Shown here: in pieces, positions 1 to 64,000 of the stretch
Layout of the letters: every line of letters begins with the position of its first letter
How positions within the stretch are numbered: position 1 is the first letter of the stretch
NCBI RefSeq assembly: GCF_044324785.1
Contig: NZ_CP172128.1
DNA: 64,000 bases
Strand: one strand, 5' to 3'
Source of the DNA: Escherichia coli
GTDB taxonomy: Bacteria > Pseudomonadota > Gammaproteobacteria > Enterobacterales > Enterobacteriaceae
Made by a program: the position numbers and the translations under genes
The notes under the pieces: generated by a model
Told to the model about the DNA's origin: nothing
Databases searched by the model: none
What the model saw: the letters and a program-made list of their open reading frames with translations, nothing else

Positions 1-78
1 TTTATGAGTACTGACAGTATTCATTATTGTTATCCTCACGGGACTGAGTGCAGGGAGCCGTGACCGGCTCCGGTCCTT

Positions 79-2205
79 TTATGCCAAACGTTCAAGGGCA
101 ATCAGCATGGCGCTTTCCGGATCCAGCACGGGAAGCTGAATACCGGCCTGCGCCAGCCATTCCCCACTGATGTCGGAGGTCTGGTTCATCCAGCCGGGCA
201 GCCTGCGCATGGTATGCCCGCCTTCACCGACCAGCTGAATATCCGGATGGTCAACAACACGAAGCCGGTAACGGGCCTGTGGTGCCAGCCCCGGAAAACG
301 TAGAGCACCCGGCAGGGTGTGATCCGGCATGGCAAGCTGGCTCACCAGGAAGAGCGCCTGCGACTGATCCGGGCTGACCACCCCCTGCACCTGTGTCGCC
401 GCATCCGGCATATCCACCCGCCATAGGGTGCCCGTGTGGATAAGCTGCCGCCATTCTTTGTAGAGCGAGGCATAGCGGCGGTAACCGGCGGATTCCTCTT
501 CTCCGGCCGTTACCGGATCCAGCTCCAGTCCCATATGACCGAACAGGGCCGTCAGACCGCGAAAGGCAATGCTGTGCTGCCGGAAGGTGGCATGGCAGCG
601 ATGATGACCGATGTGTGCCCCCATAACCTCCGGCGGGAAAAAGTAACTCATGCCACGCTGTATGGTGCAGCGCTCCAGGGCGTCATTGTTGTCAGAAGCC
701 CAGAAGCGGTGCGTGCGGGTCAGAACCTCAAAGTCGATACGTCCACCGCCGGAAGCGCAGGACTCAAACTCAACACGGGGAAAACGTTCGCGCAGGAGAT
801 CCAGCAGCCGGTAAAACTGACGGGTCTGCGCGTCCGCCGCCGCCCGACCTTCATGCCCGGCCTGGACCAGCTCGCGGTTCATGTCCCATTTCACATAGTC
901 AACTGGGTGTTCGCCCAGCAGCCATAAACAGCGTTCATAAATGTAAGCAAAGGCCTCAGGAATGTTCAGGTTGAGAACATACTGATGTCTCCCGGTTGGT
1001 TGTGTGTACCCCGGCATTGACAGTACCCAGTCAGGATGGCGGCGAAAGAGGTCAGAGTCCGGGTTAATCATTTCCGGTTCCACCCAGATACCGAACTCCA
1101 TGCCGAGAGATTTCACATGGTTAATCACCGGCATCAGTCCGTCCGGATACTTCTGTTCATCCAGATACCAGTCGCCCAGAGCCGCATGGTCATCATTGCG
1201 CCCCTTAAACCAGCCGTCGTCGATAATGAAACGTTCAACGCCAAGCGCTGCCGCACGTCCGGCCATCTGCATGATGTAGTTCGGGTCGTGGTCAAAATAA
1301 ATACCTTCCCAGGTATTGAGGTGCACCGGACGGGGTTTCTGCTCAGGAAAACGGATGATTTCATCGCGCAGAAAACGGTGGTACTGCTGACTCATACCAT
1401 TGAGCCCCTCCGGGGAATAGCTGGCGTACAGCCACGGCGTGTACACGGTCTCATCCTTCTTCAGGGCTTTTTCTCCGGGCATCCACAGTGCTTCCGCCTG
1501 GAGGTAACGCCGTCCGTCAGTTTTGACCTCACATTTCATGCGATGGTTGCCACTCCAGCCCAGATGTACGGCCCACACCTCGCCCTGCTGTTCTGAGAAA
1601 CCGGGGGCACCGGCAATCAGTGCCGGAAAATGCTCATGGGACGTGCGGCCCCGGCGGTTCTCCAGCACAAAACCGTCATGTGTGAGACGGACCCTGTGCG
1701 GCTGAAACTCACGAGTCCAGCGTCCGTGGAAGGCCATGACTTCCTCTGCCCTTTCAGCCACAGGGAGCGTGATGGCGAAGCGGTTCACCTGCCAGTCCCC
1801 TTCACGGAGGTTCGTCAGGGCATGACGCATCTTCAGCACACCGGACGATGTCAGCACCAGTTCACTGACCATGCGCAGACCCGCCACTGCATCCTCACTG
1901 GTCAGGGTGAGTGATTCTCCGGCCTGTACCACGCTGATGGTACGGAACACAGGGGACGCATCCAGCCCGTTGCGGTGTCCCTCCAGCCCCGGCGAGCCAA
2001 AAAGTCCCGCGCCGTTTTCGGCCATCAGCGTCAGTGGGGTGTCGGTATCCAGACGACCATTCGCAACCGGCCTTTCCAGGCTGATACAGTCATCCGGTGA
2101 AAAGTGTTTCAGGGTGGATCCCCACCAGACAATCTCTGCATACGGGTGGGTTTTAATAATCAGGTCTGAGTGGGGACTGGTCAGCCTGCGGTACATCGGT
2201 TCCAT
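79..2205 (-). CDS. rafA: alpha-galactosidase, GH36 (raffinose operon RafA-like)
   Basis: 708-aa ORF with GH36 melibiase-type blocks (FIIDDGWF, KWDMNRE); lies directly downstream of a LacI-type repressor with operator palindromes, as in plasmid raf operons. Confidence 0.85.
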   Translation of the reverse strand: MEPMYRRLTSPHSDLIIKTHPYAEIVWWGSTLKHFSPDDCISLERPVANGRLDTDTPLTLMAENGAGLFGSPGLEGHRNGLDASPVFRTISVVQAGESLTLTSEDAVAGLRMVSELVLTSSGVLKMRHALTNLREGDWQVNRFAITLPVAERAEEVMAFHGRWTREFQPHRVRLTHDGFVLENRRGRTSHEHFPALIAGAPGFSEQQGEVWAVHLGWSGNHRMKCEVKTDGRRYLQAEALWMPGEKALKKDETVYTPWLYASYSPEGLNGMSQQYHRFLRDEIIRFPEQKPRPVHLNTWEGIYFDHDPNYIMQMAGRAAALGVERFIIDDGWFKGRNDDHAALGDWYLDEQKYPDGLMPVINHVKSLGMEFGIWVEPEMINPDSDLFRRHPDWVLSMPGYTQPTGRHQYVLNLNIPEAFAYIYERCLWLLGEHPVDYVKWDMNRELVQAGHEGRAAADAQTRQFYRLLDLLRERFPRVEFESCASGGGRIDFEVLTRTHRFWASDNNDALERCTIQRGMSYFFPPEVMGAHIGHHRCHATFRQHSIAFRGLTALFGHMGLELDPVTAGEEESAGYRRYASLYKEWRQLIHTGTLWRVDMPDAATQVQGVVSPDQSQALFLVSQLAMPDHTLPGALRFPGLAPQARYRLRVVDHPDIQLVGEGGHTMRRLPGWMNQTSDISGEWLAQAGIQLPVLDPESAMLIALERLA

Positions 2206-2240
2206 AAGACATCTCCGTTTTCGGGTATGCCTTACTGTTG

Positions 2241-2279
2241 ATCCGAATCGTTTCGGATAGCAACCGAAACGATTCGGAT
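2241..2279. promoter_or_regulatory. two operator-like palindromes in rafR-rafA intergenic region
   Basis: ATCCGAATCGTTTCGGAT (2241-2258) and CCGAAACGATTCGG (2263-2279), imperfect palindromes of LacI-family operator type just upstream of rafA start. Confidence 0.5.
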
Positions 2280-2298
2280 TTGTGAGCGGGATTAAAAA

Positions 2299-3309
2299 TC
2301 AGGCGGAGGGAGCAAGCGTTGTCTTGCCAGGATGAAATTCCGGCTGCCAGAGTACTTGTAGCATTTCAGGTGAAACATTCGTGACCAGCTGGCGTATCAT
2401 GTCGGCAACCTGACGACCGACGCGATGTCGTGTTGACTGAAGAACTGCAGCCACATCCTGTTCAATAATACTGTCTTGCGGCAGACCATCATAAACCACA
2501 AGAGAGACGGCATCCTCTCCGGACAGATGACCGGATAACTGCAGCGACATGGCCGCGCCATCACCGATCAGGTCACTGTCGGTAATAATGGCCGTCGGGG
2601 GAAGCGGAAGTGACATTAACTCAGTCACTGCCTGGAAACCTGAGCGTCGGGTGGGAGAGACCCGGCGTAGCCAGGTCTCAGGCAGACCATGTTCACTCAG
2701 GGCATCGCGCCATCCCTGACGTCGTGCAGTGACATAGGTACGGGAGTTGTCCTCACTCAGCAGGGCAATTCGCTGATGGCCCAGGGCAATCAGGTGCTGT
2801 GTGGCCTGCCAGGTTCCTGCATGGTTATCAAAGTCAAACCAGGCACAGGGAAGACCGGACGGCACCTGACCGAGTGCCAGAAACGGAATACCGGCCTCCT
2901 GCAGGTGTGTAAGACGCGGGTCATTATCCAGCGTGTGCGCCACGATAAGGGCATCAACCCGGCGGCTTTCGACCAGACGCATATAGCTGTGGCTGTCAGC
3001 CCGTTCATCATCGGCTATCAGCAGTAAGTCAATATCATGGCGGGCCAGTTCCCGGCTGATACAACTGACCATATCCACAAACACACTACTGCTGAACAGT
3101 ACAGCATGTTCAGGGAAGACCAGGCCGACCGCATCGGTTTTACCGGTTTTGAGACGTCTTGCCAGGGTATTCGGGCGATAACCACGACGCCGAGCTTCCG
3201 CTTCTACACGTGCACGGGTCGAAGCGGAAACGTCCGAAAATCCGCCAAGCGCCCGGCTGACTGTGGTGACAGAGATCCCGAGTTCGGCGGCGATAGCCTT
3301 GAGTGACAT
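2299..3309 (-). CDS. rafR: LacI-family transcriptional repressor (raffinose repressor-like)
   Basis: 336-aa ORF; N-terminal HTH (LKAIAAELGISVTTVSRAL), periplasmic-binding-protein-like C-domain; adjacent to rafA. Confidence 0.75.
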   Translation of the reverse strand: MSLKAIAAELGISVTTVSRALGGFSDVSASTRARVEAEARRRGYRPNTLARRLKTGKTDAVGLVFPEHAVLFSSSVFVDMVSCISRELARHDIDLLLIADDERADSHSYMRLVESRRVDALIVAHTLDNDPRLTHLQEAGIPFLALGQVPSGLPCAWFDFDNHAGTWQATQHLIALGHQRIALLSEDNSRTYVTARRQGWRDALSEHGLPETWLRRVSPTRRSGFQAVTELMSLPLPPTAIITDSDLIGDGAAMSLQLSGHLSGEDAVSLVVYDGLPQDSIIEQDVAAVLQSTRHRVGRQVADMIRQLVTNVSPEMLQVLWQPEFHPGKTTLAPSA

Positions 3310-3643
3310 ATTTTCTCCTGCGGATAACTGAACAGCCCTGTCCCTGATGCGGGTGATCCGGGCAACAAACCTGACAGAGACGCCTGCATAAGTGGTCGCG
3401 CTGTACCAGTATGAGCCTCCATCATCCTGATTTGTGTATTAACTTTCAATACCGGAGGACGATTTGATTACCGGTTGTTAGCAGGAGTGCGAATATTAGA
3501 CCGACGGTGGAGATCTAAGACTCAGTGAGCATAGCGATACACTATATTACTGTAATTAAGCCAGTAAACTTCCTGTTCACTGGCTTAAACGCTAATGATG
3601 TATGCAGTTGAACAAGCTTTTAAACTAATGATTAATTGATATA

Positions 3644-4980
3644 TGAGCTGGCCCCCTGAAACACCAGACAGTAGATGTATCTTAAAATAAGAGGTAGGCT
3701 TGGATATATGTCTAACACTAGTTCTAATTTTGAGATGGCTGGCGTTTTGTTAGGAAAAGAGGTGCGTAAACGTAAAACACCTCAGGAAAAAATCACAATT
3801 ATTCAACAGACTATGGAGCCAGGCATGACGGTGTCTCACGTGGCGCGTTTGCATGGAATTCAGCCCAGCCTGTTGTTTAAGTGGAAAAAACAATACCAGG
3901 AAGGAAGTCTCACTGCTGTGGCTGCGGGTGAAGACGTTGTTCCTGCTTCTGAACTGGCCGCTGCGATAAAGCAGATTAATCAGCTTCAGCGTTTACTGGG
4001 CAAGAAAACAATGGAAGTTGAGCTCCTCAAAGAAGCGGTGGAGTACGCGCAATCGCGAAAATGGATAGCGCATGTGCCCTTGTTACCTTCGGACAAGGAA
4101 TAGCCCCGGTAAGCCGTGTTCTGGGCGTGTCGCGTGCGCAGTTAACATTACGGATGAAGGCATCTGATAACAAGACAGATAAACGGCGTCAGAGACGCGA
4201 TGAGGCTGCGGATGCAGAAGTCTTATCGCGCATCCTGGATATCATTGGCGATATGCCAACATATGGGTATCGCCGTGTCTGGGCGATACCCAGACGGCAG
4301 TCCCGAAATGAAGGCCTGCCGTTCGTGAATGCAAAACGCGTTTACCGGATAATGAGCGAAAACAGCCTGTTGTTGTTGCATGACAAACCATCACGACCTC
4401 AGCGGGCACATAAAGGCCGTGTAGAGGTTAATAAAAGCGACCAGCGTTGGTGTTCCAATGGCTTTGAGTTCGGTTGCGATGATGGCGAAAAAGTCCGGGT
4501 TACGTTCGCCCTGGACTGTTGCGATCGTGAAGCTATCGACTGGGCAGCCAGTACGGGAGGTTACGATAAATCGACAGTGCAGGATGTGATGTTAGGCGCG
4601 ATAGAAAAACGCTTTGGCGATAAAGTGCCGGAACAGTCGATCCAGTGGCTGACAGATAACGATTCAGCGTACAGAGCGCATGAAACACGGCAGTTCGCCA
4701 GAGAGCTGAATCTGGAGCCCTGTACGACGGCAGTCAGCAGTCCTCAGAGTAATGGAATGGCAGAACGGTTCGTGAAAACGATGAAGGAAGACTACATCGC
4801 GTTCATGCCGAAACCGAATGTAAGAACGGCAGTGCATAACCTTGCAGTGGCGATCGAGCATTATAACGAATGGCATCCGCATAGTGCACTGGGTTATCGC
4901 TCGCCACGGGAATATCTGCGGCAGCAGGCCAGTAATGGGTTAAGTGATAACAGGTGTCTGGAAATATAGGGGCAAATCCA
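3644..4980 (+). mobile_element. IS3-family insertion sequence, IS2-like variant (orfA 3675-4103, orfB 4061-4969)
   Basis: overlapping orfA/orfB typical of IS3 family; orfB C-terminus and right end (GGAAATATAGGGGCAAATCCA) identical to IS2; left end TGAGCTGGCCCCCTGAA resembles IS2 IRL; no clear target duplication. Confidence 0.7.
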
Positions 4981-5242
4981 CTGCTGATAATTTAAGTCTG
5001 GCACTAATGATTTTTAGCAATTTTGCGGGTGGGGATGATTTTTTATCCGGAGCAAACCCAATACTTTTCAGATAACAGAGAAGAGCGGCAAAACCAAACC
5101 GGCTGGCAGGTTTACGGTGAACATTGATAATTGCCAGATCCTGTTCACTGAAATACGTCATTCGAGTCAGTGTTAACTCATCGTCTGGTAATGCCAGTAA
5201 TGATTCTTTTTCCGACTGCGAAAGAATCTGCCTCCTTGCCAT
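4981..5242 (-). pseudogene. tnpA: Tn21/Tn3-family transposase TnpA, N-terminal ~87 codons only (truncated by IS2-like element)
   Basis: translation MARRQILSQSEKESLLALPDDEL... matches the conserved N-terminus of Tn21-subfamily TnpA; ORF runs into the IS right end at 4980. Confidence 0.6.
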
Positions 5243-5408
5243 ATAGCCTTCCTTGTAAATTATTTAGTGCGTTATTTTTGATTAAAAAGTTATTGTATAA
5301 GGGTATACCCTGATGCAATAGACAAAACGTGACAGCACTCCAATAATGACATAACCTATATGCGATAGAATAAATGCAATAATCTAAACGCGATAGCGTG
5401 GTAGAAAA
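5243..5408. promoter_or_regulatory. putative res site / divergent promoter region between tnpA and resolvase
   Basis: AT-rich 166-bp divergent intergenic region with repeated GCGATAG motifs; position equivalent to res in Tn3-type modules. Confidence 0.3.
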
Positions 5409-6050
5409 ATGTTCATCAGAGCTTATTTAAGGGCATCGACAGAAGATCAGTTCGCCGATCGGGCAAAAGAGATGCTGGAGCAGTTCGTTCAGGAGCGGGG
5501 GCATAAAATCGCCAGCTACTACCGGGAGAACATCAGCGGCACAAAACTAGACCGCCCGGAACTGGGACGCTTACTGATGGACAGTCATCGCAATGATATC
5601 TTGCTGGTCGAGCAGATAGACCGCCTGACCCGTCTTAGCAACAGTGACTGGATAACGCTGAAAAAGCAGATAGAACAACACGAGTTGCGGATTGTCAGTC
5701 TTGATGTGCCCACATCATGGCAGGCTCTGTCAGATAAAGATCCTTCGCAAGCGGACCCGATCACCCGCACAGTAATAACCGCAATAAATAATATGCTTAT
5801 CGACCTGATGGCTGCAATGTCGCATAAAGACTGGCTGAGTCGTCGTCAACGACAAAAACAGGGAATTGAACGTGCCCATACTTTAGGTAAGTATCGGGGC
5901 AAACAGGCAGATCGGGAACGACATCAGAAAGTAATGTACTACCGGCAGATCAAGAAACTGAGCATCCGTGAAACGGCAGAGGTGACAGGCTATAGTACTT
6001 CCCAAGTTTGTCGCATTCAGGCGCTCTATAAAGAGGTTAAACCTGATTAA
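5409..6050 (+). CDS. serine recombinase (resolvase/invertase family)
   Basis: 213 aa; N-terminal catalytic motif YLRASTEDQ with Ser10; C-terminal HTH region; divergent from tnpA fragment. Confidence 0.7.
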   Translation: MFIRAYLRASTEDQFADRAKEMLEQFVQERGHKIASYYRENISGTKLDRPELGRLLMDSHRNDILLVEQIDRLTRLSNSDWITLKKQIEQHELRIVSLDVPTSWQALSDKDPSQADPITRTVITAINNMLIDLMAAMSHKDWLSRRQRQKQGIERAHTLGKYRGKQADRERHQKVMYYRQIKKLSIRETAEVTGYSTSQVCRIQALYKEVKPD

Positions 6051-6058
6051 AAAATAGC

Positions 6059-6096
6059 CTTAACGTACAATATTTTCCGTTTCCCAAACGGAGCCC
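6059..6096. repeat. Tn21-type 38-bp terminal inverted repeat
   Basis: reverse complement GGGCTCCGTTTGGGAAACGGAAAATATTGTACGTTAAG: GGG outer end, ACGGAAAATA core, TAAG inner end. Confidence 0.55.
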
Positions 6097-6579
6097 AAGA
6101 AGACGGCCGGCGGGCGGAATACGGCACGCTACCTGGGTCGTTATCTGAAGAAGCCACCAATAGCGGCTTCCCGGCTGGCACATTACAACGGAGGGGCGAG
6201 CCTGAGCTTCCGTTACCTGGACCACAAAACGGGAGAGACAGCGACGGAAACGCTGACGCAGCGTGAGCTGGTCGCGAGGATGAAACAGCACATCCCGGAG
6301 AAGTTTTTTAAGATGGTGAGGTACTTCGGGTTCCTTGCCAACCGGGGGTGTGGAGAGAAGCTGCCGCAGGTGTACCGAGCTCTGGGGATGGATAAACCGG
6401 AACCGGTGGCGAAAGTGTGCTATGCACAAATGGTGAAACAGTTCCTGAGTCGTGACCCGTTCGAATGCGTGCTGTGTGGCAGCCGGATGGTATACCGCCG
6501 GGCCCTTGCGGGGCTGAATGTATCAGGGCTGAAGAAAAACGCGCGGGATATCAGTCTGCTGAGGTATGTGCCGGCCTGA
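6097..6579 (+). pseudogene. IS91-family transposase, C-terminal fragment
   Basis: in-frame translation ...YLGRYLKKPPIAASRLAHYNG...VRYFGFLANRG... resembles IS91-family transposase C-termini; 5' part replaced by the Tn21-type IR. Confidence 0.5.
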
Positions 6580-7309
6580 TACAGGGTAAGTGTGTCAGCA
6601 ATCCGGGGAAAGGATAAAAAACCCCATCCGCAGTATAAAAACCGACCACGCAGAGAGAAAAAACACCGGCGTGATGTGAAAAACAGCTTACCGCACGAGG
6701 CATAAGACGCGGACAGTGGTATCGCTTAGTTTTTCAATTTCCTATACGTGAACAGACCAATTTTGCATTCGCCGTCCAGGAGTTTGAGGGGAAAGTAGTC
6801 AGTGTTTTACGCTCAGTCAGGGAAAGTGTGCAATGATAAATGACACGAAAGGAATCGTAGCACATGGGCACCGCGATTCAATATTCAAGGAAAACACAAT
6901 ACAGCAATGTACTTGTTCTGTTTCTATTATTCTAGCGATTTCAATAAAGGCACTTGCTCGCGCTCTGTCATTTTCTGAAACTCTTCATGCTGCATTTCGA
7001 TTTTCCTTCTAAGATCATAACTCGCATACCTGTTCTTTTTATGTATATCCATATCTATTTTTGTGACGAGTTCAAACCACAATGTTCGCACTCCCCATGC
7101 AGCGTTATGAAACATTTCCGCAACGGCTAGTCTGTATTAACTGCTTCGGTCATGTAGTCGCTAATACGTTCAGCGGTAATTTTCGTTATTTCATCGTAAT
7201 TCATTTTATCTCCTACAAGATTATTTAATGGAATGAAAAATATCTGGCCTGATAATAATGTTCCAGAATTAATATCTGCAGGCTATGTTAAGTTGTCCCC
7301 ACACACAAT

Positions 7310-7585
7310 CTACCTGTTTTCTCGTGTGTGCCACAGGCGCAATACATAAATAGTCTGGCCATTAAGTTCGTAACGGATTTCGTACTCGCCAGCAAAAATC
7401 CGTCTGACCTCCCTGGGTTCAAACTGAAACAACTGTTCTCCCATACGTGGATGAGTTAACAGAATGACCGGTGCCTGTGTCAGGGACTGCACCGTTCTGG
7501 CGGCCGCAGGTTTACTGGCCAGCACCAGAAAATCATATAACCGCGCCAAATCAGAAAGCGCCTTACTGGTCCACTTCAGTTCCAT
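7310..7585 (-). CDS. type II toxin, RelE/ParE family
   Basis: 91 aa, RelE/ParE-like size and C-terminal basic residues; start overlaps stop of upstream small RHH-type ORF. Confidence 0.7.
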   Translation of the reverse strand: MELKWTSKALSDLARLYDFLVLASKPAAARTVQSLTQAPVILLTHPRMGEQLFQFEPREVRRIFAGEYEIRYELNGQTIYVLRLWHTRENR

Positions 7586-7869
7586 CAGCGTGGCACCGGT
7601 AACGGATTGTCAGTACTGAGGCTGTCCGCCCAGGCCTGTACAGCCTGATGGTCGATAACCTGTCCGGATTTCACATCGTCCAGGGCTTCCAGCGTCAGGC
7701 GATTACGCTCCTCCTCCTGGGCAAGCCATGCAGAAAGCGCCTGTTTGATAACCCAGCCCCGGGAGCGTTCCAGTCTGGCGGCCATCTGGTCGACTTTATC
7801 AGCCATTGGTAATGGCACATGCGCGGTAATGACTTTTGTTGCCTGTGCGGTATTGTTTTTCATTTGCAT
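7585..7869 (-). CDS. type II antitoxin (ribbon-helix-helix, ParD/CopG-like)
   Basis: 94 aa, directly upstream of and overlapping the toxin gene. Confidence 0.6.
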   Translation of the reverse strand: MQMKNNTAQATKVITAHVPLPMADKVDQMAARLERSRGWVIKQALSAWLAQEEERNRLTLEALDDVKSGQVIDHQAVQAWADSLSTDNPLPVPR

Positions 7870-7925
7870 ACCCGATTAGTTGTTAATCATATTTAATCAT
7901 AGTGATTACTTTCAGACGGAACAAG

Positions 7926-9631
7926 GCAAATAATGCGCGTCAGCGCATGTAAGGCGGCACTCCGTTGTTGCATATGGCACAGGAGTAAAACCGCCGAAGC
8001 CCGGCGTAAGCCGGTACTGACTGATAGATTTCACCTTACCCATCCCCAGCCCTTGTATGTAATAGGACTCGATGGCTAGCTACCATCATATGAAGCAGAG
8101 TGAGCTTGTCCCAGCCCTGAACAGTCAGACTTTGATTAGCAGCAAAAGCCCTCTGCTTCACCTTTCACGCCAGCATTAACATTGAACGGTTGCCAAGAGC
8201 GATGACTCTGCATGTACAAGGGGAATAGGCGTGATGGTTTGGTGAAAGGAGAATATTCATGTTTCAGTTAGGTATTGATGTCAGCAAGAAAACGCTGGAT
8301 TTGTGCCTGCTGCGCGAAGGCGTAAAAGGCAGAGTTAAAACCCGAAAGCTTCAGAATGATATTAATGCTGTCAGCGCGGTAATAGCCTGGCTCAGTAAGC
8401 AACATTGTAAACCTGAAGATGTCCATATCATCATGGAAGCCACTGGTGTTTATCATGAATCACTGGCTTACGGGCTTCACAAAGCCGGGGGCCGGATATC
8501 ACTTGCCAACCCACACAGGGCAAGAGAGTTTGCCCGGGGTATGGGAATGCTGACCAAAAATGACCGGGTTGATGCTTATATGCTGGCTTGCTATGGCGTG
8601 CTTAAAGCACCGGAGCCATGGCTTCCTCCACCGGAAGAAGTCCGCCATCTCAGTGCACTGCTCCGCAGACGTGATGCTCTTGTGGCTGACAGTACTCGCG
8701 AAAAAAACAGGCTGGAAAAATACCTGGCAACAGACACACCTTCTGTTATAGCTGAATCCGTAGAGGCAATGATTGGTCAGTTGAACGCAGAAATTAAACG
8801 TCTGGACAGACTGATCCGTTCACACCTTAACCAGCATCCTGAATTAAAAAAGGATTTTGACCTGCTGACGTCAATAAAATCCGTAGGTTATCAGTTAGGT
8901 CTGAATATGCTTGTCATCCTGCGGAGCCATGATTTCGCCACAGCAGAACAGGTGGCTGCATTTTTAGGTGTCGTTCCCGTTGAAAAATATTCCGGCACCT
9001 CGGTCAGAGGGTGTCCGAAACTGTCAAAAATTGGTCCGCCGGAAATCCGGGCGAAACTGTATCTGGCTTCGTTGTGTGGTCTGAGATTTAACCCATTGAT
9101 GAAAGCGATGTATGAGCGATTATGCCTGAGAGGTAAGGGCAAAATGTGTGCCATTGGTGCGCTGATGAGAAAACTCGTGCACTGGTGCTATGGCGTACTG
9201 AAGACCCAAAAACCGTTTGATGTGGGCTATTTGCCTTCATATGCGCGTAGCGCATGTAAGGCGGCATGATGTAGTTACATATGGTACAGGAGTAAAACCG
9301 CCGAAGCCCGGCGTAAGCCGGTACGTATTGATAGGTTTCACCTATCCCATCCCTGCCCTGCGAGGCCATACGGGCTTTCAGCGATGATGAAGTATAGGTA
9401 AGCCCTTTTAACCCCGTTAGCGCGGCTATGCCGCGCTGTATCGGGGACTTAGTGCTGACAGCTTGCTGGCAGTACTTAGGGGGCTGTACGTCGGAGTTCA
9501 AGCGATTTTTCTTGACAGAACACGGTAGCTGCTAAGCCATACCCGCTTTCAGCCATGAGAGAGCTTCTGTGCGCGGTCGGAGTGGTCCCGACGAGGGTTT
9601 ACCCGAAGTCGGGACGTATCTCCGCGTTAGC
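7926..9631 (+). mobile_element. IS110-family insertion sequence (boundaries uncertain)
   Basis: contains the IS110-type transposase; ~100-bp imperfect direct repeats at 7926-8040 and 9240-9345; highly structured non-coding tail 9270-9631. Confidence 0.4.
8259..9269 (+). CDS. IS110-family transposase (DEDD-type recombinase)
   Basis: 336 aa, N-terminal MFQLGIDVSKKTLDLCLL characteristic of IS110/IS1111 transposases. Confidence 0.8.
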   Translation: MFQLGIDVSKKTLDLCLLREGVKGRVKTRKLQNDINAVSAVIAWLSKQHCKPEDVHIIMEATGVYHESLAYGLHKAGGRISLANPHRAREFARGMGMLTKNDRVDAYMLACYGVLKAPEPWLPPPEEVRHLSALLRRRDALVADSTREKNRLEKYLATDTPSVIAESVEAMIGQLNAEIKRLDRLIRSHLNQHPELKKDFDLLTSIKSVGYQLGLNMLVILRSHDFATAEQVAAFLGVVPVEKYSGTSVRGCPKLSKIGPPEIRAKLYLASLCGLRFNPLMKAMYERLCLRGKGKMCAIGALMRKLVHWCYGVLKTQKPFDVGYLPSYARSACKAA

Positions 9632-9699
9632 GGGGTCAGTTTGGAATTCGGAAAATAAACCATGTTAAGACTATTTTTTAGCCAAAGGGCTTTCAGGAA

Positions 9700-9840
9700 T
9701 CGCCAGAATGGCGGGACAACAGTGGTTTTGGTGTCCGAAATCGACCGGTTTCGGACATTGTTAAACAGATATATCCGAAAGTCAGCGAAATTACTTTCGG
9801 ACATGCATTATAATATGTACACCCATTTCGTACAGAAGAT
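9700..9840. promoter_or_regulatory. res-site-like repeats upstream of tnpR
   Basis: palindromic subsites TGTCCGAAATCGACCGGTTTCGGACA and CCGAAAGTCAGCGAAATTACTTTCGGACA. Confidence 0.45.
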
Positions 9841-9846
9841 CTCACT

Positions 9847-10437
9847 ATGTCTCGAATTTTTGCCTATTGTCGGGTTTCCACTCTGGAACAGACGACCGAA
9901 AATCAACGTCGGGAAATCGAAAGCGCGGGTTTTAACGTCAGACCCCAACGAATAATCGAAGAACAAATTAGTGGATCAGTAGCAGCCAGTGAACGTCCAG
10001 GTTTTAACCGGTTGCTTGATCGTCTGGAAAGTGGCGATGTATTGATAGTCACAAAACTGGATCGCCTCGGTCGTAATGCAATGGATATCAGGAAAACAGT
10101 GGAGCAACTGACCGAATCTGGCATCAGGGTACATTGCCTGGCATTAGGTGGTGTTGATCTGACCAGTCCGGCAGGAAAAATGACAATGCAAGTGATTTCA
10201 GCGGTCGCTGAATTTGAACGAGATCTTTTACTTGAACGAACTTATTCAGGGATAGCAAGAGCACGGGATGCAGGAAAACGTTTTGGTCGCCCACCGGTAT
10301 TAAATGAAGAACAAAAACAGAAGGTACTCGAACACATTAAGTCTGGGGGAAGTATAAGTGCTATTGCCAGGGAATTCCGAACCACACGGCAAACAATTCT
10401 GAGAGTTAGAGCGAAACAGCAAACTGTTACTGTATAG
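9847..10437 (+). CDS. tnpR: serine resolvase TnpR
   Basis: 196 aa; catalytic N-terminus [11 protein letters not shown]; C-terminal HTH; Tn3-family resolvase architecture. Confidence 0.8.
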
Positions 10438-10483
10438 AAAATAGTCTTAGCGTGGGATATTTTCCGTTTTCCAAGCGGACCCC

Positions 10484-10680
10484 AAGGAAGACTACATCGC
10501 GTTCATGCCGAAACCGAATGTAAGAACGGCATTGCATAATCTTGCAGTGGCGATCGAACATTACAATGAAAACCATCCGCACAGTGCGTTGGGTTATCGC
10601 TCTCCGCGAGAATATCGACGTCAGCGGGTAACATTAACTTAAGATACAACCCCTGTCTGGAAATAAGGGGGCAAGAACAC
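10484..10680 (+). pseudogene. 3' fragment of IS2-like orfB transposase with right-end remnant
   Basis: near-identical at nucleotide level to 4785-4980 of the IS2-like element; begins abruptly at the mini-element IR. Confidence 0.55.
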
Positions 10681-10791
10681 ATTGACACTGTAAATATGGC
10701 ATTGTATAAAACCCCGCGATAATAATGAGTTTCATTTGCATTACTCCCATTTGCTGGTCATCCACTCGCCTGTTTACAAGGATAGCGTTTA

Positions 10792-11790
10792 ATGAAGAAG
10801 GTCCTTTGCGCGTTAGGCTTGATGTTCACCGCCGTCAGTTCCGCGCTGGCAACAACCTACCCCCTGACGATTGAAAACTGCGGCTATCAGGAGACCTTCA
10901 CCCGGCCGCCGGAGCGCGTGGTCGCGCTGGGGCAAAATACGGTCGAAATTCTGCTGCTGCTCGGGCTGCAAAAGCAGGTGGTCGCCAGCGCCTTCTGGCC
11001 GACCAGCGTTTTACCGCAGCTGGCTGAGCAAAACGCGAAGATTAAAACCTTGACGGTGGAAATTCCGAGCCTGGAATCGGTGCTGGCGCAAAATCCTGAT
11101 TTCGTTCCCGCCCAGTTGCCGCTGCTGCTGGGGCCGGAAAGCAAAGTCGCCAGGCGTGAAGATCTCGCCACCGTCGGCGTGAACAGCTACGTCTCACCGG
11201 GGGTGTGCGCCACCAAAAAGGCCACCGGCGATATGTACGGCAGCCGGCAAAAGCTGTGGGATATGACCTGGCTGTATCAGGAAATTAGCGATTTTTCCCG
11301 CATTTTCAACGTCGAAGATCGTGGTCAGGCGCTGATTGCCGATTTCAAAAAACGTGAAGCCGACCTGCGCCAGGAGTTTGGTAAAAGCAAAAAGGATCTC
11401 TCCTTCGTCTTCTGGTTCTCCAGCGCCTCACCTTCGGCCGATGCCTATGTCGGCGGCAAAAACAGCGCCTCCGGATTTATCGCCAGCGTGCTGGGCGGAC
11501 ATAATGCGATTACCTCCGAAACCGAGTGGCCCACGGTGAGCTGGGAGAGCATTATTGCCGCCAACCCGGATGTGATCGTGGTCGCCAGCCTGGATCGTAA
11601 CCGCTGGGCGCTGGATAAAGCCGAGGAGAAGATCAAATTCCTCAAAAGCGATCCCGCCGTCAGCCAGCTGGAGGCGGTGAAAAAAGGCCATATCGTGGTC
11701 ATGGACGGTCAGGCGATGAATCCGACCATTCGCACGCTTTACGGAGCGGAGCAGGTGGGCGAGCAGCTGAGAAAAATGGGGCTGAACTGA
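10792..11790 (+). CDS. ABC transporter periplasmic substrate-binding protein (iron/siderophore type)
   Basis: 332 aa with signal peptide; followed by FecCD-type permease and ATPase genes. Confidence 0.7.
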   Translation: MKKVLCALGLMFTAVSSALATTYPLTIENCGYQETFTRPPERVVALGQNTVEILLLLGLQKQVVASAFWPTSVLPQLAEQNAKIKTLTVEIPSLESVLAQNPDFVPAQLPLLLGPESKVARREDLATVGVNSYVSPGVCATKKATGDMYGSRQKLWDMTWLYQEISDFSRIFNVEDRGQALIADFKKREADLRQEFGKSKKDLSFVFWFSSASPSADAYVGGKNSASGFIASVLGGHNAITSETEWPTVSWESIIAANPDVIVVASLDRNRWALDKAEEKIKFLKSDPAVSQLEAVKKGHIVVMDGQAMNPTIRTLYGAEQVGEQLRKMGLN

Positions 11791-12827
11791 TGAGCGTCGG
11801 CGCGATTGAGACGTGCCGCAGCATACTGCTCACCGGCTGGTGTGTACTGGCAGCGATCGTGCTGGCGCTGGTGATCGCTGTGGGCGTCAGCGTTGGCGAG
11901 CTGGCCATCCCGCTGCAGAATGTCTTTTATGCTATCAGCAACAGAACCGGCTTAACCGCTGAGCCGCTCAACCGTATCTATGAGAGCGTTATCTGGGATT
12001 TCCGCCTCAGCCGCGCGCTGGTCGCCGCCTGCTGCGGCGCCGGCCTCGCTATCTGCGGTGTCGTGCTGCAAAGCTTGCTGAAGAATGCCCTCGCCGAACC
12101 CTACGTCCTCGGCGTCTCCGCCGGGGCCTCCACCGGCGCGGTGTCGATCGTGGTGCTGGGCCTTGGCTCTGGCGCAATTTCCCTCTCGGCAGGCGCCTTT
12201 GCCGGGGCCTTCGCCGCCTTCGCCTTTGTCGCCTTGCTGACTAACGGCGCGCGCGGCGGCAATGAGCGTACGATTCTTGCGGGCGTCGCCGCCTCGCAGT
12301 TATTTAACGCCATCACGGCCTATACCATCAGCACCACCGCCAGCGCGCAGCAGGCGCGCGATGTGATGTTCTGGCTGCTGGGCAGCTTCAGCGGCGTCCG
12401 CTGGCCCGAATTCCAGTTGGTCATCGTGGTGGTGCTCGCGGGTCTGGCGGTCTGCCTGTGGTATGCCCGGGCGCTGGACGCGTTCACCTTCGGCGACGAT
12501 GCCGCCGCCTCGCTGGGGATTGCTGTGCCGCGCGTGCGCCTGATCCTCTTCACCACTGCGGCGCTGATCACCGCCACCATCGTCAGCATGGCCGGCTCAA
12601 TCGGCTTTGTTGGCCTGGTGGTGCCGCACGTGATGCGTTTCTTCTTTGGCCCGCTGCACCGAACGTTGCTGATCGCCAGCGCGCTGGCAGGGGCGATATT
12701 GATGGTACTGGCGGACATTGCGTCGCGCCTGCTGATTGCCCCGCAAAGTCTGCCCGTTGGGGTAGTAACCGCCCTGGTTGGGGTGCCTTTCTTTGCCGTG
12801 ATTATCTACCGCTCAAGGAATAAGTGA
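11790..12827 (+). CDS. ABC transporter permease, FecCD family
   Basis: 345 aa, multi-pass hydrophobic, FecCD-like conserved glycine-rich segments; start overlaps upstream stop. Confidence 0.75.
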   Translation: MSVGAIETCRSILLTGWCVLAAIVLALVIAVGVSVGELAIPLQNVFYAISNRTGLTAEPLNRIYESVIWDFRLSRALVAACCGAGLAICGVVLQSLLKNALAEPYVLGVSAGASTGAVSIVVLGLGSGAISLSAGAFAGAFAAFAFVALLTNGARGGNERTILAGVAASQLFNAITAYTISTTASAQQARDVMFWLLGSFSGVRWPEFQLVIVVVLAGLAVCLWYARALDAFTFGDDAAASLGIAVPRVRLILFTTAALITATIVSMAGSIGFVGLVVPHVMRFFFGPLHRTLLIASALAGAILMVLADIASRLLIAPQSLPVGVVTALVGVPFFAVIIYRSRNK

Positions 12828-13588
12828 TGAGTATTTGCGCTGAAAATATCACCTGGAAGGCAGGCAAAAAGGTCATCGTCAATAATGTCTCGCTGCGGGT
12901 GCCGCGCGGAGAAACGGTCGGACTGCTGGGGCCCAACGGCTGCGGCAAATCCTCGCTGCTGCGCGTTCTGGCGGGCCTGCGCCGCCCGGATGCAGGTCGC
13001 GTCACCCTCGACGGCCAGGATATCGCCCGGATGGCGAAAAAGCAGCTCGCCCGCCGCGTGGCTTGCGTCGAGCAACACGGCATGACCGAGGCCAATATGC
13101 GGGTGCGCGACGTCGTGCGCCTGGGACGCATTCCCCACCACTCTCCGTTCTCAAACTGGAGCGCTCAGGATGACGAAGCGATTGCCGCCGCGCTGCAGCG
13201 GGTAGCGATGCTGGAGAAAAGCGAACAGGGATGGTTAAGCCTCTCCGGCGGCGAGCGGCAGCGGGTGCATATCGCCCGCGCGCTGGCGCAGAGCCCGAGC
13301 GAAATCCTGCTGGATGAGCCGACCAACCATCTGGATATACACCATCAGATGCAGTTAATGCAGTTGATCAGCGAGCTGCCGGTAACCAGCATTGTGGCCA
13401 TTCACGATCTTAACCATGCCGCGATGTTCTGCGATTCGCTGATCGTGATGCAGCAGGGGCAGATCCTCGCCAGCGGGACGCCGGAGGAGATTTTGTCCGA
13501 AGCGCTGCTGTGGGACGTTTTCCGGGTGAAAACCAAAATCGAGATCTCCCCTTACCACGGCAAAAAGCACATTCATTTCATCGTTTAG
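12824..13588 (+). CDS. ABC transporter ATP-binding protein
   Basis: Walker A GPNGCGKSS, signature LSGGERQR, Walker B LLDEPT. Confidence 0.85.
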   Translation: MMSICAENITWKAGKKVIVNNVSLRVPRGETVGLLGPNGCGKSSLLRVLAGLRRPDAGRVTLDGQDIARMAKKQLARRVACVEQHGMTEANMRVRDVVRLGRIPHHSPFSNWSAQDDEAIAAALQRVAMLEKSEQGWLSLSGGERQRVHIARALAQSPSEILLDEPTNHLDIHHQMQLMQLISELPVTSIVAIHDLNHAAMFCDSLIVMQQGQILASGTPEEILSEALLWDVFRVKTKIEISPYHGKKHIHFIV

Positions 13589-13599
13589 GTTGGGCGGAT

Positions 13600-14832
13600 A
13601 TGCCTCTTTTCTCCCTGCGCCCTGCGGCAACCCTCTGGCCTCCGGTGTTACTGGGAAGCCAGTTCGTTTTTAATATTGGCTTTTACGCGGTCGTACCTTT
13701 CCTCGCCCTCTTCCTGCGCGACGACATGCTGCTCTCAGGCGGACTTATCGGCCTGATCCTCGGGCTGCGTACCTTCTCCCAACAGGGGATGTTTATCCTC
13801 GGCGGGACGCTGGCCGACCGCTATGGCGCTAAGGCGATCATTCTCGCCGGCTGCGTCGTTCGCGTCGCCGGTTTTCTCCTGCTGGCGTGCGGGGCGTCGC
13901 TGTGGGCCATTATCCTTGGCGCCTGCCTGACCGGCGTCGGCGGCGCCCTGTTCTCCCCGTCGATAGAGGCCCTGCTGGCGCGGGCCGGTACCCACAGCCA
14001 GGCCAACGGGAAACGCAGCCGCGCCGAGTGGTTTGCGCTGTTTGCGGTATGCGGTGAACTGGGAGCGGTGATCGGCCCGGTGGCCGGAGGCGTGCTGAGC
14101 GGGATCGGCTTTCGACATATCGCCCTCGCCGGCGCGGGAATATTTCTTCTGGCGCTGGCGGTGCTCTTTTTCGGTCTGCCCGCCGACGGGCACACGACAA
14201 CAACGCGCAGACGAGTCCCATGGTGGACGCCTTTGCGCCAGCCGCGCTTTGTCGCGTTTATTCTCGCCTACAGCTCATGGCTGTTGAGCTACAACCAACT
14301 CTACCTCGCTCTGCCGGTGGAGATCCAACGTTCCGGCGGCCGCGAGCAGGATCTGGCGCCGCTCTTTATGCTGGCCTCGCTGTTGATTATCACCCTCCAG
14401 CTCCCTCTCGCCCGCTTCGCCCGGCGAATGGGCGCCGTGCGCATCCTGCCGGTGGGCTTTCTGCTGCTGTCGGCTTCCTTTGCCAGCGTGGCGTTATTCG
14501 CCGCCGCCCCACCCGCCGAAAGTTGGCTGCGGTTAATGCCGGCGGCTGGTTTTGTCACGCTGCTCACCCTCGGCCAGATGCTGTTAGTGCCCGCAGCCAA
14601 GGATCTGATCCCGCTGTTCGCCGAGGAGTCGACGCTGGGCGCCCACTACGGAGCGCTCGCCACCGCAGGAGGGTGCGCGGTGTTAGCCGGGAATTTACTG
14701 CTCGGTCATTTACTTGACCAGGCGCTCATTCCGTCGCCGCAGGCGGTTTATCCCTGGCTTCTGCTGGCGCTGTTTCCGCTGTGCAGCGCCGTCGCCCTGC
14801 GGGCGATCTGTCGCCCGCTGGCGGCAACATGA
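13600..14832 (+). CDS. MFS transporter
   Basis: ~410 aa hydrophobic 12-TM-like protein; ATG at 13600 just after ATPase stop preferred over the 13510 ORF-track start, which overlaps the ATPase. Confidence 0.6.
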   Translation: MPLFSLRPAATLWPPVLLGSQFVFNIGFYAVVPFLALFLRDDMLLSGGLIGLILGLRTFSQQGMFILGGTLADRYGAKAIILAGCVVRVAGFLLLACGASLWAIILGACLTGVGGALFSPSIEALLARAGTHSQANGKRSRAEWFALFAVCGELGAVIGPVAGGVLSGIGFRHIALAGAGIFLLALAVLFFGLPADGHTTTTRRRVPWWTPLRQPRFVAFILAYSSWLLSYNQLYLALPVEIQRSGGREQDLAPLFMLASLLIITLQLPLARFARRMGAVRILPVGFLLLSASFASVALFAAAPPAESWLRLMPAAGFVTLLTLGQMLLVPAAKDLIPLFAEESTLGAHYGALATAGGCAVLAGNLLLGHLLDQALIPSPQAVYPWLLLALFPLCSAVALRAICRPLAAT

Positions 14833-14909
14833 CGCAGAGCGGGTAACAGCCCGCTCTGGAAGTGAACAGCTGGTATCCATATTTTCAGCTAATCCTTTAA
14901 CAAAGATCC

Positions 14910-15085
14910 TCAGCCCTGTTTAAACCCCGGCTTGCCGTTTTTGGCTCGCCATTCCTTCACTTCTTTTACGATACCTTCAGGACTGTCCTCACGGTCATCC
15001 CTTGGATAATAAATAAGATCAGAACCATCAGGGTGTTCAGCTAATCGACGAAATTCATCCACTAATTTATCGTCATCAGCCTCAG
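14910..15085 (-). pseudogene. colicin E-type DNase immunity protein (Im family), 3' fragment truncated by IS1
   Basis: minus-strand translation ...[41 protein letters not shown] matches the conserved C-terminus of Im2/Im7/Im9-type proteins; ORF enters IS1 end. Confidence 0.5.
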
Positions 15086-15853
15086 GGTGATGCTGCCAAC
15101 TTACTGATTTAGTATATGATGGTGTTTTTGAGGTGCTCCAGTGGCTTCTGTTTCTATCAGCTGTCCCTCCTGTTCAGCTACTGACGGGGTGGTGCGTAAC
15201 GGCAAAAGCACCGCCGGACATCAGCGCTATCTCTGCTCTCACTGCCGTAAAACATGGCAACTGCAGTTCACTTACACCGCTTCTCAACCCGGTACGCACC
15301 AGAAAATCATTGATATGGCCATGAATGGCGTTGGATGCCGGGCAACAGCCCGCATTATGGGCGTTGTCCTCAACACGATTTTACGTCACTTAAAAAACTC
15401 AGGCCGCAGTCGGTAACCTCGCGCATACAGCCGGGCAGTGACGTCATCGTCTGCGCGGAAATGGACGAACAGTGGGGCTATGTCGGGGCTAAATCGCGCC
15501 AGCGCTGGCTGTTTTACGCGTATGACAGGCTCCGGAAGACGGTTGTTGCGCACGTATTCGGTGAACGCACTATGGCGACGCTGGGGCGTCTTATGAGCCT
15601 GCTGTCACCCTTTGACGTGGTGATATGGATGACGGATGGCTGGCCGCTGTATGAATCCCGCCTGAAGGGAAAGCTGCACGTAATCAGCAAGCGATATACG
15701 CAGCGAATTGAGCGGCATAACCTGAATCTGAGGCAGCACCTGGCACGGCTGGGACGGAAGTCGCTGTCGTTCTCAAAATCGGTGGAGCTGCATGACAAAG
15801 TCATCGGGCATTATCTGAACATAAAACACTATCAATAAGTTGGAGTCATTACC
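15086..15853 (+). mobile_element. insAB: IS1 copy 1 (insA 15141-15416, insB 15335-15838)
   Basis: 768 bp, ends GGTGATGCTGCCAACTTACTG ... GTTGGAGTCATTACC; no flanking 9-bp duplication. Confidence 0.9.
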
Positions 15854-16048
15854 CGAACTAAAGAGGGGATGGCTGTTGCCCGTTCAAAGGGAAAATTGAA
15901 AGGAAAACAGCCTAAATTATCTGAAAAACAACAAAAAGAACTATGCCGTATGCGTGATACTGGCCAGTACTCTATCAGCGATCTAGCGGAACTATTTACC
16001 GTCTCGCGTGCAACGGTTTATCGAACACTTTCACGAGGACAAAAATGA
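15854..16048 (+). pseudogene. serine resolvase, C-terminal HTH fragment
   Basis: in-frame translation ...GKLKGKQPKLSEKQQKELCRMRDTGQYSISDLAELFTVSRATVYRTL... is a resolvase C-terminal domain; begins at IS1 end. Confidence 0.45.
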
Positions 16049-16307
16049 CCGATTTAACTACACAGCAACATCTAGTAAAAATTGTCCATGATTATGCCTG
16101 CCCTCAAAAGGGTCATGGACAGTCCATCAAAGGTTCAAATGGATTACATCTGCATTCAATACCCAGATTACTTCCGCTTTGCTAAATGGATAGAACGGTT
16201 GGCGTAGGGTATTGTTGATGGTGTAATTAAAGTTCCTAAAGATCATTAAAATATCAGATCGGAAATTTAGGCGGTTCCGGCGTAGAACCCAGAACCCCTT
16301 ATCCGAA

Positions 16308-17171
16308 TTATTGTTCAGTTAACTTCATTTCGACAAGTAAAGGTAAATGATCTGAGACAGATGCATATGGCTTACTTTCAGGGGTCGCTCTATCTGACGG
16401 TTTAGGAATATATACATCTTTAATGTCCCATTTTTGAGCATTTGATGTAAGTATATAATCAATTTTCCTGTCTGGATTCCATGATGGTGCCGTGTACTTC
16501 AATTCCTTATCAGTGTCATTGAACCATGCTGTTAAATCCAAGTACTCTGTTGATTGAGGTGGTAAATTAAGATCACCCACTATAATTGGAAGTGCATTTT
16601 TAAACTGCCAAGAAGAGAATTCTGTTTGAAGAGTTCTTACTTGCTCTGCTCGTAATGGCTGCGTAGTGAAGTCCAAATGAGTAGTTACTAACATAACAGG
16701 CGCAGGATAATTAGGGACATCAACTTCTACAGCACAGGCCGCTCTTTGCTCCGCACCTTTGATGTTAGGTAGTTCCATCCTTTTACTCAATTTCAAATCA
16801 TACTTAGACAGTACTGCTGTACCATATTCCCCACCATCATGATCTATAGCCTTGCAGAAGTAATAATTCATTCCCAACTTATTAGCTATATACTCTGCTT
16901 GATTGACTGGGTTAGAACCCTCTTTACTAAAGTTCTTACCAGAACGCCCAGTCATGTTATCAACTTCTTGCAGTCCAATAATATCAACATTCATTTTACG
17001 AATTGCTTCTACAATGGCATCAGTACTCCCCATTCTAGAGGCCATTATGTTATATGACCCAACACGAATACTATCGGTATCTGCTGGACCATCCATGAGG
17101 CGATCAGAAGCTAAAGTTGAAGAGGAAAGAACTATAAACCCTATAACCGCAGCAATGCTTGTTAATTTCAT
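16308..17171 (-). CDS. secreted endonuclease/exonuclease/phosphatase (EEP, DNase I-like fold) family protein
   Basis: 287 aa; N-terminal signal peptide; EEP-type motifs (GLQEV, VGDLN, C-terminal SDHLP); low-GC gene. Confidence 0.6.
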
Positions 17172-17192
17172 TTTTACACCTTGTTATTTTTG

Positions 17193-18523
17193 TAGACTGG
17201 CCCCCTGAATCTCCAGACAACCAATATCACTTAAATAAGTGATAGTCTTAATACTAGTTTTTAGACTAGTCATTGGAGAGCAGATGATTGATGTCTTAGG
17301 ACCGGAGAAACGCAGACGGCGTACTACACAGGAAAAGATCGCTATTGTTCAGCAGAGTTTTGAACCGGGAATGACGGTCTCCCTTGTTGCCCGGCAACAC
17401 GGTGTGGCAGCCAGCCAGTTATTTCTCTGGCGCAAGCAATACCAGGAGGGAAGTCTTACTGCTGTGGCCGCAGGAGAGCAGGTCGTTCCTGCCTCTGAAC
17501 TTGCTGCTGCCATGAAGCAGATTAAAGAACTCCAGCGCCTGCTCGGCAAAAAAACGATGGAAAATGAACTCCTTAAAGAAGCCGTTGAATACGGGCGTGC
17601 AAAAAAGTGGATAGCGCACGCGCCCTTATTGCCCGGGGATGGGGAGTAAGCTTAGTCAGCCGTTGTCTCCGGGTGTCGCGTGCGCAGTTGCACGTAATTC
17701 TCAGACGAACCGATGACTGGAAAGATGGTCGCCGCAGCCGTCACTCAGATGATACGGATGTGCTTCTCCGTATACACCATGTTATCGGAGAGCTGCCCAC
17801 GTATGGTTATCGTCGGGTATGGGCGCTGCTTCGCAGACAGGCCGAACTTGATGGTATGCCTGCGATCAATGCCAAACGTGTTTACCGGATCATGCGCCAG
17901 AATGCGCTGTTGCTTGAGCGAAAAACCGCTGTACCGCCATCGAAACGGGCACATACTGGCAAAGTGGCCGTGAAAGAAAGCAATCAACGATGGTGCTCTG
18001 ACGGGTTCGAGTTCCGCTGTGATAACGGAGAAAAACTGCGAGTCACGTTCGCGCTGGACTGCTGTGACCGTGAGGCACTGCACTGGGCAGTCACTACGGG
18101 CGGCTTCGACAGTGAAACAGTACAGGACGTCATGCTGGGAGCGGTGGAACGCCGCTTCGGCAACGAGCTTCCGGCGTCTCCAGTAGAGTGGCTGACGGAT
18201 AATGGTTCATGCTACCGGGCTAATGAAACACGGCAGTTTGCCCGGATGTTGGGGCTTGAACCGAAGAACACGGCGGTGCGGAGTCCGGAGAGTAACGGCA
18301 TAGCAGAGAGCTTCGTGAAAACGATAAAGCGTGACTACATCAGTATCATGCCTAAACCAGACGGGTTAACGGCAGCAAAGAACCTTGCAGAGGCGTTCGA
18401 GCATTATAACGAATGGCATCCGCATAGTGCACTGGGTTATCGCTCGCCACGGGAATATCTGCGGCAGCAGGCCAGTAATGGGTTAAGTGATAACAGGTGT
18501 CTGGAAATATAGGGGCAAATCCA
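17193..18523 (+). mobile_element. IS2 copy 1 (insC 17284-17649, insD 17607-18512)
   Basis: 1331 bp, IRL TAGACTGGCCCCCTGAATCTCCAGACAACC, right end ...GGGGCAAATCCA; 5-bp target duplication TTTTG on both sides. Confidence 0.9.
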
Positions 18524-18673
18524 TTTTGATAGTAAATTTACATATCAAAATAAATCATAAAATCGCTTTTTTTAGTGATAAAAACCTCAAAAACAAAAAC
18601 AATTAGTGATCAACATCTCATAAGTAGTACATTTATCAACCGTTCCATTAATGTTTCATTCTATCGCGAATTA

Positions 18674-19441
18674 GGTAATGACTCCAACTTATTGATAGTG
18701 TTTTATGTTCAGATAATGCCCGATGACTTTGTCATGCAGCTCCACCGATTTTGAGAACGACAGCGACTTCCGTCCCAGCCGTGCCAGGTGCTGCCTCAGA
18801 TTCAGGTTATGCCGCTCAATTCGCTGCGTATATCGCTTGCTGATTACGTGCAGCTTTCCCTTCAGGCGGGATTCATACAGCGGCCAGCCATCCGTCATCC
18901 ATATCACCACGTCAAAGGGTGACAGCAGGCTCATAAGACGCCCCAGCGTCGCCATAGTGCGTTCACCGAATACGTGCGCAACAACCGTCTTCCGGAGCCT
19001 GTCATACGCGTAAAACAGCCAGCGCTGGCGCGATTTAGCCCCGACATAGCCCCACTGTTCGTCCATTTCCGCGCAGACGATGACGTCACTGCCCGGCTGT
19101 ATGCGCGAGGTTACCGACTGCGGCCTGAGTTTTTTAAGTGACGTAAAATCGTGTTGAGGACAACGCCCATAATGCGGGCTGTTGCCCGGCATCCAACGCC
19201 ATTCATGGCCATATCAATGATTTTCTGGTGCGTACCGGGTTGAGAAGCGGTGTAAGTGAACTGCAGTTGCCATGTTTTACGGCAGTGAGAGCAGAGATAG
19301 CGCTGATGTCCGGCGGTGCTTTTGCCGTTACGCACCACCCCGTCAGTAGCTGAACAGGAGGGACAGCTGATAGAAACAGAAGCCACTGGAGCACCTCAAA
19401 AACACCATCATATACTAAATCAGTAAGTTGGCAGCATCACC
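18674..19441 (-). mobile_element. insAB: IS1 copy 2 (inverted relative to copy 1)
   Basis: 768 bp; insA/insB ORFs identical to copy 1; no flanking duplication. Confidence 0.9.
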
Positions 19442-19616
19442 CAAGGGGCCAGTCTAGCAGATTATGGTGCGCAGTTATACAACAGCAGTAATGAGGAGTC
19501 TACTATTTCTCTTGTTATGCCAGATGCAATTGAATGGAACGGAAAGAATACGCCAAGACGGCAATACATGATAAAATATATTGCCGTATTTAAATATTAA
19601 AATTTATTTTTGTAGA

Positions 19617-20024
19617 TTATCTGAATTTTCGGTGACCTTCAAGTTTTATATCGTTCATTTTATCCAGAGACTCACGTAATGATTCTATATCCCCGTCCTC
19701 AACTTTCTTTTTTGCAATATTGATTTCATGTTGTAGTTTTTTTAACTCTTCCTTATAACTATCTACAGAAACTTTATCATTAACATCTATCTTTTCAGGA
19801 ATAATATTCATAGAAGAATCTACAGATTTATCCATCATTTCAAGAGCATTTAATAGTGATGATTTATCATTGGAAGATTGTAGAATACTCATACTTTTGG
19901 CAAGAGACTGCATGTTTTTATCCAGGCCGGAAGCCAAAGATACGTTGCTGAGAGATAAAAAAATAGCTAGTACAGCACCTGAGAAAAATACCTTTTGTTT
20001 TTTCATTAATATATTCCTGTTCAA
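19617..20024 (-). CDS. cytochrome b562 family protein
   Basis: signal peptide plus four-helix-bundle-sized protein ending ...HRKFR, like the ...HQKYR C-terminus of E. coli cytochrome b562; alternative start at Met7. Confidence 0.55.
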   Translation of the reverse strand: MNRNILMKKQKVFFSGAVLAIFLSLSNVSLASGLDKNMQSLAKSMSILQSSNDKSSLLNALEMMDKSVDSSMNIIPEKIDVNDKVSVDSYKEELKKLQHEINIAKKKVEDGDIESLRESLDKMNDIKLEGHRKFR

Positions 20025-20204
20025 AGTTGATTATAGTTATGTCAATTTAAGTTTATTATTATGATTTTTTATTTTTGTACTATGAATCTCCTGTATGCTT
20101 ATATGTGCAGAAAATCTCATTTTATCAAGAAGAATATCAAATTTTCTCCGATACTTCTACATACTCCATCATTCATGCTCCTTTTATCCGTGCACCGTAA
20201 AACC

Positions 20205-20338
20205 CCGTCCTTCAGCGGGGATATAAGGCGCTGTTTTCCACCTAACCAGGTGTCTGCTGCTATTCAATGTATTGGCGGATGACGGATGCCGCCCGTTGAA
20301 GCAGGAACCCTCGTCCTTAGGGCGTGGAGGATGTCAAA
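20205..20338 (+). repeat. 134-bp direct repeat, copy 1
   Basis: ~97% identical to 28891-29024; contains short hairpins (CCCCG..CGGGG, GGCGG..CCGCC). Confidence 0.7.
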
Positions 20339-20439
20339 ATGAAAACTTGTGGTATGAATCAATCCATTCATCATCCTTTCGGATCATTGCATTCAGTATA
20401 ACGCTGGAAGAGCCTGGCAATATCACTGTATTGATGGTA

Positions 20440-21330
20440 TTACGCCATGAATTGCTTATTTCTTAAATACGACATGCACCACAGACAGGCTTTTCCTATA
20501 CCATCGGAACGAGCGGCAAGAAATAACTTGGTGGCGTGTTTATGTTCGCGCATTGGCTTTTTAAGCAATTTACCTCTGTTCAATAACGGCAATGCCAGAT
20601 GATGTGGAATATAACCAATACCGACGTTTTGTTCTATTAAGCTGATTGCCATGGCGAAGTCAGGAACAAAAATAGGTTTTTGTCCTTCCAACAACCAGGC
20701 TTGCATTGGGGGGAAGTTAACGGAGGTATCCCGGATACAAACCGCAGGATAATGACGCAATTCACTGTTTTCTAATGGATTCCGCTTCACTGCCAGTGGA
20801 TGAAGTGGGCTGACGACAAAATCCCATTCTATTTGTCCGACCGGTTCGCTAATGATGCCTTCACTGCTTGGTACTGCATGAGGAGCACCGTAGACCAGAT
20901 CAGCACGTTTACTGTACAGCGCATCCCAGCAGCCGTTGTATACTTCAATATCTACCGTCAGTGTTGTTGATGTGAATTGCCGTTCAAAATCTTGAATAAA
21001 TGACACCAGAAAATCACCAGGTATAATATTGTTCACCGCAATTGTCAGTTCACGCTCAATACCATCGTGAATCAGCACTGTGTTGCGCTTTAATGCATCC
21101 AGATCGCGGAGAATATTTTTGCTATGTTCGATGAAGTAACTCCCCGCCGGAGATAATTCAATATATCGTCCCTTACGAATGAACAGTTCAACGCCCAGGG
21201 TTTCTTCCGCTTTCTTCAGGGTGTAACTGATAGTAGAAGGGACTTTATTTAACTGTTCGGCTGCGGTGGTGATGTTCTGGTGTCTGGCGACCAGATGAAT
21301 AATTCGAATCGTTTCGTCTGAGATGAACAT
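20440..21330 (-). CDS. LysR-family transcriptional regulator
   Basis: 296 aa; N-terminal HTH (IRIIHLVARHQNITTAAEQLNKVPSTISYTLKKAEE) and LysR substrate-binding domain. Confidence 0.8.
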   Translation of the reverse strand: MFISDETIRIIHLVARHQNITTAAEQLNKVPSTISYTLKKAEETLGVELFIRKGRYIELSPAGSYFIEHSKNILRDLDALKRNTVLIHDGIERELTIAVNNIIPGDFLVSFIQDFERQFTSTTLTVDIEVYNGCWDALYSKRADLVYGAPHAVPSSEGIISEPVGQIEWDFVVSPLHPLAVKRNPLENSELRHYPAVCIRDTSVNFPPMQAWLLEGQKPIFVPDFAMAISLIEQNVGIGYIPHHLALPLLNRGKLLKKPMREHKHATKLFLAARSDGIGKACLWCMSYLRNKQFMA

Positions 21331-21407
21331 AAGGCTCCCTGGTCAGTGGTAAAGTGGCTGAATCTCTCCAGATTCAGCCGTAATCATTGCCTGAGTATAC
21401 CCAGGAA

Positions 21408-22628
21408 TTAGCGGTGTTGACTTGCCCGACTGAGAATCGCATACGCGATACATGCCACCAGAATGGAGTCAACTGAAGGGATCGTCGTCAGGGTGAATAA
21501 GCCTTTTACGGTCATAAAGCCAACCGCTGTGCCTGTGATCCATGCAGCGAATGTCAGTACTTTAACCTGTGACTCCTGAGTTAACACCGACTCTTGATAG
21601 CCATTACGGCGATAAAGGAAAAAGTCAGCGATATAAATTCCGGCAACTGGGGGAGTCGCGATACCCAGGAACAGCAGAAACGGAATAAACCACGCCATAA
21701 TATCCATACTGCCTACGATGGCGGAAAGGATACCCAGCGCAACGGTAATCTGCCATTTGGGAAAGCGGCTAAGCAGTGTGGAAACTACCAACGTCCCCTG
21801 GAACATATTGCCCGCATTACCGGTGACGCAGGCGAATATCAGCAACAGTGCTGCAGGCATAACCGCACCGAATACTGCCATAGCATTCAGTAAAGAGCCC
21901 TGGCCGCTAATGGCACTCGGCGTTGCACCCGCCCAGTATAGCAGAGGGTAGGCAACCAGAAACGTCATACCTGCGGCAATCAGAGCATGTTTTCGGTTAT
22001 GTACAAAACTACCGAAGTCGGGAAGTGTAGCAACCAGAACAATAATAGTGCCAACAACGGTGGAAACGGCGACACCTGTACTCATCTCCGCTATCGCTGC
22101 TGGCGCTGATACTTCGGTATGGGTTGCCACATAGAGTATATAACACAGCACCAGTGCGATAACCGGCACGGCGACCTGGGCAACTTTGCCCAGAATGGAA
22201 AAACCAAAGGCCGTAGAGGCGACAAAAATGACACAACCAGCTGCCACTAACAGTGCCAGTGGCGCTTCAATCCCATTCTGCGCCAGTAAGTCATGCACCG
22301 AATGACCAAACATATTAGCGGTAACGGCAATCCAGCCGAACAGACTTATAGCCATCAAAATATTAATGGCGATGGCCCCTTTTTCGCCAAATGAATATTT
22401 CACAATACCGTATGTTGGCAGGCGGGCTTTTTCTCCCACACTAATGGTGATGGCTGAAAGTAAGGTCAGAATGACGCCGCCTAATAGTACGACGCTAATT
22501 AAACTACCACTGGAAAGTTGATTGCCGAGGCTTGAGGATGACAACAGCACAGGTGTGACGGCAATACCCAGCAAAATCATGGTAATACGCAATCCTGATG
22601 CCGTATTCATATTATCTTCTTTACGCAT
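21408..22628 (-). CDS. NCS1-type (cytosine/purine/allantoin-like) permease, putative
   Basis: 406 aa polytopic membrane protein with a transporter-like profile. Confidence 0.5.
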   Translation of the reverse strand: MRKEDNMNTASGLRITMILLGIAVTPVLLSSSSLGNQLSSGSLISVVLLGGVILTLLSAITISVGEKARLPTYGIVKYSFGEKGAIAINILMAISLFGWIAVTANMFGHSVHDLLAQNGIEAPLALLVAAGCVIFVASTAFGFSILGKVAQVAVPVIALVLCYILYVATHTEVSAPAAIAEMSTGVAVSTVVGTIIVLVATLPDFGSFVHNRKHALIAAGMTFLVAYPLLYWAGATPSAISGQGSLLNAMAVFGAVMPAALLLIFACVTGNAGNMFQGTLVVSTLLSRFPKWQITVALGILSAIVGSMDIMAWFIPFLLFLGIATPPVAGIYIADFFLYRRNGYQESVLTQESQVKVLTFAAWITGTAVGFMTVKGLFTLTTIPSVDSILVACIAYAILSRASQHR

Positions 22629-22653
22629 AATATGTTTCCTTTATAAATGCGCG

Positions 22654-23043
22654 TTACATCGTGTGAAAATTCCCGGTGTATTTGCGCCAGCCCCCCAGTG
22701 CTGTAATCTCCTTCTGGCCTTCAGTCAGCCAGCTTTCTGCCAGTACGCCCAGTACTTCGCTACCATCGGCAAGTTTGATTTTTCCAATGGTCAGGCCTTC
22801 GGGTTCGTTCATTAACAGTTCGGCAAAACTGGCCAGAGGCAGTTGCCAGATTTCTACGTCTACGTGTGCTCCTCCTTCATTCACGCGGATCATTCCGGGA
22901 TGACGATCATTAATACTCCATAACCGGTAATGGGCGTCAGTTCGGTCTTCACGGACAAAAATACCGCCCGCTTTTTGCATATTTGGGTTGAGTTCCAGAC
23001 CGCGCATCAGCGTTCCGTTAACGGCTAAAAGTGTTGTAGTCAT
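22654..23043 (-). CDS. AIG2/gamma-glutamylcyclotransferase-like protein
   Basis: 129 aa with GGCT-like fold signature at the N-terminus; family assignment tentative. Confidence 0.4.
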   Translation of the reverse strand: MTTTLLAVNGTLMRGLELNPNMQKAGGIFVREDRTDAHYRLWSINDRHPGMIRVNEGGAHVDVEIWQLPLASFAELLMNEPEGLTIGKIKLADGSEVLGVLAESWLTEGQKEITALGGWRKYTGNFHTM

Positions 23044-23059
23044 TGTGTTCTCCAGAGAA

Positions 23060-24016
23060 TTAAAGGGTTATCCATGTTCCGCTCTGATGTGCCAGGGCTG
23101 CTTTTATGGTTTGCGGTGAAGTAATCAGTCCGCTGGCCTGTTTGCCTTGTTGCTGGCTGGCATTGATGAAATCAATAATGGCTTCCACTTTGGGTTGCAT
23201 ACTGCCGACACCAAACTGACCTTCCTGCAACAGCGTTTGAGCTTCGTAGACGCTGATAGCGTCGAGCCATTGTTGTTGTGGTGTACCAAAGTTAATCGCC
23301 ACTTTTTCTACACCGGTGGGGATCACCAGCAGATCAGCGCCTAACTGACTGGCGAGCAATGCGGAGGCCAGGTCTTTATCGATCACGGCTTCCACACCTT
23401 TCAGTTGTTGCCCGTCTCGCACCACAGGTATACCGCCGCCGCCGCAGGCTATAACCAGATATCCCTGGCGCACAAGGTGAGCGATGGTGTGGTGCTCAAT
23501 AATTTCCAGTGGCGCAGGAGAGGGAACTGTACGCCGCCAACCACGCCCGGCGTCCTCCATCAGCGTCCAGCCGAGTTGTTGTTGGCATTGTTGTGCTGTT
23601 TCTTCATCAAGAAACGCGCCAATCGGTTTACTGGGGCTGGCGAAAGCATCGTCATATGGGCTGACTCGCGTTTGTGTCACCAGGGTAATTACCGGTTTGT
23701 TTATGCCACGGCGAGCCAATTCGTTATGCAGCGCTTTCTGGAACATGTATCCAATGGCGCCTTGGGTATCACCCACGGCGTAATCCAGAGGAACCGGAGA
23801 AACTTCGTTACTGGCAAGTTCAGAGCGGCGCAGAATAAAGCCTACCTGCGGGCCATTACCGTGGGTTAGCACCAGGTCCCATCCGGCTTCAACCATATCA
23901 ACGATATGCTGCACGCTTTCCATTACTGCAACATATTGATCGGGAATACTATTGCGTTTATCGTCCTGAATGAGCGCATTGCCGCCAACCGCGACGACAG
24001 CCAGTGGCTTAACCAT
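23060..24016 (-). CDS. carbamate kinase-like protein (YahI/YbcF-type)
   Basis: AVVAVGGNAL ... THGNGPQVG amino-acid-kinase motifs; start taken at MVKPLAVVAVGG rather than the upstream ORF-track start. Confidence 0.75.
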   Translation of the reverse strand: MVKPLAVVAVGGNALIQDDKRNSIPDQYVAVMESVQHIVDMVEAGWDLVLTHGNGPQVGFILRRSELASNEVSPVPLDYAVGDTQGAIGYMFQKALHNELARRGINKPVITLVTQTRVSPYDDAFASPSKPIGAFLDEETAQQCQQQLGWTLMEDAGRGWRRTVPSPAPLEIIEHHTIAHLVRQGYLVIACGGGGIPVVRDGQQLKGVEAVIDKDLASALLASQLGADLLVIPTGVEKVAINFGTPQQQWLDAISVYEAQTLLQEGQFGVGSMQPKVEAIIDFINASQQQGKQASGLITSPQTIKAALAHQSGTWITL

Positions 24017-25433
24017 GATGGTTCTCCTTTGCGACGATCTCCGCCAGTTCACGTACAGCAGCGACAAAACAGGCCATCGGTGCAGTGGTGATCCCGGCAC
24101 CAATTTGTCCGACTCCCGCTTGTTTGTGGGCGATACCCGTATTGATGACCGGTAAAATGCCACGATCGGTCACTTTACACGCATCAATACCTGCTGCGGT
24201 GGGGGCAAAATTGAGGGCTGGAAGTGTAAATGCGGGGTTACCGCCGAGGGTGATTGCCTGCATCCGACGGCTGTTATTGGTGGCATCGGCAGGGGTGCCT
24301 CCCACAAATTTAACAATCGCCGGAGATGACGCCATCGCGAAGCCACCCACACCTGCGGTTTCAGTAATTGCGCTATCACCCAGGTCAGCAGCGGCGTCGT
24401 CAACGCCAAATCCGGGGAAGAACAGACCTTCAACTGCATTGGCAGGAGCCTGGAACCAGCGATCGCCAGTACCGGAAAGCCGAATACCAAAATTCACCCC
24501 GTTACGCGCCATCACCGTAACCATTGAACTGAACGGTACATTGGCGGCGGCATCCATCATTGCTTTACAGGCAGCCATCGACAAATTGAGGAAGAAGTGA
24601 TCGTTACCTGTGATAAATGCCACGACGCGCTGGATATGTTCCTGTGGAAGAGAGCAGGCCAGCAATGCCGGGAGCAGGCGCTTAATCAGCAAACCGGTAG
24701 CGGCAGCATTGCGGTTATGAACTTCATCCCCCATATGCAGCGCCTGCGCCATTAATGGCTTGAGTTCCAGCTCGCCGTGTTGTGCGATTGCTGCTTTCAT
24801 GGCCGGCGCCAGTTCATCACGCATCCAGGCCAGACGATTGAGAACTTCATCGTTATTGGCACCAAAACGGAGAACCTTACCCAGACCCTCATTGAAATTG
24901 CTAAAAGTACGATGGCCGTTGGTTTTGTTTTCCACCACCCATAATGGCATAGACGGGCTGATAATGCCTGCCATTGGTCCAACCGCGTGATAATGATGAC
25001 AAGGAGCAAGGTCGATTTCGCCTGCGTTTATCTGGTTTTCTGCGTCTTTCTGGCTTGTAGCCCAGCCTTCGTACAGCATGGCACCAATAATCGCCCCTTT
25101 TACCGGACCACACATATCTTCCCAGGCAATCGGTGGACCAGAGTGTAAAATGCGTTTTTGTTCAGCCATTTCGGGGATGGCTTCTTTAGCGAGCATGACA
25201 TCCACCAACACGGGCTGTGCTTCGAGATAACGTGTCATGGCGATTTGGTTGGCACTTTCTACCAGTGGATGGCGTAGTAATGACGCCAGAACCAAACCGG
25301 TGTCAATATCACCTTGTGCTGGCGGCTGCCAGTTGAGGGATATAGCATGCCCTCCTGCATGTTGAATATTGTCAGCAAAACTGTGTAGTCCCGCGTTCAC
25401 GACCTTCAAAGGCTGATTAAATAAGGTATTCAT
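24009..25433 (-). CDS. DUF1116 protein (YahG/YlbE-like)
   Basis: ~474 aa, conserved partner of FdrA-like and DUF2877 proteins; start taken at MNTLFNQPL. Confidence 0.65.
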   Translation of the reverse strand: MNTLFNQPLKVVNAGLHSFADNIQHAGGHAISLNWQPPAQGDIDTGLVLASLLRHPLVESANQIAMTRYLEAQPVLVDVMLAKEAIPEMAEQKRILHSGPPIAWEDMCGPVKGAIIGAMLYEGWATSQKDAENQINAGEIDLAPCHHYHAVGPMAGIISPSMPLWVVENKTNGHRTFSNFNEGLGKVLRFGANNDEVLNRLAWMRDELAPAMKAAIAQHGELELKPLMAQALHMGDEVHNRNAAATGLLIKRLLPALLACSLPQEHIQRVVAFITGNDHFFLNLSMAACKAMMDAAANVPFSSMVTVMARNGVNFGIRLSGTGDRWFQAPANAVEGLFFPGFGVDDAAADLGDSAITETAGVGGFAMASSPAIVKFVGGTPADATNNSRRMQAITLGGNPAFTLPALNFAPTAAGIDACKVTDRGILPVINTGIAHKQAGVGQIGAGITTAPMACFVAAVRELAEIVAKENHHG

Positions 25434-26989
25434 GCATTTAGCTCCTTTTTCTGCAACTGAGTCTGTGCAACGGTGCTGGCCCATAGCGCCGCCTGTGCAT
25501 TGCTGTTGGCAATGATGACGCCTGCATTTTGTAGTGAGCTTATCTGCTGACTGCGTATTTGCGGATCAGCTTCTGTTCCGCAAACGTGGGCAATCAGCAA
25601 CGGTGCATTATTCATGTCGATGTGTGAAAGTTGGTCCAGTAATTCGCTGACAGGCGTAGCGGAGGTGCCATAACCAAGTACAAGGTCGAATAACACAACG
25701 GCAGTATGTGAGTCGTTGAGTTCGTTGAGCAGACGTTGATTGCGCAGAGTCGGGTCGATCATTGGATGCGGTTTGCCACGGGTGAAATCATCGTCCCCCA
25801 TATCAATCAGTGTATGATCTTCACTTTGCCAGATATTTGCCAGAGCACGATTACCCGCAACTGGCGTATTGGAGGCGGCATGGAATCCCTTTTGTTGGCA
25901 GATAAGCTGAGCTTCGTAACAGAAGGTTCCTCCGGCGAAAACACCGCGTATCGCCTGGCGATGGACTGGCAGACTTTGGCAGGCGTTTTGTAACATTGTG
26001 AGATCGTCGCAGGAAACCTCGTTCTCGACAGCCGGAAGTGGCTGATCATTCAGTAACGCCACAGCGATGTCGGCGGCGCTGGCAAGTGTGGTGGCGGCAG
26101 TGATATTGGGACGTGCCAGATCATGCGGATTCGCCCCGAGGAAATTCACCACCACGGGTTTTCCACAAGCCTCGGCGCGCTCCAGAATAGTCCGGGCAAC
26201 GATCGGTGAAGGCGGTTTTGAAATAAGAACAATCACGTGAGTTTCATCGTCTTGTGCCAGCGCATCTAAAGCAAAGAGCATTGATATTCCACCAATCTCT
26301 TCACTGAGATCATGTCCGCCTGTTCCCAACGCCTGAGAAATACCCGCTCCGAGCTGGTCGATTCGGCAAGTCACTTCCTGTAGCCCGGTGCCTGACGCGC
26401 CAATAACACCAATTGCTCCGCGTTTCACCACATTAGCGAAGCCTAACGGAATGCCGTTAACAATGGCGGTTCCACAGTCAGGTCCCATTACGATACGCTG
26501 ACGTTCTCGGGCAAGCGTTTTGATGTATTTTTCCTGCCCGATACTGACGTTATCGCTGAACATCATCACGTTCATTCCGAGGTTTAACGCTTTAATTGCT
26601 TCGGCGGCGGCGTAGTCTCCCGGTACAGAAATGAGTGCCAGGTTGGCTTCGGGTTCAGCTTCCAGTGCCATTTCCAGGCTGACCTTTTCCGGTGATTTAA
26701 TGCCACAATCCGTTTCATCATCGGGTTTGCTGGTCAGACGTTGCTGGGCCAGTAGCAGTGCTTCATTGCAAATATCTTCTTCACCCATGACTGCAATCAC
26801 TAAATCATTGGGACTGGCGTTGATTTCGTTACCCAGACCCGCATCGCGCAATTGCTCGAGATTATTGGGTGTTCCCATGACGACCGAGGCCTGTTGAATA
26901 CCGGGCAACTTGCTGATTTGCGCGGAAATCTGCATCAGAGAAACTGAGTCCTGATAAAGATTACTGAAAACTTTATATTTAACTTTCAT
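25430..26989 (-). CDS. FdrA-like protein (YahF-type, succinyl-CoA-synthetase-alpha-like fold)
   Basis: ~519 aa, CoA-ligase/NAD-binding Rossmann-like N-domain; start taken at MKVKYKVF. Confidence 0.65.
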   Translation of the reverse strand: MKVKYKVFSNLYQDSVSLMQISAQISKLPGIQQASVVMGTPNNLEQLRDAGLGNEINASPNDLVIAVMGEEDICNEALLLAQQRLTSKPDDETDCGIKSPEKVSLEMALEAEPEANLALISVPGDYAAAEAIKALNLGMNVMMFSDNVSIGQEKYIKTLARERQRIVMGPDCGTAIVNGIPLGFANVVKRGAIGVIGASGTGLQEVTCRIDQLGAGISQALGTGGHDLSEEIGGISMLFALDALAQDDETHVIVLISKPPSPIVARTILERAEACGKPVVVNFLGANPHDLARPNITAATTLASAADIAVALLNDQPLPAVENEVSCDDLTMLQNACQSLPVHRQAIRGVFAGGTFCYEAQLICQQKGFHAASNTPVAGNRALANIWQSEDHTLIDMGDDDFTRGKPHPMIDPTLRNQRLLNELNDSHTAVVLFDLVLGYGTSATPVSELLDQLSHIDMNNAPLLIAHVCGTEADPQIRSQQISSLQNAGVIIANSNAQAALWASTVAQTQLQKKELNA

Positions 26990-27083
26990 GCTGTTACGCC
27001 TGTTCCATTCCGCCCGATAGCAAAATTCGGGCAAAGCATCCCCGTGTAGCCCCATAAACGGGCTACGGGAGAAAAGGTTGAAA

Positions 27084-27944
27084 TCAATTCATGGTGTTCA
27101 GGGTTCGAAATCCATGCAGCATTCCTGCAAGGCAATTTACTCCTGATGTTGCGCCAAATTGCATGATCTGTTCTGTACAGGATGCGATTGTCATTGCCGA
27201 TGCGCTCCCAACCAGTTGTGCGAGTAACCGGCAAATCGGTTCTGAAAAATGTCCCTGAAGCGCACGTTGCAGATAATGACGACTTATATCCGTGGTGTTG
27301 TGTGCATGTTGTTCAATTGCCTTCTGCAACCTGTATTGATGATTGGCAAGTGGTGCAGGGAGTTGCCATAACCAGAGGGCTGCCAGATAGCCCAGCAAAT
27401 AGTCATCTCCATCGGGCGTTAAGCCTTTACCAAAGCCGATCAGTTGGGGTACCTGGCGTTCCAGCGCATCTGGATGTTCCATAATATCTAATCCCTGGTG
27501 CGTGAGACTATCCGGCAGGTGCAATGTGCTTTGAACGTTATGCTCCAGACAAAATAAAAGCCGTTGCGATGCTATCGTGGGGTAGTGCTGGAAAACCAAA
27601 GGCAATGCCTCAAGAGTCAGCATTCCCCCCACAAATGGCGACTGCCAGAGCGTTGCGTTATCGAGCGCCACACAAAATCGAGGTGTCCGCAGTAAGCCTG
27701 GGGTTAACTGAATGGGATCTGAATGGGCAATCTCTCTTCGCCAGTCCCAACATTCAGGTAGCCAGACTCTGGCAGCATCAGGGAGATTCAGATACGTTTG
27801 CGCACACAACAGAGTGATGAATGTTCCCGCGTCTGAATACAGATTTACCGCATGTTTAAAAGCGCTATGTAGACGTAAATCTTGCGTTTCATTCTGCGGG
27901 AAAAGATATCCTAACGACGATGCACAAAGCGTAACCTGTACCAT
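27084..27944 (-). CDS. DUF2877 protein (YahE/YlbF-like)
   Basis: 286 aa; conserved third member of the FdrA/DUF1116/DUF2877 trio. Confidence 0.6.
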   Translation of the reverse strand: MVQVTLCASSLGYLFPQNETQDLRLHSAFKHAVNLYSDAGTFITLLCAQTYLNLPDAARVWLPECWDWRREIAHSDPIQLTPGLLRTPRFCVALDNATLWQSPFVGGMLTLEALPLVFQHYPTIASQRLLFCLEHNVQSTLHLPDSLTHQGLDIMEHPDALERQVPQLIGFGKGLTPDGDDYLLGYLAALWLWQLPAPLANHQYRLQKAIEQHAHNTTDISRHYLQRALQGHFSEPICRLLAQLVGSASAMTIASCTEQIMQFGATSGVNCLAGMLHGFRTLNTMN

Positions 27945-27949
27945 CGGCG

Positions 27950-28618
27950 TTAGCCTTCCAGACCTGCAATAATGGCTTTGGAATCAGTAACCCAACCGAA
28001 AATGGCACCTTGTGCTTTGATCATCTCAAGGGCGTATTTCTGGAATTCCGGGAAATAGGAGCCAACGCAATCTTCCGGTATGATGCATTCATAGCCACGG
28101 TCATTTGCTTCACGCACGGTGGTGGTTACGCAAACTTCGGTAGTCACGCCACAAACAATAAGTGTCTTGATACCACGCTTTTGCAAAATCAGATGTAAGT
28201 CGGTTTGATAAAAAGCGCCTTTACCGGGTTTATCAATCACAGGTTCGCCTGTCACTGGATACAGTTCAGGAATGATGTCATGACCTGCCTCACCCCTGAC
28301 CAGAATGCGTCCCATCGGTCCTGGTTCACCAATAAAGGTTTTTCCGCCGCGCGTCAGTTTGGCTGATGGGCAGTCGCTTAAGTCTTCACGATGGCCTTCA
28401 CGGGTATGAATAACCATAATTCCTTTTTGACGTGCGGCTACCAGAACTTCTTTACATGGTGCGATAGCCGTGCGAACCAGTGAAACATCATTACCCAATG
28501 CTTCTCCAAACCCTCCTGCTTCGACAAAATCACGTTGCATGTCTATCATGATCAGTGCCGTTGTGCACGGATCAAAGGGTAATTCAAAGGGTTGAGCCTG
28601 AAAAATGGATATCGTCAT
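27950..28618 (-). CDS. isochorismatase-family cysteine hydrolase
   Basis: ALIMIDMQRDF ... catalytic-Cys region IVCGVTTEVCV typical of isochorismatase/N-carbamoylsarcosine amidase family; start at MTISIF with GGAG RBS. Confidence 0.75.
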   Translation of the reverse strand: MTISIFQAQPFELPFDPCTTALIMIDMQRDFVEAGGFGEALGNDVSLVRTAIAPCKEVLVAARQKGIMVIHTREGHREDLSDCPSAKLTRGGKTFIGEPGPMGRILVRGEAGHDIIPELYPVTGEPVIDKPGKGAFYQTDLHLILQKRGIKTLIVCGVTTEVCVTTTVREANDRGYECIIPEDCVGSYFPEFQKYALEMIKAQGAIFGWVTDSKAIIAGLEG

Positions 28619-28890
28619 GACAAATCTCCAGTATATATTGTTTACTGGTGACGAGTATTCAATATAAAGGTGACCCACAACAGAAAAAAAAGTTGTTTTA
28701 CAGGAGCGAATATTTTTGAGGTGTCTAAATGTTGTTATGAAAAATGTGATTTATATCAATCTATGACATTCATAAACAACTTTTTTCAAATGTTTATTTG
28801 TTTAATATTAAAAAAATTGTCGATATATTGTGATATTAATCATCCTATTTGGCAGGGATAGTGCTGATTTTTAACAAATACCCCTTACAT

Positions 28891-29024
28891 CCGTCCTTCA
28901 ACGGGGATATAAAGCGCTGTTTTCCACCTAACCAGGTGTCTGCTGCTATTCAATGTATTGGCGGATGACGGATGCCGCCCGTTGAAGCAGGAACCCACGT
29001 CCTTAGGGCGTGGAGGATGTCAAA
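28891..29024 (+). repeat. 134-bp direct repeat, copy 2
   Basis: ~97% identical to 20205-20338, same orientation. Confidence 0.7.
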
Positions 29025-29076
29025 TACCCGCCCTCATTGAGAGAGAAGCTACGAGATTTTCGCTAAGGGACACAGG

Positions 29077-30560
29077 TCATACGGGAGATGGCGGTTCCCA
29101 GCGTTTATCCTGCTCCGGCGGAGGCAGTGATGCGTCATCGTTGCTGTTCGCCGCGATATAATCGCGGTAGTAGCGTTCACTTCCTTCCCGGTGATGATCC
29201 ACATCCGGTCGTGTAATCCTGTAGTCTTCGTGACCGGTACGGCCTGTCACATTATGCCAGGCAACCATTTCAGCAAAGACCTGGTTAAATTGTTTGTCGT
29301 TTCCTTCTGGTTCAAAGCCCATTCTGGGATCACGCTCAAACAATACAGGTGCAATCAAATCCAGTTTATCTGCCAGCGCATTGCGGTCATGGTGATTACG
29401 GAAAACAACCCTGTCACCATAATCCGTACAGACAAACTCTCCCGTCCGACGGTCACGGAAACGAACACTCCCGTTCTTCTGCAAACGGGCCTCGAGATCA
29501 CCGGTATTACCGTATACCGGCGTTCCGCCCGGTTCACAAAGCACGACACAGCGGTCTGTTGTTGTTGTGCGTGACTTGTCTTTACGGCGATCGCGATAAT
29601 CCCAGCCTCTCAACTGCGATACAGCAGCCCTGTCTCCCTGAGCAGCCTGAATTTCGACCCACTGACGGTAAGAGGGTGGATACCACTTCCCGTCAGCAAT
29701 AAGTTTCTGTCGCTCATCCCTGATGTCTTCTTTCAGCCTGATCAACGCCTGCATTCGCTGAACTTCTGCAATGTGATAATGCAGCTTACGTAATGCCGGA
29801 TCATCGTACTGCGCACGAATGTGTGACTTCCGCAGACGGCATGCCTGATGAATTTCCCGACAACGTTCCCCATTACGCAGATCTGGTTTACGCCATTGTT
29901 CACGCCATGCCAGATAGCGGGCACGCAGGTCAGCACGGGCCTCAGCTCTGGCTTCACGTCGCTGCCGGCGCAGCATTGGGTCACGTTTACTGCTGACCCC
30001 GTACCTGTCACTGACAGCCAGCTCCGGGTTATAGCGACTTTCAGGTTGCACCCTGTCAAACAAATCTGCTGGGGCACTCACAAAAGGTCCGGCCTGTGGC
30101 TCTGCACGCCCCAGAGTCAGATCAGGATGAATGCTGCTGGCCTTCACCGGCGTTTGCTCATGATTAAAGGCATCAACGACAACAAGCCCGTGATGTTGTT
30201 TCTGTAGCATCAGTCCCTGTTGTGCAAACAGCTCATGACAACGCTGCCAGGTAAACTCACCCTGTGTGATCATTTCTTCAATCTGAGGGCTACAATGGCT
30301 GATGCTGTATCCCCACAGACTTTCTTTATCAGAAAACAGTTCGCGTTTGATAGCCCCCTGCGGCCCCGTGCCTGTACGCATACGGTGCCATTCTTTATCG
30401 GTCGCAGGACAGCTCTCCATACGACGACCACGGAAGCGTTCTGTTGGCGTAACCTGGCGGAAAATATCTGTTGGTACAGGCTGCCAGCCACCATCGAGTT
30501 GATTCACATTGTCGAGCGTCAGCAGTGACCATACGCTGTCAGCACGAACGGGAGTCTGGT
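29077..30560 (-). pseudogene. NikB-like MOBP relaxase, C-terminal ~490 codons only
   Basis: N-terminal part of the translation (..TPVRADSVWSL..QPVPTDIF..) aligns with the C-terminal region of the nikB at the window end; relaxase catalytic domain absent. Confidence 0.55.
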
Positions 30561-30613
30561 TATGATATTTTTCGGATCCCGGTGAAAAAAGAGAGAAACA
30601 TGCAGATACCATG

Positions 30614-30732
30614 CATATCCATATGTTTGGCATCTGCATATGACAGGCATACGCATATCTCACACATCTGCATATCTATAACATATACATATGTATCACA
30701 TCTGCATATACTAAACATATATAAAAGCCGTC
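30614..30732. repeat. seven tandem 17-bp direct repeats, core CAT(C/A)NNCATAT
   Basis: core motif starts at 30614, 30631, 30648, 30665, 30682, 30699, 30716: exact 17-bp period; directly upstream of vagC. Confidence 0.7.
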
Positions 30733-30748
30733 TTGCCAGGAGGAAGAC

Positions 30749-30979
30749 ATGAGAACCGTATCTATTTTCAAAAATGGCAATAACCGCGCGATCCGTCTGC
30801 CCCGCGATCTGGATTTTGAGGGGGTGAGTGAGCTGGAGATTGTACGGGAAGGGGACAGAATCATTCTGCGTCCCCTCCGCCCGAGCTGGAGCTCATTCCT
30901 GGAGCTAGAAAAGGCCGATCCGGGCTTTATGACGGAACGCGAGGACGTTGTCTGCGACGAAGGACGATTTAACCTGTGA
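30749..30979 (+). CDS. vagC: VagC/VapB antitoxin (AbrB/SpoVT domain)
   Basis: 76 aa, MRTVSIFKNGNNRAIRLPRDL.. swapped-hairpin antitoxin; start/stop overlap with PIN toxin. Confidence 0.85.
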   Translation: MRTVSIFKNGNNRAIRLPRDLDFEGVSELEIVREGDRIILRPLRPSWSSFLELEKADPGFMTEREDVVCDEGRFNL

Positions 30980-31392
30980 ACAAGATCTATATGCTCGACA
31001 CGAACATCTGCTCGTTCATCATGCGCGAGCAGCCTGAAGCAGTGCTTAAGAATCTGGAGCAGGCGGTGCTGCGCGGTCACCGTATAGTGGTCTCGGCCAT
31101 CACCTACTCCGAGATGCGCTTCGGCGCCACCGGTCCAAAGGCATCGCCACGCCACGTGCAGCTGGTTGACGCGTTCTGCGCCCGTCTCGATGCCATCCTG
31201 CCCTGGGATCGCGCTGCGGTGGATGCAACCACGGAGGTTAAGGTGGCGCTGCGCCTCGCCGGCACGCCGATCGGTCCGAACGACACGGCGATCGCCGGGC
31301 ACGCCATCGCCACCGGGGCAATACTGGTGACGAATAATGTGAGAGAGTTTGAGCGGGTGCCTGGACTGGTACTGGAAGACTGGGCAGGATAA
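30976..31392 (+). CDS. vagD: VagD/VapC PIN-domain toxin
   Basis: 138 aa, PIN-domain acidic residues (MLDTNICSF.., ..VTNN..). Confidence 0.85.
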   Translation: MNKIYMLDTNICSFIMREQPEAVLKNLEQAVLRGHRIVVSAITYSEMRFGATGPKASPRHVQLVDAFCARLDAILPWDRAAVDATTEVKVALRLAGTPIGPNDTAIAGHAIATGAILVTNNVREFERVPGLVLEDWAG

Positions 31393-31395
31393 AGG

Positions 31396-31430
31396 AGTAA
31401 GGCCGCCCCCGACGGCCTTACCACTATTTT
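31396..31430 (+). terminator. rho-independent terminator-like hairpin after vagD
   Basis: GTAAGGCCG-CCCCCGAC-GGCCTTAC followed by T-rich tract. Confidence 0.5.
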
Positions 31431-31899
31431 GCGATGTCAGTCGTATTCATTTTCAGCGTTAAAAAAGGGCTCTATACGAATACGTGTATCAGCGTGAGTA
31501 AGTTTCGGCGGCCTGATAAATCCACTATTTCCCAGCTGGACAGCCAGTTGCCACATGGCATCACTACGGGGAATGCTACGATAATTCCTCTCTGTGAGGA
31601 AAGCGGCATAATCCTGATGCCCGAACGTCATGAGCACCTGTCTGATGAACTTGTGTGACCCACCGTCATTTTTAAGACATTGCATCAGCAGTGCCTGCTT
31701 CTGCCGGTCATCGGTTATTTTGGTGGAGAACCTTATCAGGGCTTGCTGGCTGAGAAGTGGTGCCTCAGAGAGCAGGGCTTCATCTTTTTCCCAGAGCCAG
31801 TTCAGGATACTGATACAGACTTCATCTGCAATCTTATCGCCATTCAGAATTAAACGAGTAATCCCCAGGTCAAACTGGTCATCAGCAAATAAAACAAGC

Positions 31900-33208
31900 T
31901 GAACCGCCCCGGGAATCCTGGAGACTAAACTCCCTGAGAAAGAGGTAAACAGAATGACTAAAAATACTCGTTTTTCCCCCGAAGTCCGTCAGAGGGCGAT
32001 TCGTATGGTTCTGGAAAGTCAGGGCGAATATGACTCACAGTGGGCGGCAATTTGTTCCATTGCCCCAAAGATTGGCTGTACACCGGAGACTCTGCGTGTC
32101 TGGGTACGCCAGCATGAGCGGGATACCGGAGGCGGTGATGGCGGGCTCACCACCGCTGAACGTCAGCGTCTGAAAGAGCTGGAACGTGAAAATCGTGAAC
32201 GCGCCGCAGTAACGATATCCTTCGCCAGGCTTCCGCTTATTTTGCGAAGGCGGAGTTCGACCGCCTCTGGAAAAAGTGATGCCACTGCTGGATAAGCTGC
32301 GTAAGCTGTACGGGGTCGGACGGGTATGCAGTGAACTACATATTGCCCCGTCAACGTATTACCACTGTCAGCAACAGCGACATCATCCTGATAAACGCAG
32401 TGCCCGTGCGCAGCGCGATGACTGGCTGAAGAAAGAGATACTGCGCGTATACGATGGGAATCATCAGGTATATGGTGTGCGTAAAGTCTGGCGTCAGTTG
32501 TTACGGGAAGGAATCAGGGTAGCCAGATGTACAGTGGCGCGCCTCATGGCGGTTATGGGACTTGCCGGTGTTCTCCGGGGTAAAAAGGTCCGCACTACCG
32601 TCAGCCGGAAAGCCGTTGCCGCAGGCGACCGCGTAAACCGTCAGTTTGTGGCAGAACGTCCTGACCAGTTGTGGGTGGCTGATTTTACTTACGTCAGCAC
32701 ATGGCAGGGGGTCGTCTATGTGGCGTTCATCATTGATGTGTTTGCCGGATACATCGTGGGGTGGCGGGTCTCATCGTCTATGGAAACGACATTCGTGCTG
32801 GATGCTCTGGAGCAGGCGTTATGGGCCCGTCGACCGTCCGGCACAGTCCATCACAGTGATAAAGGTTCTCAGTATGTATCGCTGGCCTACACACAGCGGC
32901 TTAAGGAAGCCGGATTACTGGCATCAACAGGAAGTACTGGTGACTCGTATGACAACGCGATGGCGGAGAGCATCAATGGCCTTTACAAAGCGGAGGTAAT
33001 ACACCGTAAGAGCTGGAAAAACCGGACAGAAGTGGAGCTGGCCACACTCACGTGGGTGGACTGGTATAACAATCGACGATTGCTGGAAAGGCTGGGCCAT
33101 ATCCCACCGGCAGAAGCAGAAAAAGCTTATTATGCTTCCATCGGAAACGATGATCTGGCAGCCTGAGTTCACAGATAAAACACTCTCCAGGAAACCCGGG
33201 GCGGTTCA
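31900..33208 (+). mobile_element. IS3-family insertion sequence (orfA 31954-32295, orfB 32276-33166)
   Basis: terminal inverted repeats TGAACCGCCCCGGGAATCCTGG / CCAGGAAACCCGGGGCGGTTCA; orfB with DDE-type transposase hallmarks; orfA/orfB overlap. Confidence 0.8.
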
Positions 33209-33556
33209 AACACCCTTTCTTCATCCATCCTGCGCGCTCCATCTGATAATGTTCTGACAGGTAAAAATCAAATTCTGTATGATTTTTGTGTTATCGATTT
33301 ATGATAATATCAGATATTTTTTCATTACTTATGATTAAAATCATATCTAATATGAATTTATGTGTATTGCTTAATTATCATATCACCTGCCCGTTTCCCG
33401 CCGCGCAGATCCGGTTTCCGGCTGAAGTGGATCCAGACCTGATTTGTTGCTGAGTATCGGTAAAAGTGCGGCTTATAAGCTATTCTGAAACATGGCAACT
33501 GAATCTGGGCTGTATAATTCCGGCAAGTGTCATCTGTATTTAAAGGACGTGTGAGT

Positions 33557-34009
33557 ATGAAATTTATGGAATGTGCTGTCCGGGATGTGATTTATGGGAC
33601 CAATGTCCGTCTTGTCAAACCGGTCAACATTTATGAATGTGAACTCGGGGACAATGTGTTTGTCGGCCCCTTCGTTGAGATACAGAAAGGCTGTGTCATT
33701 GGTAGTGGAAGTCGGATACAGTCGCACACGTTTATTTGTGAGAACGTAACACTGGGGGAGAAGTGCTTCATTGGTCATAACGTGACGTTCGCCAACGATC
33801 TGTTTCGTTCAGGAGCACCAGATCCGTCACCGGATAACTGGATCAGCATTACCCTGGGGGATTCGGTTACTGTTGGCAGTGGAGCCATTATTCTGTCTCC
33901 GTATATATGCAGCGGAGCTGTTATTGGTGCGGGTTCAGTTGTGGTAAAACCGATTGAGAACAAAGGCATTTATGCAGGAAACCCGGCAAGACTGCTCAGA
34001 ATATTATGA
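33557..34009 (+). CDS. hexapeptide-repeat (left-handed beta-helix) acetyltransferase
   Basis: repeated [LIV]G-x4 hexapeptides (IGSGSRIQ, IGHNVTFAND, VGSGAIILSP, IGAGSVVVKP). Confidence 0.65.
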   Translation: MKFMECAVRDVIYGTNVRLVKPVNIYECELGDNVFVGPFVEIQKGCVIGSGSRIQSHTFICENVTLGEKCFIGHNVTFANDLFRSGAPDPSPDNWISITLGDSVTVGSGAIILSPYICSGAVIGAGSVVVKPIENKGIYAGNPARLLRIL

Positions 34010-34013
34010 AAAA

Positions 34014-34042
34014 GAAAAGGGCCGTTACTGGCCCTTTTTATC
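34014..34042 (+). terminator. rho-independent terminator
   Basis: AAAAGGGCCGTTACTGGCCCTTTTTATC. Confidence 0.6.
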
Positions 34043-34277
34043 AGAGGTAGGTCTGTGAATACGGCAGGTGTACAGAAATCGACTGCCGGGGATCGATTTC
34101 CAGGGCCGCCCGGTATTCTGCGTCAGTGATATCACCTTTTTTCGGTAAATAACCGAGAGCATCGTTTCCCAGCCCTGACAGTATGCGTATTCTGGCGATC
34201 CGGAAATCAAACAGGCTGTCCATCATACCATGCTCCGGAAATGCGGGAGGAGTGGCCAGATAGGCAGGTTTGACCAT

Positions 34278-34405
34278 TGTCCTAAAGTGCCTTCAGGAAG
34301 AGATAATCGGGAAGCGCCTTCACTGATCGAAAGTTGATTTTCAAGAACCGTTCTGACAGCTTCGGCTTTGAACTCTTTAGAGTAACGTTGGGTTTTTCTG
34401 CTCAT
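34278..34405 (-). pseudogene. IS3-family orfA-like N-terminal remnant
   Basis: MSRKTQRYSKEFKAEAVRTVLENQLSISEGASRL.. fits the IS3-family orfA N-terminal pattern; no intact downstream transposase. Confidence 0.3.
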
Positions 34406-34763
34406 TATTAGCTCCTTCTGATGCCATTCTATTTCAGGAAGGAGTGTCCGTTAAACCCAGGCTACCTCATAGTTCATTTTCTGTTGATGCGCTGAAGATC
34501 ATTTCATTCAAAATACTGACATCTTTCATAAAGACCTCCATTTTATGTCGGGGAAAAATAAAGCACAGATAAACTATATTTTCACATTTAATTTACAAAT
34601 TGGTGGTATCAGTCACAAATAACTTACAGGTCCGGTAATATCGGTCTGTTAGTGATATTTACTGAAAATGATGGAAAGATATTGATAACGTGGTTGCCAT
34701 AACCAATGCTTCAGGGAAGCCGATATGGTTAATGTCATTACAATCGTCGCCACAGTTGCCTGT

Positions 34764-36094
34764 TAGACTGGCCCCCTGAATCTCCAGACAACCAATATCA
34801 CTTAAATAAGTGATAGTCTTAATACTAGTTTTTAGACTAGTCATTGGAGAGCAGATGATTGATGTCTTAGGACCGGAGAAACGCAGACGGCGTACTACAC
34901 AGGAAAAGATCGCTATTGTTCAGCAGAGTTTTGAACCGGGAATGACGGTCTCCCTTGTTGCCCGGCAACACGGTGTGGCAGCCAGCCAGTTATTTCTCTG
35001 GCGCAAGCAATACCAGGAGGGAAGTCTTACTGCTGTGGCCGCAGGAGAGCAGGTCGTTCCTGCCTCTGAACTTGCTGCTGCCATGAAGCAGATTAAAGAA
35101 CTCCAGCGCCTGCTCGGCAAAAAAACGATGGAAAATGAACTCCTTAAAGAAGCCGTTGAATACGGGCGTGCAAAAAAGTGGATAGCGCACGCGCCCTTAT
35201 TGCCCGGGGATGGGGAGTAAGCTTAGTCAGCCGTTGTCTCCGGGTGTCGCGTGCGCAGTTGCACGTAATTCTCAGACGAACCGATGACTGGAAAGATGGT
35301 CGCCGCAGCCGTCACTCAGATGATACGGATGTGCTTCTCCGTATACACCATGTTATCGGAGAGCTGCCCACGTATGGTTATCGTCGGGTATGGGCGCTGC
35401 TTCGCAGACAGGCCGAACTTGATGGTATGCCTGCGATCAATGCCAAACGTGTTTACCGGATCATGCGCCAGAATGCGCTGTTGCTTGAGCGAAAAACCGC
35501 TGTACCGCCATCGAAACGGGCACATACTGGCAAAGTGGCCGTGAAAGAAAGCAATCAACGATGGTGCTCTGACGGGTTCGAGTTCCGCTGTGATAACGGA
35601 GAAAAACTGCGAGTCACGTTCGCGCTGGACTGCTGTGACCGTGAGGCACTGCACTGGGCAGTCACTACGGGCGGCTTCGACAGTGAAACAGTACAGGACG
35701 TCATGCTGGGAGCGGTGGAACGCCGCTTCGGCAACGAGCTTCCGGCGTCTCCAGTAGAGTGGCTGACGGATAATGGTTCATGCTACCGGGCTAATGAAAC
35801 ACGGCAGTTTGCCCGGATGTTGGGGCTTGAACCGAAGAACACGGCGGTGCGGAGTCCGGAGAGTAACGGCATAGCAGAGAGCTTCGTGAAAACGATAAAG
35901 CGTGACTACATCAGTATCATGCCTAAACCAGACGGGTTAACGGCAGCAAAGAACCTTGCAGAGGCGTTCGAGCATTATAACGAATGGCATCCGCATAGTG
36001 CACTGGGTTATCGCTCGCCACGGGAATATCTGCGGCAGCAGGCCAGTAATGGGTTAAGTGATAACAGGTGTCTGGAAATATAGGGGCAAATCCA
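34764..36094 (+). mobile_element. IS2 copy 2
   Basis: ORFs identical to copy 1; 5-bp target duplication CCTGT on both sides. Confidence 0.9.
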
Positions 36095-36722
36095 CCTGTG
36101 TATCCGGATATTTGAAATGGATCTTCCAGAAGCGGACTCGGGTAGTATCTTCATGGTTTGGCTTTCAGCAGATCTGTGACTCTGCTATTTATTGATGAAT
36201 ATGACCTTTACAATTCCAGTTATTGTTCTGATTGCAATAATCACTTCATCACAATAATCCACCATTTTTTGTGATTATCTGGCAATAATTTTCTTTTCTG
36301 CTCCAGAGATCCGAAAACTCCTGGTTCCGGATCCGCGGATCCTTCGCTGCCGCCCGCTGGTCCGCTTTCACAGGATGTGGTGTCCCGCTCCGCTGACATG
36401 ACACTGTATGTTGTGTTTCTTCCCGTGTTCCCGAGCCAGTCATCAGCGGCAGAAAAGATCGCTTCGCTTATTCACTGATCCTGATTCACTTCCGGAAAAT
36501 CCTGAATCCGATAAAAATCGGATCATAGAAAAACAGTCATCCTGTAATTTATCATAGTTACTACATTGCAGGTTATTATTGTCATGATTACTTTTCAGGT
36601 CAGTTATTGATGGTGGTGTTAATAATAGCTGGATAACAATATTCCGTTGCCGGAGGCATGTTATAGCGTAATACTGGTGTATACTTAATGGTGTACAGAG
36701 AGTATGTAAGATGAGGTGCATT

Positions 36723-37248
<526 letters not shown>

Positions 37249-38058
37249 ATGTCAGGCTCCGTTATACACAGCCAGTCTGCAGCCATGGTACCGGCAGTGT
37301 ATTCTGCCGGACAGTCTGCACAACTTCCTGTTGCCATTGATTATCCGGCAGCTCTGGCACTCCGCCAGATGTCGATGGTTCATGATGAACTGCCGAAATA
37401 TCTGCTGGCTCCCGAGGTGAGTGCCCTGCTTCATTATGTCCCGGATCTGCGCCGCAAGATGCTGCTGGCCACTCTGTGGAACACCGGCGCGCGTATTAAT
37501 GAAGCACTAGCGCTGACGCGGGGGGATTTTTCGCTCACGCCTCCGTATCCGTTTGTGCAGCTGGCCACTCTGAAGCAGCGGACAGAAAAAGCCGCCAGGA
37601 GGGCAGGAAGGATGCCCGCCGGTCAGCAGACTCACCGTCTGGTTCCGCTCTCCGACGCCTGGTACGTCAGCCAGCTGCAGACGATGGTGGCCACACTGAA
37701 AATCCCCATGGAACGGCGTAATAAACGAACAGGCAGGACAGAGAAAGCGCGGATCTGGGAAGTGACGGACAGAACGGTCAGGACCTGGATTGGGGAGGCG
37801 GTTGCCGCCGCTGCTGCTGACGGTGTGACGTTCTCTGTTCCGGTCACACCACATACGTTCCGCCATTCCTATGCGATGCACATGCTGTATGCCGGTATAC
37901 CGCTGAAAGTTCTGCAAAGCCTGATGGGACATAAGTCCATCAGTTCAACGGAAGTCTACACGAAGGTTTTTGCGCTGGATGTGGCTGCCCGGCACCGGGT
38001 GCAGTTTGCGATGCCTGAGTCCGATGCGGTCACAATGCTGAAAAACAGACATGTATAA
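37249..38058 (+). CDS. resD: ResD tyrosine site-specific recombinase (F-plasmid D protein type)
   Basis: 269 aa; tyrosine recombinase C-terminal motifs (HTFRHSYAMHML, GHKSISSTEVYTKV); immediately downstream of ccdB as in F. Confidence 0.8.
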   Translation: MSGSVIHSQSAAMVPAVYSAGQSAQLPVAIDYPAALALRQMSMVHDELPKYLLAPEVSALLHYVPDLRRKMLLATLWNTGARINEALALTRGDFSLTPPYPFVQLATLKQRTEKAARRAGRMPAGQQTHRLVPLSDAWYVSQLQTMVATLKIPMERRNKRTGRTEKARIWEVTDRTVRTWIGEAVAAAAADGVTFSVPVTPHTFRHSYAMHMLYAGIPLKVLQSLMGHKSISSTEVYTKVFALDVAARHRVQFAMPESDAVTMLKNRHV

Positions 38059-38230
38059 TAAGTCACAATTATGAATTGTGATTTCTTCTATAAAAAAGAG
38101 ACCACTGCAATATGTGATCTCTTGTATTATTTCATAATTGTTAAAGCCACTTCACATTATGCTCACATTGTACGGATATATTCGTAATGTTTTTTTATAT
38201 CGAATGAACGACAGAAGTTGTGGAGATTTT

Positions 38231-38584
38231 ATGAAAGTAATTAGCATGAAATTTATTTTTATTTTAACGATTATTGCTCTTGCTGCTGTTTTTTTCTGGT
38301 CTGAAGATAAAGGTCCGGCATGCTATCAGGTCAGCGATGAACAGGCCAGAACGTTTGTAAAAAATGATTACCTGCAAAGAATGAAACGCTGGGACAACGA
38401 TGTACAACTTCTTGGTACAGAAATCCCGAAAATTACATGGGAAAAGATTGAGAGAAGTTTAACAGATGTTGAAGATGAAAAAACACTTCTTGTCCCATTT
38501 AAAGCTGAAGGCCCGGAGGGTAAGAGAATGTATTATGGCATGTACCATTGTGAGGAGGGATATGTTGAATATGCGAATGACTAA
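38231..38584 (+). CDS. cmi: colicin M immunity protein
   Basis: 117 aa with N-terminal membrane anchor; convergent with and adjacent to cma. Confidence 0.7.
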   Translation: MKVISMKFIFILTIIALAAVFFWSEDKGPACYQVSDEQARTFVKNDYLQRMKRWDNDVQLLGTEIPKITWEKIERSLTDVEDEKTLLVPFKAEGPEGKRMYYGMYHCEEGYVEYAND

Positions 38585-38633
38585 TACACTGTTATAAAGG
38601 CTGCATAAAAATGCCGGAACCCCGGCCCTTATA

Positions 38634-39449
38634 TTATCGCTTACCACTTTCTTTAATGTGAATTTCACCAGGAAGCAGTATCTGGTACTCTTTACCAGAA
38701 AACATCGCCCCGAGCCTTGTGAGCGACTCTCCGATAATGCCACGGTGAGTGCTGGCGTTAAAATCATATTTATCATCATATGAACGAACAACGCCATTGT
38801 AAATCCAGGAGCCATTGGCAGAGATAGTTAAAGTACCTTCTGTTTTCAGTGTGATATTACCAAGATATGCACCGGTAATAACATTATAATCACCAGTGGC
38901 ATGTGTGAACTTTGTAGAAACAGGGAATGTACCTACTACACCAGATTTTATAATGTCTTTTATCTGATTAATTTTCATAGGGGAAATTTTAAGACCAATG
39001 TTGGCGATATTAACGCTCCTTTCAGCGCCATTACCCCATAAATAGTGAGCAAGCGCCACAATTGGTGTAGTGACATTACCGCTCATTTGTTTCATATTCA
39101 TTGAGCGATAGTCATATTGACTTGGCGCTGGTTTTGCGAAGTGGTAAGCGTCATAAACGCTTATTCCAGGGTGAAGAACCAGATTTCGGTCGGCGTTACA
39201 GAAGTAACCAATATTTGTCGATATGATCTGCAATGTGAGAGGGTTGCTGGCCCCATGTTTTTTGATGTAATCCTCAAGTTGAGTTAAAGCCTGAAGACAC
39301 ATGTTTGGACTCTGGAAAAAACTATAAACAACCTGGACTAAAAGAGGGCCAGCACCAGGCACATGTGGTGCTGAAAGAGAAAATGCACCATTGCCATAAC
39401 TTGGTAAGTTAGTTGATGGTGATGGTGCATGAACAGTTAAGGTTTCCAT
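38634..39449 (-). CDS. cma: colicin M (lipid II-cleaving bacteriocin)
   Basis: 271 aa from METLTVHAPSPSTNLPSYGNGAFSL.. to ..EIHIKESGKR matches colicin M. Confidence 0.85.
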   Translation of the reverse strand: METLTVHAPSPSTNLPSYGNGAFSLSAPHVPGAGPLLVQVVYSFFQSPNMCLQALTQLEDYIKKHGASNPLTLQIISTNIGYFCNADRNLVLHPGISVYDAYHFAKPAPSQYDYRSMNMKQMSGNVTTPIVALAHYLWGNGAERSVNIANIGLKISPMKINQIKDIIKSGVVGTFPVSTKFTHATGDYNVITGAYLGNITLKTEGTLTISANGSWIYNGVVRSYDDKYDFNASTHRGIIGESLTRLGAMFSGKEYQILLPGEIHIKESGKR

Positions 39450-39690
39450 ACATAACTCCTTATAAGTTAACAAGATAACAGAGTTCGCCGCTGGCTAACG
39501 CCTCCGCCGGCGAACAAACCCCATGAGAGAGGCTCCCCATAACATTGTTTGCCTGATATGCCGTTAAAAATGGTAGGGCAGCTCCTGAACTACCATATAT
39601 AAGATATATATCTGTACACTCCATTAAATACTGGAAATATATTGAGAACTCTGATATATAATCTATATATAAAATACAAAAGGTATATAT

Positions 39691-40218
39691 ATGACCAGCA
39701 ATAAAGATAAGAACAAGAAAGCAAACGAAATATTATATGCATTTTTCATAATCGGGATTATTCCATTAATGGCTATATTAATACTTCGAATAAATGATCC
39801 ATATTCTCAAGTACTGTACTACTTATATAATAAGGTGGCATTTCTCCCTTCTATTACATCATTGCATGATCCCGTCATGACAACACTTATGTCAAACTAC
39901 AACAAGACAGCACCAGTTATGGGTATTCTCGTTTTTCTTTGCACATATAAGACAAGAGAAATCATAAAGCCAGTAACAAGAAAACTTGTTGTGCAATCCT
40001 GTTTCTGGGGGCCCGTTTTTTATGCCATTCTGATTTATATCACACTGTTCTATAATCTGGAACTAACAACAGCAGGTGGTTTTTTTAAATTATTATCTCA
40101 TAATGTCATCACTCTGTTTATTTTATATTGCTCCATTTACTTTACTGTTTTAACCATGACATATGCGATTTTACTGATGCCATTGCTTGTCATTAAATAT
40201 TTTAAAGGGAGGCAGTAA
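39691..40218 (+). CDS. cbi: colicin B immunity protein
   Basis: 175-aa polytopic membrane protein located between cba and cma on the opposite strand. Confidence 0.7.
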   Translation: MTSNKDKNKKANEILYAFFIIGIIPLMAILILRINDPYSQVLYYLYNKVAFLPSITSLHDPVMTTLMSNYNKTAPVMGILVFLCTYKTREIIKPVTRKLVVQSCFWGPVFYAILIYITLFYNLELTTAGGFFKLLSHNVITLFILYCSIYFTVLTMTYAILLMPLLVIKYFKGRQ

Positions 40219-40235
40219 CACTGCCTTCCTTTTAA

Positions 40236-40891
40236 TTATTTTATGATCTTGTGATTCAGCTCATCAACAAATTTATCATCGATAAATGCACCAATAGCAC
40301 CTGCAATAACTACGCCAACAAAACCAACAACTGTGGCCGAAAGACCAAAGGCTATAAGGGCCGAGCCTAATGTCAAAGAAAACAAACTAAGAGCTACAGC
40401 AGATGCCATCCCACTGATAACCCAGGACTCGACTTCCAGCATTAATGGCCCCCAGTTACCAGTCTGGTAACCCTCAATACTCTTCTCCCTGATGTTGTTT
40501 GCCTTTATTGCATAATCTGCTGCTTTGAACGTTTTACCCAACGCAGCAAATTTATTCCCCATATCCTCAGCATTAAATGCTTTCCACGCATTCACAATGG
40601 CTTCTTTGTCCGTTGCATTTATTTTAAGGCTGGGGTTAGCCATTAACTTATTAATGGAAGACATTGCATCATCATAACTACGAATCGTTTTTCCCTGAAA
40701 ATTATTTATATTCTCTGCAATTTCACGGGAAAGCGCCTTGTATTTATCTCCAAGATATTCCCCGACTTTGTCACCGACACTAATGATGACCTCGCTGGTT
40801 TTTGTCAGGACCGTCTTCTCGTCATTTTCTTGTTCTTTCTTGACTCTGAAGTCATCCTTTGCGTTATTTTCGGCTTCCTGGCGCTGGCTTA
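40236..40891 (-). pseudogene. cba: colicin B, C-terminal pore-forming part (gene split by IS1)
   Basis: hydrophobic helical hairpin of pore-forming colicins; reading frame continues upstream to the IS1 end. Confidence 0.8.
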
Positions 40892-40900
40892 AACTATTAC

Positions 40901-41668
40901 GGTGATGCTGCCAACTTACTGATTTAGTGTATGATGGTGTTTTTGAGGTGCTCCAGTGGCTTCTGTTTCTATCAGCTGTCCCTCCTGTTCAGCTACTGAC
41001 GGGGTGGTGCGTAACGGCAAAAGCACCGCCGGACATCAGCGCTATCTCTGCTCTCACTGCCGTAAAACATGGCAACTGCAGTTCACTTACACCGCTTCTC
41101 AACCCGGTACGCACCAGAAAATCATTGATATGGCCATGAATGGCGTTGGATGCCGGGCAACAGCCCGCATTATGGGCGTTGGCCTCAACACGATTTTACG
41201 TCACTTAAAAAACTCAGGCCGCAGTCGGTAACCTCGCGCATACAGCCGGGCAGTGACGTCATCGTCTGCGCGGAAATGGACGAACAGTGGGGCTATGTCG
41301 GGGCTAAATCGCGCCAGCGCTGGCTGTTTTACGCGTATGACAGGCTCCGGAAGACGGTTGTTGCGCACGTATTCGGTGAACGCACTATGGCGACGCTGGG
41401 GCGTCTTATGAGCCTGCTGTCACCCTTTGACGTGGTGATATGGATGACGGATGGCTGGCCGCTGTATGAATCCCGCCTGAAGGGAAAGCTGCACGTAATC
41501 AGCAAGCGATATACGCAGCGAATTGAGCGGCATAACCTGAATCTGAGGCAGCACCTGGCACGGCTGGGACGGAAGTCGCTGTCGTTCTCAAAATCGGTGG
41601 AGCTGCATGACAAAGTCATCGGGCATTATCTGAACATAAAACACTATCAATAAGTTGGAGTCATTACC
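40901..41668 (+). mobile_element. insAB: IS1 copy 3, inserted in cba
   Basis: 768 bp; 9-bp target duplication AACTATTAC (40892-40900 and 41669-41677); minor aa differences from copies 1/2. Confidence 0.9.
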
Positions 41669-42548
41669 AACTATTACTGTCCAGAATCTCCACGGCTGAA
41701 ATATATAGCGGAGAAACTCCACTGCCTTCAGGAAAACGGACAATGACATCATGATTATTACTGGACATCGTATAACCAGCCTCAACATAATTCCCTGTCT
41801 CAGAAATAACGCCATCTTCCTGGATTTCGGGATTAGACCGAACTGGAGTATTCATCTGACCCACACTTAATACCAGGTCCGGTAGATTTGGTGATACAGG
41901 GGCACTGTAAACATCTTTAATATTGGTTCCCGGACGACTCCGGTCCGGAACTGGAACGGCATCCACTACTGGCACTGTCATCGGAATACCTCCGATAATA
42001 GCCATATATTGTGTACCATTCTGCATAAGGTCCGTCAGACGATATTTTACCGGTACATTATTACCCGCTGCTGGTAACTGGCTGGCAGGGATATCCGTTA
42101 CCTGCTCCAGTTGCTGTGTAACCATAAGACGAATAATTTTTTGCTCATTTCCGGAAGCAGGCTCCAGACGGGCAAAAGAAACAGCAGCCGGGCGAGACGG
42201 TTCTGGCAAACCACCACGTAAACCATTTTCAAGAACTGTTCGTGCAGCGGAAACTTTCTCGTTTCCCCAGGGGCTATGCACACTGACAGACCATCCCGAC
42301 CAGTCTCCCTCTTCAAGTTCCTTATCAAGAATAATCCGGCGAATAATTCCAGGAAAAAGAACACTTTGTACAAGTGCGATACCTTGTGGGCTGTAATCCC
42401 CCCATCCCGGAGGCATGGATGGAGCGAGACCTGATGAGCCTCCGGGTTTCACATCACCGCCCGGAATTCGTCCTGTTGACGGCCACACAACCATTGTGTC
42501 CCCGTAATCAATACCTTCTGTCGGTACACTACCTTCATTATCACTCAT
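41669..42548 (-). pseudogene. cba: colicin B, N-terminal translocation/receptor part (gene split by IS1)
   Basis: MSDNEGSVPTEGIDYGDTMVVWPSTGRIPGG..; the two parts minus one duplication copy sum to 1536 bp (511 codons + stop). Confidence 0.8.
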
Positions 42549-42592
42549 AGAAAACCTCTTTGACTTTAAAAACAATCAATTAAAATTAAATA

Positions 42593-42622
42593 CTGTACAT
42601 ATAACCACTGGTTTTATGTACA
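42593..42622. promoter_or_regulatory. overlapping dual LexA (SOS) operator of colicin promoter
   Basis: CTGTACATATAACCACTGGTTTTATGTACAG, the tandem-overlapping SOS-box architecture of colicin promoters, ~45-75 bp upstream of cba start. Confidence 0.7.
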
Positions 42623-42759
42623 GATCAAAAATTACGCCGCTGTGTTTTCTCTGTCAAGACTGTGGATTTCAATTTTTGTGAAAACGATCAAAAAACAGGC
42701 ACTCACACCACGTGCTATTCTCGCCTGATACCACAAAAAACTGCACAAGCATTACTGGT

Positions 42760-43222
42760 CAGGACGGCAGGAAGAATGCCCGCCGGCCAGCAGACTCACC
42801 GGCTGGTTCCGCTCTCGGACTCCTGGTACGTCAGCCAGCTGCAGACGATAGTGGCCACACTGAAAATCCCCATGGAACGGCGTAATAAACGAACAGGCAG
42901 GACAGAGAAAGCGCGGATCTGGGAAGTGACGGACAGAACGGTCAGTACCTGGATTGGGGAAGCGGTTGCCGCCGCTGCCGCTGATGGTGTGACGTTCTCT
43001 GCCCCGGTCACGCCACATACGTTCCGCCATTCCTATACGATGCACATGCTGTATGCCGGTATACCGCTGAAGGTCCTGCAGAGCCTGATGGGGCATAAGT
43101 CCATCAGCTCAACGGAAGTCTACACGAAGGTGTTTGCGCTGGATGTGGCTGCCCGGCACCGGGTGCAGTTTTCGATGCCTGAGTCCGATGCGGTCACAAT
43201 GCTGAAAAACAGACACGCATAA
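42760..43222 (+). pseudogene. resD paralog, 3' fragment (~155 codons)
   Basis: ~90% identical to 37590-38058 including downstream 70 bp; 5' part absent. Confidence 0.65.
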
Positions 43223-43358
43223 TTCATAAATCATAATTATGAATTGTGATTTATTCTGTAAAAAAGAGACCACTGCAATATGTGATCTCTTGTATGCAAG
43301 GGGGCTTAAACAGTATGAATTCACAAGTGTGATTTCATAAGTAATAACTTTTTGATTA

Positions 43359-43634
43359 TTATGTTAGTGTTTTTAAGTATTGCTCAAGGGCTACTCTGAC
43401 GATGGCACTTACATTTTTTGGATCTTTACCATTGCGTTTATTCCTCAATGCCAGATCTTCTATTGTGACAAGCATGCTTTCACCAAGAGAGATTGTCGTC
43501 CGACATTGTTTTTCTGGTTCGGTTTTTTCCGGCGCGCCGTATGGTTTATCCGCAAGGCGCTGAGCCAGAGCCTCTGCTTGTTCTACCGTAACTGCAGCTC
43601 TGTTTAATGCTTGCTGGCTGGGTTTCTTCACCAT
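43359..43634 (-). CDS. ParG-like RHH partition/centromere-binding protein
   Basis: 91 aa with C-terminal ribbon-helix-helix-like segment; immediately downstream of ParA-type ATPase. Confidence 0.5.
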   Translation of the reverse strand: MVKKPSQQALNRAAVTVEQAEALAQRLADKPYGAPEKTEPEKQCRTTISLGESMLVTIEDLALRNKRNGKDPKNVSAIVRVALEQYLKTLT

Positions 43635-44272
43635 GGGCCAAATACCTCATTCATTAAATGTTCAATTTCTGCTTTGGCTGCTGTATTGTTCGTTTCTACT
43701 ACACCGGTGCCGTTGCTCATGCAATCGCGATAGACTTTTCTGAAACAAATAACTGAATCCAGAACTTGAATTGTTGGGAATTCTTCAAGATATTCAAGGA
43801 ATTCTTTTCTCTCATTTCCCCTCAAAACCGGATTGGTTGTTGCCATACTTTGTAAACAATAAACCTTAAGTTCCGGGTTAAGGTTACGCATTGCGTCTAT
43901 CTGTTGTTCTAGTTCTGTAAGAGTATCCAGGTCTGGTTGAGAACACTGTAGTGGCGCAATTATTTGATGTGCGACAACTCCACTCGTTATGAATTCCTTT
44001 GAGTTTCTTCCTGCGACATCCACTATTACATCATCGAACTTTTCATTCAGAGCCTGTAGTGTTTGTGTCAGATTATCAAATTTCTCAACAAGAGTTATTG
44101 CTGGTAAAAGTCCTGCAGCTTCTCGTTCCGCATGATGTTTTGCGGCTGTTCGTTGTAGATCTCCGTTTAACAGGCAGACTTCCCTTCCTTTATTTGCGAG
44201 AGCAATAGCCAGGTTTGATGCAATGGTAGTTTTCCCTGAACCACCTTTGTTCCCACCAACTACAGTAATCAT
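43628..44272 (-). CDS. small ParA/ParF-type partition ATPase
   Basis: 214 aa, deviant Walker A GGNKGGSGKTT; type Ib size. Confidence 0.7.
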   Translation of the reverse strand: MITVVGGNKGGSGKTTIASNLAIALANKGREVCLLNGDLQRTAAKHHAEREAAGLLPAITLVEKFDNLTQTLQALNEKFDDVIVDVAGRNSKEFITSGVVAHQIIAPLQCSQPDLDTLTELEQQIDAMRNLNPELKVYCLQSMATTNPVLRGNERKEFLEYLEEFPTIQVLDSVICFRKVYRDCMSNGTGVVETNNTAAKAEIEHLMNEVFGPW

Positions 44273-44500
44273 TGCAACCTCATAAATGTGATGTGTGAAG
44301 TATGATGATATTTTGACACGGTAACCTGAGGTGTCAATATGCGTTCATATTTATGAAGTATGAAACATGAAGTGTTTCATATGATGTAATAAATAATACT
44401 TGTGTTTTGTGATTTCATAACTATGATAGTACTCAAATTGAGTATTACCTTGCAACCAGAAACAGTGATTTACTCAGATTGAGTATTTAAGGGGCTATAG
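44273..44500. promoter_or_regulatory. shared divergent promoter / candidate centromere region
   Basis: AT-rich; direct repeats ACTCA(A/G)ATTGAGTATT x2 and TGAAGTATGA-type repeats between the two divergent partition operons. Confidence 0.45.
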
Positions 44501-45472
44501 ATGAACGTATACTGCGATGATGGTTCAACAACAATCAAGTTGGCATGGAATGACAATGGGAAAATCAGTAAGTCGTTGTCGCAAAACTCATTTCGTCATG
44601 GATGGAAGGTTGACGGGTTAGGGATTCGCCAGACATTTAACTATGAACTGGATGGTAAAAAATACACGTATGATGAAGTTAGCAACCAATCTATTCTTAC
44701 GACTCATATTGAGTATCAATATACGGATGTTAACCTGTTAGCTGTGCATCACGCTTTACTGAATAGTGGATTAGTGCCTCAGCCTGTATCATTGACTGTG
44801 ACTTTGCCTATCAGTGAGTTCTACACGAAAGAGTGTCAAAAAAATGAACTCAACATTCAGCGTAAAATTGAGAATTTAATGAGGCCGATTCGTCTTAATA
44901 AAGGCGATGTTTTCACCATTGAACACGTTGATGTGATGCCTGAATCATTGCCAGCTGTGTTTTCTCGTCTGGTCATGGATAAAGTTGGTCAGTTCGAAAA
45001 ATCGCTGGTAGTTGATATTGGCGGCACTACGCTTGATGTTGGTGTTATCGTTGGTCAATTTGACTCTGTAAGTGCCATTCATGGTAATTCTGGCATTGGT
45101 GTGTCTTCAGTTACGAAAGCTGCAATGAGTGCATTGCGCATGGCATCCAGTGATACCAGTTTCCTCGTTGCAGATGAATTGATTAAACGTCGTAATGACC
45201 CGGACTTTGTTCGGCAGGTTATAAATGACGAAACAAAAACTGATCTGGTCCTTAATACCATTGAGGGGGCTATTGCCAGTCTGGGGGAGCAAGTAGTCAA
45301 TGAGCTCGGTGATTTTCATCATGTGAATCGTGTTTATGTTGTCGGTGGTGGGGCACCGTTGATCTATGATTCGATAAAAACGGCATGGCACCATCTTGGG
45401 CAAAAAGTAGTGATGATGGAGTCGCCACAGACAGCACTGGTTGAAGCTATCGCGGCTTTCAAAGAGGAGTAA
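44501..45472 (+). CDS. stbA: StbA/ParM actin-like partition ATPase
   Basis: 323 aa, ParM-like N-terminus (VYCDDGSTTIKLAW) and actin-fold phosphate motifs (DIGGTTLD). Confidence 0.8.
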   Translation: MNVYCDDGSTTIKLAWNDNGKISKSLSQNSFRHGWKVDGLGIRQTFNYELDGKKYTYDEVSNQSILTTHIEYQYTDVNLLAVHHALLNSGLVPQPVSLTVTLPISEFYTKECQKNELNIQRKIENLMRPIRLNKGDVFTIEHVDVMPESLPAVFSRLVMDKVGQFEKSLVVDIGGTTLDVGVIVGQFDSVSAIHGNSGIGVSSVTKAAMSALRMASSDTSFLVADELIKRRNDPDFVRQVINDETKTDLVLNTIEGAIASLGEQVVNELGDFHHVNRVYVVGGGAPLIYDSIKTAWHHLGQKVVMMESPQTALVEAIAAFKEE

Positions 45473-45476
45473 TATT

Positions 45477-45869
45477 GTGGACGATGAACGGAAAAGGAAA
45501 AAATTCACACTTTATCTGCATCCGGAAAAAGCTGCAGACTTTCAAACTTTGGAAGCGATAGAGTCCGTTCCGCGTTCTGAGCGTGGTGAGCTGTTCCGGA
45601 ATGCATTTATTTCTGGAATGGCGTTACACCAACTTGATCCTCGCCTGCCTGTATTGCTGACTGCCATTTTGAGCGAGGAGTTTTCAGCAGATCAGGTTGT
45701 AACCTTACTCAGTCAGACGACTGGATGGAAGCCTTCTCAGGCCGATATCAGAGCTGTGTTGACTGAACTCGGTGCTTCGCAATCTGCTGAAAAAATGCCT
45801 CCTTCTGCTACTGATTCGGTGCAGGAGGCAATGAATGATGTGCGCCTTAAAATGCAAAAATTATTCTGA
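45477..45869 (+). CDS. stbB: StbB/ParR-like partition adaptor
   Basis: small ORF after stbA; GTG start at 45477 proposed (ORF-track ATG at 45441 overlaps stbA). Confidence 0.55.
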   Translation: MDDERKRKKFTLYLHPEKAADFQTLEAIESVPRSERGELFRNAFISGMALHQLDPRLPVLLTAILSEEFSADQVVTLLSQTTGWKPSQADIRAVLTELGASQSAEKMPPSATDSVQEAMNDVRLKMQKLF

Positions 45870-45873
45870 TATA

Positions 45874-47145
45874 TCAGAATGAAGCAATGGGGATCTCAGT
45901 CCATTGTGTTGTATACGAAGGCGAGAGCATTTCCCGTTTCATTTGCCATTCAGGGGCGGTTCCTCGCCCCGCAAACCACACTTTCCCTTTTCCCGACTGG
46001 TTCAGTTCATCGAGTGTTTTCATTAACTTTTCACTGTTTTTACGGGGCTGGATTTCATCAAATAATCCCGGCTGCGCTATACCCGATGGTGTGAAATCAG
46101 CCAGCATGACTCCTGCCTTCATATAGCGGTACCCTTCACGCCAGACATGGTTTAAGGCTCTGCATGCGGCGGCAATAATGTCCCGGCTGTCCTGTGTGGG
46201 CAATGGAAGCTTTTCCACAGCGGCATTGCTGTAACAGGGTTCTTTTACTGCAAAGGGGGATGTCCGTACAAATGTCGTCACCTGCCGGCAATACTGACGC
46301 TCCCCACGTAGTTTCTCTGCGGCCCGCTCTGCATACTGAACAACAGCCTGGTGCATGGCATCTTTGTCTGTGATTCGTTCACCAAAACTGCGACTACAGA
46401 CAATCTGCTGTTTTGCCGGTGGTGCTTCTTCCAGGGATATGCAGGACTCGCCGTTGAGTTCGCGTACCGTACGCTCAAGAATGACGCTGAAGTTTTTCCG
46501 GATGAATGCCGTGTTAGCCTGCGCCAGCTGCAGTGCTGTGTTAATACCCAGCGCATTCAGCTTTTCCGTCAGTCTGCGTCCTACTCCCCAGACCTCACCA
46601 ACTGGCTGCAGTCCCAGTAGCTTCAAGATCCGATTACGGTTTTCTGCCGTCAGCGCGACCACACCGGAAAACTGTGGCCATTGCTTTGTTGCCCACTGTG
46701 CACTTTTAGCCAGCGTTTTTGTAGGCGCAATGCCCACCCCCATGGTGAGTCCTGTCCAGCTCTTTACCTGTTCCCTGAGCTGATGACCAAAAAACTCCGG
46801 AGAGATGCAATGATTTATCCCCCGCAAATCAATAAACATTTCATCAATTGAGTAGGGCTCAACTGCGGGAGAAAGCGACTCCAGAACAGCCATGACCCGT
46901 TGGCTCATGCTGTGGTACAGCGCATAATTGCTGGAAAATACATGTATTTTCTTCTCCAGGCGCATCTGTCTCACCTGAAACCAGGGCTGCCCCATTCTGA
47001 TGCCAAGGGCTTTTGCCTCCGGGCTGCGCGCGATCACACAGCCATCGTTATTGCTGAGTACGATGACCGGTTCGTTGCGAAGGTCCGGGCGGAAAACTTT
47101 TTCACATGAGGCGTAGAAACTGTTGATATCAGCCAGTGCAAACAT
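45874..47145 (-). CDS. impB: translesion DNA polymerase V catalytic subunit (UmuC/ImpB family)
   Basis: 423 aa Y-family polymerase (MFALADINSFYASCE..., SIDEMF). Confidence 0.85.
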   Translation of the reverse strand: MFALADINSFYASCEKVFRPDLRNEPVIVLSNNDGCVIARSPEAKALGIRMGQPWFQVRQMRLEKKIHVFSSNYALYHSMSQRVMAVLESLSPAVEPYSIDEMFIDLRGINHCISPEFFGHQLREQVKSWTGLTMGVGIAPTKTLAKSAQWATKQWPQFSGVVALTAENRNRILKLLGLQPVGEVWGVGRRLTEKLNALGINTALQLAQANTAFIRKNFSVILERTVRELNGESCISLEEAPPAKQQIVCSRSFGERITDKDAMHQAVVQYAERAAEKLRGERQYCRQVTTFVRTSPFAVKEPCYSNAAVEKLPLPTQDSRDIIAAACRALNHVWREGYRYMKAGVMLADFTPSGIAQPGLFDEIQPRKNSEKLMKTLDELNQSGKGKVWFAGRGTAPEWQMKREMLSPSYTTQWTEIPIASF

Positions 47146-47582
47146 CAGCGTAACTCCCGCGTCCTGTGTATCACGTGAGTGACAACACCAAAAATACAGA
47201 TGTTTTCCGGATACAGTGTGCGGAACTCCGGGCTGTCTGAAACCGGCTCCAGTGCCGGGCGTGGGCGCAACAGCAGTCGTTTGACGGTGAACTCACCGTC
47301 GATCTCAGCGATAACGATGTCCCCGTGTTGTGGTTTTTCGGCCCTGTCCACTACCAGCAGATCACCATTCTGCACGCCAGCCTGGTTCATCGATTCACCG
47401 CTGGCGCGCAGAAAGAAGGTGGCTGCAGGTCTGCTGATGCAATAGCTGTTCAGATCCAGTTCCTGCTCAGCATAATCAGTGGCAGGCGAAGGAAAACCGG
47501 CCTGGCAACGATCGGCAAACAACGGTCGCACGTAACTGTCATCGCCTGAAGGGTCAGCCGGACGGTGATAAACGGTACTCAT
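47145..47582 (-). CDS. impA: UmuD/ImpA-like self-cleaving SOS protein
   Basis: 145 aa, S24 peptidase (LexA-like) domain with Ser/Lys dyad region (ASGESM ... FTVKRL). Confidence 0.8.
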   Translation of the reverse strand: MSTVYHRPADPSGDDSYVRPLFADRCQAGFPSPATDYAEQELDLNSYCISRPAATFFLRASGESMNQAGVQNGDLLVVDRAEKPQHGDIVIAEIDGEFTVKRLLLRPRPALEPVSDSPEFRTLYPENICIFGVVTHVIHRTRELR

Positions 47583-47826
47583 GCTGCAGGCAGCCAGCTG
47601 TCGTCCTGCCAGATTTCTTCCAGCAGAGACAGGATACGTTCTTTATCCTTGTCGTTGCGGGCTCCTGTGACAGATACAGACGGGGCGCTGCCCTGGTCTA
47701 TACGCAGCCAGATTTCCGGGTAGTGTGGTTTCAGACGTTGTTCGATTTCATTCTGTAGCGCCTGAAGTGTGCCTGATTTGAGGTTTTTGTGCTCTGGCGG
47801 TCGAAAAGAATTTCAATGCGGATCAT
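47579..47826 (-). pseudogene. impC: impC-like small ORF with apparent frameshift
   Basis: ATG at 47826 encodes MIRIEILFDRQSTK then stops; a second frame continues to a stop overlapping impA start; frames join at an A/T5 homopolymer near 47783-47787. Confidence 0.45.
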
Positions 47827-47848
47827 GTTCTCATCTCCCTTTTCTATT

Positions 47849-47866
47849 GCTGTATGTATATACAGT
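47849..47866. promoter_or_regulatory. LexA (SOS) box upstream of impCAB
   Basis: GCTGTATGTATATACAGTA, perfect CTGT-N8-ACAG. Confidence 0.75.
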
Positions 47867-48219
47867 ATTCTAATAACTGAATCCACACACAGTCAAATGT
47901 CATTATTGTGACTAAAAAACGCTCAATTCTCTGAGGGTGTGGCTGTATGCCTGCTGTGGAGTGCTGTGTCCAGCTTATCCACAGCATTTTGTGCACGGTT
48001 CTGTGGACAAAATACCTGGTTACCCAGGCCGTGCCGGCACGTTAACCGGGCTGCATCCGATGCAAGTATGTCGCTGTCGCCGGCCTCCTCACCCGGTCAC
48101 GTTTCGTCGTTCCTCCTCCACGCGCTGCGGCTTCGGGGCCGCACCTGCATTCGTATGCGGTCGCCCGGTAACAGGTGCGGCACGGCCTGATGGAGGCCGC
48201 ATGTGAGAGGAGAATTCCC

Positions 48220-49146
48220 ATGCCAAACTGGTGCTCGAATCGTATGTATTTTTCTGGTGAACCGGCACAGATCGCTGAGATTAAACGACTGGCCAGTGGT
48301 GCAGTCACACCGCTTTATCGCCGCGCCACAAATGAAGGTATTCAGCTGTTTCTGGCCGGAAGTGCCGGACTTCTGCAGACCACTGAAGATGTGCGGTTTG
48401 AACCATGCCCCGGACTGACGGCTGCCGGACGTGGTGTTGTATCTCCGGAGAATATAGCGTTCACCCGCTGGCTGACACACCTGCAGAACGGTGTACTGCT
48501 GGATGAGCAAAACTGCCTGATGCTGCATGAACTCTGGCTGCAGAGCGGTACTGGACAGCGTCGCTGGGAAGGATTACCGGACGATGTCAGGGATACCATC
48601 ACCGCACTTTTCACCGCAAAAAGAGGTGACTGGTGTGGCTTCTGGAGTAACGAGGATGTATCGGTGTGGTGGAACCGTCTGTGTGACAATGTACTGCCGG
48701 AAAAAACCATGCCGTTTGACCTGCTGACGGTTCTGCCGACCCGCCTTGATGTTGAAGTGAATGGCTTCAACGGTGGTGTTCTGAACGGTGTTCCTTCTGC
48801 ATATCACTGGTATACAGAACTGTATGGTGTGAAGTGGCCTTGTGGGTATGACCTGAATATCAGCAGTCAGGGGGAAAACTTCATTCAGGTGGATTTCGAC
48901 ACGCCGTGGTGTCAGCCGGAAAGCGACGTTATTGCAGCATTAAGCCGCCGTTTCAGCTGCACGCTGGAGCACTGGTATGCCGAACAGGGCTGTGATTTCT
49001 GTGGCTGGCAGTTGTATGAGCGCGGAGAGCTTGTTGATGTGCTGTGGGGGGAACTGGAATGGTCTTCCCCGACAGATGACGATGAGCTGCCGGAAGTCAC
49101 CGGACCTGCGTGGATAGTCGACAATGTGGCGCATTATGGCGGATGA
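48220..49146 (+). CDS. hypothetical leading-region protein (Cys/Trp-rich, ~308 aa)
   Basis: long ORF with GAGGAG RBS before ATG at 48220; not recognised. Confidence 0.5.
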   Translation: MPNWCSNRMYFSGEPAQIAEIKRLASGAVTPLYRRATNEGIQLFLAGSAGLLQTTEDVRFEPCPGLTAAGRGVVSPENIAFTRWLTHLQNGVLLDEQNCLMLHELWLQSGTGQRRWEGLPDDVRDTITALFTAKRGDWCGFWSNEDVSVWWNRLCDNVLPEKTMPFDLLTVLPTRLDVEVNGFNGGVLNGVPSAYHWYTELYGVKWPCGYDLNISSQGENFIQVDFDTPWCQPESDVIAALSRRFSCTLEHWYAEQGCDFCGWQLYERGELVDVLWGELEWSSPTDDDELPEVTGPAWIVDNVAHYGG

Positions 49147-49194
49147 AGTATGACGGAGACGGGCGGGAAACCGCCCGTTTCTTTTCCGACAAAG

Positions 49195-49551
49195 GATGTC
49201 GCCGGCGGCTCCGCTTTACCCGGCCATGCGGGGCATGGCCTTGTGGGTTTTCAACTCTGTAGCCTCAGCGTCGTGTGCGGGCTGTGCCGTGCCTCCATCG
49301 TAGCCGGGCTTCTGCGGGCGGGTTGCAAGGTAAGGTGAACCGCTGCGGTCACCCGGTCCCTCCTTCCCGTCTGCCGTGATTTTCCGGTCGTTCACCCGCT
49401 CAGATTTCGCGGTCTCACCCTCCAACTCCCGTCAGCCGTGTGCGTCAGGCTGCGGCTTCCCTTGCGCCCTTGCAACCCTGCAGGCCCGGCAAAGATGGAG
49501 GCACGGCACCGCCCGGTGTCGCGGAATATGTGAACAACGGAGGAAAACATC
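49195..49551 (+). repeat. GC-rich structured leading-region repeat, type B copy 1 (Frpo/ssi-like)
   Basis: ~360 bp nearly identical to 56148-56507; ends at klcA start. Confidence 0.6.
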
Positions 49552-49977
49552 ATGCAATATGCGAAACCTGTCACTCTGAATGTTGAAGAGTGCGACCGTC
49601 TCTCCTTTCTGCCTTACCTGTTTGGCAACGATTTTCTGTATGCCGAGGCGTATGTGTACGCGCTGGCGCAAAAAATGATGCCGGAATATCAGGGAGGCTT
49701 CTGGCACTTCATCCGCCTGCCGGACGGTGGCGGTTACATGATGCCGGATGGCGACCGTTTCCACATGGTGAACGGTGCAAACTGGTTTGACCGTACCGTG
49801 AGTGCTGATGCCTGCGGCATCATTCTGACTTCCCTTGTGATTAACCGCCAGTTGTGGCTGTACCACGACAGCGGGGATGCGGGACTGACACACCTTTACC
49901 GGATGCGCGATGCGCAGTTGTGGAGCCACATCGAATTTCACCCCGAATGCAATGCGATTTACGCGGCACTGGACTGA
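49552..49977 (+). CDS. klcA: KlcA/ArdB-family antirestriction protein
   Basis: 141 aa, size and sequence character of KlcA/ArdB. Confidence 0.65.
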
Positions 49978-50023
49978 TTAACGGACGGGGCGGCGATGCC
50001 GCCCCTGTAAAGGAGACGAGAAC

Positions 50024-50443
50024 ATGTACTGTACTGTTAAAGAAATTATCCGCGAAGTGCTGGATACAGACGTGCCGGACAGTGAATGCGTTTTTGCTGT
50101 GGTGCTGACCCGTGGGGATGTACGTCACATAGCCCGGGACTGGAACCTGACAGACGATGAGCTGGAAACCGTCATGCAGCGGCTGGACGATGCCTTTGAG
50201 CATGGTGCTGATGTCAGCATTGTTCACGACGTTGTTCGTGAACTGATGGAGGAAAAGCGCGTAAACCGTCTTGTAACAGTCCCTGCGGTGCTGCTGGAAA
50301 AAGTGATGGTGATGGCTGGTAGTGAAATTTATCGCCTCCATGCTGTAGGGAGCGAGAACGGGGGCGACGGTGACGCATTTGTCAGGGAAGAACGTGAGAT
50401 TATGCGGTTGATGCGTCAGGCGCTGGACGGGGAGAACGGGTAA
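50024..50443 (+). CDS. hypothetical leading-region protein
   Basis: 139-aa ORF, acidic; not recognised. Confidence 0.45.
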   Translation: MYCTVKEIIREVLDTDVPDSECVFAVVLTRGDVRHIARDWNLTDDELETVMQRLDDAFEHGADVSIVHDVVRELMEEKRVNRLVTVPAVLLEKVMVMAGSEIYRLHAVGSENGGDGDAFVREEREIMRLMRQALDGENG

Positions 50444-50634
50444 TGAATATCAGCACAGAAACCCGCGAAATTCTGCGCAATTACAAAGCCGTGATTAATG
50501 CACGACGTCGTGAGATGGGGCAGAAACCGCTCACCACCGCGCAGATTGTTGATGAAATCTGCGATTTTGTGGCAAATCAGCAGGCTGTTTTCCTCGGCGG
50601 TCACTACATCCTTCAGGGCAGCAGAAACAGGTGA
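50443..50634 (+). CDS. hypothetical small protein
   Basis: 63-aa ORF with start overlapping upstream stop. Confidence 0.35.
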   Translation: MNISTETREILRNYKAVINARRREMGQKPLTTAQIVDEICDFVANQQAVFLGGHYILQGSRNR

Positions 50635-50835
50635 TACAGGGCAGGCGGTGGAGGCCGCCTGTCAGCCCGCGCGAAAACCCCTGGCAGGCTGACGCCTGCC
50701 GGAAATGCGGGGTGCAGCGCCTGCGGCGCTGCCGGCCCGGCTTTCCGGTCAGAAGATAGTGTATGGCTGTATGCCAGGAACAGGTGCGATATTCCGTGAC
50801 ACTGTCACTGTTTCTGGCTGTCTTTTATTGCGCCC

Positions 50836-51403
50836 ACTTCGGCTCCCGGCTGCCTGGCGGCATCCGGTCGTCAGGCCCGACTACGACAGGCAGCTGCTTG
50901 CGCACCCGCCAGTCTCCGCCGAACCCGCTGGCGCGGTTTCGGGCTGTCGCTACGGTCCGATGCGTGAAAAACCGGGCTTGCAGCGACCGTTCCGGTCGCG
51001 CCGCCTCTGTCGCGCCGTGACCTGCGCTCCCTGCACACCTGACGGTGTGTGAGGAAACTGCGCCTGATGGCGCAGCAGTCTTCCCTCCTGCCGCCACCTC
51101 TGCGGCCTGTTTCCCGCTGTGGACTTTCCGGGGGGCAGACGTAACCCCCTCCCGTTCCATCTGTCCAGGGTGAGATGCACCGGCCACAAAATTTTTAGCC
51201 ATGAACCCGGCTAAAAATTTTGCGTCCGCCCCCGGACAGCTGTCCCGTGAGGCGGTAAACGGGCCCCCATCGGAAAGGTCCACTGCGGGGAGAAACCCCT
51301 GTGAAGTGGACGGCAGGAGGAGCTTTCGCTCCTCTGAAGGGGCACATGAACGTCCCGTCGCCGGTATCCGGTTTATCTCACATCTTTCAGTCAGGAGGTT
51401 CTT
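50836..51403 (+). repeat. GC-rich structured leading-region repeat, type A copy 1 (Frpo/ssi-like)
   Basis: homologous to 57192-57739 and 60527-60897; ends at ssb start. Confidence 0.6.
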
Positions 51404-51931
51404 ATGAGTGCACGTGGTATCAACAAGGTCATCCTCGTCGGGCGTCTGGGCAATGATCCGGAAGTCCGTTACATCCCCAACGGGGGCGCAGTGGCAAACC
51501 TGCAGGTGGCCACGTCAGAAAGCTGGCGCGACAAACAGACGGGGGAGATGCGGGAGCAGACGGAATGGCACCGCGTGGTGCTGTTCGGCAAGCTCGCGGA
51601 AGTGGCAGGTGAATATCTGCGCAAGGGCGCGCAGGTCTACATCGAGGGGCAACTCCGTACCCGTAGCTGGGAAGATAACGGTATCACCCGTTACGTCACT
51701 GAAATTCTTGTTAAGACCACGGGCACCATGCAGATGCTGGGGAGTGCACCACAGCAGAACGCTCAGGCGCAACCGAAGCCTCAGCAGAATGGGCAGCCAC
51801 AGAGTGCTGACGCGACGAAAAAAGGTGGCGCGAAAACGAAAGGCCGTGGACGTAAGGCCGCGCAGCCCGAGTCTCAGCCGCAACCGCCGGAGGGGGAGGA
51901 TTACGGGTTTTCAGACGATATCCCGTTCTGA
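51404..51931 (+). CDS. ssb: plasmid single-stranded DNA-binding protein
   Basis: OB-fold N-terminus [23 protein letters not shown].., Gly/Gln-rich linker, acidic tail DDIPF. Confidence 0.9.
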
Positions 51932-51949
51932 CTGGCCTGACTGTGATAA

Positions 51950-52222
<273 letters not shown>

Positions 52223-52285
52223 GAGAGGTGCCGGACGGGAACGCGTCCGGCAGACATACAACCATCCCGGTCAAAGGAGAAATAT

Positions 52286-54244
52286 ATGTCAGTTACAGAG
52301 TCTAAGACAAAAACGGAGCGTAAATCCAGCCGTAAACCTGCAAAAACGCAGGAAACTGCACTGTCTGCCCTGCTGGCGCAGACGGAGGAAGTGAGCGTGC
52401 CGCTGGATTCACTGATTAAATCACCGCTGAATGTGCGCACGGTGCCGTATTCTGCGGAGTCCGTCAGTGAACTGGCTGATTCCATTAAGGGAGTCGGCCT
52501 GCTGCAGAATCTGGTTGTTCATGCCCTGCCAGGTGACCGTTACGGTGTCGCCGCAGGTGGTCGCCGACTGGCAGCACTCAACATGCTGGCAGAGCGTGAC
52601 ATCATTCAGGCTGACTGGCCTGTCCGCGTGAAAATTATTCCGCAGGAGCTGGCGACGGCTGCATCGATGACCGAGAACGGTCATCGTCGGGATATGCACC
52701 CTGCCGAACAGATTGCCGGATTCCGCGCAATGGCGCAGGAAGGCAAAACACCTGCGCAAATCGGTGATTTGCTGGGCTATTCACCCCGCCATGTCCAGCG
52801 AATGCTGAAACTGGCTGACCTTGCGCCTGTCATCCTCGATGCGCTGGCAGAAGACCGCATCACCACCGAACACTGTCAGGCGCTGGCGCTGGAGAACGAC
52901 ACCGCGCGTCAGGTGCAGGTGTTTGAAGCCGCCTGCCAGTCAGGATGGGGTGGAAAACCGGATGTGCGGGTTATCCGCAACCTGATTACGGAAAGTGAAG
53001 TGGCGGTGAAGGACAACACTAAATTTCGCTTTGTGGGGGCTGATGCTTTCTCGCCTGACGAACTGCGCACCGATTTGTTCAGCGATGACGGGGACGGTTA
53101 TGTCGACCGCGTGGCGCTCGATGCCGCCCTGCTGGAAAAACTCCAGGTTGTTGCAGAGTCCCTTCGGGAAGCAGAAGGCTGGGAATGGTGCGCCGGGCGC
53201 ATGGAGCCAGTCGGTGAGTGCCGTGAGGATGCCGGAACATACCGCTGTCTGCCGGAGCCGGAAGCGGTGCTGACGGAGGCGGAAGAAGAACGCCTGAACG
53301 AACTGATGACGCGTTACGACGCGCTGGAAAACCAGTGTGAGGAATCCGACCTGCTGGAAGCAGAAATGAAGCTGATGCGCTGCATGGCGAAGGTCAGAGC
53401 GTGGACGCCGGAGATACGTGCCGGAAGCGGTGTGGTGGTGTCCTGGCGTTATGGCAACGTATGTGTCCAGCGTGGTGTGCAGTTGCGCAGTGAAGATGAC
53501 GCGACTGACGACGCTGACCGCACGGAACAGGTGCAGGAGAAAGCGTCAGTGGAGGAAATCAGTCTGCCACTGCTGACGAAAATGTCTTCCGAACGCACGC
53601 TGGCAGTCCAGGCGGCACTGATGCAGCAACCGGACAAATCCCTGACACTGCTGGCATGGACGCTCTGCCTGAATGTGTTTGGCAGCGGAGCGTACAGTAA
53701 ACCAGCACAAATCAGCCTGGAATGTAAACATTATTCGCTGACCAGCGATGCGCCGTCAGGGAAGGAAGGTGCCGCATTCATGGCGCTGATGGCAGAAAAA
53801 GCCCGTCTTGCGGCCCTGTTACCGGAGGGATGGTCACGGGACATGACGACATTCCTTTCACTCAGTCAGGAGGTGCTGTTATCCCTGCTCAGTTTCTGCA
53901 CCGCGTGCAGCATCCACGGCGTTCAGACCCGCGAGTGTGGTCACACGTCACGCAGCCCGCTGGACACGCTGGAGAGCGCCATCGGTTTTCACATGCGCGA
54001 CTGGTGGCAGCCGACAAAAGCAAACTTCTTCGGACACCTGAAAAAGCCGCAGATTATCGCAGCCCTGAATGAGGCAGGACTGTCCGGTGCCGCACGGGAC
54101 GCGGAGAAGATGAAGAAAGGCGATGCGGCTGAACATGCAGAGTTCCATATGAAAGACAACCGCTGGGTGCCTGGCTGGATGTGTGCACCACGTCCACAGA
54201 CGGATACCACTGAACGCACTGATAACCTGGCTGATGCCGCCTGA
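52286..54244 (+). CDS. ParB-like nuclease domain protein
   Basis: 652 aa; N-terminal ParB/Srx-like segment (..LLQNLVVHALPGDRYGVAAGGRRLAAL..). Confidence 0.7.
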   Translation: MSVTESKTKTERKSSRKPAKTQETALSALLAQTEEVSVPLDSLIKSPLNVRTVPYSAESVSELADSIKGVGLLQNLVVHALPGDRYGVAAGGRRLAALNMLAERDIIQADWPVRVKIIPQELATAASMTENGHRRDMHPAEQIAGFRAMAQEGKTPAQIGDLLGYSPRHVQRMLKLADLAPVILDALAEDRITTEHCQALALENDTARQVQVFEAACQSGWGGKPDVRVIRNLITESEVAVKDNTKFRFVGADAFSPDELRTDLFSDDGDGYVDRVALDAALLEKLQVVAESLREAEGWEWCAGRMEPVGECREDAGTYRCLPEPEAVLTEAEEERLNELMTRYDALENQCEESDLLEAEMKLMRCMAKVRAWTPEIRAGSGVVVSWRYGNVCVQRGVQLRSEDDATDDADRTEQVQEKASVEEISLPLLTKMSSERTLAVQAALMQQPDKSLTLLAWTLCLNVFGSGAYSKPAQISLECKHYSLTSDAPSGKEGAAFMALMAEKARLAALLPEGWSRDMTTFLSLSQEVLLSLLSFCTACSIHGVQTRECGHTSRSPLDTLESAIGFHMRDWWQPTKANFFGHLKKPQIIAALNEAGLSGAARDAEKMKKGDAAEHAEFHMKDNRWVPGWMCAPRPQTDTTERTDNLADAA

Positions 54245-54298
54245 TGAACAACCACACCGCCCCGCCGGAGACGGGGCGGCAGCAAGGGAGATACCGTG

Positions 54299-54733
54299 AT
54301 GAAAACTGAACTGACCCTGAATGTCCTGCAGACCATGAACGCACAGGAATATGAAGATATCCGTGCTGCGGGAAGCGATATGCGCCGTAATCTCACTCAC
54401 GAGGTGATGCGTAAAGTGGACGCACCGGCTAACTGGATGATGAATGGCGAGTATGGCAGTGAGTTCGGGGGCTTTTTCCCCGTCCAGGTTCGTTTCACGC
54501 CAGCCCACGAACGTTTCCACCTGGCATTATGTTCGCCGGGAGACGTCTCTCAACTCTGGATGCTGGTTCTGGTGAATGGTGGTGGACAGCCTTTCGCCGT
54601 CGTTCAGGTGCAACATATCTTCACGCCTGTCGCGATCAGTCACACGCTGGCGCTCGCCGCGACACTTGATGCGCAGGGATACAGTGTTAACGACATCATT
54701 CATATTTTGATGGCAGAAGGAGGTCAGGCATGA
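54299..54733 (+). CDS. psiB: PsiB, plasmid SOS-inhibition protein B
   Basis: [27 protein letters not shown].. matches PsiB. Confidence 0.85.
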
Positions 54734-55449
54734 GCGCACGTTCACGGGCACTGATCCCCCTCAGCGCAGAACAACAGGCCGCCATGCAGGCTGTGGCTGT
54801 CACCGAACAACGTCGTCGTCAGGGACGCACACTTTCAGCATGGCCTTATGCCAGCGCTTTCTTTCGCTGCCTGAATGGCAGTCGCCGGATTTCGCTGACC
54901 GATCTCCGCTTTTTTGCCCCTGCGCTGACGAAGGAGGAATTTCATGGCAACCGTCTCCTGTGGCTGGCTGCCGTGGATAAACTGATTGAAAGTTTTGGTG
55001 AAGTCTGTGTTCTTCCCCTGCCATCCGATGCGGGGCATCGTCTGTTCCCGTCTGTTCCTTTTCGTGAAGGTGAGCGTCGTCGTCAGAAAACCACGCTGAC
55101 AGAGCAGAAATACAGCCGCCAGCGGGAACGTGAGGCAGAACGACGGGAACTGGAATACCAGACATGTTTTGCTCAGGCGCAGATTGACCTTGCGTTTCAT
55201 ACTCCCGCCACGGTCGGAAGCTGGTTGTCCCGCTGGTCTGGTGTTGTTGAGGAGCATGATCTGGAAACGATTTTCTGGGGGTGGTGCGGGCGTTTTCCGT
55301 CACTGTCATCATTTGACCGGTTTTTCTGGCAGGAGGGACCACTCTGGCGGCTGATTTTTGAAGCCGGTGAGGCCGGTCGTGGTGCACCGGTACAGGTACG
55401 TGCACTTGAGCAGTGGATGATCCCGAACAAGCTGGAGAACGTAATATGA
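54730..55449 (+). CDS. psiA: PsiA
   Basis: 239-aa ORF overlapping psiB stop, PsiA-like. Confidence 0.75.
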
Positions 55450-56042
55450 TGAAATCAGACGAAAAATATCAGGTTCCCGTGTGGATGCGACCTCTGTTGC
55501 CGTTGCTCTGCAACACCGGGGGGAACGATCCGGAAGAACTGCTGAATGATACAGCAACCACTGTCAGTGCGAATGTTGTCCGTTATGTACTGATAGTTGC
55601 TGTGCGGTCGCAGGTTGATCTGCTGCAGATTCTGTACAGGAAAGGGCTGTTGCGCACAGAGATACCAGGTGGCTTTTCACCGGAAGAAGCGCAGGCACTC
55701 CTGGATAATCTGGTGCGCAGCCATATCAGCAGGGCGCTGTCGGGTGAGCGAATGGCAGCCCGTGACAGAAATGCCGATCTGGCCTGGATTCGACAGCAAC
55801 TGGTCGATGCCGCCTGGTTTGTCCGTGCCACACTGGAGGCGCATGGGATGGGCGTCGGAAATGAGAGTCCCCCTGCTCAGCCGGAGACAATGCCGGACAT
55901 ACAGACACGGGAACTGGTGATGTTGATCAAGCGACTGGCATCATCGCTGAAAGCGGTGAAACCGGACAGTTGTGTGGTGCGTGAAGCGCAGGACTGGCTG
56001 CGCGACAGAAAACTTGTGAGCATCACGGATGTTCTTCGGTGA
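55446..56042 (+). CDS. hypothetical leading-region protein
   Basis: ~198-aa ORF overlapping psiA stop. Confidence 0.45.
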   Translation: MMKSDEKYQVPVWMRPLLPLLCNTGGNDPEELLNDTATTVSANVVRYVLIVAVRSQVDLLQILYRKGLLRTEIPGGFSPEEAQALLDNLVRSHISRALSGERMAARDRNADLAWIRQQLVDAAWFVRATLEAHGMGVGNESPPAQPETMPDIQTRELVMLIKRLASSLKAVKPDSCVVREAQDWLRDRKLVSITDVLR

Positions 56043-56147
56043 ACCAGTGGAGGTATGCTTGAGGGGCAGGGACATGCCGGTCATGATCGTTTCGTTCCAG
56101 GGGTGGTCTGGAGATCATGCGGTGTGCTCCCTGCTCTCGCCGGAATA

Positions 56148-56507
56148 AGGACGTCGCCGGCGGCTCCGCTTTTACCCGGCCATGCGGGGCATGGCCTTGT
56201 GGGTTTTCAGGTATGAAGCCATCGTGTCGTGTGCGGGCTGTGCCGTGCCTCCATCGTAGCCGGGCTTCTGCGGGCGGGATGCAAAGGTACGCTTCGCCGC
56301 TGCGGTCACCCGGTCCCTCCTTCCCGTCTGCCGTGATTTTCCGGTCGTTCACCCGCTCAGATTTCGCGGTCTCACCCTCCAACTCCCGTCAGCCGTGCGC
56401 GTCGGGCTGCGGCTTTCCTTGCGCCCTTGCATCCCTGCAGGCCCGGCAAGGATGGAGGCACGGCACCGCCCGGTGCCGCAGAACATGTGACTATGGAGGA
56501 TTCGGGA
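56148..56507 (+). repeat. GC-rich structured leading-region repeat, type B copy 2 (Frpo/ssi-like)
   Basis: nearly identical to 49195-49551; ends at ardA start. Confidence 0.6.
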
Positions 56508-57008
56508 ATGTCTGTTGTTGCACCTGCTGTATACGTTGGAACCTGGCACAAATACAACTGCGGAAGCATCGCCGGACGCTGGTTTGACCTGACCACGTTT
56601 GATGATGAACGCGATTTTTTCGCCGCCTGCCGTGCCCTTCACCAGGATGAAACCGATCCGGAACTGATGTTTCAGGATTATGAGGGATTCCCGGGGAATA
56701 TGGCCTCTGAATGTCATATCAACTGGGCCTGGGTTGAAGGCTTCCGCCGGGCGCGGGATGAAGGCTGCGAAGAGGCTTATCGTCTCTGGGTGGATGATAC
56801 CGGTGAGACGGATTTTGACACCTTCCGCGATGCCTGGTGGGGCGAGGCTGACAGTGAGGAGGCTTTTGCGGTTGAGTTCGCCAGTGATACCGGCCTGCTG
56901 GCTGGCGTGCCGGAGACGGTGGCGCTCTATTTTGACTATGAGGCGTATGCGCGGGATTTATTCCTGGACTCCTTCACCTTTATTGACGGTCATGTGTTCC
57001 GTCGGTGA
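56508..57008 (+). CDS. ardA: ArdA antirestriction protein (DNA mimic)
   Basis: 166 aa from MSVVAPAVYVGTWHKYNCGSIAGRWFDL.., highly acidic. Confidence 0.85.
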   Translation: MSVVAPAVYVGTWHKYNCGSIAGRWFDLTTFDDERDFFAACRALHQDETDPELMFQDYEGFPGNMASECHINWAWVEGFRRARDEGCEEAYRLWVDDTGETDFDTFRDAWWGEADSEEAFAVEFASDTGLLAGVPETVALYFDYEAYARDLFLDSFTFIDGHVFRR

Positions 57009-57191
57009 TTTACTCCCCCGCTCCGGCGGGGGTATGGCCTGCCGGGCCGCCGGAAAACCCTGGCAGGCTTACGCCTGCCTGAAATGCAGGAGGGCCGCGC
57101 CTGCGGCGCTGCCCTTCCTGCCCGTCATGGTGTGAGGCATTTTTCTGTTATGTCGTTTCTGTTGTTCTGATTTCCGGAGGCGGGGACACCC

Positions 57192-57739
57192 TTCGGCTCC
57201 CGGCTGCCTGGCGGCATCCGGTCGTCAGGCCCGACTCCGACAGGCAGCTGCTGGCGCACCCGCCAGTCTCCGCCGAACCCGCTGGCGCGGTTTCGGGCTG
57301 CCGCTACGGTCCGATGTCTGAAAAACCAGGCCTGCAGCGACCGTTCCGGTCGCGCCGCCCCTGTCGCGCCGGAAACGGCGCTCCCTGCACACCTGACGGT
57401 GTGTAAGGCCACTGCGCCTGATGGCGCAGTTGTCTGCCCTTCCGCCGCCACCCCTGCGGCCTGTTTCCCGCTGTGGACTTTCCGGGGGCTGAAGCGGCCA
57501 CAACACGTTTCAGCCGTCCAGGGGAGAGATGTACCAGCCACAAAACTTTTTGCCGCAGGCGTCAAAAACTTTTGCGTCTGCCCCCGGACAACTGCCCCGT
57601 GCCGTGGCAGTCGCTGCCCCATCGGAAAGGTCCACTGCGGGGAGAAACCCCGAAGAAGTGGACGGCAGAAGGGGCTTTCGCCCCTCCGGGGAATAACCGG
57701 TCGGCCCGGCGACCTGATTCAGCAGAAGGAGACTTTTTC
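57192..57739 (+). repeat. GC-rich structured leading-region repeat, type A copy 2 (Frpo/ssi-like)
   Basis: homologous to 50836-51403 and 60527-60897. Confidence 0.6.
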
Positions 57740-58174
57740 ATGACAGTCAGCAGCACGATTTCCGTTTTTTGCCGCGACGGGGTGTTCCGTACCGTTTACT
57801 GCCACCTGCACGGTGAGCCGGCCCGGAACGGTCGCATCCTGCATACCCACTATGCCACCGGTCAGCAGGCCGAAGCCCTAGTTGAACACGGTGATATCCG
57901 TTGCCTCGGTCCCCGTTGCGACAAACCCGCCGGGCATACGCTTCAGAACCCGGTGGACGGTGTGACGGCTTATTACGGACGTGACAGTGGTTTCCGGATG
58001 GACAGTGAAGCGCGTGAGTACCGCTCTTTCAGGGAGGCTATTGCCACTGAAAGCACAGAAGAGGTGCGCTTCCATTATGTGTTCATCGACGGCTACTGGA
58101 AGGTGATGTACCGCACGCCGGAAGGCTGGAAGATGAAAGCGCTCGCGCTGGCACTGCGTCGCTGTCCGGAATGA
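57740..58174 (+). CDS. hypothetical leading-region protein (144 aa)
   Basis: AAGGAG RBS 8 bp before ATG at 57740; Cys/His-containing; not recognised. Confidence 0.5.
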   Translation: MTVSSTISVFCRDGVFRTVYCHLHGEPARNGRILHTHYATGQQAEALVEHGDIRCLGPRCDKPAGHTLQNPVDGVTAYYGRDSGFRMDSEAREYRSFREAIATESTEEVRFHYVFIDGYWKVMYRTPEGWKMKALALALRRCPE

Positions 58175-58266
58175 AAAAAAGCAGGGCGATAACCCCTGCC
58201 TTTCTCCGCCGGCGCTTCCCCGTACGGAAGTCCGGCATCTCATTCACTAACTATGGAGATTATGCC

Positions 58267-58533
58267 ATGAGACCATCAATTATCTTCGCAACCGCCGAGT
58301 ATGTAAAGCGTCTGCGTGAAGAGTGCCGGCGGGAGAACAAACCCCTGCACCGCCATACCCGCTTCAGACGCCAGGAACTGGCACCGGATGAGATTAACCC
58401 GGACGTCCTGGCGATGGGCGGTCATATCGCCAGACGCTGCAGTGAGCGGAAGCGGGTGCGTATCCCCGCCATGAAAGTCAGCGAATGGGGCCACCTGCTC
58501 CGCGCGCTTGAAATTGAACGGGTCTGCCACTGA
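58267..58533 (+). CDS. hypothetical small basic protein
   Basis: 88-aa ORF; weak support. Confidence 0.3.
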   Translation: MRPSIIFATAEYVKRLREECRRENKPLHRHTRFRRQELAPDEINPDVLAMGGHIARRCSERKRVRIPAMKVSEWGHLLRALEIERVCH

Positions 58534-58597
58534 TTACCCCTTGCCGTCTGCCTGTGCAGGCGGCAGGATACGTTCAGACATCTCACCAGGAGGAACC

Positions 58598-59560
58598 GTG
58601 AGTAAGAAGAAAAACACCACAACGCCCACGCCGCATGATGCTGCGTTCCGGTCGTTCCTGGCGAATCCCGACGTCGCCAGAGATTTTCTGGAACTGCATC
58701 TTCCGGCGGAGTACCGGCAGTTGTGCGACCTGTCCACGCTGAAGCTGGAACCCGCCACCTTTGTTGAGCCGGACCTGCATCAGTACGCCAGCGATATCCT
58801 CTGGAGTGTGAAAACCACCGGGGGTGAAGACGGCTATGTTTATACGCTCATCGAGCACCAGAGCACCGAAAATCTGTACATGCCTTTCCGCATGATACGT
58901 TACAGTGTGGCGGCGATGCAGAGACATCTGGAGCAGCACAAAACATTGCCACTGGTGATTCCGGTGCTGTTCTATCATGGTGAGCGCAGCCCGTACCCGT
59001 ACAGCATGAACTGGCTGGACTGTTTTGAGGATCCGGCGCTTGCGGCTAAAATATACACAAAGCCGTTTCCGCTGGTTGATATCACTGTCGTTGATGACAA
59101 TGAAATCATGAACCATCGCCGGATGGCCGCACTGACGCTGCTGATGAAGCATATCCGCCATCGTGACATGATGGAGCTGCTGGACAAACTCCCGCAGGTC
59201 ATGGTGGAAATTTCAGACGAGCAGGTGCGTGTTCTGATTCATTACATCGTTAACGCAGGGGACTCTGTATCACCGGAATTTATGCGGGCGCTGGCTGAGC
59301 GTCTGCCGCAGCATGAGGATAAACTGATGACTATTGCCGAACGTCTTGAGCAGCAAGGAATACAGAAAGGAATACAGCAGGGAATACAGCAGGGAATACA
59401 GCAGGGAATACAGCAGGGAATACAGCAGGGAATACAGAAAGGCCGCATGGAGGAGAAGCAGGATATTGCGCGTCAGCTTCAGAAAACGGGAATGCCATCT
59501 GCACAAATCTGTCAGATCACCGGACTTTCCGAAGCTGAACTGAAGAACATCACTCACTGA
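58598..59560 (+). CDS. Rpn-family (YhgA-like) recombination-promoting nuclease / putative transposase
   Basis: GTG start after AGGAGG RBS; N-terminus ..TPHDAAFRSFLANPDVARDFLELHLP.. and ..YTLIEHQS.. typical of Rpn/YhgA PD-(D/E)XK proteins; C-terminal (GIQQ)x7 repeat. Confidence 0.7.
   Translation: MSKKKNTTTPTPHDAAFRSFLANPDVARDFLELHLPAEYRQLCDLSTLKLEPATFVEPDLHQYASDILWSVKTTGGEDGYVYTLIEHQSTENLYMPFRMIRYSVAAMQRHLEQHKTLPLVIPVLFYHGERSPYPYSMNWLDCFEDPALAAKIYTKPFPLVDITVVDDNEIMNHRRMAALTLLMKHIRHRDMMELLDKLPQVMVEISDEQVRVLIHYIVNAGDSVSPEFMRALAERLPQHEDKLMTIAERLEQQGIQKGIQQGIQQGIQQGIQQGIQQGIQKGRMEEKQDIARQLQKTGMPSAQICQITGLSEAELKNITH
59357..59440 (+). repeat. in-frame 12-bp tandem repeat x7 (GGAATACAGCAG) encoding (GIQQ)n inside rpn-like gene
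   Basis: perfect tandem copies visible directly. Confidence 0.85.
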
Positions 59561-59571
59561 TGAGAACCACA

Positions 59572-59598
59572 AAGCCCGGCAAAATGCCGGGTTTTTTT
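59572..59598 (+). terminator. rho-independent terminator-like hairpin
   Basis: AAAGCCCGGCAAAATGCCGGGTTTTTTTG. Confidence 0.6.
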
Positions 59599-59622
59599 GT
59601 CAGCAGGAGCAGAGCAAACAGC

Positions 59623-59784
59623 ATGACGATTGCAGAACGTCTTGAGCAAAAAGGTCGCCAGGAAGGAGCGCTTGAAAAAGCCCTGGCCATTGCGTGCCAG
59701 CTTCAGAAAATGGGGATGACGCCGGAGCAGATTAAGCAGGCTACCGGACTGTCCGAAGCTGAACTGAAAAAAATCATTCACTGA
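59623..59784 (+). CDS. stand-alone Rpn C-terminal-domain paralog (53 aa)
   Basis: MTIAERLEQKG..GLSEAELKKIIH parallels the C-terminus of the upstream Rpn-like protein. Confidence 0.45.
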   Translation: MTIAERLEQKGRQEGALEKALAIACQLQKMGMTPEQIKQATGLSEAELKKIIH

Positions 59785-59794
59785 TGAGAGCATC

Positions 59795-59822
59795 ACAGCC
59801 CGGCAGAATGCCGGGCTTTTTT
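59795..59822 (+). terminator. rho-independent terminator-like hairpin
   Basis: CAGCCCGGCAGAATGCCGGGCTTTTTTG. Confidence 0.6.
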
Positions 59823-59842
59823 GCCAGCAGGGGCAGAGCAGT

Positions 59843-60037
59843 ATGACTATTGCAGAACGTCTTATACAGAAAGGTTTCGACGAGGGTTTTAAACAAGGTT
59901 TTAAACAAGGGGCTCTTGAAGTGGCGCGGGAAATAGCCTGCCGGCTGCGGGATATAGGCTGGCCGCCGGAACGGATTCAGGAGGTCACGGGACTTTCCGG
60001 TGAAGAACTGAAAAAGCTGTTTCCTGATGAGCAGTAG
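59843..60037 (+). CDS. stand-alone Rpn C-terminal-domain paralog (64 aa)
   Basis: MTIAERLIQKG..GLSGEELKKLF parallels the same domain. Confidence 0.45.
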   Translation: MTIAERLIQKGFDEGFKQGFKQGALEVAREIACRLRDIGWPPERIQEVTGLSGEELKKLFPDEQ

Positions 60038-60068
60038 CCTGGCATTCAGCCAGGCTGTGAATCACCGC

Positions 60069-60320
60069 TCACACATCCTCTGCCGTTTCCCCCAGTTCAT
60101 TTTCCAGTCGCCTGATGATATCTGCCTTACGCATCCCCTGCATGTGAGGCAGCAGGTCACGGACTGAAAGAGCCTGGGTGGTCCTCCAGACGGTGACGTC
60201 CACCTGTTCCGCATTTTCCCAGGCGTGCCATGTTCTCTGCGTCACGCCAAATTCTCTGGCCGCTTTTTCGCGTGACCAGAGCATGCTTTTTCGCCAGATT
60301 CGCAGTTCCCAGCCGGTCAT
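60069..60320 (-). CDS. small HTH-type DNA-binding protein, putative
   Basis: 83-aa ORF; inverted repeat AAAGTGAAAAAACTTCACTTT just upstream of its start. Confidence 0.4.
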   Translation of the reverse strand: MTGWELRIWRKSMLWSREKAAREFGVTQRTWHAWENAEQVDVTVWRTTQALSVRDLLPHMQGMRKADIIRRLENELGETAEDV

Positions 60321-60526
60321 AAAACACCTTTGAAAAAGTGAAAAAACTTCACTTTATTTTATCATCATAATCATCAAATCAGCGCGATAAATAAGTGTAA
60401 AAAAATGAAGAAATTTCACTTTTTTTTGCTTGTAAATGTCGTGCGGTTTTCTCTGTTTTCACCTGTGCGGGAGTGGTGTGCCAGTGACCACCACATGCCA
60501 TTGTTGTGCCGTCGTTTTTCTTCAGT

Positions 60527-60897
60527 CGCGCCGTATGCGGCGCTCCCTGCACACCTTACGGTGTGTAAGGCCACTGCGCCTGATGGCGCAGCTGTCTCTG
60601 CCTGTCTGCCGCCGCACTGCGGCCTGTTCTCCGCAGACGGACTTTCCGGGGGTACATACATGACCACATCCCGTTTCAGTCGTCCAGGGGAGAGATGTAC
60701 CAGCCACAAAACTTTTTGCCGCAGGCGTCAAAAACTTTTGCGTCTGCCCCCGGACAACTGCCCCGTGACGTGGTGAGCGTCCCCCGTCGGAAAGGTCCAC
60801 TGCGGGGAAATCCCCGAAGACCCGGACGGCAGAAGGAGCTTCGCTCCTCCGGGAAATGACCTGGCTGACCCGGCAGTCGTGACGATGAGGAGACAAT
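60527..60897 (+). repeat. GC-rich structured leading-region repeat, type A copy 3 (Frpo/ssi-like)
   Basis: homologous to the 3' ~370 bp of the other type A copies. Confidence 0.6.
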
Positions 60898-60900
60898 GTG

Positions 60901-61749
60901 ATGAATCAGACTTTACCCACTGCTGACCTGAATACTGCCGGCACGACAGATGTTATTCCGTCTGTGGCTATCGACCGCATCATCGCGCAGCGTAACGAAG
61001 GTATTGCACTGTTCATGCAGGCGATGGAATGCCTGGCGACAGCGCGCAAGATTCTGCTCGATGCGTCAGGTGATATTTTTCTTTACGGGTTTGAAGACTG
61101 CGTGACTGATTCCGTTCGTCGCATAGATAAACCGGAAGAAGCGAAAAGGAATATCACCCGTCTTGCCGACCGGAAAATCTGGGAGCGCCTGATGACAGAT
61201 ACGGGCATGTACACCTTCATGAGTTCATGCCAGCGTGATGAGTGGAACAGCCAGCTGATGAGCGACACCTGTCCTGAAATCACCCTGGACAATGTACTGG
61301 CAACATTCCGCCATCTGAATGCCTGCAAGATGCAGACATTTGAACAGGGACTGATTGATGTCTACCGGAAATTGTCATGGGATTACAGAACCAATAATCC
61401 CTGCCGTCTGGGTAAGAAAATCATTATTGAAAACCTGCTGTACCGCTGGAGTAACGGGCGTGTGACGCTGGACTGCAGCGGACGGGAGGCACTGGATGAC
61501 CTGGTACGTCCGTTTTATCTGCTGGAGGGGCGCAACGTTCCTGACTTCAGGAACAGCATCGGGGCGCAGTATGGTGAATTTCTCGGGAACGGCGACAATG
61601 TCGGTAAGCTGTTAGAAGGGGAATATTTTACGGTGCGTGGCTACCAGAAAGGGACCGTACACATTGTCTTTAATCGTTCTGACCTTGTTGAAAAACTGAA
61701 TGATATTATTGCACGGCATTATCCAGGTGTATTGCCGCCACGAGTCTGA
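60901..61749 (+). CDS. hypothetical leading-region protein (282 aa)
   Basis: GAGGAG RBS; long ORF ending at a strong terminator; not recognised. Confidence 0.5.
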   Translation: MNQTLPTADLNTAGTTDVIPSVAIDRIIAQRNEGIALFMQAMECLATARKILLDASGDIFLYGFEDCVTDSVRRIDKPEEAKRNITRLADRKIWERLMTDTGMYTFMSSCQRDEWNSQLMSDTCPEITLDNVLATFRHLNACKMQTFEQGLIDVYRKLSWDYRTNNPCRLGKKIIIENLLYRWSNGRVTLDCSGREALDDLVRPFYLLEGRNVPDFRNSIGAQYGEFLGNGDNVGKLLEGEYFTVRGYQKGTVHIVFNRSDLVEKLNDIIARHYPGVLPPRV

Positions 61750-61758
61750 TTAAACAGA

Positions 61759-61790
61759 AAAGCCCTGGTATTTATGCCGGGGCTTTTTTT
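61759..61790 (+). terminator. rho-independent terminator
   Basis: AAAAGCCCTGGTATTTATGCCGGGGCTTTTTTTTC. Confidence 0.65.
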
Positions 61791-61834
61791 TCTGTAATCA
61801 TCATAATCTCAGAACACGATGTGACATTGTCACA

Positions 61835-62176
61835 TCAATTGTTGTTCATATCGATGCCATCTTTCCTGCCTGAATCTGTCTTTTTAGGTGCTGTTTTAGA
61901 GGAAGAACGGCGGGATGGTTTTTTCGATTCTGCTTCCCGAATAATGTCACGAAGTGCCTTCTCTCCTACTTCATACCCTGCATTTTTGAGCGTGTCACGA
62001 ACATCTGCCAGTGTATAACCCTTTGTCCTTATCAGGACAATAATGTCATCACGAATGGCATCAAGAAAATCACGCAATGTTTTCCGTTGAGCGGTGAGAT
62101 CTGGCAATTCCGATAAAGCAGCTTTTGCCAGCTGGATGTCATCATCTGAGTAAAATTTTTTAGAAGCCATTGGCAC
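61835..62176 (-). CDS. hypothetical protein, divergent from nikA
   Basis: 113-aa ORF with Lys/Ser-rich basic tail. Confidence 0.4.
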   Translation of the reverse strand: MPMASKKFYSDDDIQLAKAALSELPDLTAQRKTLRDFLDAIRDDIIVLIRTKGYTLADVRDTLKNAGYEVGEKALRDIIREAESKKPSRRSSSKTAPKKTDSGRKDGIDMNNN

Positions 62177-62289
62177 TTTCTCTCCGTTTCATGTTGAAGT
62201 CTGATTTTATCATCAAAAACTGACTCCTGGCAGGGCTGCGCCCTGCCTCTGCCGTCTGCATAAGACTATGATGCACAAAAATAACAGGC

Positions 62290-62390
62290 TATAATGGCCT
62301 GAAAAACGGGACAGGATGTGTAATCGTATAACCGCGCACACACGGCTATACGATTACCACCTGGTCAGGGCTTAGCCCCGACACCCCGGT
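62290..62390 (+). promoter_or_regulatory. oriT region (putative nic site and NikA binding repeats) with nikA promoter
   Basis: inverted repeats CGTATAACC..GGCTATACG and GGGCTTAGCCC directly upstream of nikA, the expected oriT position in IncI-type transfer modules. Confidence 0.5.
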
Positions 62391-62402
62391 AAGGAGCAGA
62401 CC

Positions 62403-62735
62403 ATGAGTGAGAAGAAAACCCGAAGTGGCAGTGAGAAACGGCAAAAGAATGTCCTCATTGCTGTTCGTTTTTCACCAGAAGAGGCTGAGATTGTTAAAGA
62501 AAAGGCAGAAAAAAACGGACTGACAGTTTCAACTCTGATAAGAAAAACTGTGCTGGGAAAACAGATAAATGCCCGCATTGATGAAGATTTTTTGAAAGAG
62601 CTGATGCGTCTTGGTCGCCTGCAGAAGCATCTGTTTGTGGAAGGAAAACGCACGGGAGATAAAGAGTATGCAGAGGTTCTCGTTGCTATTACAGAGCTTG
62701 CTAATACTCTGCGAAGAGATTTAATGGGACGCTGA
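62403..62735 (+). CDS. nikA: NikA relaxosome accessory protein (RHH)
   Basis: 110-aa ORF (size of IncI1 NikA) immediately upstream of the relaxase. Confidence 0.75.
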   Translation: MSEKKTRSGSEKRQKNVLIAVRFSPEEAEIVKEKAEKNGLTVSTLIRKTVLGKQINARIDEDFLKELMRLGRLQKHLFVEGKRTGDKEYAEVLVAITELANTLRRDLMGR

Positions 62736-62746
62736 GATAATCGCTG

Positions 62747-64000
62747 ATGAATGCCATCATTCCGAAAAAAAGACGCGACGGAAAGTCTTCTTTTGAAGAC
62801 CTGATTGCGTACACCTCAGTGCGGGATGATGTGCCGGAAGATGAACTCAGGCCAGACACGGAAATGAAAGCTGAGATTCCGCACCGGAACCGCTTCAGAC
62901 GTCTTGTTGATTATGCAACACGTCTGCGTAATGAAAAATTTGTTTCCCTGATTGATGTGATGAAAGACGGCAGTCAGTGGGTGAATTTCTATGGTGTGAC
63001 CTGCTTTCATAACTGTTTGTCTCTTGAATCTGCGGCTGAAGAAATGCAGAAAGCAGCAGACCTTGCTCATTTTTCCAAAGATGATACAGATCCTGTTTTT
63101 CACTATATTCTCTCCTGGCCTGCGCACGAAAGTCCGCGTTCTGAGCAGCTTTTTGACTGTGTGCGTCACACCCTGAAATCCCTTGAGCTGTCAAAACATC
63201 AGTATGTGGCAGCCGTTCATACAGACACGGATAACCTGCATGTACATGTTGCAGTGAATCGTGTCCACCCTGAAACCGGCTATATCAATTGCCTTCCGTG
63301 GAGCCAGGAAAAACTCAGCCGTGCATGTCGTGAACTTGAACTTAAGCACGGATTCGCGCCTGATAATGGCTGCTTTGTGCATGCACCCGGCAACCGTATT
63401 GTGCGCAAAACAGCGCTGGTACGTGAGCGCCGTAATGCCTGGCGACGCGGGAAAAAGCAGACGTTCAGGGAATATATTGCGCAGATGTCGATTGCCGGTC
63501 TGCGTGAAGAGCCCGCACAGGACTGGTTATCTTTGCATAAACGGCTGGCCAGTGATGGTCTGTATATCACGATGCAGGAAGGGGAACTGGTGGTGAAGGA
63601 TGGCTGGGACAGAGCGCGGGAAGGTGTTGCACTCAGTTCGTTCGGACCGTCATGGACAGCTGAAAAACTGGGGCGGAAACTGGGGGAATATCAGCCTGTA
63701 CCGACAGATATTTTCAGTCAGGTGGGGGCACCCGGTCGTTATGATCCGGAAGCCATTAACGTGGATATCCGGCCGGAAAAAGTGGCAGAAACGGAGAGTC
63801 TGAAACAGTACGCCTGTCGTCACTTTGCTGAACGCTTACCGAAAATGGCGCGAAATGGTGAACTGAAAAGTTGCCTGGCTGTACACCGTACTCTGGCAGA
63901 GGCGGGATTATGGATGGGGATTCAGCACGGGCATCTGGTACTGCATGATGGATTTGAACCACAGCAGACGCCGGTTCGTGCAGACAGTATATGGCCGTTG
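62747..64000 (+). CDS. nikB: NikB MOBP relaxase, 5' part (runs off window end)
   Basis: open frame from ATG 62747 to window end; relaxase motifs VFHYILSW and HTDTDNLHVHVAVNRV. Confidence 0.8.
   Translation, partial: MNAIIPKKRRDGKSSFEDLIAYTSVRDDVPEDELRPDTEMKAEIPHRNRFRRLVDYATRLRNEKFVSLIDVMKDGSQWVNFYGVTCFHNCLSLESAAEEMQKAADLAHFSKDDTDPVFHYILSWPAHESPRSEQLFDCVRHTLKSLELSKHQYVAAVHTDTDNLHVHVAVNRVHPETGYINCLPWSQEKLSRACRELELKHGFAPDNGCFVHAPGNRIVRKTALVRERRNAWRRGKKQTFREYIAQMSIAGLREEPAQDWLSLHKRLASDGLYITMQEGELVVKDGWDRAREGVALSSFGPSWTAEKLGRKLGEYQPVPTDIFSQVGAPGRYDPEAINVDIRPEKVAETESLKQYACRHFAERLPKMARNGELKSCLAVHRTLAEAGLWMGIQHGHLVLHDGFEPQQTPVRADSIWPL

Follow-up and report, generated by a model that had tools for sequence, protein, structure and literature searches.

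Homologous recombination between long identical direct repeats is established, and the IS1-flanked r-determinants of R plasmids are IS-bracketed segments that undergo RecA-dependent deletion or tandem amplification. Among IS2-type elements, an IS2-like composite transposon of ~210 kb and its "megacircle" were described in Burkholderia thailandensis E264, and experiments showed that the circle forms in a transposase-dependent manner (Ocasio and Cotter 2019, PMC6350997). The pathway and features of IS2 itself, including inverted repeats of 42 and 41 bp, are also described (PMC3299598). Here, we analyzed a pair of IS2 copies in a window of 64,000 nucleotides from Escherichia coli (NCBI RefSeq assembly GCF_044324785.1, contig NZ_CP172128.1). 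Judged by alignment, the window is part of an IncK2/Z-type conjugative plasmid that is almost identical to pLH10-b-1-A from poultry E. coli, and the accessory region of the plasmid carries colicin B/M, an eit-type iron ABC transporter, and ccdAB.

The IS2 pair and the DNA it brackets

The two copies, their target duplications, and the neighboring genes are arranged as follows.

16308 to 17171, minus strand: endonuclease/exonuclease/phosphatase-family gene (PF03372, 62 bits)
17188 to 17192 and 18524 to 18528, no strand: TTTTG, target duplication of IS2 copy 1 (flanking sequence)
17193 to 18523, plus strand: IS2 copy 1, 1331 bp, with IRL at 17193-17234, orfA at 17284-17649, A6G slippery site at 17601-17607, orfB at 17607-18512, and IRR at 18483-18523
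18524 to 34763, no strand: interval between the IS2 copies, 16,240 bp, with annotation mapped from pLH10-b-1-A (99.99% identical stretch) and pF1022-2
18674 to 19442: IS1, inside the interval
Also inside the interval: cytochrome b562 gene
20440 to 28618: LysR, cytosine permease, arcC, DUF1116, fdrA, DUF2877, and cysteine hydrolase cluster
29077 to 30663: TraI-like ORF
30749 to 31392: vapB/vapC (alias vagCD), a toxin-antitoxin pair
About 31900 to 33208: IS3-family IS
33557 to 34009: acyltransferase gene
About 34000 to 34470: IS600-like remnant
34759 to 34763 and 36095 to 36099, no strand: CCTGT, target duplication of IS2 copy 2 (flanking sequence)
34764 to 36094, plus strand: IS2 copy 2, 1331 bp, with IRL at 34764-34805, orfA at 34855-35220, A6G at 35172-35178, orfB at 35178-36083, and IRR at 36054-36094

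The initial annotation had described two identical IS2 copies in direct orientation and had named an exact alignment of the two as the check that could refute this. That comparison gave 0 mismatches over 1331 bp with both copies on the plus strand, and the match ends precisely at the IS2 ends, extending 0 bp beyond them in either direction. Such perfect identity could be due in part to consensus polishing of repeats during assembly. The placement of a catabolic cluster (20440-28618) and vagCD (30749-31392) within the bracketed 16 kb is likewise correct according to the relative's annotation mapped over. An Rfam scan gave a sole match, to the ALIL frameshift pseudoknot, which belongs to another IS3-family element within the interval.

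Judged by their ends and encoded proteins, both copies are complete IS2 elements (IS3 family, IS2 group). The element length agrees with the ~1.33 kb of IS2, and the terminal inverted repeats are imperfect, with an IRL of 42 bp and an IRR of 41 bp that are identical to those of K-12 IS2A at 42/42 and 40/41 positions, respectively. The overlap of orfA and orfB holds the motif A AAA AAG (17601-17607 in copy 1) in the orfA frame, with orfB in the -1 frame. The products score above the cutoffs of IS2-specific NCBIfam models (OrfA versus NF006928, 276.4 bits, cutoff 229; OrfB versus NF006918, 706.5 bits, cutoff 597), and their domains (HTH_Tnp_1, HTH_21, rve, and rve_3) include the DDE integrase core. 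Both copies thus appear to be transposition competent. K-12 IS2A (NC_000913, 381260-382590) is likewise 1331 bp without indels, has a 5-bp target duplication, and encodes an OrfA identical at 121/121 residues, but it differs by 56 nucleotide substitutions with 0 gaps (95.8% identity) and at 11/301 OrfB residues. As matches of ≥99% occur in many records, the IS2 found here is, by alignment, an isoform common on enterobacterial plasmids and other than the K-12 allele.

Target duplications, empty sites, and the arrival of the two copies

Each copy was said to have its own 5-bp duplication, and this was borne out: TTTTG and CCTGT are each present once at an uninterrupted site in pLH10-b-1-A, and the duplications are therefore real rather than chance repeats. 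A single CCTGT at empty site 2 is also found in pN17S1545-2. The comparison with relatives that the initial annotation had proposed was made by empty-site reconstruction, in which the two IS2 copies were taken out of the window together with one duplication apiece. Against pLH10-b-1-A, the remaining 61,328 bp form a single alignment block containing 12 mismatches and 3 gap openings, so that this plasmid is colinear with the window, lacks both IS2 copies, and diverges from the window plasmid by 0.024%. Among PLSDB records, site 1 is empty and contiguous in 30 of the 31 having that DNA, and site 2 is empty in 11.

Since the outer flanks of the two copies differ and a near-identical colinear relative has intact single target sites, we consider it very probable that the pair arose by two separate, recent simple IS2 insertions after divergence from pLH10-b-1-A, through ordinary IS3-family transposition. 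In this pathway, OrfAB transposase would be made via -1 frameshifting at A6G, and IS2 would form first a figure-of-eight and next a minicircle, whose integration yields a 5-bp target duplication; the window holds the ends, the A6G motif, and the intact ORFs required for these steps. As the copy-out pathway keeps the donor in place, one copy may have descended from the other. An IS2 copy identical to this pair is present on at least one other plasmid, from Salmonella, and identity alone is therefore no proof of copy-from-copy descent.

The same arrangement might instead reflect a composite transposon that came into the plasmid as one IS2-16 kb-IS2 unit, given that accessory genes lie between two complete, directly oriented IS2 elements and that in Burkholderia thailandensis an IS2-like pair behaves as a composite element (PMC6350997). 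However, no target duplication is common to the outer ends (TTTTG on the left and CCTGT on the right), each copy having its own matching pair, and the cargo is not foreign, as the interior and the DNA on either side run colinearly in pLH10-b-1-A, in which both sites are empty. A composite-transposon origin is exceedingly improbable and, on the alignment with pLH10-b-1-A, already refuted, in support of the initial annotation, which had favored separate insertions. A composite insertion by an inverted IS1 pair enclosing IS2 copy 1 was also considered; no common duplication surrounds that pair, and so there is no evidence for it.

The identity of the copies could also be explained by gene conversion, which is known to occur between IS copies within one replicon, acting on old insertions rather than recent arrivals. 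Both copies are absent, however, from a plasmid so little diverged that 1331 bp would be expected to show only ~0.3 differences; the identity thus needs no conversion, and we regard this explanation as very unlikely.

When each IS2 with its flanks was searched by BLAST against PLSDB and 5,426 complete E. coli genomes, neither site was occupied in any PLSDB plasmid or any of those genomes, and a search of metagenome and GTDB genome contigs for exact 34-mer junctions, two per collection, returned nothing. Apparent full-coverage occupied-site matches in pF801-2, pPK8275, and pPK8261 were rejected as piece-joining artefacts, the sites being empty on local re-alignment and IS2 lying elsewhere. That neither insertion is in any other record of the collections searched, and that IS copies are a classic source of assembly error, would fit an artefact by which one or both copies were misplaced or duplicated or two slightly different copies were polished to one consensus. 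Against this, canonical IS2 termini abut exact 5-bp duplications of sequence that is single copy in relatives, which misassembly would not produce, and elsewhere the window is colinear with pLH10-b-1-A. Such an artefact is highly improbable, and two separate, recent insertions remain our preferred reading, with none of the observations speaking against this structure.

Probable effects at the insertion points and potential for rearrangement

Between the start codon of the 16308-17171 gene and the IRL end of IS2 copy 1 are 21 bp, and the gene is therefore cut off from its native upstream DNA. Just past the insertion point in pLH10-b-1-A is a promoter-like site, a weak consensus match that is not enriched over shuffles; a promoter scan of the occupied window for this gene found none. 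IS2 copy 1 probably uncouples the adjacent nuclease/phosphatase-family gene from its promoter and may silence it. IS2 copy 2 is in noncoding DNA, its IRR end lying 628 bp upstream of ccdA (36723, mapped from the pLH10-b-1-A annotation).

The copies are long (1331 bp), 100% identical repeats on the same strand of one replicon, with a start-to-start spacing of 17,571 bp. Because such repeats recombine, the bracketed 16 kb can soundly be expected, as the initial annotation had held, to be prone to loss or amplification through homologous recombination, and the pair would be a substrate for RecA-dependent deletion or for duplication of the 17,571-bp unit in tandem. Deletion would leave a single IS2 between TTTTG and CCTGT. 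Since loss of the interval would take vapBC along, this module may counterselect deletion segregants. No record of PLSDB, the 5,426 E. coli genomes, or the scanned metagenome and GTDB contigs has an IS2 junction at either site, such as would mark a deletion (TTTTG-IS2-CCTGT) or a duplication or circle (CCTGT-IS2-TTTTG); no natural derivative could be found there, because no other record has either parent insertion. Two plasmids with an apparent junction between IS2 and the site 2 right flank, as a deletion would yield, were rejected: site 2 is empty in Salmonella pN17S1545-2, and in E. albertii pEA7_2, IS2 is followed by 97 bp without a window match before homology returns at 36326, which is not site 2.

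It is conceivable, but we think improbable, that the pair forms a nascent IS2-type translocatable unit from which transposase excises a 17.6-kb circle, so that the cluster and the addiction module move between replicons. Transposase would act on the IRR of one copy and the IRL of the other, or on a single copy in the manner of the B. thailandensis megacircle, and the circle, composed of one IS2, the carbamate-kinase/fdrA cluster, and vapBC, could insert again beside other IS2 copies.

Significance and comparison with known IS-bracketed segments

The IS2 pair is real but ordinary mobile-element biology of an already known kind, with nothing novel. It represents two IS2 hops of very recent date in an IncK2/Z-type plasmid associated with poultry, documented against a near-isogenic empty-site reference, and has little weight beyond bookkeeping. 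The configuration predicts structural variants, namely, loss of 17.6 kb or a tandem duplication involving the metabolic cluster and vapBC, and the pair is likely to give rise to assembly breaks and size heterogeneity when such plasmids are assembled or typed.

The arrangement resembles the IS1-flanked r-determinants of R plasmids in that a dispensable plasmid accessory segment lies between long identical direct repeats, but here the bracketing came from two independent insertions, the interval contains a toxin-antitoxin pair, and no product of deletion or amplification was observed. It resembles the B. thailandensis E264 element in that two directly oriented IS2-type elements bracket cargo, and a circle of one IS plus cargo is the topology of the possible 17,571-bp circle; the E264 element, however, is ~210 kb and has a different IS2-like element.

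Two identical IS2 copies and their empty sites

The IS2 pair is real and precisely delimited. By exact comparison and with a repeat finder, its two members are 1331 bp each, lie on the same strand and show 0 differences; the shared sequence stops exactly at both termini, with 0 common flanking bases. They are 17,571 bp apart start to start and enclose 16,240 bp, so that the initial annotation's description of identical, directly oriented copies around some 16 kb with the catabolic cluster and vagCD (here vapBC) was borne out, every position being equal over 1331 bp.

Features of the IS2 pair
17193-18523, IS2 copy 1
17188-17192 and 18524-18528, target 5-mer TTTTG of copy 1
17284-17649, orfA, 121 aa, protein identical to K-12 InsC
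17601-17607, A AAA AAG window, orfA frame, inside the orfA/orfB overlap
17607-18512, orfB, 301 aa, -1 frame, 11 substitutions relative to K-12 InsD
34764-36094, IS2 copy 2
34759-34763 and 36095-36099, target 5-mer CCTGT of copy 2

The sequence identifies the element as an IS2 isoform. It is 95.8% identical to IS2A, the K-12 reference (56 mismatches, no indels), matching it at every base of the 42-bp left end and differing by 1 base in the 41-bp right end. OrfA scored 276 bits with the "IS2 repressor TnpA" model (cutoff 229) and OrfB 706.5 bits with the "IS2 transposase TnpB" model (cutoff 597); the Pfam domains are HTH_Tnp_1, HTH_21, rve, and rve_3. Published IS2 has set inverted-repeat lengths and an A6G frameshift yielding OrfAB, and moves via a figure-of-eight and then a minicircle with IRR as the donor end (PMC3299598); our copies agree with it in inverted-repeat lengths and frameshift site. 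Enterobacterial plasmids widely carry copies at least 99% identical to this isoform; over the whole IS, one match on a Salmonella plasmid reaches 100% identity.

Across all 64 kb, the window is colinear with pLH10-b-1-A, an E. coli plasmid (NZ_CP100531.1; IncK2/Z, MOBP, MPF_I) from pooled poultry faeces in Switzerland. With both IS2 copies and one of each 5-mer taken out, the remaining 61,328 bp aligned to it as one block at 99.976% identity (12 mismatches, 3 gap openings); both sites are therefore empty in that plasmid, with a single target 5-mer each. Hence, the 5-bp repeats are transposition-generated duplications, one pair for each copy, as had been claimed. As the interior is present in this near-identical plasmid that lacks both copies, these 16 kb are older on the plasmid than either IS2, and both insertions are younger than a very recent common ancestor.

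Of the 31 PLSDB records with that DNA, 30 have site 1 uninterrupted, Vibrio tapetis and Providencia plasmids among them, and site 2 is uninterrupted in 11 records. Neither the 72,556 plasmids of PLSDB nor 5,426 complete E. coli genomes showed IS2 at either site; a few seemingly full-coverage occupied-site matches proved on local alignment to be piece-joining artefacts. Scans of metagenome and GTDB contigs, for two exact IS2/flank junctions in each collection, gave no match.

The discordant duplications and the empty-site reference establish two separate insertions and no composite transposon, in agreement with the initial annotation. IS3-family elements are copied out while the donor stays in place, so one copy may have given rise to the other; equally possibly, both were derived from identical IS2 copies at other places in the host. 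Their perfect identity needs no special explanation, since the inter-plasmid divergence predicts about 0.3 differences over 1331 bp.

Other mobile elements and repeats

Further elements and repeats in the window
~3644-4980, third IS2-group element, also in pLH10-b-1-A
10490-10674 (~10.5 kb), 185-bp IS2-like fragment, also in pLH10-b-1-A
15085-15853, 18674-19442, and 40901-41668, three IS1 copies, all common to pLH10-b-1-A
20205-20338 and 28891-29024, 134-bp direct repeats (131/134 identical)
29077-30663, minus strand, 528-aa ORF
~31900-33208, separate IS3-family IS
49215-49533/56171-56490, 50837-51334/57191-57686/60525-60874, and 59339-59466, leading-region repeats

The third IS2-group element has the orientation of the pair and only ~71% overall identity to IS2, and its final 106 bp (4875-4980) match the IS2 right end at every base, making it a mosaic, one without an evident 5-bp duplication. 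The first two IS1 copies are inverted and 100% complementary and share no outer or inner duplication; between them lie an endonuclease/exonuclease/phosphatase-family gene and, since its insertion, IS2 copy 1. The colicin B activity gene cba is split by the third copy, which is bordered by a 9-bp duplication, AACTATTAC (cba fragments at ~40236-40664 and 41664-42575, versus the intact cba of Escherichia albertii pEA7_2).

IS2 is also present in the 1 to 2 kb that precede ccdA in pEA7_2 and Salmonella pN17S1545-2, though not at the same positions; IS2 insertions thus seem to accumulate in this region. Plasmid pPK8275-145kb (NZ_CP080166.1) has two inverted IS2 copies (5149-6480 and 20001-21332) of another allele, 98.3% identical to ours; its break is equivalent to 34256-34264, with the left DNA inverted on one IS2 and the right DNA on the other, an arrangement suggestive of an IS2-mediated event in which ~13.5 kb of sugar-utilisation genes was inverted or inserted.

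The 134-bp repeats lie on either side of the LysR-to-cysteine-hydrolase cluster. They occur at 168 places in 86 PLSDB plasmids, pAPEC-O2-ColV (NC_007675) included, and at two places in 14 of 15 plasmids among the matches listed; the repeat thus looks like a conserved border of the cluster. Rfam gave no match for the repeat. Between the cluster and vapBC, the 528-aa ORF, absent from the pLH10-b-1-A gene table, has a middle domain resembling TraI (PF22863, 40 bits) and is probably a leftover piece of a relaxase, or a pseudogene. The separate IS3-family IS, which lies inside the 16-kb interval, is marked by an ALIL frameshift pseudoknot (32234-32350, plus strand; Rfam RF01497, 107.8 bits). The leading-region repeats (ssb, psiB, ardA, Rpn-family gene) are 100 to 500 bp and 83 to 96% identical; a tandem array of 12-bp units (GGAATACAGCAG-like) and 220- to 300-bp internal repeats lie where pLH10-b-1-A has its Rpn-family nuclease gene.

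Neighbouring genes and recombination potential

Gene next to copy 1
16308-17171, minus strand, endonuclease/exonuclease/phosphatase-family gene (PF03372)

Copy 1 sits upstream of this gene, its IRL end 21 bp from the start codon, and IS2 transcription is directed away from the gene. On the strand that matters, pLH10-b-1-A has a single promoter-like site, just past the insertion point, and it is weak and not above shuffled expectation; the occupied window has no such site for the gene. Given so weak a match, silencing by copy 1 is a reasonable guess only. Copy 2 lies in non-coding DNA 628 bp upstream of ccdA and is predicted to have no effect on its neighbours. On its other side, ~34000-34470 matches IS600-family transposase DNA of Shigella and E. 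coli plasmids (query 11-208) and by eye encodes an IS3-type OrfA N-terminus on the minus strand, which identifies it by sequence as an IS600-like remnant.

We infer that RecA-dependent unequal exchange has a textbook substrate in this pair. Deletion would yield one IS2 bordered by TTTTG and CCTGT, and duplication would create the junction CCTGT-IS2-TTTTG. The former would take out an IS1, cytochrome b562, vapBC, another IS3-family element, an acyltransferase, and the LysR/cytosine permease/carbamate kinase/DUF1116/fdrA/DUF2877/cysteine hydrolase cluster; in the relative's annotation, none of these has a replication or transfer function. Since vapBC lies inside, segregants retaining the deleted plasmid alone would be without the antitoxin, and vapBC may plausibly brake deletion, much as toxin-antitoxin systems stabilise dispensable regions.

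In Burkholderia thailandensis, direct IS2-like elements give rise, in a transposase-dependent manner, to a "megacircle" made up of one IS and the DNA between the elements (PMC6350997). Our pair is likewise direct and could in principle form such a circle from a 17.6-kb unit; the probability of this is low. The pair is entirely ordinary and already known in kind: two recent hops of a well-known IS into a conjugative plasmid of poultry type, within an accessory region rich in IS elements.

What the first reader, a model, noticed from the sequence alone, without database searches (positions are those of the whole stretch)
19617..20024. Plasmid-borne cytochrome b562-like gene
It is a low-GC gene with a signal peptide and the C-terminal heme-ligand region resembling cytochrome b562; it is unusual as plasmid cargo and sits next to an IS1 end.
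Basis: partly seen in the sequence, partly recalled or inferred. Interest (0 to 1): 0.3.

Follow-up and report, generated by a model that had tools for sequence, protein, structure and literature searches.

The report
Orphan plasmid cytochrome b562 gene
This is an ordinary, already-annotated gene for a small exported haem-binding protein of the cytochrome b562 family; its one point of interest is that its closest relatives sit directly behind a periplasmic catalase-peroxidase gene (katP), which this plasmid region lacks.

Summary
The gene has 31.5% G+C against 51% for the window, and it lies 174 nt from the end of a complete IS1 (18675-19442).

The protein scores above the Pfam cut-off for Cytochrom_B562. 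Its predicted structure is a four-helix bundle that superposes on solved b562 structures (rmsd 1.3-1.5 Å). Met32 and His125 align with the haem ligands Met7 and His102 and are invariant across 24 relatives. It is only 19% identical to E. coli CybC and fails NCBI's CybC equivalog cut-off, so it is a family member but not the CybC orthologue.

The identical protein is already in RefSeq as "cytochrome b562" (WP_032354229.1). About 82 PLSDB plasmids and 138 of 5,426 complete E. coli genomes carry this type, so it is not unusual plasmid cargo.

New here: it belongs to a plasmid clade (99.5% bootstrap) whose other members include the gene directly downstream of katP on pO157. The window copy is an orphan bounded by IS remnants, with no katP in the 64 kb, yet it is under purifying selection (dN/dS about 0.25).

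Likely function: a periplasmic one-electron carrier or haem binder descended from a peroxide-defence module. That role is inferred, not shown.

The parts
19617..20006 (-). CDS for a 129-aa cytochrome b562-family precursor (ATG 20006..20004, stop TAA 19619..19617).
   Evidence: ORF list. Identical to the RefSeq CDS WP_032354229.1 'cytochrome b562'. Pfam PF07361 55.7 bits > 30. AF2 four-helix bundle matching the 256b structure.
19932..20006 (-). Predicted Sec signal peptide, residues 1-25 (MKKQKVFFSGAVLAIFLSLSNVSLA | SGLDKNM...).
   Evidence: Shows the n/h/c-region pattern, with small residues at -3 and -1. Aligns with the CybC leader, so that the ligand Met is residue 7 of the predicted mature protein, as in CybC. 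pLDDT <50 for residues 1-23. No dedicated signal-peptide predictor was run.
19911..19913 (-). Codon for Met32, the predicted axial haem ligand, equivalent to Met7 of mature CybC.
   Evidence: Invariant column in alignments A1 and A2. Codon position read.
19632..19634 (-). Codon for His125, the predicted axial haem ligand, equivalent to His102 of mature CybC.
   Evidence: Invariant column in A1 and A2. Aligned to the CybC His in the PDB sequence search.
20015..20018 (-). Shine-Dalgarno-like AGGA, 8 nt upstream of the ATG.
   Evidence: Read directly from the sequence. Retained as AGGAG in the 71%-identical type B allele (printout).
20030..20086 (-). Promoter-like region: TTCATA-17-CATAAT (20086..20058) and a perfect TATAAT (20035..20030). 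It lies inside the roughly 97 nt upstream stretch shared with the type B allele.
   Evidence: Consensus scan, where the number of sites was no higher than in shuffled sequence, so this is weak evidence.
19555..20103 (-). Low-G+C cassette (gene plus about 97 nt upstream and about 62 nt downstream). This is the only stretch shared at nucleotide level (77%) with the type B allele, which sits in a different plasmid context.
   Evidence: blastn of window 19300-20600 against L004. G+C trough.
18675..19442 (-). Complete IS1 (768 bp) abutting the 3' side of the cassette. No 9-bp target duplication, so a rearrangement junction is inferred.
   Evidence: Terminal repeats read. InsA/InsB ORFs. Homology with most ColV-type plasmids stops exactly at 19442.
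20182..20287 (.). A roughly 106-nt remnant of an IS200/IS605-family element end, lying between the cassette and the LysR gene.
   Evidence: About 91% identity to the ends of annotated IS200/IS605 tnpA elements in more than 4,000 E. coli genomes.

Best explanation
The gene encodes a Sec-exported periplasmic protein of about 104 residues. It is a four-helix bundle that binds one non-covalent b-type haem between Met32 and His125, which makes it a divergent member of the cytochrome b562 family.

It is an orphaned sister lineage of the b562 genes that lie directly downstream of the periplasmic catalase-peroxidase gene katP (pO157 L7018 and relatives). By descent, its most likely role is as a small one-electron carrier, or haem donor, in periplasmic peroxide and oxidative-stress defence. 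On this plasmid it is expressed from its own promoter and must work with host-encoded partners, because no katP is present.

Shown here: family membership, fold, ligand conservation, clade membership, purifying selection, and mobile-cassette structure. Inferred: haem binding, export, and any redox or peroxidase partnership.
For: Family and fold:
- Pfam PF07361 scores 55.7 bits against a cut-off of 30.
- The PDB sequence search returns only cytochrome b562 entries.
- The AF2 model has pLDDT above 90 over the mature part and four helices.
- The top Foldseek PDB hits (50 listed) are all cytochrome b562: the native protein, engineered variants, or b562/BRIL fusion partners. Target TM is about 0.9 and rmsd 1.3-1.5 Å over 104 columns for the 106-residue b562 chains.

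Ligands:
- M32 and H125 are invariant in 24 sequences ranging from 19% to 98% identity.

Relation to katP:
- The nearest non-allelic relative, P0057 (44% identity), lies 38 nt downstream of a 737-aa peroxidase.
- The pO157 b562 gene lies 46 nt downstream of katP.
- Two further lineages, P0066 and P0080, show the same arrangement.
- All four peroxidases have signal-peptide-like N-termini.
- An NJ tree joins the window clade with the katP-linked clade at 99.5% bootstrap.
- Y. pestis katY-cybC-cybB is an RT-PCR-verified operon (PMC2231364).
- L7018 protein was detected and was 6.3-fold higher in vivo in piglets (PMC3686733).

Maintained as a gene:
- dN/dS is 0.26 (0.23 for the mature part) between the window allele and the 71%-identical type B allele.
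Against: - No katP or any peroxidase homologue is present in the 64-kb window (tblastn), so the proposed partnership cannot operate in cis here.
- No experiment shows that any b562 protein donates electrons or haem to KatP or KatY.
- The physiological role of CybC itself is unknown (my own knowledge).
- In Y. pestis, CybC rose 4.7-fold under iron starvation while KatY fell (PMC2835676). That pattern fits a haem or iron role better than strict co-function with the peroxidase.
- Other family members sit in unrelated contexts.
- Frameshifted copies exist in the databases (P0031, P0039, P0042).
- The protein scores 65.7 bits against the 130-bit cut-off of the CybC equivalog model.
Confidence: 0.85

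Rival explanations
1. It acts as a periplasmic haem buffer or chaperone rather than an electron carrier. The protein would bind free haem reversibly, either protecting the periplasm or handing haem to exported haem-b enzymes or to uptake systems, and so contribute to iron and haem economy on a virulence plasmid.
For: Y. pestis CybC is periplasmic, listed as Fur-linked, and rose 4.7-fold under iron starvation while KatY fell (PMC2835676). Related plasmids and this window carry the eitABCD iron ABC transporter a few kb away (10792-14832). KatP is exported with a Sec-type leader, so it must acquire haem b outside the cytoplasm (inference).
Against: There is no significant Fur box upstream: the best match is 13/19, reached by 76 of 500 shuffles. 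The distance and arrangement relative to eitABCD differ between plasmids, with IS elements in between, so the linkage is not tight. No haem-transfer activity has been reported for any b562 (my own knowledge).
Confidence: 0.3
2. It is functionally inert hitch-hiking cargo: a leftover of a katP-b562 module that lost katP and is carried passively between IS elements, with no benefit to the host.
For: It is flanked by IS1 and an IS200/IS605 remnant. No katP is in the window. Frameshifted variants exist. K-12 tolerates an inactive chromosomal cybC (my own knowledge).
Against: dN/dS of 0.23-0.26 across two alleles that differ at 44% of synonymous sites (pS 0.435; corrected dS 0.65) indicates sustained purifying selection after separation from katP. 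Both ligands and the leader architecture are retained in all intact alleles. The upstream 97 nt, including the SD and -10-like motifs, is conserved between alleles.
Confidence: 0.15
3. It is the last gene of the adjacent LysR-regulated catabolic cluster (permease, carbamate kinase, DUF1116, FdrA, DUF2877, cysteine hydrolase) and serves that pathway as a redox partner.
For: It has the same orientation as the cluster. The b562 / LysR-cluster junction is conserved in at least 83 plasmids.
Against: A 433-nt gap containing an IS200/IS605 remnant separates it from the LysR gene. G+C drops from about 45-55% to about 31%. The type B allele shares only the 19555-20103 cassette and sits in a different context. 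The cluster's products are cytoplasmic or membrane-type enzymes, whereas this protein carries an export signal. The paralogous cluster on APEC plasmid L002 has no b562 beside it.
Confidence: 0.04

Closest known systems
E. coli soluble cytochrome b562 (CybC; PDB 256b; Pfam PF07361)
   Same: Same Pfam family. Same four-helix bundle, rmsd about 1.3-1.5 Å. The cleavable leader is at the same position. Met7 and His102 equivalents are invariant, as is Pro45. Phe61 is replaced by Tyr and Tyr105 by Phe, both conservative.
   Different: Only 17-19% identity. Two residues shorter in the helix 2-3 loop. Fails the NCBIfam CybC equivalog cut-off (65.7 against 130 bits). Plasmid-borne, 31.5% G+C, bounded by IS elements.
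pO157 L7018, the cytochrome b562-family gene downstream of katP
   Same: Same plasmid clade (99.5% bootstrap). 43-49% identity. Shared motifs LQSS, LPEKI and EGHxKFR. Low G+C (38%). Similar dN/dS.
   Different: L7018 lies 46 nt behind katP and moves with it as a 2.8-kb block. The window gene has no katP and has its own upstream region.
Yersinia pestis katY-cybC-cybB operon
   Same: A periplasmic catalase-peroxidase followed by a b562 gene, co-transcribed (PMC2231364). This is the same logic as katP-L7018.
   Different: It is chromosomal and includes the membrane cytochrome b561 gene cybB. No cybB-like gene was noted among the genes called or annotated next to the plasmid b562 copies, though the window itself was not searched for one. 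The Yersinia sequence itself was not compared here.

Membership tests
Cytochrome b562 family (Pfam PF07361) | Sequence match to the family profile above the curated gathering score | tested here: met
   55.7 bits against a cut-off of 30, E = 8.6e-15, covering profile positions 2-102 of 102.
Cytochrome b562 family (Pfam PF07361) | Up-down-up-down four-helix bundle of about 106 residues | tested here: met
   AF2 model with helices at 24-44, 48-65, 78-103 and 107-128, pLDDT above 90 in the mature part. Foldseek hits to 256b, 4er9 and others: target TM about 0.9, rmsd 1.3-1.5 Å.
Cytochrome b562 family (Pfam PF07361) | Axial haem ligands Met7 (helix 1) and His102 (helix 4) | tested here: met
   M32 and H125 align with them and are invariant in 24 sequences and in the 7-sequence plasmid clade.
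Cytochrome b562 family (Pfam PF07361) | N-terminal cleavable signal peptide and periplasmic location | tested here: inconclusive
   The leader has typical n/h/c regions, an SLA|S cleavage site, and aligns with the CybC leader. No signal-peptide predictor or experiment was available.
Cytochrome b562 family (Pfam PF07361) | Non-covalent binding of one haem b, with a 562-nm alpha band when reduced | not testable with these tools
   Needs purified protein and spectroscopy.
CybC orthologue (NCBIfam NF011632 equivalog) | Score at or above the equivalog cut-off | tested here: not met
   65.7 bits against a cut-off of 130. 19% identity to CybC.
katP/katY-linked b562 module | b562 gene directly downstream (under 60 nt) of a signal-peptide-bearing catalase-peroxidase gene | tested here: not met
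   No peroxidase homologue anywhere in the window (tblastn with two KatP sequences, no hits at E<=1). Upstream there is an IS200/IS605 remnant and then a LysR gene.
katP/katY-linked b562 module | Phylogenetic membership of the clade that contains the katP-linked b562 genes | tested here: met
   NJ tree on mature regions: the joint clade has 99.5% bootstrap support. 44-49% identity to its members against 17-30% to all other family members.

The most novel reading that the evidence does not exclude
Cytochrome b562 has no known physiological role despite being a classic model protein. It may in fact be a dedicated partner of periplasmic catalase-peroxidases, either as reductant for the peroxidase cycle or as the haem-b donor for the exported apo-enzyme. 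On this reading, the orphan copy on poultry-associated E. coli plasmids has been retained under selection because it also serves host-encoded periplasmic haem or redox partners during infection.
Probability: 0.2. Interest if true: 0.5.

Novelty: already known. Interest (0 to 1): 0.2.

Why it matters
As a sequence feature it matters little. The gene is correctly named in RefSeq and belongs to a well-studied structural family.

The useful by-product is comparative. In at least four independent lineages, plus the published Yersinia operon, a b562 gene sits immediately behind a periplasmic catalase-peroxidase gene. The ColV/APEC-type copy is a selected orphan of that lineage. This gives a concrete, testable lead to the unknown physiological role of cytochrome b562, as an electron or haem donor to KatP/KatY. 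It also flags a small secreted haem protein carried by E. coli plasmids, many of them from poultry or extra-intestinal (ExPEC/APEC) isolates, that nobody has characterised.

Tried and rejected
- **katP remnant upstream of the gene:** blastn and tblastx of 19300-20600 against four related loci showed similarity only over the b562 coding region, plus short flanks with type B. tblastn of two KatP proteins against the whole window, L004 and L007 found nothing.
- **Fur box upstream:** best match 13/19, reached by 76 of 500 shuffles, so not significant. The type B allele's best match, 14/19, was reached by only 16 of 500 shuffles, which is suggestive but was not pursued.
- **Sigma-70 promoter and terminator scan:** the number of sites was no higher than in shuffled sequence.
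- **Rfam over the whole window:** nothing near the gene; the only hit is an ALIL element at 32234-32350.
- **Pattern scan with the plasmid-clade alignment A2:** returned only five short katP-b562 contigs, 96-99% identical to pO157, filed under unrelated taxa (three in Lachnospiraceae MAGs; one each in an Acinetobacter and a Terrisporobacter isolate assembly). This gave no information on a donor organism.
- **Literature:** searches for a described function of the plasmid gene, or for a KatP-b562 interaction, found none. The original katY paper, tried by a PMC id recalled from memory, is not held.
- **Operon with the LysR cluster:** rejected on the IS remnant, the G+C break and the independent mobility of the cassette.

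Full report
**1. The observation**

The minus strand carries an ORF at 19617..20024, 135 aa counted from a TTG. Seven codons in there is an ATG (20006..20004), preceded by AGGA with an 8-nt spacer (20018..20015). The resulting 129-aa product is exactly what RefSeq annotates (WP_032354229.1, 'cytochrome b562') in plasmid NZ_CP100531.1, which is 100% identical over window 19400-20440.

The CDS is 31.5% G+C (GC3 25%) in a window that averages 51.1%. The trough spans about 19400-20200.

A complete 768-bp IS1 occupies 18675-19442, with both terminal repeats visible. Its end is 174 nt from the stop codon. Only the start coordinate needs trimming.

**2. What the protein is**

- Pfam assigns it to Cytochrom_B562 (PF07361) at 55.7 bits against a gathering score of 30, end to end on the profile.
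- A sequence search of the PDB returns only cytochrome b562 entries.
- Against NCBI's CybC equivalog model it scores 65.7 bits, with a cut-off of 130, and it is 19% identical to E. coli CybC. It is a family member, not the CybC orthologue.
- In a 24-sequence alignment spanning 19-98% identity, the only invariant columns are M32, L55, P70 and H125. These correspond to Met7, Leu30, Pro45 and His102 of mature CybC. Met7 and His102 are the axial haem ligands (established knowledge of the 256b structure).
- With cleavage after VSLA (residue 25), the ligand Met is residue 7 of the predicted mature protein, as in CybC.
- An AlphaFold2 model built on this alignment has pLDDT above 90 across the mature part. 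It shows four helices (24-44, 48-65, 78-103, 107-128) and a disordered leader.
- Foldseek against the PDB puts cytochrome b562 structures first, as native protein, engineered variants or b562/BRIL fusion partners. Examples are 256b, 2bc5 and the Salmonella structure 4er9. Target-normalised TM is about 0.9 and rmsd 1.3-1.5 Å over 104 columns for the 106-residue chains.

It was run and did not refute.

**3. Distribution**

The word-indexed protein search found only close relatives, nearly all E. coli. They fall into a window-type allele group (93-100% identity) and a type B allele (about 71%). There is also an apparent A/B recombinant (P0032) and a Klebsiella copy at 80%.

The exhaustive HMMER search over 1.8 billion cluster representatives found only 27 proteins at E<=1e-3. 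The nearest outside this group is 44% identical (P0057), and the rest are 25-34%.

tblastn against PLSDB finds a relative in 581 plasmids, 570 of them Escherichia. By identity to the window protein:
- 82 plasmids at >=90%
- 5 plasmids at 60-90%
- 494 plasmids below 60%

The 1,041-bp window segment is found nearly complete in 138 of 5,426 complete E. coli genomes. Many of the best-matching records are plasmids of poultry or extra-intestinal (ExPEC/APEC) isolates. The gene is therefore not unusual plasmid cargo, and it is already named in public annotation.

**4. What its relatives sit next to**

- P0057 lies 38 nt downstream of a 737-aa peroxidase (PF00141) that is 87% identical to KatP.
- The copies below 60% identity that were inspected are the pO157 gene (locus L7018), 46 nt downstream of katP. 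The spread listings suggest most of the 494 are of this type.
- Two more distant lineages, P0066 and P0080, also lie 53 and 28 nt downstream of 730- and 738-aa peroxidases.
- All four peroxidases begin with signal-peptide-like sequences.
- The katP-b562 pair moves as a roughly 2.8-kb block. Three short contigs filed under Lachnospiraceae MAGs carry it at 96-98% identity to pO157, with different flanks.
- In the literature, Y. pestis katY-cybC-cybB is an RT-PCR-verified operon (PMC2231364).
- The L7018 protein was detected in O157:H7 and was 6.3-fold more abundant in piglet intestine than in vitro (PMC3686733).
- A neighbour-joining tree of mature regions groups the window-type alleles (100% bootstrap) as sister to the pO157, P0057 and Salmonella-plasmid genes. 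The joint clade has 99.5% support.

**5. The window copy is an orphan cassette**

No KatP homologue exists anywhere in the 64 kb, and no katP remnant lies upstream.

Nucleotide similarity between the window allele and type B, which sits in a different plasmid context, is limited to 19555-20103. That covers the gene, about 97 nt upstream (including the SD and -10-like motifs) and about 62 nt downstream.

On the 5' side, 20182-20287 is a roughly 91%-identical fragment of an IS200/IS605-family element end. On the 3' side is IS1. Homology with most ColV-type plasmids stops exactly at 19442, and IS1 has no 9-bp target duplication.

The adjacent LysR / permease / carbamate kinase / DUF1116 / FdrA / DUF2877 / cysteine hydrolase cluster (20440-28678) has 45-55% G+C. 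Its products are cytoplasmic or membrane-type, and I reject co-function with it.

Despite being orphaned, the gene is under purifying selection. dN/dS is 0.26 overall and 0.23 for the mature part, against type B at dS 0.65. This is similar to the katP-linked pair (0.23), whereas KatP itself is at 0.05.

**6. Mechanism**

With high confidence (about 0.85), this is a Sec-exported periplasmic b-type cytochrome with Met/His ligation.

Its role is inferred. By descent from katP-linked genes, it is most likely a soluble one-electron donor to a periplasmic peroxidase activity. I rate that subordinate claim at about 0.35.

The main rival, at about 0.3, is a haem-buffering or haem-donor role. It is supported by the opposite responses of CybC (up 4.7-fold) and KatY (down) to iron starvation in Y. 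pestis (PMC2835676). The proximity of eitABCD adds weak support. No convincing Fur box is present upstream.

Passive hitch-hiking is disfavoured by the dN/dS result.

**7. Verdict**

The feature is already known at annotation level and belongs to a thoroughly studied fold, so interest is low. The one worthwhile lead is the recurrent catalase-peroxidase / b562 synteny. It offers a testable hypothesis for the unknown physiological role of cytochrome b562.

Noticed in passing
window 20440-28678 (- strand): A LysR-headed cluster: cytosine-type permease (21408-22628), a 129-aa hypothetical protein, carbamate kinase, DUF1116, FdrA, DUF2877 and a cysteine hydrolase. It resembles the chromosomal fdrA-ylbE-ylbF-ybcF group of E. 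coli. APEC plasmid L002 carries two diverged paralogous copies of such a cluster. It is probably a nucleobase or carbamoyl-compound catabolic pathway with no assigned substrate.
   Followed up: partly
window 17193-18523: A complete IS2 (1,331 bp) with an intact 5-bp target duplication (ttttg at 17188-17192 and 18524-18528). It is inserted 21 bp upstream of the start codon of an endonuclease/exonuclease/phosphatase-family gene (16308-17171, - strand). The insertion is absent from the otherwise near-identical plasmids NZ_OY754359.1 and NZ_CP100531.1, so it looks recent.
   Followed up: partly
window 20182-20287: A roughly 106-nt fragment about 91% identical to the end of IS200/IS605-family elements found in more than 4,000 E. 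coli genomes. It contains repeated hairpin-like motifs (ccccgtccttcagcgggg / ccctcgtccttagggcg).
   Followed up: partly
window 10792-14832 (+ strand): An eitABCD-like iron ABC transporter (substrate-binding protein, permease, ATPase) plus an MFS gene, followed by another IS1. Together with the b562 gene and the IS elements, this forms a mosaic accessory region shared with IncI/K and IncF ColV-type plasmids.
   Followed up: no
window 32234-32350 (+ strand): ALIL pseudoknot (Rfam RF01497, 107.8 bits), the programmed-frameshift element of IS3-family transposases. It implies an IS3-family element there.
   Followed up: no
L006 5955-6000; L003 7963-8000; L014 4948-5000: The short spacer between the catalase-peroxidase gene and the b562 gene contains a G+C-rich perfect hairpin with no T-run in three of four lineages (for example GAGGGAGGGCACCTCCCTC). 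It may set the relative expression of the two genes.
   Followed up: no
L009, L010, L011, L012, L013: katP-b562 contigs 96-99% identical to pO157 are filed in GTDB representative genomes of Lachnospiraceae MAGs, Acinetobacter idrijaensis and Terrisporobacter mayombei. These are almost certainly binning or assembly contamination with E. coli plasmid DNA.
   Followed up: partly
L007 3827-6390 (Salmonella plasmid pCFSAN024229): The Salmonella plasmid copy of the b562 clade lies about 1.7 kb from a periplasmic Cu/Zn superoxide dismutase gene (sodC), with no katP. This is another pairing with a periplasmic oxidative-stress gene.
   Followed up: no
P0032 against the window allele and P0037: P0032 has the leader of the window-type allele and the mature region of type B. 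This suggests recombination between the two alleles at about the signal-peptide boundary.
   Followed up: no

Follow-up and report, generated by a model that had tools for sequence, protein, structure and literature searches.

Direct repeats around a plasmid-borne nitrogen-catabolism module of Escherichia coli, identified from alignments as miniature remnants of IS609

The window, a stretch of 64,000 nucleotides of Escherichia coli contig NZ_CP172128.1 (assembly GCF_044324785.1), carries an island in which a block of minus-strand genes lies between two direct repeats. A repeat search of the window placed the copies at 20205-20338 and 28891-29024, with 98% identity and a spacing of 8686. Compared base by base, 131 of the 134 positions were equal, the mismatches being at 20215 (G in copy 1, A in copy 2), 20227 (G/A) and 20311 (T/A), which confirmed the original prediction of same-orientation repeats with about 97% identity. 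A chance match is excluded by the blastn E-value (7e-58). Some 80 plasmids of PLSDB and some 140 complete E. coli assemblies have both repeats, so the pair is not an assembly artefact. The final base of the repeat (A at 20338 and 29024) is flanking sequence that matches by chance; the element itself terminates with TCAA at 20334-20337 and 29020-29023. On the left, copy 1 reaches beyond the repeat by 17 further nucleotides that match the left end of IS609. Copy 1 thus spans 20188-20337 (150 bp, plus strand), and the 5'-truncated copy 2 spans 28891-29023 (133 bp, plus strand).

The segment between the repeats, from 20446 to 28882, is 93.5-94.6% identical to a cluster found at 1,521 chromosomal places in E. 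coli. All its genes are on the minus strand and encode a LysR-family regulator (PunR/AllS-like), an NCS1 permease, a small protein resembling the C-terminal domain of allophanate hydrolase, carbamate kinase, a DUF1116 protein, FdrA, a DUF2877 protein and a BiuH-like cysteine hydrolase, followed by the 3' tip of ysgA. In UPEC 536 the neighbours of the cluster are a MurR/RpiR-family regulator gene on one side and ysgA on the other, and the annotation shows no IS in the vicinity. Judged by this homology, the module is a nitrogen-catabolism block copied from an Escherichia chromosome. The homology breaks off within the 3'-terminal parts of the LysR regulator gene and ysgA. At the left border, 46 nt without homology to the chromosomal cluster or to IS110 (20400-20445) complete the LysR-family gene with its final codons and stop; its product has 296 amino acids in the window versus 301 in UPEC 536. 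Beyond them, what is left of an IS110-family transposase gene, part of its 3' end (20338-20399, minus strand), abuts the right end of copy 1; it is 90-94% identical to the last ~62 nt of such genes, which were met in 38 plasmids and about 49 E. coli records. At the right border an 8-nt filler (28883-28890) joins the module to copy 2, and its last two bases, 28889-28890, are AT in the window versus CC in L001, L014, L015 and L017. The 60 nt that follow copy 2 (29024-29083) have no homology to IncI1 plasmids and were seen only in island-bearing records. They lead to a minus-strand 3' fragment of an IncI1-type nikB relaxase gene (29084-30566), the right flank of the island, which is 98-98.6% identical to nikB of more than 1,000 IncI1 plasmids and is annotated as incomplete nikB in L009. 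The left flank contains a cytochrome b562 gene (19620-20006, minus strand) that always accompanies copy 1; this flank was found in 85 plasmids only, every one in this island context, and no close relative was found in the species-representative genomes. Both repeat copies sit between consecutive minus-strand genes.

That the repeats immediately flank the gene cluster, as originally stated, holds only approximately: 102 nt separate copy 1 from the LysR stop codon and 108 nt separate it from 20446, where the chromosome-type homology starts, and copy 2 starts 8 nt after the end of this homology at about 28882. The comparison gave no support to a role of the repeats in setting the borders of the module or in moving it. 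These borders arose by illegitimate joining within the 3'-terminal parts of the LysR regulator gene and ysgA, and copy 1 sits in the IS110-family remnant outside the captured segment.

Blastn against an intact IS609 (from L004) accounted for the repeat unit from end to end. IS609 nucleotides 5-104 aligned to 20190-20287 with 93% identity, nucleotides 1657-1679 (up to 1681) to 20288-20310 with 95.7% and nucleotides 1711-1749 to 20300-20337 with 90%. The unit consists of about 100 nt of the left end (20188-20287 in copy 1) joined to about 50 nt of the right end (20288-20337), with tnpA and tnpB gone, as are 41 nt of the right end. Of tnpA the unit still encodes the last 15 codons; by tblastn nothing more of this gene was found there, and tnpA is absent from the window. 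Among 5,426 E. coli genomes, 4,387 had a match of 91-94% to the first 93 nt of the query beside genes annotated as IS200/IS605 family transposase, and intact IS609 copies carry tnpA and the insQ/TnpB gene between the same two ends. A separate, independent IS609 derivative of about 300 bp was found in L002. We therefore attribute both 134-bp repeats, on these alignments, to gene-less miniature remnants of E. coli IS609, a member of the IS200/IS605 family; a source other than the IS609 ends appears very unlikely. The original prediction had not recognised an IS end in a unit that is made of nothing but IS ends. One of its suggestions, a miniature non-autonomous element, does describe what the fused left and right ends of IS609 form.

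The termini agree with this attribution. Elements of the IS200/IS605 family insert 3' of a specific tetra- or pentanucleotide (PMC5027513), and TTAT stands immediately 5' of the left end in each of five independent contexts (copy 1 of the window, L002, L003, L004 and L005). The right end terminates with TCAA in both copies and in L002, L004 and L005. In the window, copy 1 stands directly 3' of TTAT at 20184-20187 (plus strand), presumably the IS609 target and left cleavage site, and its flanks show no target-site duplication. At copy 2 this arrangement is missing because its first 17 nt are gone, and with them the cleavage-proximal segment, the guide position and 2 bp of the hairpin stem. Copy 1 is a whole element, arranged as is customary in this family: 3' of TTAT and without a duplicated target. 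In the IS110-family transposase records described above, the sequence TTTAT runs uninterrupted into AATGAAAAC; these paralogues match TTTAT and the 62 nt of the right flank, not the left flank, and a true empty site for copy 1 was not found among them. Transposition of the miniature is for this reason inferred from its anatomy only.

In intact IS609 the two end hairpins, in this family the sites bound by TnpA, are near-identical to each other. The left-end hairpin of copy 1 (20203-20220, plus strand), CCCCG-N8-CGGGG, is a weaker version of the one in IS609, CCCCGTCC-TTCA-GGGCGGGG, with a stem of 5 bp versus 8 in IS609. The corresponding DNA fold reached -6.2 kcal/mol (z = -0.4) in copy 1 versus -14.1 kcal/mol (z = -3.0) in IS609, and only -2.5 kcal/mol in copy 2. 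The right-end hairpin, CCTCGTCC-TTA-GGGCGTGG (20309-20327 in copy 1, plus strand), has its stem broken by the T at 20311 in copy 1; right-end folds were -3.3 kcal/mol for copy 1, -6.5 for copy 2 and -7.7 for IS609. The right-end hairpin of copy 2 is the only intact one, the others being recognisable but degraded. In the variant with CC at 28889-28890 the junction of the module with copy 2 falls exactly at the foot of the left-end hairpin, and there is a slim chance that this hairpin guided the illegitimate joining by which the chromosomal DNA was captured. Copy 2 probably lost its first 17 nt at its illegitimate junction with the captured block.

The single IS609 copy of K-12, insP/insQ (also yncK/ydcM), never transposed in mutation-accumulation lines (PMC5009759). 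With IS609 the repeats share the left end (~100 nt, 91-94%), the right end (~50 nt), the TTAT alongside, TCAA at the terminus and a pair of end hairpins. They differ in lacking tnpA, tnpB and a further 41 nt of the right end, in their shorter or mismatched hairpin stems and in the 5' truncation of one copy; they are non-autonomous and probably immobile. Gene-less derivatives of the IS200/IS605 family have been described as PATEs in Haloquadratum walsbyi and Geobacillus stearothermophilus (PMC3119063, PMC10055086). The unit resembles them in that it is made up of a family member's two ends alone, has no coding capacity and, by analogy, would depend on TnpA in trans. However, the PATEs published so far have multiple copies and are described as often keeping the TnpB guide RNA (PMC10055086), whereas the unit occurs here in two copies in one island, without signs of recent movement and with a right end too short for the full guide scaffold. 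Likenesses to the "peel and paste" element IS608 of Helicobacter pylori (PMC5027513) are insertion 3' of a tetranucleotide (TTAC for IS608, TTAT here), the TCAA end, subterminal hairpins and the lack of a target duplication, although IS608 and the repeats have no sequence homology. In this sense the repeats are no novel type of element but an ordinary scar left by mobile DNA.

Searches of E. coli genomes, of PLSDB, of metagenomes and of 100,044 species-representative genomes found the miniature at these two positions only and always in this island. No copies at unrelated sites and no evidence of current transposition were found in these collections. Since its hairpins have decayed and it occurs nowhere else, both copies are presumably inert as transposons today.

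Directly repeated IS copies such as IS1 and IS26 act in plasmids as portable homology through which a whole module is lost or gained as a circle. Here the homology amounts to just 134-136 bp and comes from a miniature, with no transposase involved. Four E. coli plasmids from chicken and a metagenome contig (L013) carried the left flank, one unit and the right flank without the module. A synthetic left flank-unit-right flank junction matched the four plasmids and the metagenome contig in one piece with 100% coverage and 99.7% identity. The single unit in L009, one of these plasmids, and in L013 has the alleles G, G and A, those of copy 1 to the left and that of copy 2 to the right of an 83-nt core that is equal in both copies (20228-20310 and 28914-28996, plus strand). 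This is the chimeric product expected from a crossover within the core. It had been predicted that homologous recombination could delete the module precisely, leaving exactly one repeat copy in relatives that lack it; these four plasmids and the contig have that structure. The direct homology would let host recombination, presumably RecA-dependent, excise the 8.55-kb module and one repeat unit as a loop, 8,686 bp altogether, and one hybrid copy would stay in the plasmid.

The pattern G,G,A alone gives no direction, because the reverse reaction leaves the same pattern and all three alleles are the IS609-ancestral states. The one-copy plasmids could instead be ancestral, a circle with the module and a truncated miniature (A,A,T) having integrated into a resident miniature (G,G,A). 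The ancestral base of the single unit at all three variable sites fits this order of events, and a crossover in the 83-nt core would suffice, with no mutation, to yield copy 1 (G,G,T) and copy 2 (A,A,A). It is also compatible with the flank tree, an unrooted and unresolved star of four taxa that rests on a handful of SNPs in plasmids that recombine. Yet the required circle would itself be the excision product of an earlier two-copy locus, which only shifts the problem to an earlier stage. Few plasmids have one copy (4 of about 85), and two-copy plasmids occur on several backbones, including IncF ColV-type and IncK2/Z. Over 765 bp of the left flank, the one-copy plasmid L009 differed from the window by 3 SNPs, whereas the two-copy plasmid L001 differed by 8, which places L009 inside the diversity of the two-copy plasmids. 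On these comparisons loss of the module is favoured over integration of a circle, and an ancestral one-copy state appears unlikely.

The two outer ends of the repeats have survived better than the inner two: on the left, copy 1 still has TTAT, the guide position and a hairpin of 5 bp, and on the right, copy 2 has an intact right-end hairpin and TCAA. Many E. coli have an apparently intact IS609 tnpA. Both facts would fit a single 8.8-kb transposon of the IS609 single-strand type, 20188-29023, moved to its present place by chromosomal IS609 TnpA in trans. However, the segment was never seen in another context, all records of the left flank or the unit sharing one, and in the searched collections no record or contig had the left and right flanks adjacent without the element. 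The flanks, with cytochrome b562 on the left and the nikB fragment on the right, are unrelated DNAs, and 3 of the 8 stem pairs of the left-end hairpin are lost. Excision of IS608 reportedly becomes less efficient as the element lengthens, and 8.8 kb would be very unfavourable. We regard such an arrival of the segment as highly improbable.

A function of the repeats in cis is likewise highly improbable, whether as an att site for a site-specific recombinase, as a terminator or insulator, or as an RNA, be it small and structured or a truncated omega (TnpB guide) RNA. A position of both copies between consecutive minus-strand genes would suit such a role, as would a weak match of 20256-20350 to the Rfam family HgcC (17.7 bits where the gathering score is 50; E = 0.058), HgcC-like RNAs being possibly related to TnpB guide RNAs. 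But no Rfam family reached its gathering score, and on both strands folding was close to that of shuffled sequence (z = -1.2 and -1.1 for RNA, -1.3 for DNA). The hairpins are degraded relative to IS609, the opposite of conservation, and the small structured RNA offered in the original prediction found no support. With about 50 nt of right end left and the 41-nt internal deletion, a complete omega RNA scaffold, which would span the 3' end of tnpB and the right end and precede the guide, is not present. The unit contains no terminator-like site, and its promoter-like sites are at or below shuffle expectation. The att-like site of the original prediction likewise found no support; the crossover lies in the longest identical interval, as expected for homologous and not site-specific recombination.

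In summary, we consider it highly probable that an inert pair of mini-IS609 copies, a captured chromosomal module and its loss by homologous recombination together explain the island, apart from the origin of the two-copy arrangement around the captured segment. There is a slim chance that the outer ends might still be recognised by chromosomal IS609 TnpA, which would make 20188-29023 a cargo-carrying "peel and paste" transposon. If true, this 8.8-kb unit would be a route by which IS200/IS605 miniatures move metabolic operons. Otherwise the role that remains to the repeats would be a passive one, that of portable homology through which a few natural plasmids would have lost the module.

In the repeat search, two direct copies of a 134-nt sequence were returned at 20205-20338 and 28891-29024, with 98% identity and a spacing of 8,686 nt. 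Base-by-base comparison gave 131 identities in 134 positions, with a sharp end of the copy-to-copy similarity at both sides and three mismatches between copy 1 and copy 2, at 20215 (G/A), 20227 (G/A) and 20311 (T/A). The blastn comparison of the copies had an E-value of 7e-58, and the pair is also present in dozens of independent complete plasmid sequences. E-value, identity and recurrence in independent plasmids show that the repeat is real, non-random and not an assembly artefact, which confirms the direct pair of about 97% identity described in the original prediction.

Searched with sensitive settings, 5,426 complete E. coli genomes yielded the full unit only rarely, in 145 records from 138 of them. 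The first 93 nt of the unit, on the other hand, found matches of 91-94% in 4,387 genomes, always beside a gene annotated as 'IS200/IS605 family transposase'. The element is known in K-12 as IS609 and is the single IS200/IS605-family element of that strain (PMC5009759). An intact chromosomal copy (L004) has yeaR/DUF1869 on one side and yeaQ on the other; a K-12-type copy (L005) lies between ydcL and ydcO, with a tnpA pseudogene and, as its neighbour, insQ, annotated 'RNA-guided endonuclease InsQ/TnpB'. In the blastn alignment of the intact element, IS609 nt 5-104, 1657-1679 and 1711-1749 matched copy 1 at 20190-20287 (93%), 20288-20310 (95.7%) and 20300-20337 (90%), respectively, and copy 2 aligned in equivalent fashion. 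The unit is therefore a left end of IS609 fused to the right end. As read from the alignment, a first deletion of about 1.55 kb took out tnpA and tnpB, and a second one of 41 nt is located between two CCAC repeats of the right end. On its minus strand, the unit retains the final 15 codons of tnpA and is thus descended from a full element; neither tnpA nor tnpB was found in the window. An IncI plasmid (L002) carries an independent tnpA-less derivative of IS609 of ~300 bp, and in Klebsiella plasmids (L003) a related left end is found ahead of a TnpB-only element.

Elements of the IS200/IS605 family lack inverted repeats, insert without target duplication and have a hairpin close to either end; a tetra- or pentanucleotide specific for the element is invariably found 5' of the left end (PMC5027513). 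Here, TTAT precedes the left end in five independent contexts (copy 1, L002, L003, L004 and L005) and TCAA finishes the right end in all cases examined. On this basis, copy 1 proper is the 150-bp segment 20188-20337, with TTAT at 20184-20187. Of the extent first proposed, the 134-bp repeat thus stands, and its last base belongs to the flank. Copy 2 starts only at 28891 and lacks the 17 nt (CCGTGCACCGTAAAACC) with which the left end begins; the missing segment comprises the cleavage-site-proximal stretch, the position of an IS608-type guide tetranucleotide and 2 bp of the hairpin stem. A TnpA cleavage product was ruled out for this junction, since the break is found 15-17 nt into the left end instead of at TTAT. 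The adjoining bases 28889-28890 are dimorphic, reading AT in the window and in an IncK2/Z plasmid (L010) and CC in a bacteriocin-gene IncF plasmid (L001, about 20694) and in the metagenome contigs L014, L015 and L017. In the CC variant the repeat measures 136 nt and copy 2 starts exactly at the hairpin foot.

The end hairpins were folded as single-stranded DNA. The left end of IS609, CCCCGTCC-TTCA-GGGCGGGG, reached -14.1 kcal/mol (z = -3.0) and its right end, CCACGTCC-TTCA-GGGCGTGG, -7.7 kcal/mol. In copy 1 two G are lost from the left end, the stem of which is down to 5 bp (-6.2 kcal/mol), and the right end has lost one loop base and has its stem broken by the T at 20311 (-3.3 kcal/mol). The left end of copy 2 is truncated (-2.5 kcal/mol); its right end has lost one loop base and keeps an intact stem (-6.5 kcal/mol). 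The ends of the unit are under decay rather than conservation.

End homology, absence of the genes and the TCAA terminus, together with the TTAT context at copy 1 only, characterize the unit as a non-autonomous element, as one of the options in the original prediction had it, and one derived from IS609. Structurally it is one of the PATE/MITE-type derivatives of IS200/IS605 and works alike, with IS609 as the parent (PMC10055086, PMC3119063). It is an undescribed member of this known type and was unannotated in every record inspected ('none' under each match). MITEEc1, a common MobileElementFinder call, is probably a different element, judged by prevalence, because it is frequent in E. coli isolate tables whereas the full unit is confined to 138 of the 5,426 genomes.

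Across E. coli genomes, species-representative genomes and metagenomes, the miniature was seen only in this island. The number of E. coli records with the full unit equals that of records matching the island flank junction at at least 99% (145 in both cases), a pattern scan of 100,044 species with one genome each found no copy, and the metagenome scan yielded five contigs, every one with the same island flanks and no new context. In these collections the unit thus shows no sign of mobility of its own, and we infer a transposition of the miniature from its architecture, not from an observed event. Over the 62 nt right of copy 1 (20338-20399), the window shares 90-94% identity with the 3' end of IS110-family ('RNA-guided') transposase genes, full copies of which occur in about 49 E. 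coli records and in 38 plasmids. In those copies elsewhere, TTTAT runs uninterrupted into AATGAAAAC, and the arrangement at copy 1 is compatible with an insertion on the 3' side of a TTAT overlapping the IS110-family stop codon. A search for the full empty site, with left flank joined directly to right flank, matched only these IS110 paralogues; since their left flank is not homologous past TTTAT, they were ruled out as the full site and represent a partial empty site only. The segment from cytochrome b562 to copy 1 is also present in an E. coli chromosome (L006, NZ_AP045771, 2.62 Mb), where an IS1 cuts it off 69 nt past the right end of the copy; a portion of the island has therefore moved to a chromosome. 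In the metagenome contig L016, 8 nt separate the left end of copy 1 from what we take to be an IS1 end.

The region of the window is 99-100% identical to large conjugative E. coli plasmids, mainly from poultry and extra-intestinal infections, a family that includes bacteriocin-gene IncF plasmids such as L001, ColV-type IncF plasmids and the IncK2/Z plasmid L010. Between the copies, the module at 20446-28882 is 93.5-94.6% identical to a cluster found at 1,521 chromosomal places in E. coli, with UPEC 536, BL21 and E2348/69 as examples. In UPEC 536 the neighbours of the cluster are a MurR/RpiR-family regulator gene on one side and ysgA on the other, and the annotation shows no IS in the vicinity. 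Profile searches assigned to the module a PunR/AllS-like LysR regulator, an NCS1 permease, a small protein resembling the C-terminal domain of allophanate hydrolase, a carbamate kinase, DUF1116, FdrA and DUF2877 proteins and a biuret-amidohydrolase-like cysteine hydrolase; these family names suggest a role in the catabolism of a nitrogen-rich compound. Homology to the chromosomal cluster ends on the left inside the 3' end of the LysR gene, where 46 nt of foreign sequence give the protein a new C-terminus (296 aa vs 301 aa in the chromosomal form), its last codons and stop codon coming from the foreign sequence at the capture junction (20440-20446). The right-hand limit of the homology is in the 3' tip of ysgA, and both borders are therefore illegitimate joints. 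Outward from the module follow, on the left, the 46 nt, the IS110 remnant, copy 1, the cytochrome b562 gene and IS1, and on the right an 8-nt filler, copy 2 in its truncated form, a 60-nt stretch of unassigned sequence and a 3' fragment of an IncI1-type nikB relaxase gene (29084-30566, 1.48 kb, 98-98.6% identical to IncI1 plasmids). The cytochrome b562 protein of the left flank had no close relative in the species-representative genomes. As had been described, the repeats do lie at the borders of the cluster; they sit amid other IS debris and do not define the captured segment.

Several further repeats were observed in the window. Three copies of an element of 768-769 bp (15085-15853, 18674-19442 and 40901-41668) are mutually 99-100% identical, two of them in inverted orientation on either side of a 2.8-kb segment that directly precedes the cytochrome b562 gene on its left; their counterparts carry the annotation IS1A in the related plasmids L009 and L010. 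A 12-nt tandem repeat (CAGCAGGGAATA-like, about 8 units; 59339-59466 and 59323-59886) is nested in a bigger set of direct repeats of roughly 150 nt and 48 nt. Long direct repeats of 83-96% identity at 49215-51334, 56171-57686 and 60525-60773, among them a 73-nt unit in three copies, suggest that genes or elements have been duplicated. In L001 (NZ_CP025329), a second, paralogous cluster at 1-5268 (DUF1116, FdrA, DUF2877, an ankyrin-repeat protein and LysR) lies a few kb left of the cytochrome b562 gene.

The predicted recombinant junction, in which one unit joins 405 nt of left flank to 476 nt of right flank, was searched in both collections. It was matched in a single piece, with 100% coverage and 99.7% identity, by four chicken E. 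coli plasmids (NZ_CP033633, NZ_CP119729, NZ_CP119733 and NZ_CP119749), and in all remaining records solely as two separate places. In pTB-nb2 (L009), cytochrome b562 is directly followed by one unit and then by the nikB fragment. The single unit has a complete left end and carries the copy-1 alleles (G, G) at the first two variable sites and the copy-2 allele (A) at the third. It is the chimera expected of a crossover within 20228-20310, an 83-nt identical interval and by far the longest identical stretch. The same one-copy chimera was found in the metagenome contig L013, where homology to the right flank of the window ends at 29678 and sequence from elsewhere in the window follows; this contig may come from a different plasmid arrangement. 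Loss of the module by homologous recombination with exactly one copy remaining, foreseen in the original prediction, thus has its counterpart in four natural plasmids that lack the cluster. The 134 bp of direct homology would let the 8.55-kb module drop out, with regain possible in principle, and such repeat-mediated loss is a textbook consequence of dispersed IS homology.

As to the direction of the reaction, deletion from the two-copy state is in our view probable, as a preference and not a proof. In the reverse reaction, a circle carrying a truncated unit would integrate into a resident unit. It would leave the same alleles as deletion, and all three single-copy alleles are IS609-ancestral states, so that the allele pattern cannot fix the direction. 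The circle, however, would itself be the product of a deletion from a two-copy locus, and the two-copy state is common and present on several backbones, whereas the one-copy state is rare. Moreover, comparison of 765 bp of the left flank gives 3 differing sites between L009 and the window and 4 between L009 and the two-copy L010, but 8 between the two-copy L001 and the window; under roughly clock-like change, these distances place L009 within the two-copy diversity. Since a four-taxon analysis of flank SNPs gave singleton sites only and a star tree, the flank argument is one of pairwise distances only. Integration of a circle appears improbable to us, and deletion is the preferred direction. 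Mutation after duplication as the origin of the three copy differences was set aside, because recombination either way explains the alleles without mutation.

A composite transposon formed by the outer ends of the copies and carrying the module is at best formally conceivable, as no other context for such a unit was seen in the collections searched and the DNAs flanking it on the two sides are unrelated. The small structured RNA also suggested by the original prediction was rejected, with no Rfam family at threshold and unremarkable DNA and RNA fold z-scores, and a structured element under selection was likewise rejected for its unexceptional fold stability. At the gathering threshold, Rfam returned for the whole window only the ALIL pseudoknot of an IS3-family element (RF01497, 32234-32350, 107.8 bits), its frameshift site. 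The permissive search of the unit gave sub-threshold matches only, with HgcC at 20256-20350 (+) in its right-end half (17.7 bits against a threshold of 50, E = 0.058); in the intact IS609, a sub-threshold RAGATH-18 match covers the tnpB 3' end (L004, 5124-5167 (+), E = 0.0055). Both may be traces of the TnpB guide RNA. A guide RNA in the unit itself was rejected, too little of the right end being left for the scaffold. The promoter and terminator scan found no terminator-like site at the unit and one promoter-like match, within shuffled-sequence expectation.

The biology of this island is ordinary and reveals no new mechanism. The conspicuous structured repeat, carried by widespread plasmids of poultry-associated and extra-intestinal pathogenic E. 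coli, proves to be a known insertion sequence in fossil form; with it, the few IS200/IS605 miniatures described gain an E. coli example. This is of use for annotating ColV-type IncF and IncK2/Z plasmids, which carry the unannotated unit, and for reading the presence or absence of the carbamate-kinase/FdrA/DUF1116 cluster in comparative genomics. A fossil of 134 bp suffices to make an 8.55-kb catabolic module losable, an outcome documented by natural plasmids.

Follow-up and report, generated by a model that had tools for sequence, protein, structure and literature searches.

Which compound is broken down by a gene series on an Escherichia coli plasmid that combines a hydrolase, three transcarbamylase-like subunits, a carbamate kinase and a permease? 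The series lies on the minus strand of the 64,000-nucleotide stretch of DNA analysed here (the window), at 20440-28618, exactly the limits that the initial annotation had given to a co-oriented set of genes ending in a LysR regulator. All eight open reading frames are present on that strand, intact and closely packed, and PGAP calls the same genes on a 100%-identical plasmid. From the hydrolase gene to the LysR gene the gaps are 5, 94, -4, -8, 16, 22 and 77 nt, the start of the allG-like gene overlapping the allF-like stop by 4 nt and the carbamate kinase start overlapping the allG-like stop by 8 nt. The features are as follows.

27950..28618, minus strand: TrtA-type isochorismatase-family cysteine hydrolase, 222 aa (PDB and NCBIfam scores, residue signature)
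27084..27944, minus strand: AllH-like subunit (DUF2877), 286 aa (Pfam AllH PF11392)
25430..26989, minus strand: AllF/FdrA-like subunit (succinyl-CoA-synthetase-alpha-like), 519 aa (NCBIfam FdrA NF004760, Pfam)
24009..25433, minus strand: AllG-like subunit (DUF1116), 474 aa (Pfam AllG PF06545)
23060..24016, minus strand: carbamate kinase, 318 aa (TIGR00746 arcC)
22654..23043, minus strand: stand-alone AH_C (allophanate-hydrolase C-terminal domain) protein, 129 aa (Pfam PF21986; ortholog of UPEC c4763)
21408..22631, minus strand: NCS1-family permease (CodB-like), 407 aa (TIGR00800, NF008241)
20440..21330, minus strand: LysR-type regulator, 296 aa (NCBIfam PunR/AllS type)
28619..28900, minus strand: upstream regulatory region with putative promoter and probable LysR-type operator (cross-genus alignment)
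29077..30663, minus strand: truncated MobP-type relaxase remnant that bounds the cluster on the plasmid, context only (NCBIfam TraI_MobP_relax)

The support for predicted co-transcription consists of the gene packing and overlaps together with the conserved upstream region. Between the plasmid and one chromosomal allele, dN/dS is low (0.07-0.17; six genes computed), and purifying selection on the cluster genes is therefore indicated.

NCBIfam profiles and PDB comparison identify the first enzyme as an isochorismatase-type cysteine hydrolase, the family to which it had been assigned before. Its top PDB matches are the Herbaspirillum TrtA entries 6XIX, 6XJE and 6XJ4 (269 bits for 6XIX/6XJE), against 241 bits for Rhizobium BiuH and 109 bits for RutB; it shares 57.7% of its residues with TrtA and 53.5% with BiuH. 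With the positions and roles of the TrtA residues taken from PMC7948467, the hydrolase equals TrtA at 15 of 15 catalytic, binding and TrtA-versus-BiuH discriminator positions. These comprise the catalytic and binding residues D24, F29, E72, K129, K132, V157, T158, C162 and Q202 and the six discriminators F35, N41, A134, E160, Y187 and I205, which read FNAEYI here, as in TrtA, versus YYSDTV in BiuH; 14-15 of the 15 positions are conserved across 80 homologs. On the NCBIfam BiuH model (cut-off 370) the hydrolase scores 278, authentic TrtA 256 and authentic BiuH 410, so the enzyme, which falls below the cut-off as authentic TrtA does, behaves like TrtA and not like BiuH. Both second-copy hydrolases found in the loci (n=2) read YYSDTV, as BiuH does, and the one scored exceeds the BiuH cut-off, which indicates that the discriminators tell TrtA from BiuH in independent data. 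These residues mark the hydrolase as an enzyme of the triuret hydrolase (TrtA) type, and the earlier view that the substrate could not be deduced from sequence was too pessimistic. In the TrtA/BiuH family, specificity depends on the second shell of residues, and no single mutation turns one enzyme into the other (PMC7948467); given this dependence and an identity to TrtA of 58%, the hydrolase could act on a related but different substrate.

The four genes that follow had been described as a DUF2877, FdrA and DUF1116 trio with a carbamate kinase, and domain searches in Pfam and NCBIfam bear this out. The AllH-like subunit matches Pfam AllH PF11392 (3e-26) and the AllG-like subunit Pfam AllG PF06545 (8.6e-99), the latter also scoring 406 bits against the uncharacterised PDB relative 3CLQ and being 46-48% identical to K-12 YlbE and YahG. 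The AllF-like subunit exceeds the cut-off of NCBIfam FdrA NF004760 (491 versus 433 bits), contains the Pfam domains CoA_binding and Ligase_CoA, scores 288 bits against the PDB FdrA structure 3DMY, with which it has the motif PHPMIDPTLRN in common, and is 40% identical to K-12 FdrA and 42% to YahF. The family assignment of the carbamate kinase is firm; it scores 368 bits on TIGR00746 arcC (cut-off 358) and reaches 265-270 bits against the solved carbamate kinases 1E19 and 1B7B. Experimentally, AllFGH has been shown to be the oxamic transcarbamylase, catalysing oxalurate + Pi <-> oxamate + carbamoyl phosphate (PMC11326118), and YbcF/AllK to be a catabolic carbamate kinase (PMC9843812). The initial annotation was thus correct in linking the K-12 allantoin-locus trio and kinase to oxamate carbamoyltransferase, and equally in treating yahEFG-yahI, whose names are still 'putative' only, as a set with no assigned substrate. 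The complex encoded here is a paralog, not an ortholog, of the K-12 oxamic transcarbamylase: in neighbour-joining trees the TrtA-linked AllF, AllG and carbamate kinase stand apart from K-12 AllFGK and YahFGI (35-52% identity), a separate grouping that makes a new substrate specificity plausible. By chemical reasoning, carboxybiuret (+1 atom) and allophanate (-1 atom) are both anionic analogs of the AllFGH substrate oxalurate.

The 129-aa protein had been called AIG2-like. It is present at the place given, and the label was imprecise: the GGACT match is marginal (1e-3), versus 4.7e-42 for Pfam AH_C PF21986, the better name. The protein aligns to the allophanate hydrolase model TIGR02713 over positions 440-562 and scores 264 bits against PDB 5C5Z, the solved structure of the UPEC ortholog c4763, with 11 differences in 129 residues. 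Unlike full allophanate hydrolase, it has no amidase domain, and it carries Leu where the six full-length C-domains compared conserve His; the stand-alone AH_C family has invariant residues of its own. In five mycobacterial species, carbamate kinase and AH_C are fused into one protein. The AH_C assignment points to polyureide or allophanate-type chemistry, and the domain family, as Fan et al. are said to have found in 2013, acts on an N-carboxy compound.

Gene neighbourhoods were compared for the 80 closest hydrolase homologs in GTDB species-representative genomes (67-94% identity). AllF/AllG-like genes lie within 10 kb in 71 of the 80, and these 71 loci include a carbamate kinase (63), a stand-alone AH_C gene (55), a clustered AllH-like reading frame (56), an NCS1 permease (49) and a LysR gene (47). 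Syntenic carriers occur in Enterobacterales, Vibrionaceae, Pasteurellaceae, Shewanella, Burkholderiaceae and Neisseriales, and also in Xanthomonadales, Alphaproteobacteria, Mycobacteria, Chloroflexi and a Desulfotomaculum MAG. A second, BiuH-type hydrolase near the homolog was found in none of the 71 loci and full-length allophanate hydrolase (AtzF) in only three, whereas loci that lack AllFG have BiuH and/or AtzF instead, a distribution which argues that the module replaces the hydrolytic route. Two marine alphaproteobacterial loci (L068 and L071) carry AtzF, TrtA, permease, AllH-F-G and carbamate kinase in this order, with no BiuH, an arrangement to be expected if the AllHFG step yields allophanate.

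Triuret (carbonyldiurea) is a compound of urate oxidation and urea fertiliser. With moderate confidence, we read the operon as encoding the self-contained catabolism of triuret or a very similar linear polyureide; a specific route from carboxybiuret via allophanate to carbamate is a more tentative proposal. The NCS1 permease would import triuret, as its position in the operon suggests, and the TrtA-type hydrolase, given the conservation of active-site and specificity residues, would release one terminal amide (triuret -> 1-carboxybiuret + NH3). By analogy with oxalurate + Pi -> carbamoyl phosphate + oxamate, and in keeping with the synteny and with the lack of both BiuH and an AtzF amidase, the AllH/AllF/AllG-like complex may transfer the terminal carbamoyl of an anionic N-acylurea to phosphate. 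The expected reaction is carboxybiuret + Pi -> carbamoyl phosphate + allophanate, with allophanate + Pi -> carbamoyl phosphate + carbamate as a probable second one. Carbamate kinase would convert carbamoyl phosphate and ADP to ATP and carbamate, the latter yielding NH3 and CO2, and the stand-alone AH_C protein might handle an N-carboxylated intermediate or product beside the kinase. Import, amide cleavage, carbamoyl transfer and kinase-formed ATP, all proposed earlier, are supported by homology and conserved synteny. If this scheme is true, each triuret would give at most 4 NH3 and 2 ATP without urease, a yield suited to urease-negative hosts such as E. coli. The simplest form of the route makes no N-carboxycarbamate and does not account for AH_C.

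Carboxybiuret spontaneously decarboxylates to biuret (half-life about 20 min; PMC7948467), so biuret may be the true transferase substrate, leaving urea as product. In such a route, which we regard as quite unlikely, carboxybiuret would become biuret through AH_C or by spontaneous decay, the AllHFG-like complex would turn biuret and phosphate into carbamoyl phosphate and urea, and about half the nitrogen and one ATP would be recovered unless the host has urease. It agrees with the place of AH_C as an integral part of the module, from a domain family that reportedly acts on an N-carboxy compound, and with urea-type ABC transporter genes close by in several carriers, for example Rahnella. However, urea would be a dead end in urease-negative carriers, which we take E. 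coli and several others to be; biuret has no charge, unlike oxalurate, the known substrate, which is anionic; the marine loci with full AtzF fit an allophanate intermediate, not urea; and the known carboxybiuret decarboxylase TrtB belongs to another family, AtzH/HpxZ. A different ureido or N-acylurea substrate, such as a urate or purine oxidation product or a heterocycle amide, with a hydrolase that is merely TrtA-like, is unlikely, if less so; this is the form in which the initial annotation had left the substrate open. The divergence of the hydrolase from TrtA, the kinship of both the NCS1 permease and the LysR protein (PunR/AllS-like) with nucleobase and allantoin systems, and the existence of AllFGH paralogs with no assigned specificity would all accommodate it, but the TrtA positions are fully kept here and nearly so in the homologs, homologs at 67-71% identity lie with BiuH and AtzF in canonical triuret/biuret loci, and AH_C points to allophanate-type chemistry.

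Similar co-locations in nitrifier MAGs, on comammox and archaeal ammonia-oxidiser contigs, were read by their authors as two separate pathways (PMC12625717). Applied here, this would make the cluster a triuret/biuret hydrolase beside a second oxalurate-pathway copy of oxamic transcarbamylase and carbamate kinase, and the subunits do match Pfam and NCBIfam models named for AllF, AllG and AllH. We give this little credence: the genes are adjacent in 71 of 80 species across phyla, in fixed order and overlapping or near-abutting; the allantoin/ureidoglycolate genes allB, allC, allD and allE are not found with the module; a hydrolytic route standing alone would need BiuH and the AtzF amidase, and both are absent; and the proteins are not orthologous to K-12 AllFGK, while carrier E. 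coli have allFGHK already. For chromosomal GR 29 of BEN2908, Rut-like pyrimidine nitrogen scavenging has been proposed, with an importer resembling CodB, an amidohydrolase resembling RutB and carbamate handling downstream, on the strength of best BLAST matches to RutB (32%) and CodB (26.5%) (PMC12928451). This is highly improbable, as the hydrolase scores 116 bits on the RutB model (cut-off 378) versus 241-269 bits against TrtA/BiuH structures, the module has no RutA, RutC-G or other pyrimidine-ring-opening enzyme, and the permease falls far under the CodB model cut-off.

That permease scores 148 bits on the NCBIfam cytosine permease model NF008241 (cut-off 326) and matches the NCS1 subfamily model TIGR00800 at 5e-16, so its earlier designation as NCS1-like holds, within the CodB-like NCS1 family. 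Among NCBIfam models, the LysR regulator best matches PunR, at 276 bits for a cut-off of 345, and AllS, at 205 bits for a cut-off of 372; its gene lies downstream of the module in Enterobacterales and Burkholderiales and upstream in Vibrionaceae. The AT-rich region at 28619..28900 aligns with the upstream regions of orthologous hydrolase genes in E. coli, Citrobacter, Buttiauxella, Edwardsiella and Enterobacter, and among the conserved blocks are two TCACA motifs, CTGAATACTCA and a ribosome-binding site, AGGAGA. In the plasmid copy, a perfect inverted repeat (ATAAACA-N12-TGTTTAT) lies upstream of the hydrolase gene, and a simple scan for sigma-70 promoters on the cluster strand of this region gave nothing above chance. 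The region probably holds a LysR-type operator, through which the LysR protein may activate the operon.

The cluster had been presented as plasmid-borne, and 82 PLSDB plasmids, all typed conjugative, do carry it at >=95% identity; it is not plasmid-specific, being found in 1566 of 5426 complete E. coli genomes (~29%), with 1521 chromosomal places at ~94.5% identity. It is part of the known ExPEC tkt1 genomic island, without assigned function (PMC3349570, PMC12928451); two of its proteins can now be named more precisely, as TrtA-type and AH_C, and the putative ATP-yielding triuret route has not been described before. A carbamate kinase is an in vivo gut fitness gene of AIEC NRG857c (PMC8016931), and a locus-tag offset estimate makes this gene (NRG857_19070) most probably that of the cluster. 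Poultry origin in 30 of the 46 plasmids with a named host, and other carriers such as Avibacterium gallinarum, Thorsellia anophelis and Edwardsiella hoshinae, give, like this fitness gene, a weak ecological hint; sampling and hitch-hiking on virulence plasmids of the ColV/ColBM kind confound such host and niche associations. Within the window the cluster is flanked by vapBC, IS elements and the relaxase remnant, which scores 172 bits on TraI_MobP_relax (cut-off 250), covers model positions 170-496 only and has no annotated CDS at its place in the identical plasmid. The flanks differ from genus to genus, so the module, which occurs in many phyla, is mobile and moves as a unit.

The putative operon between 20440 and 28618 comprises eight ORFs, all intact and all on the minus strand; the initial annotation had both the coordinates and the order of these co-oriented genes right. 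The same eight genes are annotated by PGAP in the E. coli plasmid pLH10-b-1-A, which is 100% identical. In transcription order they are:

28618..27950, minus strand, gene 1: cysteine hydrolase
27944..27084, minus strand, gene 2: DUF2877 protein (AllH-like)
26989..25430, minus strand, gene 3: FdrA-like protein
25433..24009, minus strand, gene 4: DUF1116 protein (AllG-like)
24016..23060, minus strand, gene 5: carbamate kinase
23043..22654, minus strand, gene 6: 129-aa protein (AH_C)
22631..21408, minus strand, gene 7: NCS1 permease
21330..20440, minus strand, gene 8: LysR regulator

The genes are packed as in an operon, with successive gaps of 5, 94, -4, -8, 16, 22 and 77 nt. In a promoter and terminator scan, terminator-like sites within the cluster do not exceed the shuffled expectation; the scan gave fewer hits overall than its shuffled control, and the stretch preceding gene 1 had none on the coding strand of the cluster. 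Between the plasmid allele and one chromosomal allele, dN/dS is 0.07-0.17 for the six genes compared, from the hydrolase to the 129-aa protein. The pathway interpretation offered initially is supported and can be sharpened at two points, the hydrolase being of the triuret hydrolase (TrtA) type and the 129-aa protein corresponding to AH_C, the C-terminal domain of allophanate hydrolase (AtzF).

The best solved relatives of the hydrolase are the Herbaspirillum TrtA structures 6XIX, 6XJ4 and 6XJE (269 bits), compared with 231-241 bits for the Rhizobium and Rhodococcus biuret hydrolases (BiuH) and 109 bits for RutB among the PDB matches. In a MAFFT alignment it is 57.7% identical to TrtA and 53.5% to BiuH. 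Tassoulas et al. 2020 defined the catalytic triad, the ligand contacts and six positions separating TrtA from BiuH (PMC7948467). Aligned with 6XIX by MAFFT, the window hydrolase is identical at the triad Asp24-Lys129-Cys162 and the cis-peptide pair V157-T158 (roles from PMC7948467), as well as at the substrate-coordinating F29, E72, K132 and Q202, and at the discriminating positions F35, N41, A134, E160, Y187 and I205 it reads FNAEYI, whereas Rhizobium BiuH reads YYSDTV; thus 15 of the 15 TrtA positions examined are identical. On the NCBIfam BiuH model NF050097 (cut-off 370 bits) it scores 278.5 bits, below the cut-off like authentic Herbaspirillum TrtA (256.3 bits), with Rhizobium BiuH reaching 410.5 bits, and it therefore behaves like TrtA. 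Characterised TrtA has a kcat/KM of ~6e5 M-1 s-1 on triuret and one ~1e4-fold lower on biuret. An identity as RutB was rejected, given a TIGR03614 score of 115.8 bits against a cut-off of 378 and the absence of rut genes nearby.

Pfam and NCBIfam profile searches bear out the assignment of the central trio to the FdrA, DUF1116 and DUF2877 families, and the three subunit genes are adjacent or overlapping. The DUF2877 protein corresponds to Pfam AllH (3e-26) and the DUF1116 protein to Pfam AllG (9e-99), while the FdrA-like protein carries CoA_binding and Ligase_CoA domains (Pfam), scores 491 bits on NCBIfam FdrA (cut-off 433) and matches the FdrA crystal structure 3DMY. A fold search gave no meaningful structural relative of AllH. 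The AllG/DUF1116 subunit (24009-25433, minus strand) has a close solved relative in PDB 3CLQ (406 bits), an uncharacterised structural-genomics entry that is usable as a template for modelling the transferase active site. The account of the K-12 loci in the initial annotation was accurate: AllFGH was shown in 2024 to be the oxamic transcarbamylase, which interconverts oxalurate + Pi and oxamate + carbamoyl phosphate (PMC11326118), and YbcF/AllK has been shown to be the catabolic carbamate kinase (PMC9843812), while the paralogous yahEFG-yahI set, described as lacking an assigned substrate, still bears only putative gene names. The window proteins are not orthologous to the characterised K-12 AllF, AllG and AllH, with identities of 40% for AllF and 46-48% for AllG and a separate tree group; the DUF2877 subunit is ~22-25% identical to K-12 YahE and ~22% to YlbF. 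In outgroup-rooted NJ trees, which carry no bootstrap and are only indicative, the TrtA-linked AllF/AllG group stands apart from K-12 FdrA/YlbE and YahF/YahG, the only exceptions grouping with Yah being one MAG and the second, yah-type gene set of Avibacterium.

The carbamate kinase call also stands: the protein passes the TIGR00746 equivalog cut-off (368.1 against 358.25 bits) and matches the solved carbamate kinases 1E19 and 1B7B at 265-270 bits over residues 6-303. For the 129-aa protein, the earlier AIG2-like label gives way to a more precise one, as Pfam AH_C (PF21986) matches at 4.7e-42 over model positions 2-122 of 123 and GGACT at merely 1e-3. The protein covers only positions 440-562 of the allophanate hydrolase model TIGR02713, and the KlAH C-domain matches it at 1.7e-11. 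It lacks an amidase-signature domain, and the operon holds no amidase gene. In allophanate hydrolase, AH_C converts N-carboxycarbamate to carbamate and CO2. In at least 90% of 57 stand-alone AH_C sequences, G-T-L replaces the G-A-H motif of the six full-length C-domains compared, whose His we take to be catalytic; invariant residues peculiar to the stand-alone family are R-E-D, Y-R, D-R-H-P and E-P-x-G-L. Public databases mostly misname the stand-alone proteins 'glutamyl-tRNA amidotransferase'. The window protein is the plasmid allele of UPEC c4763, whose crystal structure is 5C5Z (identified via PMC7558591). According to this secondary source, c4763 replaces urease in urea breakdown, a claim that nothing in the present analysis supports.

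In five mycobacterial species the kinase and AH_C are encoded by a single ORF of 454-470 aa, and NCBIfam confirms two of these fusions, with kinase residues 3-312 followed by the allophanate-hydrolase C-part at 319-448. Within the hydrolase-homolog loci, which are numbered with the prefix L, the fusion ORFs are:

L063, 13626-14990: kinase-AH_C fusion
L064, 12651-14063: kinase-AH_C fusion
L067, 13569-14981: kinase-AH_C fusion
L072, 13623-14990: kinase-AH_C fusion
L077, 13682-15049: kinase-AH_C fusion

This natural fusion ties both functions together, and, given also the constant position of AH_C after the kinase, we argue that AH_C would work on what the transferase/kinase pair releases, as co-product or as product. 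An assignment of AH_C as the carboxybiuret decarboxylase TrtB was rejected because TrtB is a member of another family, AtzH/HpxZ.

Screening one genome for each GTDB species gave 319 relatives of the hydrolase, and the 80 closest (67-94% identity) were analysed with 10-kb flanks, neighbours being counted by tblastn and clustering of all ORFs.

Neighbours of the hydrolase gene in the 80 loci
AllF-like: 71/80 loci
AllG-like: 69/80 loci
Carbamate kinase: 63/80 loci
AllH-like: 56/80 loci
Stand-alone AH_C: 55/80 loci
NCS1 permease: 49/80 loci
LysR: 48/80 loci

The gene order is usually that of the window, and at the discriminating positions these 80 closest of the 319 homologs all read FNAEYI or FNSEYI, one truncated ORF lacking the first two. 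Carriers of the module span Enterobacterales, Vibrionaceae, Avibacterium, Shewanella, Burkholderiaceae, Neisseriales and Dyella, together with Pseudovibrio, marine alphaproteobacterial MAGs, mycobacteria, Chloroflexi and a Desulfotomaculum MAG. Since the flanking genes bear no relation to one another from genus to genus (Photobacterium profundum, for instance, has an aga operon there), the module travels as a unit. A second, BiuH-type hydrolase occurs in 0 of the 71 loci with AllF/AllG-like genes (AllFG+) and a full-length allophanate hydrolase in 3 of them; likewise, no second hydrolase or amidase, and hence no biuH/atzF context, is found in the operon or the window region. The nine loci without AllF/AllG-like genes (AllFG-) comprise two short contigs and others that include canonical triuret/biuret loci, in which a second hydrolase bears the BiuH signature (the one scored, at 410 bits, passes the BiuH cut-off) and is accompanied by a full-length AtzF (823 bits) and urea-type ABC transporters. 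Two paralogous second-copy hydrolases in the loci read YYSDTV, the BiuH signature. Two marine alphaproteobacterial MAGs carry, in order, AtzF, the TrtA-like gene, permease, AllH, AllF, AllG and carbamate kinase, without BiuH. In Avibacterium gallinarum two FdrA/DUF1116 sets adjoin (locus L015, 2699-8759 and 8865-14009), one of the yah type with an ankyrin YahD-like protein and a ~530-aa permease, the other linked to TrtA; a carbamate kinase did not turn up in the stretch examined there (to 14022).

From the family memberships, the operon-like packing, the linkage across phyla and the absence of BiuH and of the AtzF amidase, we infer substrates and reactions as follows. By analogy with Herbaspirillum TrtA, for which the deamidation of triuret to 1-carboxybiuret has been demonstrated (PMC7948467), the TrtA-type enzyme would perform the same step. 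The AllHFG-like complex would then convert carboxybiuret + Pi to carbamoyl phosphate + allophanate and probably also allophanate + Pi to carbamoyl phosphate + carbamate, and the carbamate kinase would use the carbamoyl phosphate of either step to form ATP. Oxalurate (-OOC-CO-NH-CO-NH2), the AllFGH substrate, is an anionic N-acylurea, and so are carboxybiuret (-OOC-NH-CO-NH-CO-NH2), which is one atom longer, and allophanate (-OOC-NH-CO-NH2), which is one atom shorter. Enzymes of the succinyl-CoA-synthetase class form acyl phosphates by phosphorolysis, and as AllF is succinyl-CoA-synthetase-alpha-like, phosphorolytic chemistry would come naturally to the complex. Two-step phosphorolysis is the simplest scheme consistent with the gene content. 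It would make BiuH, TrtB and the AtzF amidase dispensable in AllFG+ loci, would account for the retention of AtzF in the marine loci, since allophanate would be the product of the first phosphorolysis, and would allow urease-negative hosts to carry the module. The scheme leaves AH_C unexplained, because the route yields no N-carboxycarbamate.

That triuret is the substrate and that the enzymes act in a coupled scheme overall is well motivated and, on balance, probable; the specific route from carboxybiuret through allophanate to carbamate is put forward tentatively. In a urea-forming variant, which we consider unlikely, carboxybiuret would instead be decarboxylated to biuret, and biuret + Pi would give carbamoyl phosphate + urea. 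The pyrimidine or Rut reading was rejected, with RutB and CodB scores far below the cut-offs and rut genes absent. The K-12 allFGHK operon (Kim & Kim 2022, 2024) unites the same three protein families and a carbamate kinase and has the same presumed chemistry, N-acylurea phosphorolysis to carbamoyl phosphate and substrate-level ATP. However, the window proteins are 40-48% identical to their allFGHK counterparts and form a separate clade, the order is H-F-G-K here and F-G-H-K there, and the cluster, which is not linked to allantoin genes, instead includes a TrtA-type hydrolase and AH_C, besides a permease and a regulator of its own. These differences in identity, clade, order and partners indicate that the substrate is probably not oxalurate. 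Non-orthologous proteins, a context devoid of allantoin/ureidoglycolate genes (allDCE and allB were found neither in the window region nor in the syntenic loci) and the TrtA linkage across phyla together make a second oxalurate pathway beside the hydrolase unlikely. The K-12 yahEFG-yahI set is a slightly nearer paralog, its AllF-, AllG- and kinase-like proteins being 42-49% identical to those of the window, with the same order of DUF2877, FdrA-like, DUF1116 and carbamate kinase genes and an adjoining LysR gene. Where the window cluster has TrtA, AH_C and the NCS1 permease, the yah set has the ankyrin protein YahD and the metal amidohydrolase YahJ.

The coupled triuret scheme has its closest hydrolytic counterpart in the Herbaspirillum/Rhizobium pathway of TrtA, TrtB, BiuH and AtzF (Tassoulas et al. 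2020), with which it shares the type of first enzyme, an AH_C domain, the probable substrate and the end products NH3 and CO2. Unlike that pathway, the window cluster lacks BiuH, TrtB and the AtzF amidase domain and has an AllHFG-like transferase and a carbamate kinase in their place, which would turn a purely hydrolytic route into a phosphorolytic one that yields ATP. The 129-aa protein likewise matches the C-domain of allophanate hydrolase (AtzF / DUR1,2 AH) over its whole length, but differs from the full-length enzyme in having no amidase domain, in the change of the conserved His to Leu and in its coupling to carbamate kinase. The arginine deiminase pathway (ArcA, catabolic OTCase, ArcC) follows a like logic, leading from a ureido compound by phosphorolysis to carbamoyl phosphate and on to ATP via carbamate kinase, whereas the substrate differs and the transcarbamylase fold is unrelated (ATCase/OTCase as opposed to SCS-alpha-like AllF with AllG and AllH). 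In comammox Nitrospira and ammonia-oxidising archaea, a polyureide hydrolase of the isochorismatase type adjoins allFGH-like genes and carbamate kinase, and sometimes a codB-like permease (PMC12625717), but atzF or biuH is often also present on these contigs, and the organisms and their ecology differ. The co-location of biuH/trtA-like genes and allFGHK was read there as two separate pathways, and coupling was not proposed (PMC12625717).

Already known are the location of the cluster within the tkt1 island and the structure of c4763, as are the enzymes AllFGH and TrtA and the nitrifier co-location. Within the literature library searched, full-text searches found no paper linking a TrtA-type hydrolase functionally to an AllFGH-type transferase and none assigning triuret to the E. 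coli cluster, and triuret is absent from the public protein names, which are cysteine hydrolase, DUF2877, DUF1116, FdrA and 'glutamyl-tRNA amidotransferase'. What we propose as new is a phosphorolytic, ATP-yielding catabolism of polyureides built from a new paralog of the oxamic transcarbamylase. More specifically, and as a possibility about which we remain doubtful, the FdrA/DUF1116/DUF2877 enzyme would have a new specificity, as carboxybiuret and/or allophanate phosphorylase, and would act with the TrtA-type hydrolase, the carbamate kinase and a re-purposed AH_C protein in an undescribed, urease-independent and ATP-yielding mineralisation of triuret that serves as a host-niche fitness trait. 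ExPEC, APEC, AIEC and other animal-associated bacteria could then take nitrogen and energy from oxidised urate at inflamed or urate-rich sites, such as bird gut and cloaca, urine or insect gut.

The permease is placed at family level only (TIGR00800, 5e-16), its CodB equivalog score of 148 bits lying below the cut-off of 326. The regulator has the HTH and substrate-binding domains of the LysR family and 52 LysR-family NCBIfam matches, the best of which, PunR and AllS, are both below their cut-offs (AllS 205 against 372); a LysR gene lies beside the module in 47 of the 71 AllFG+ loci. Over the ~280 nt 5' of the hydrolase gene, sequences from five enterobacterial genera can be aligned and share a ribosome-binding site and several blocks without variation, and the plasmid copy has a perfect 7-bp inverted repeat with a 12-nt spacer. 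To judge from these sequence features, the region fits an activator-dependent promoter that may be served by the adjacent LysR protein; in K-12, the allF operon is activated by LysR-type AllS and by ArcA (PMC12535856). A ~530-aa multi-pass membrane protein adjoins TrtA-like genes in 22 of the 80 loci, with and without AllFG, and searches of Pfam and NCBIfam gave no match. Examples are:

L060, 7136-8731, minus strand: ~530-aa membrane protein
L068, 10728-12272: ~530-aa membrane protein
L066, 10723-12306: ~530-aa membrane protein

Loci with the NCS1 permease only number 48, with the ~530-aa protein only 16 and with both 1, and we regard the latter protein as a candidate new triuret/biuret transporter family.

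At 95% identity or more, the cluster is present in 82 PLSDB plasmids, among them pAPEC-O2-ColV; 78 are E. coli and 4 Klebsiella plasmids, and every one is typed as conjugative. Where the listing names a host (46 plasmids), it is chicken, duck or turkey in 30. It also occurs in 1566 of 5426 complete E. coli genomes (~29%), ATCC 25922 and E. coli B among them, mostly on the chromosome and at ~94.5% identity to the plasmid allele, and some genomes hold up to three copies. In B2 ExPEC, the 16-kb tkt1 island lies between metE and ysgA, and the chromosomal copy of the cluster makes up its right-hand portion, with a function left open or guessed as pyrimidine use (PMC3349570, PMC12928451); the NRG857c annotation agrees with this location. 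As the plasmid allele is ~5.5% off the common chromosomal (tkt1 island) allele, it points to independent acquisition rather than a recent copy from a B2 chromosome.

Triuret is reported to arise when peroxynitrite oxidises urate, and it is present in human urine and, as an impurity, in urea fertiliser (PMC7948467). Carriers of the module are enriched for urate-rich hosts or sites (poultry plasmids, B2 ExPEC, Avibacterium gallinarum, Edwardsiella hoshinae, Thorsellia anophelis and insect-associated Serratia and Rahnella), an enrichment confounded by sampling and plasmid hitch-hiking. In vivo Tn-seq of AIEC NRG857c listed 'carbamate kinase NRG857_19070' among the gut fitness genes (PMC8016931), and this is most probably the kinase of the chromosomal cluster, judging by the locus-tag offset, with no other carbamate kinase in the relevant 45 kb. 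The carbamate kinase of the Nissle/BL21 paper is a different enzyme, arcC of the arginine deiminase pathway, and no tie to the cluster was established for arcC of the APEC paper (RS17080). If the coupled scheme is true, a widespread 'y-ome'-type module (~29% of complete E. coli genomes, APEC ColV/ColBM-type plasmids and many phyla) would gain both function and substrate, the AllFGH transcarbamylase class, itself newly discovered, a second physiological substrate, and the orphan crystal structure c4763 (5C5Z) a context. The hydrolytic triuret/biuret/allophanate route would have an energy-conserving alternative, and the scavenging of oxidised urate might explain why these genes lie on an ExPEC-associated island and on poultry virulence plasmids. 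No paradigm is overturned; rather, very common pathogen-associated genes of 'unknown' function would receive a testable one.

The whole window best matches a plasmid of a hen isolate. The cluster is flanked on one side by a truncated relaxase remnant and vapBC and on the other by cytochrome b562 and IS elements:

16308-20024: secreted endonuclease/exonuclease/phosphatase-family protein, IS3-family element, IS1, plasmid-borne cytochrome b562
29077-30663, minus strand: C-terminal two-thirds of a MobP-type TraI relaxase (528 aa; model positions 170-496 of 502, below cut-off)
30976-33166: vapC (vapB annotated just upstream in the identical plasmid), another IS3-family element

No annotation covers the relaxase-like ORF in the identical plasmid; it is probably a gene remnant left at an old recombination junction beside the cluster. 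The GC content of the window varies from ~0.63 at 12-14 kb to 0.38 at 38-40 kb and 0.56-0.62 at 48-58 kb, with 0.45-0.52 in the cluster, a mosaic that suggests a patchwork of separately acquired segments.
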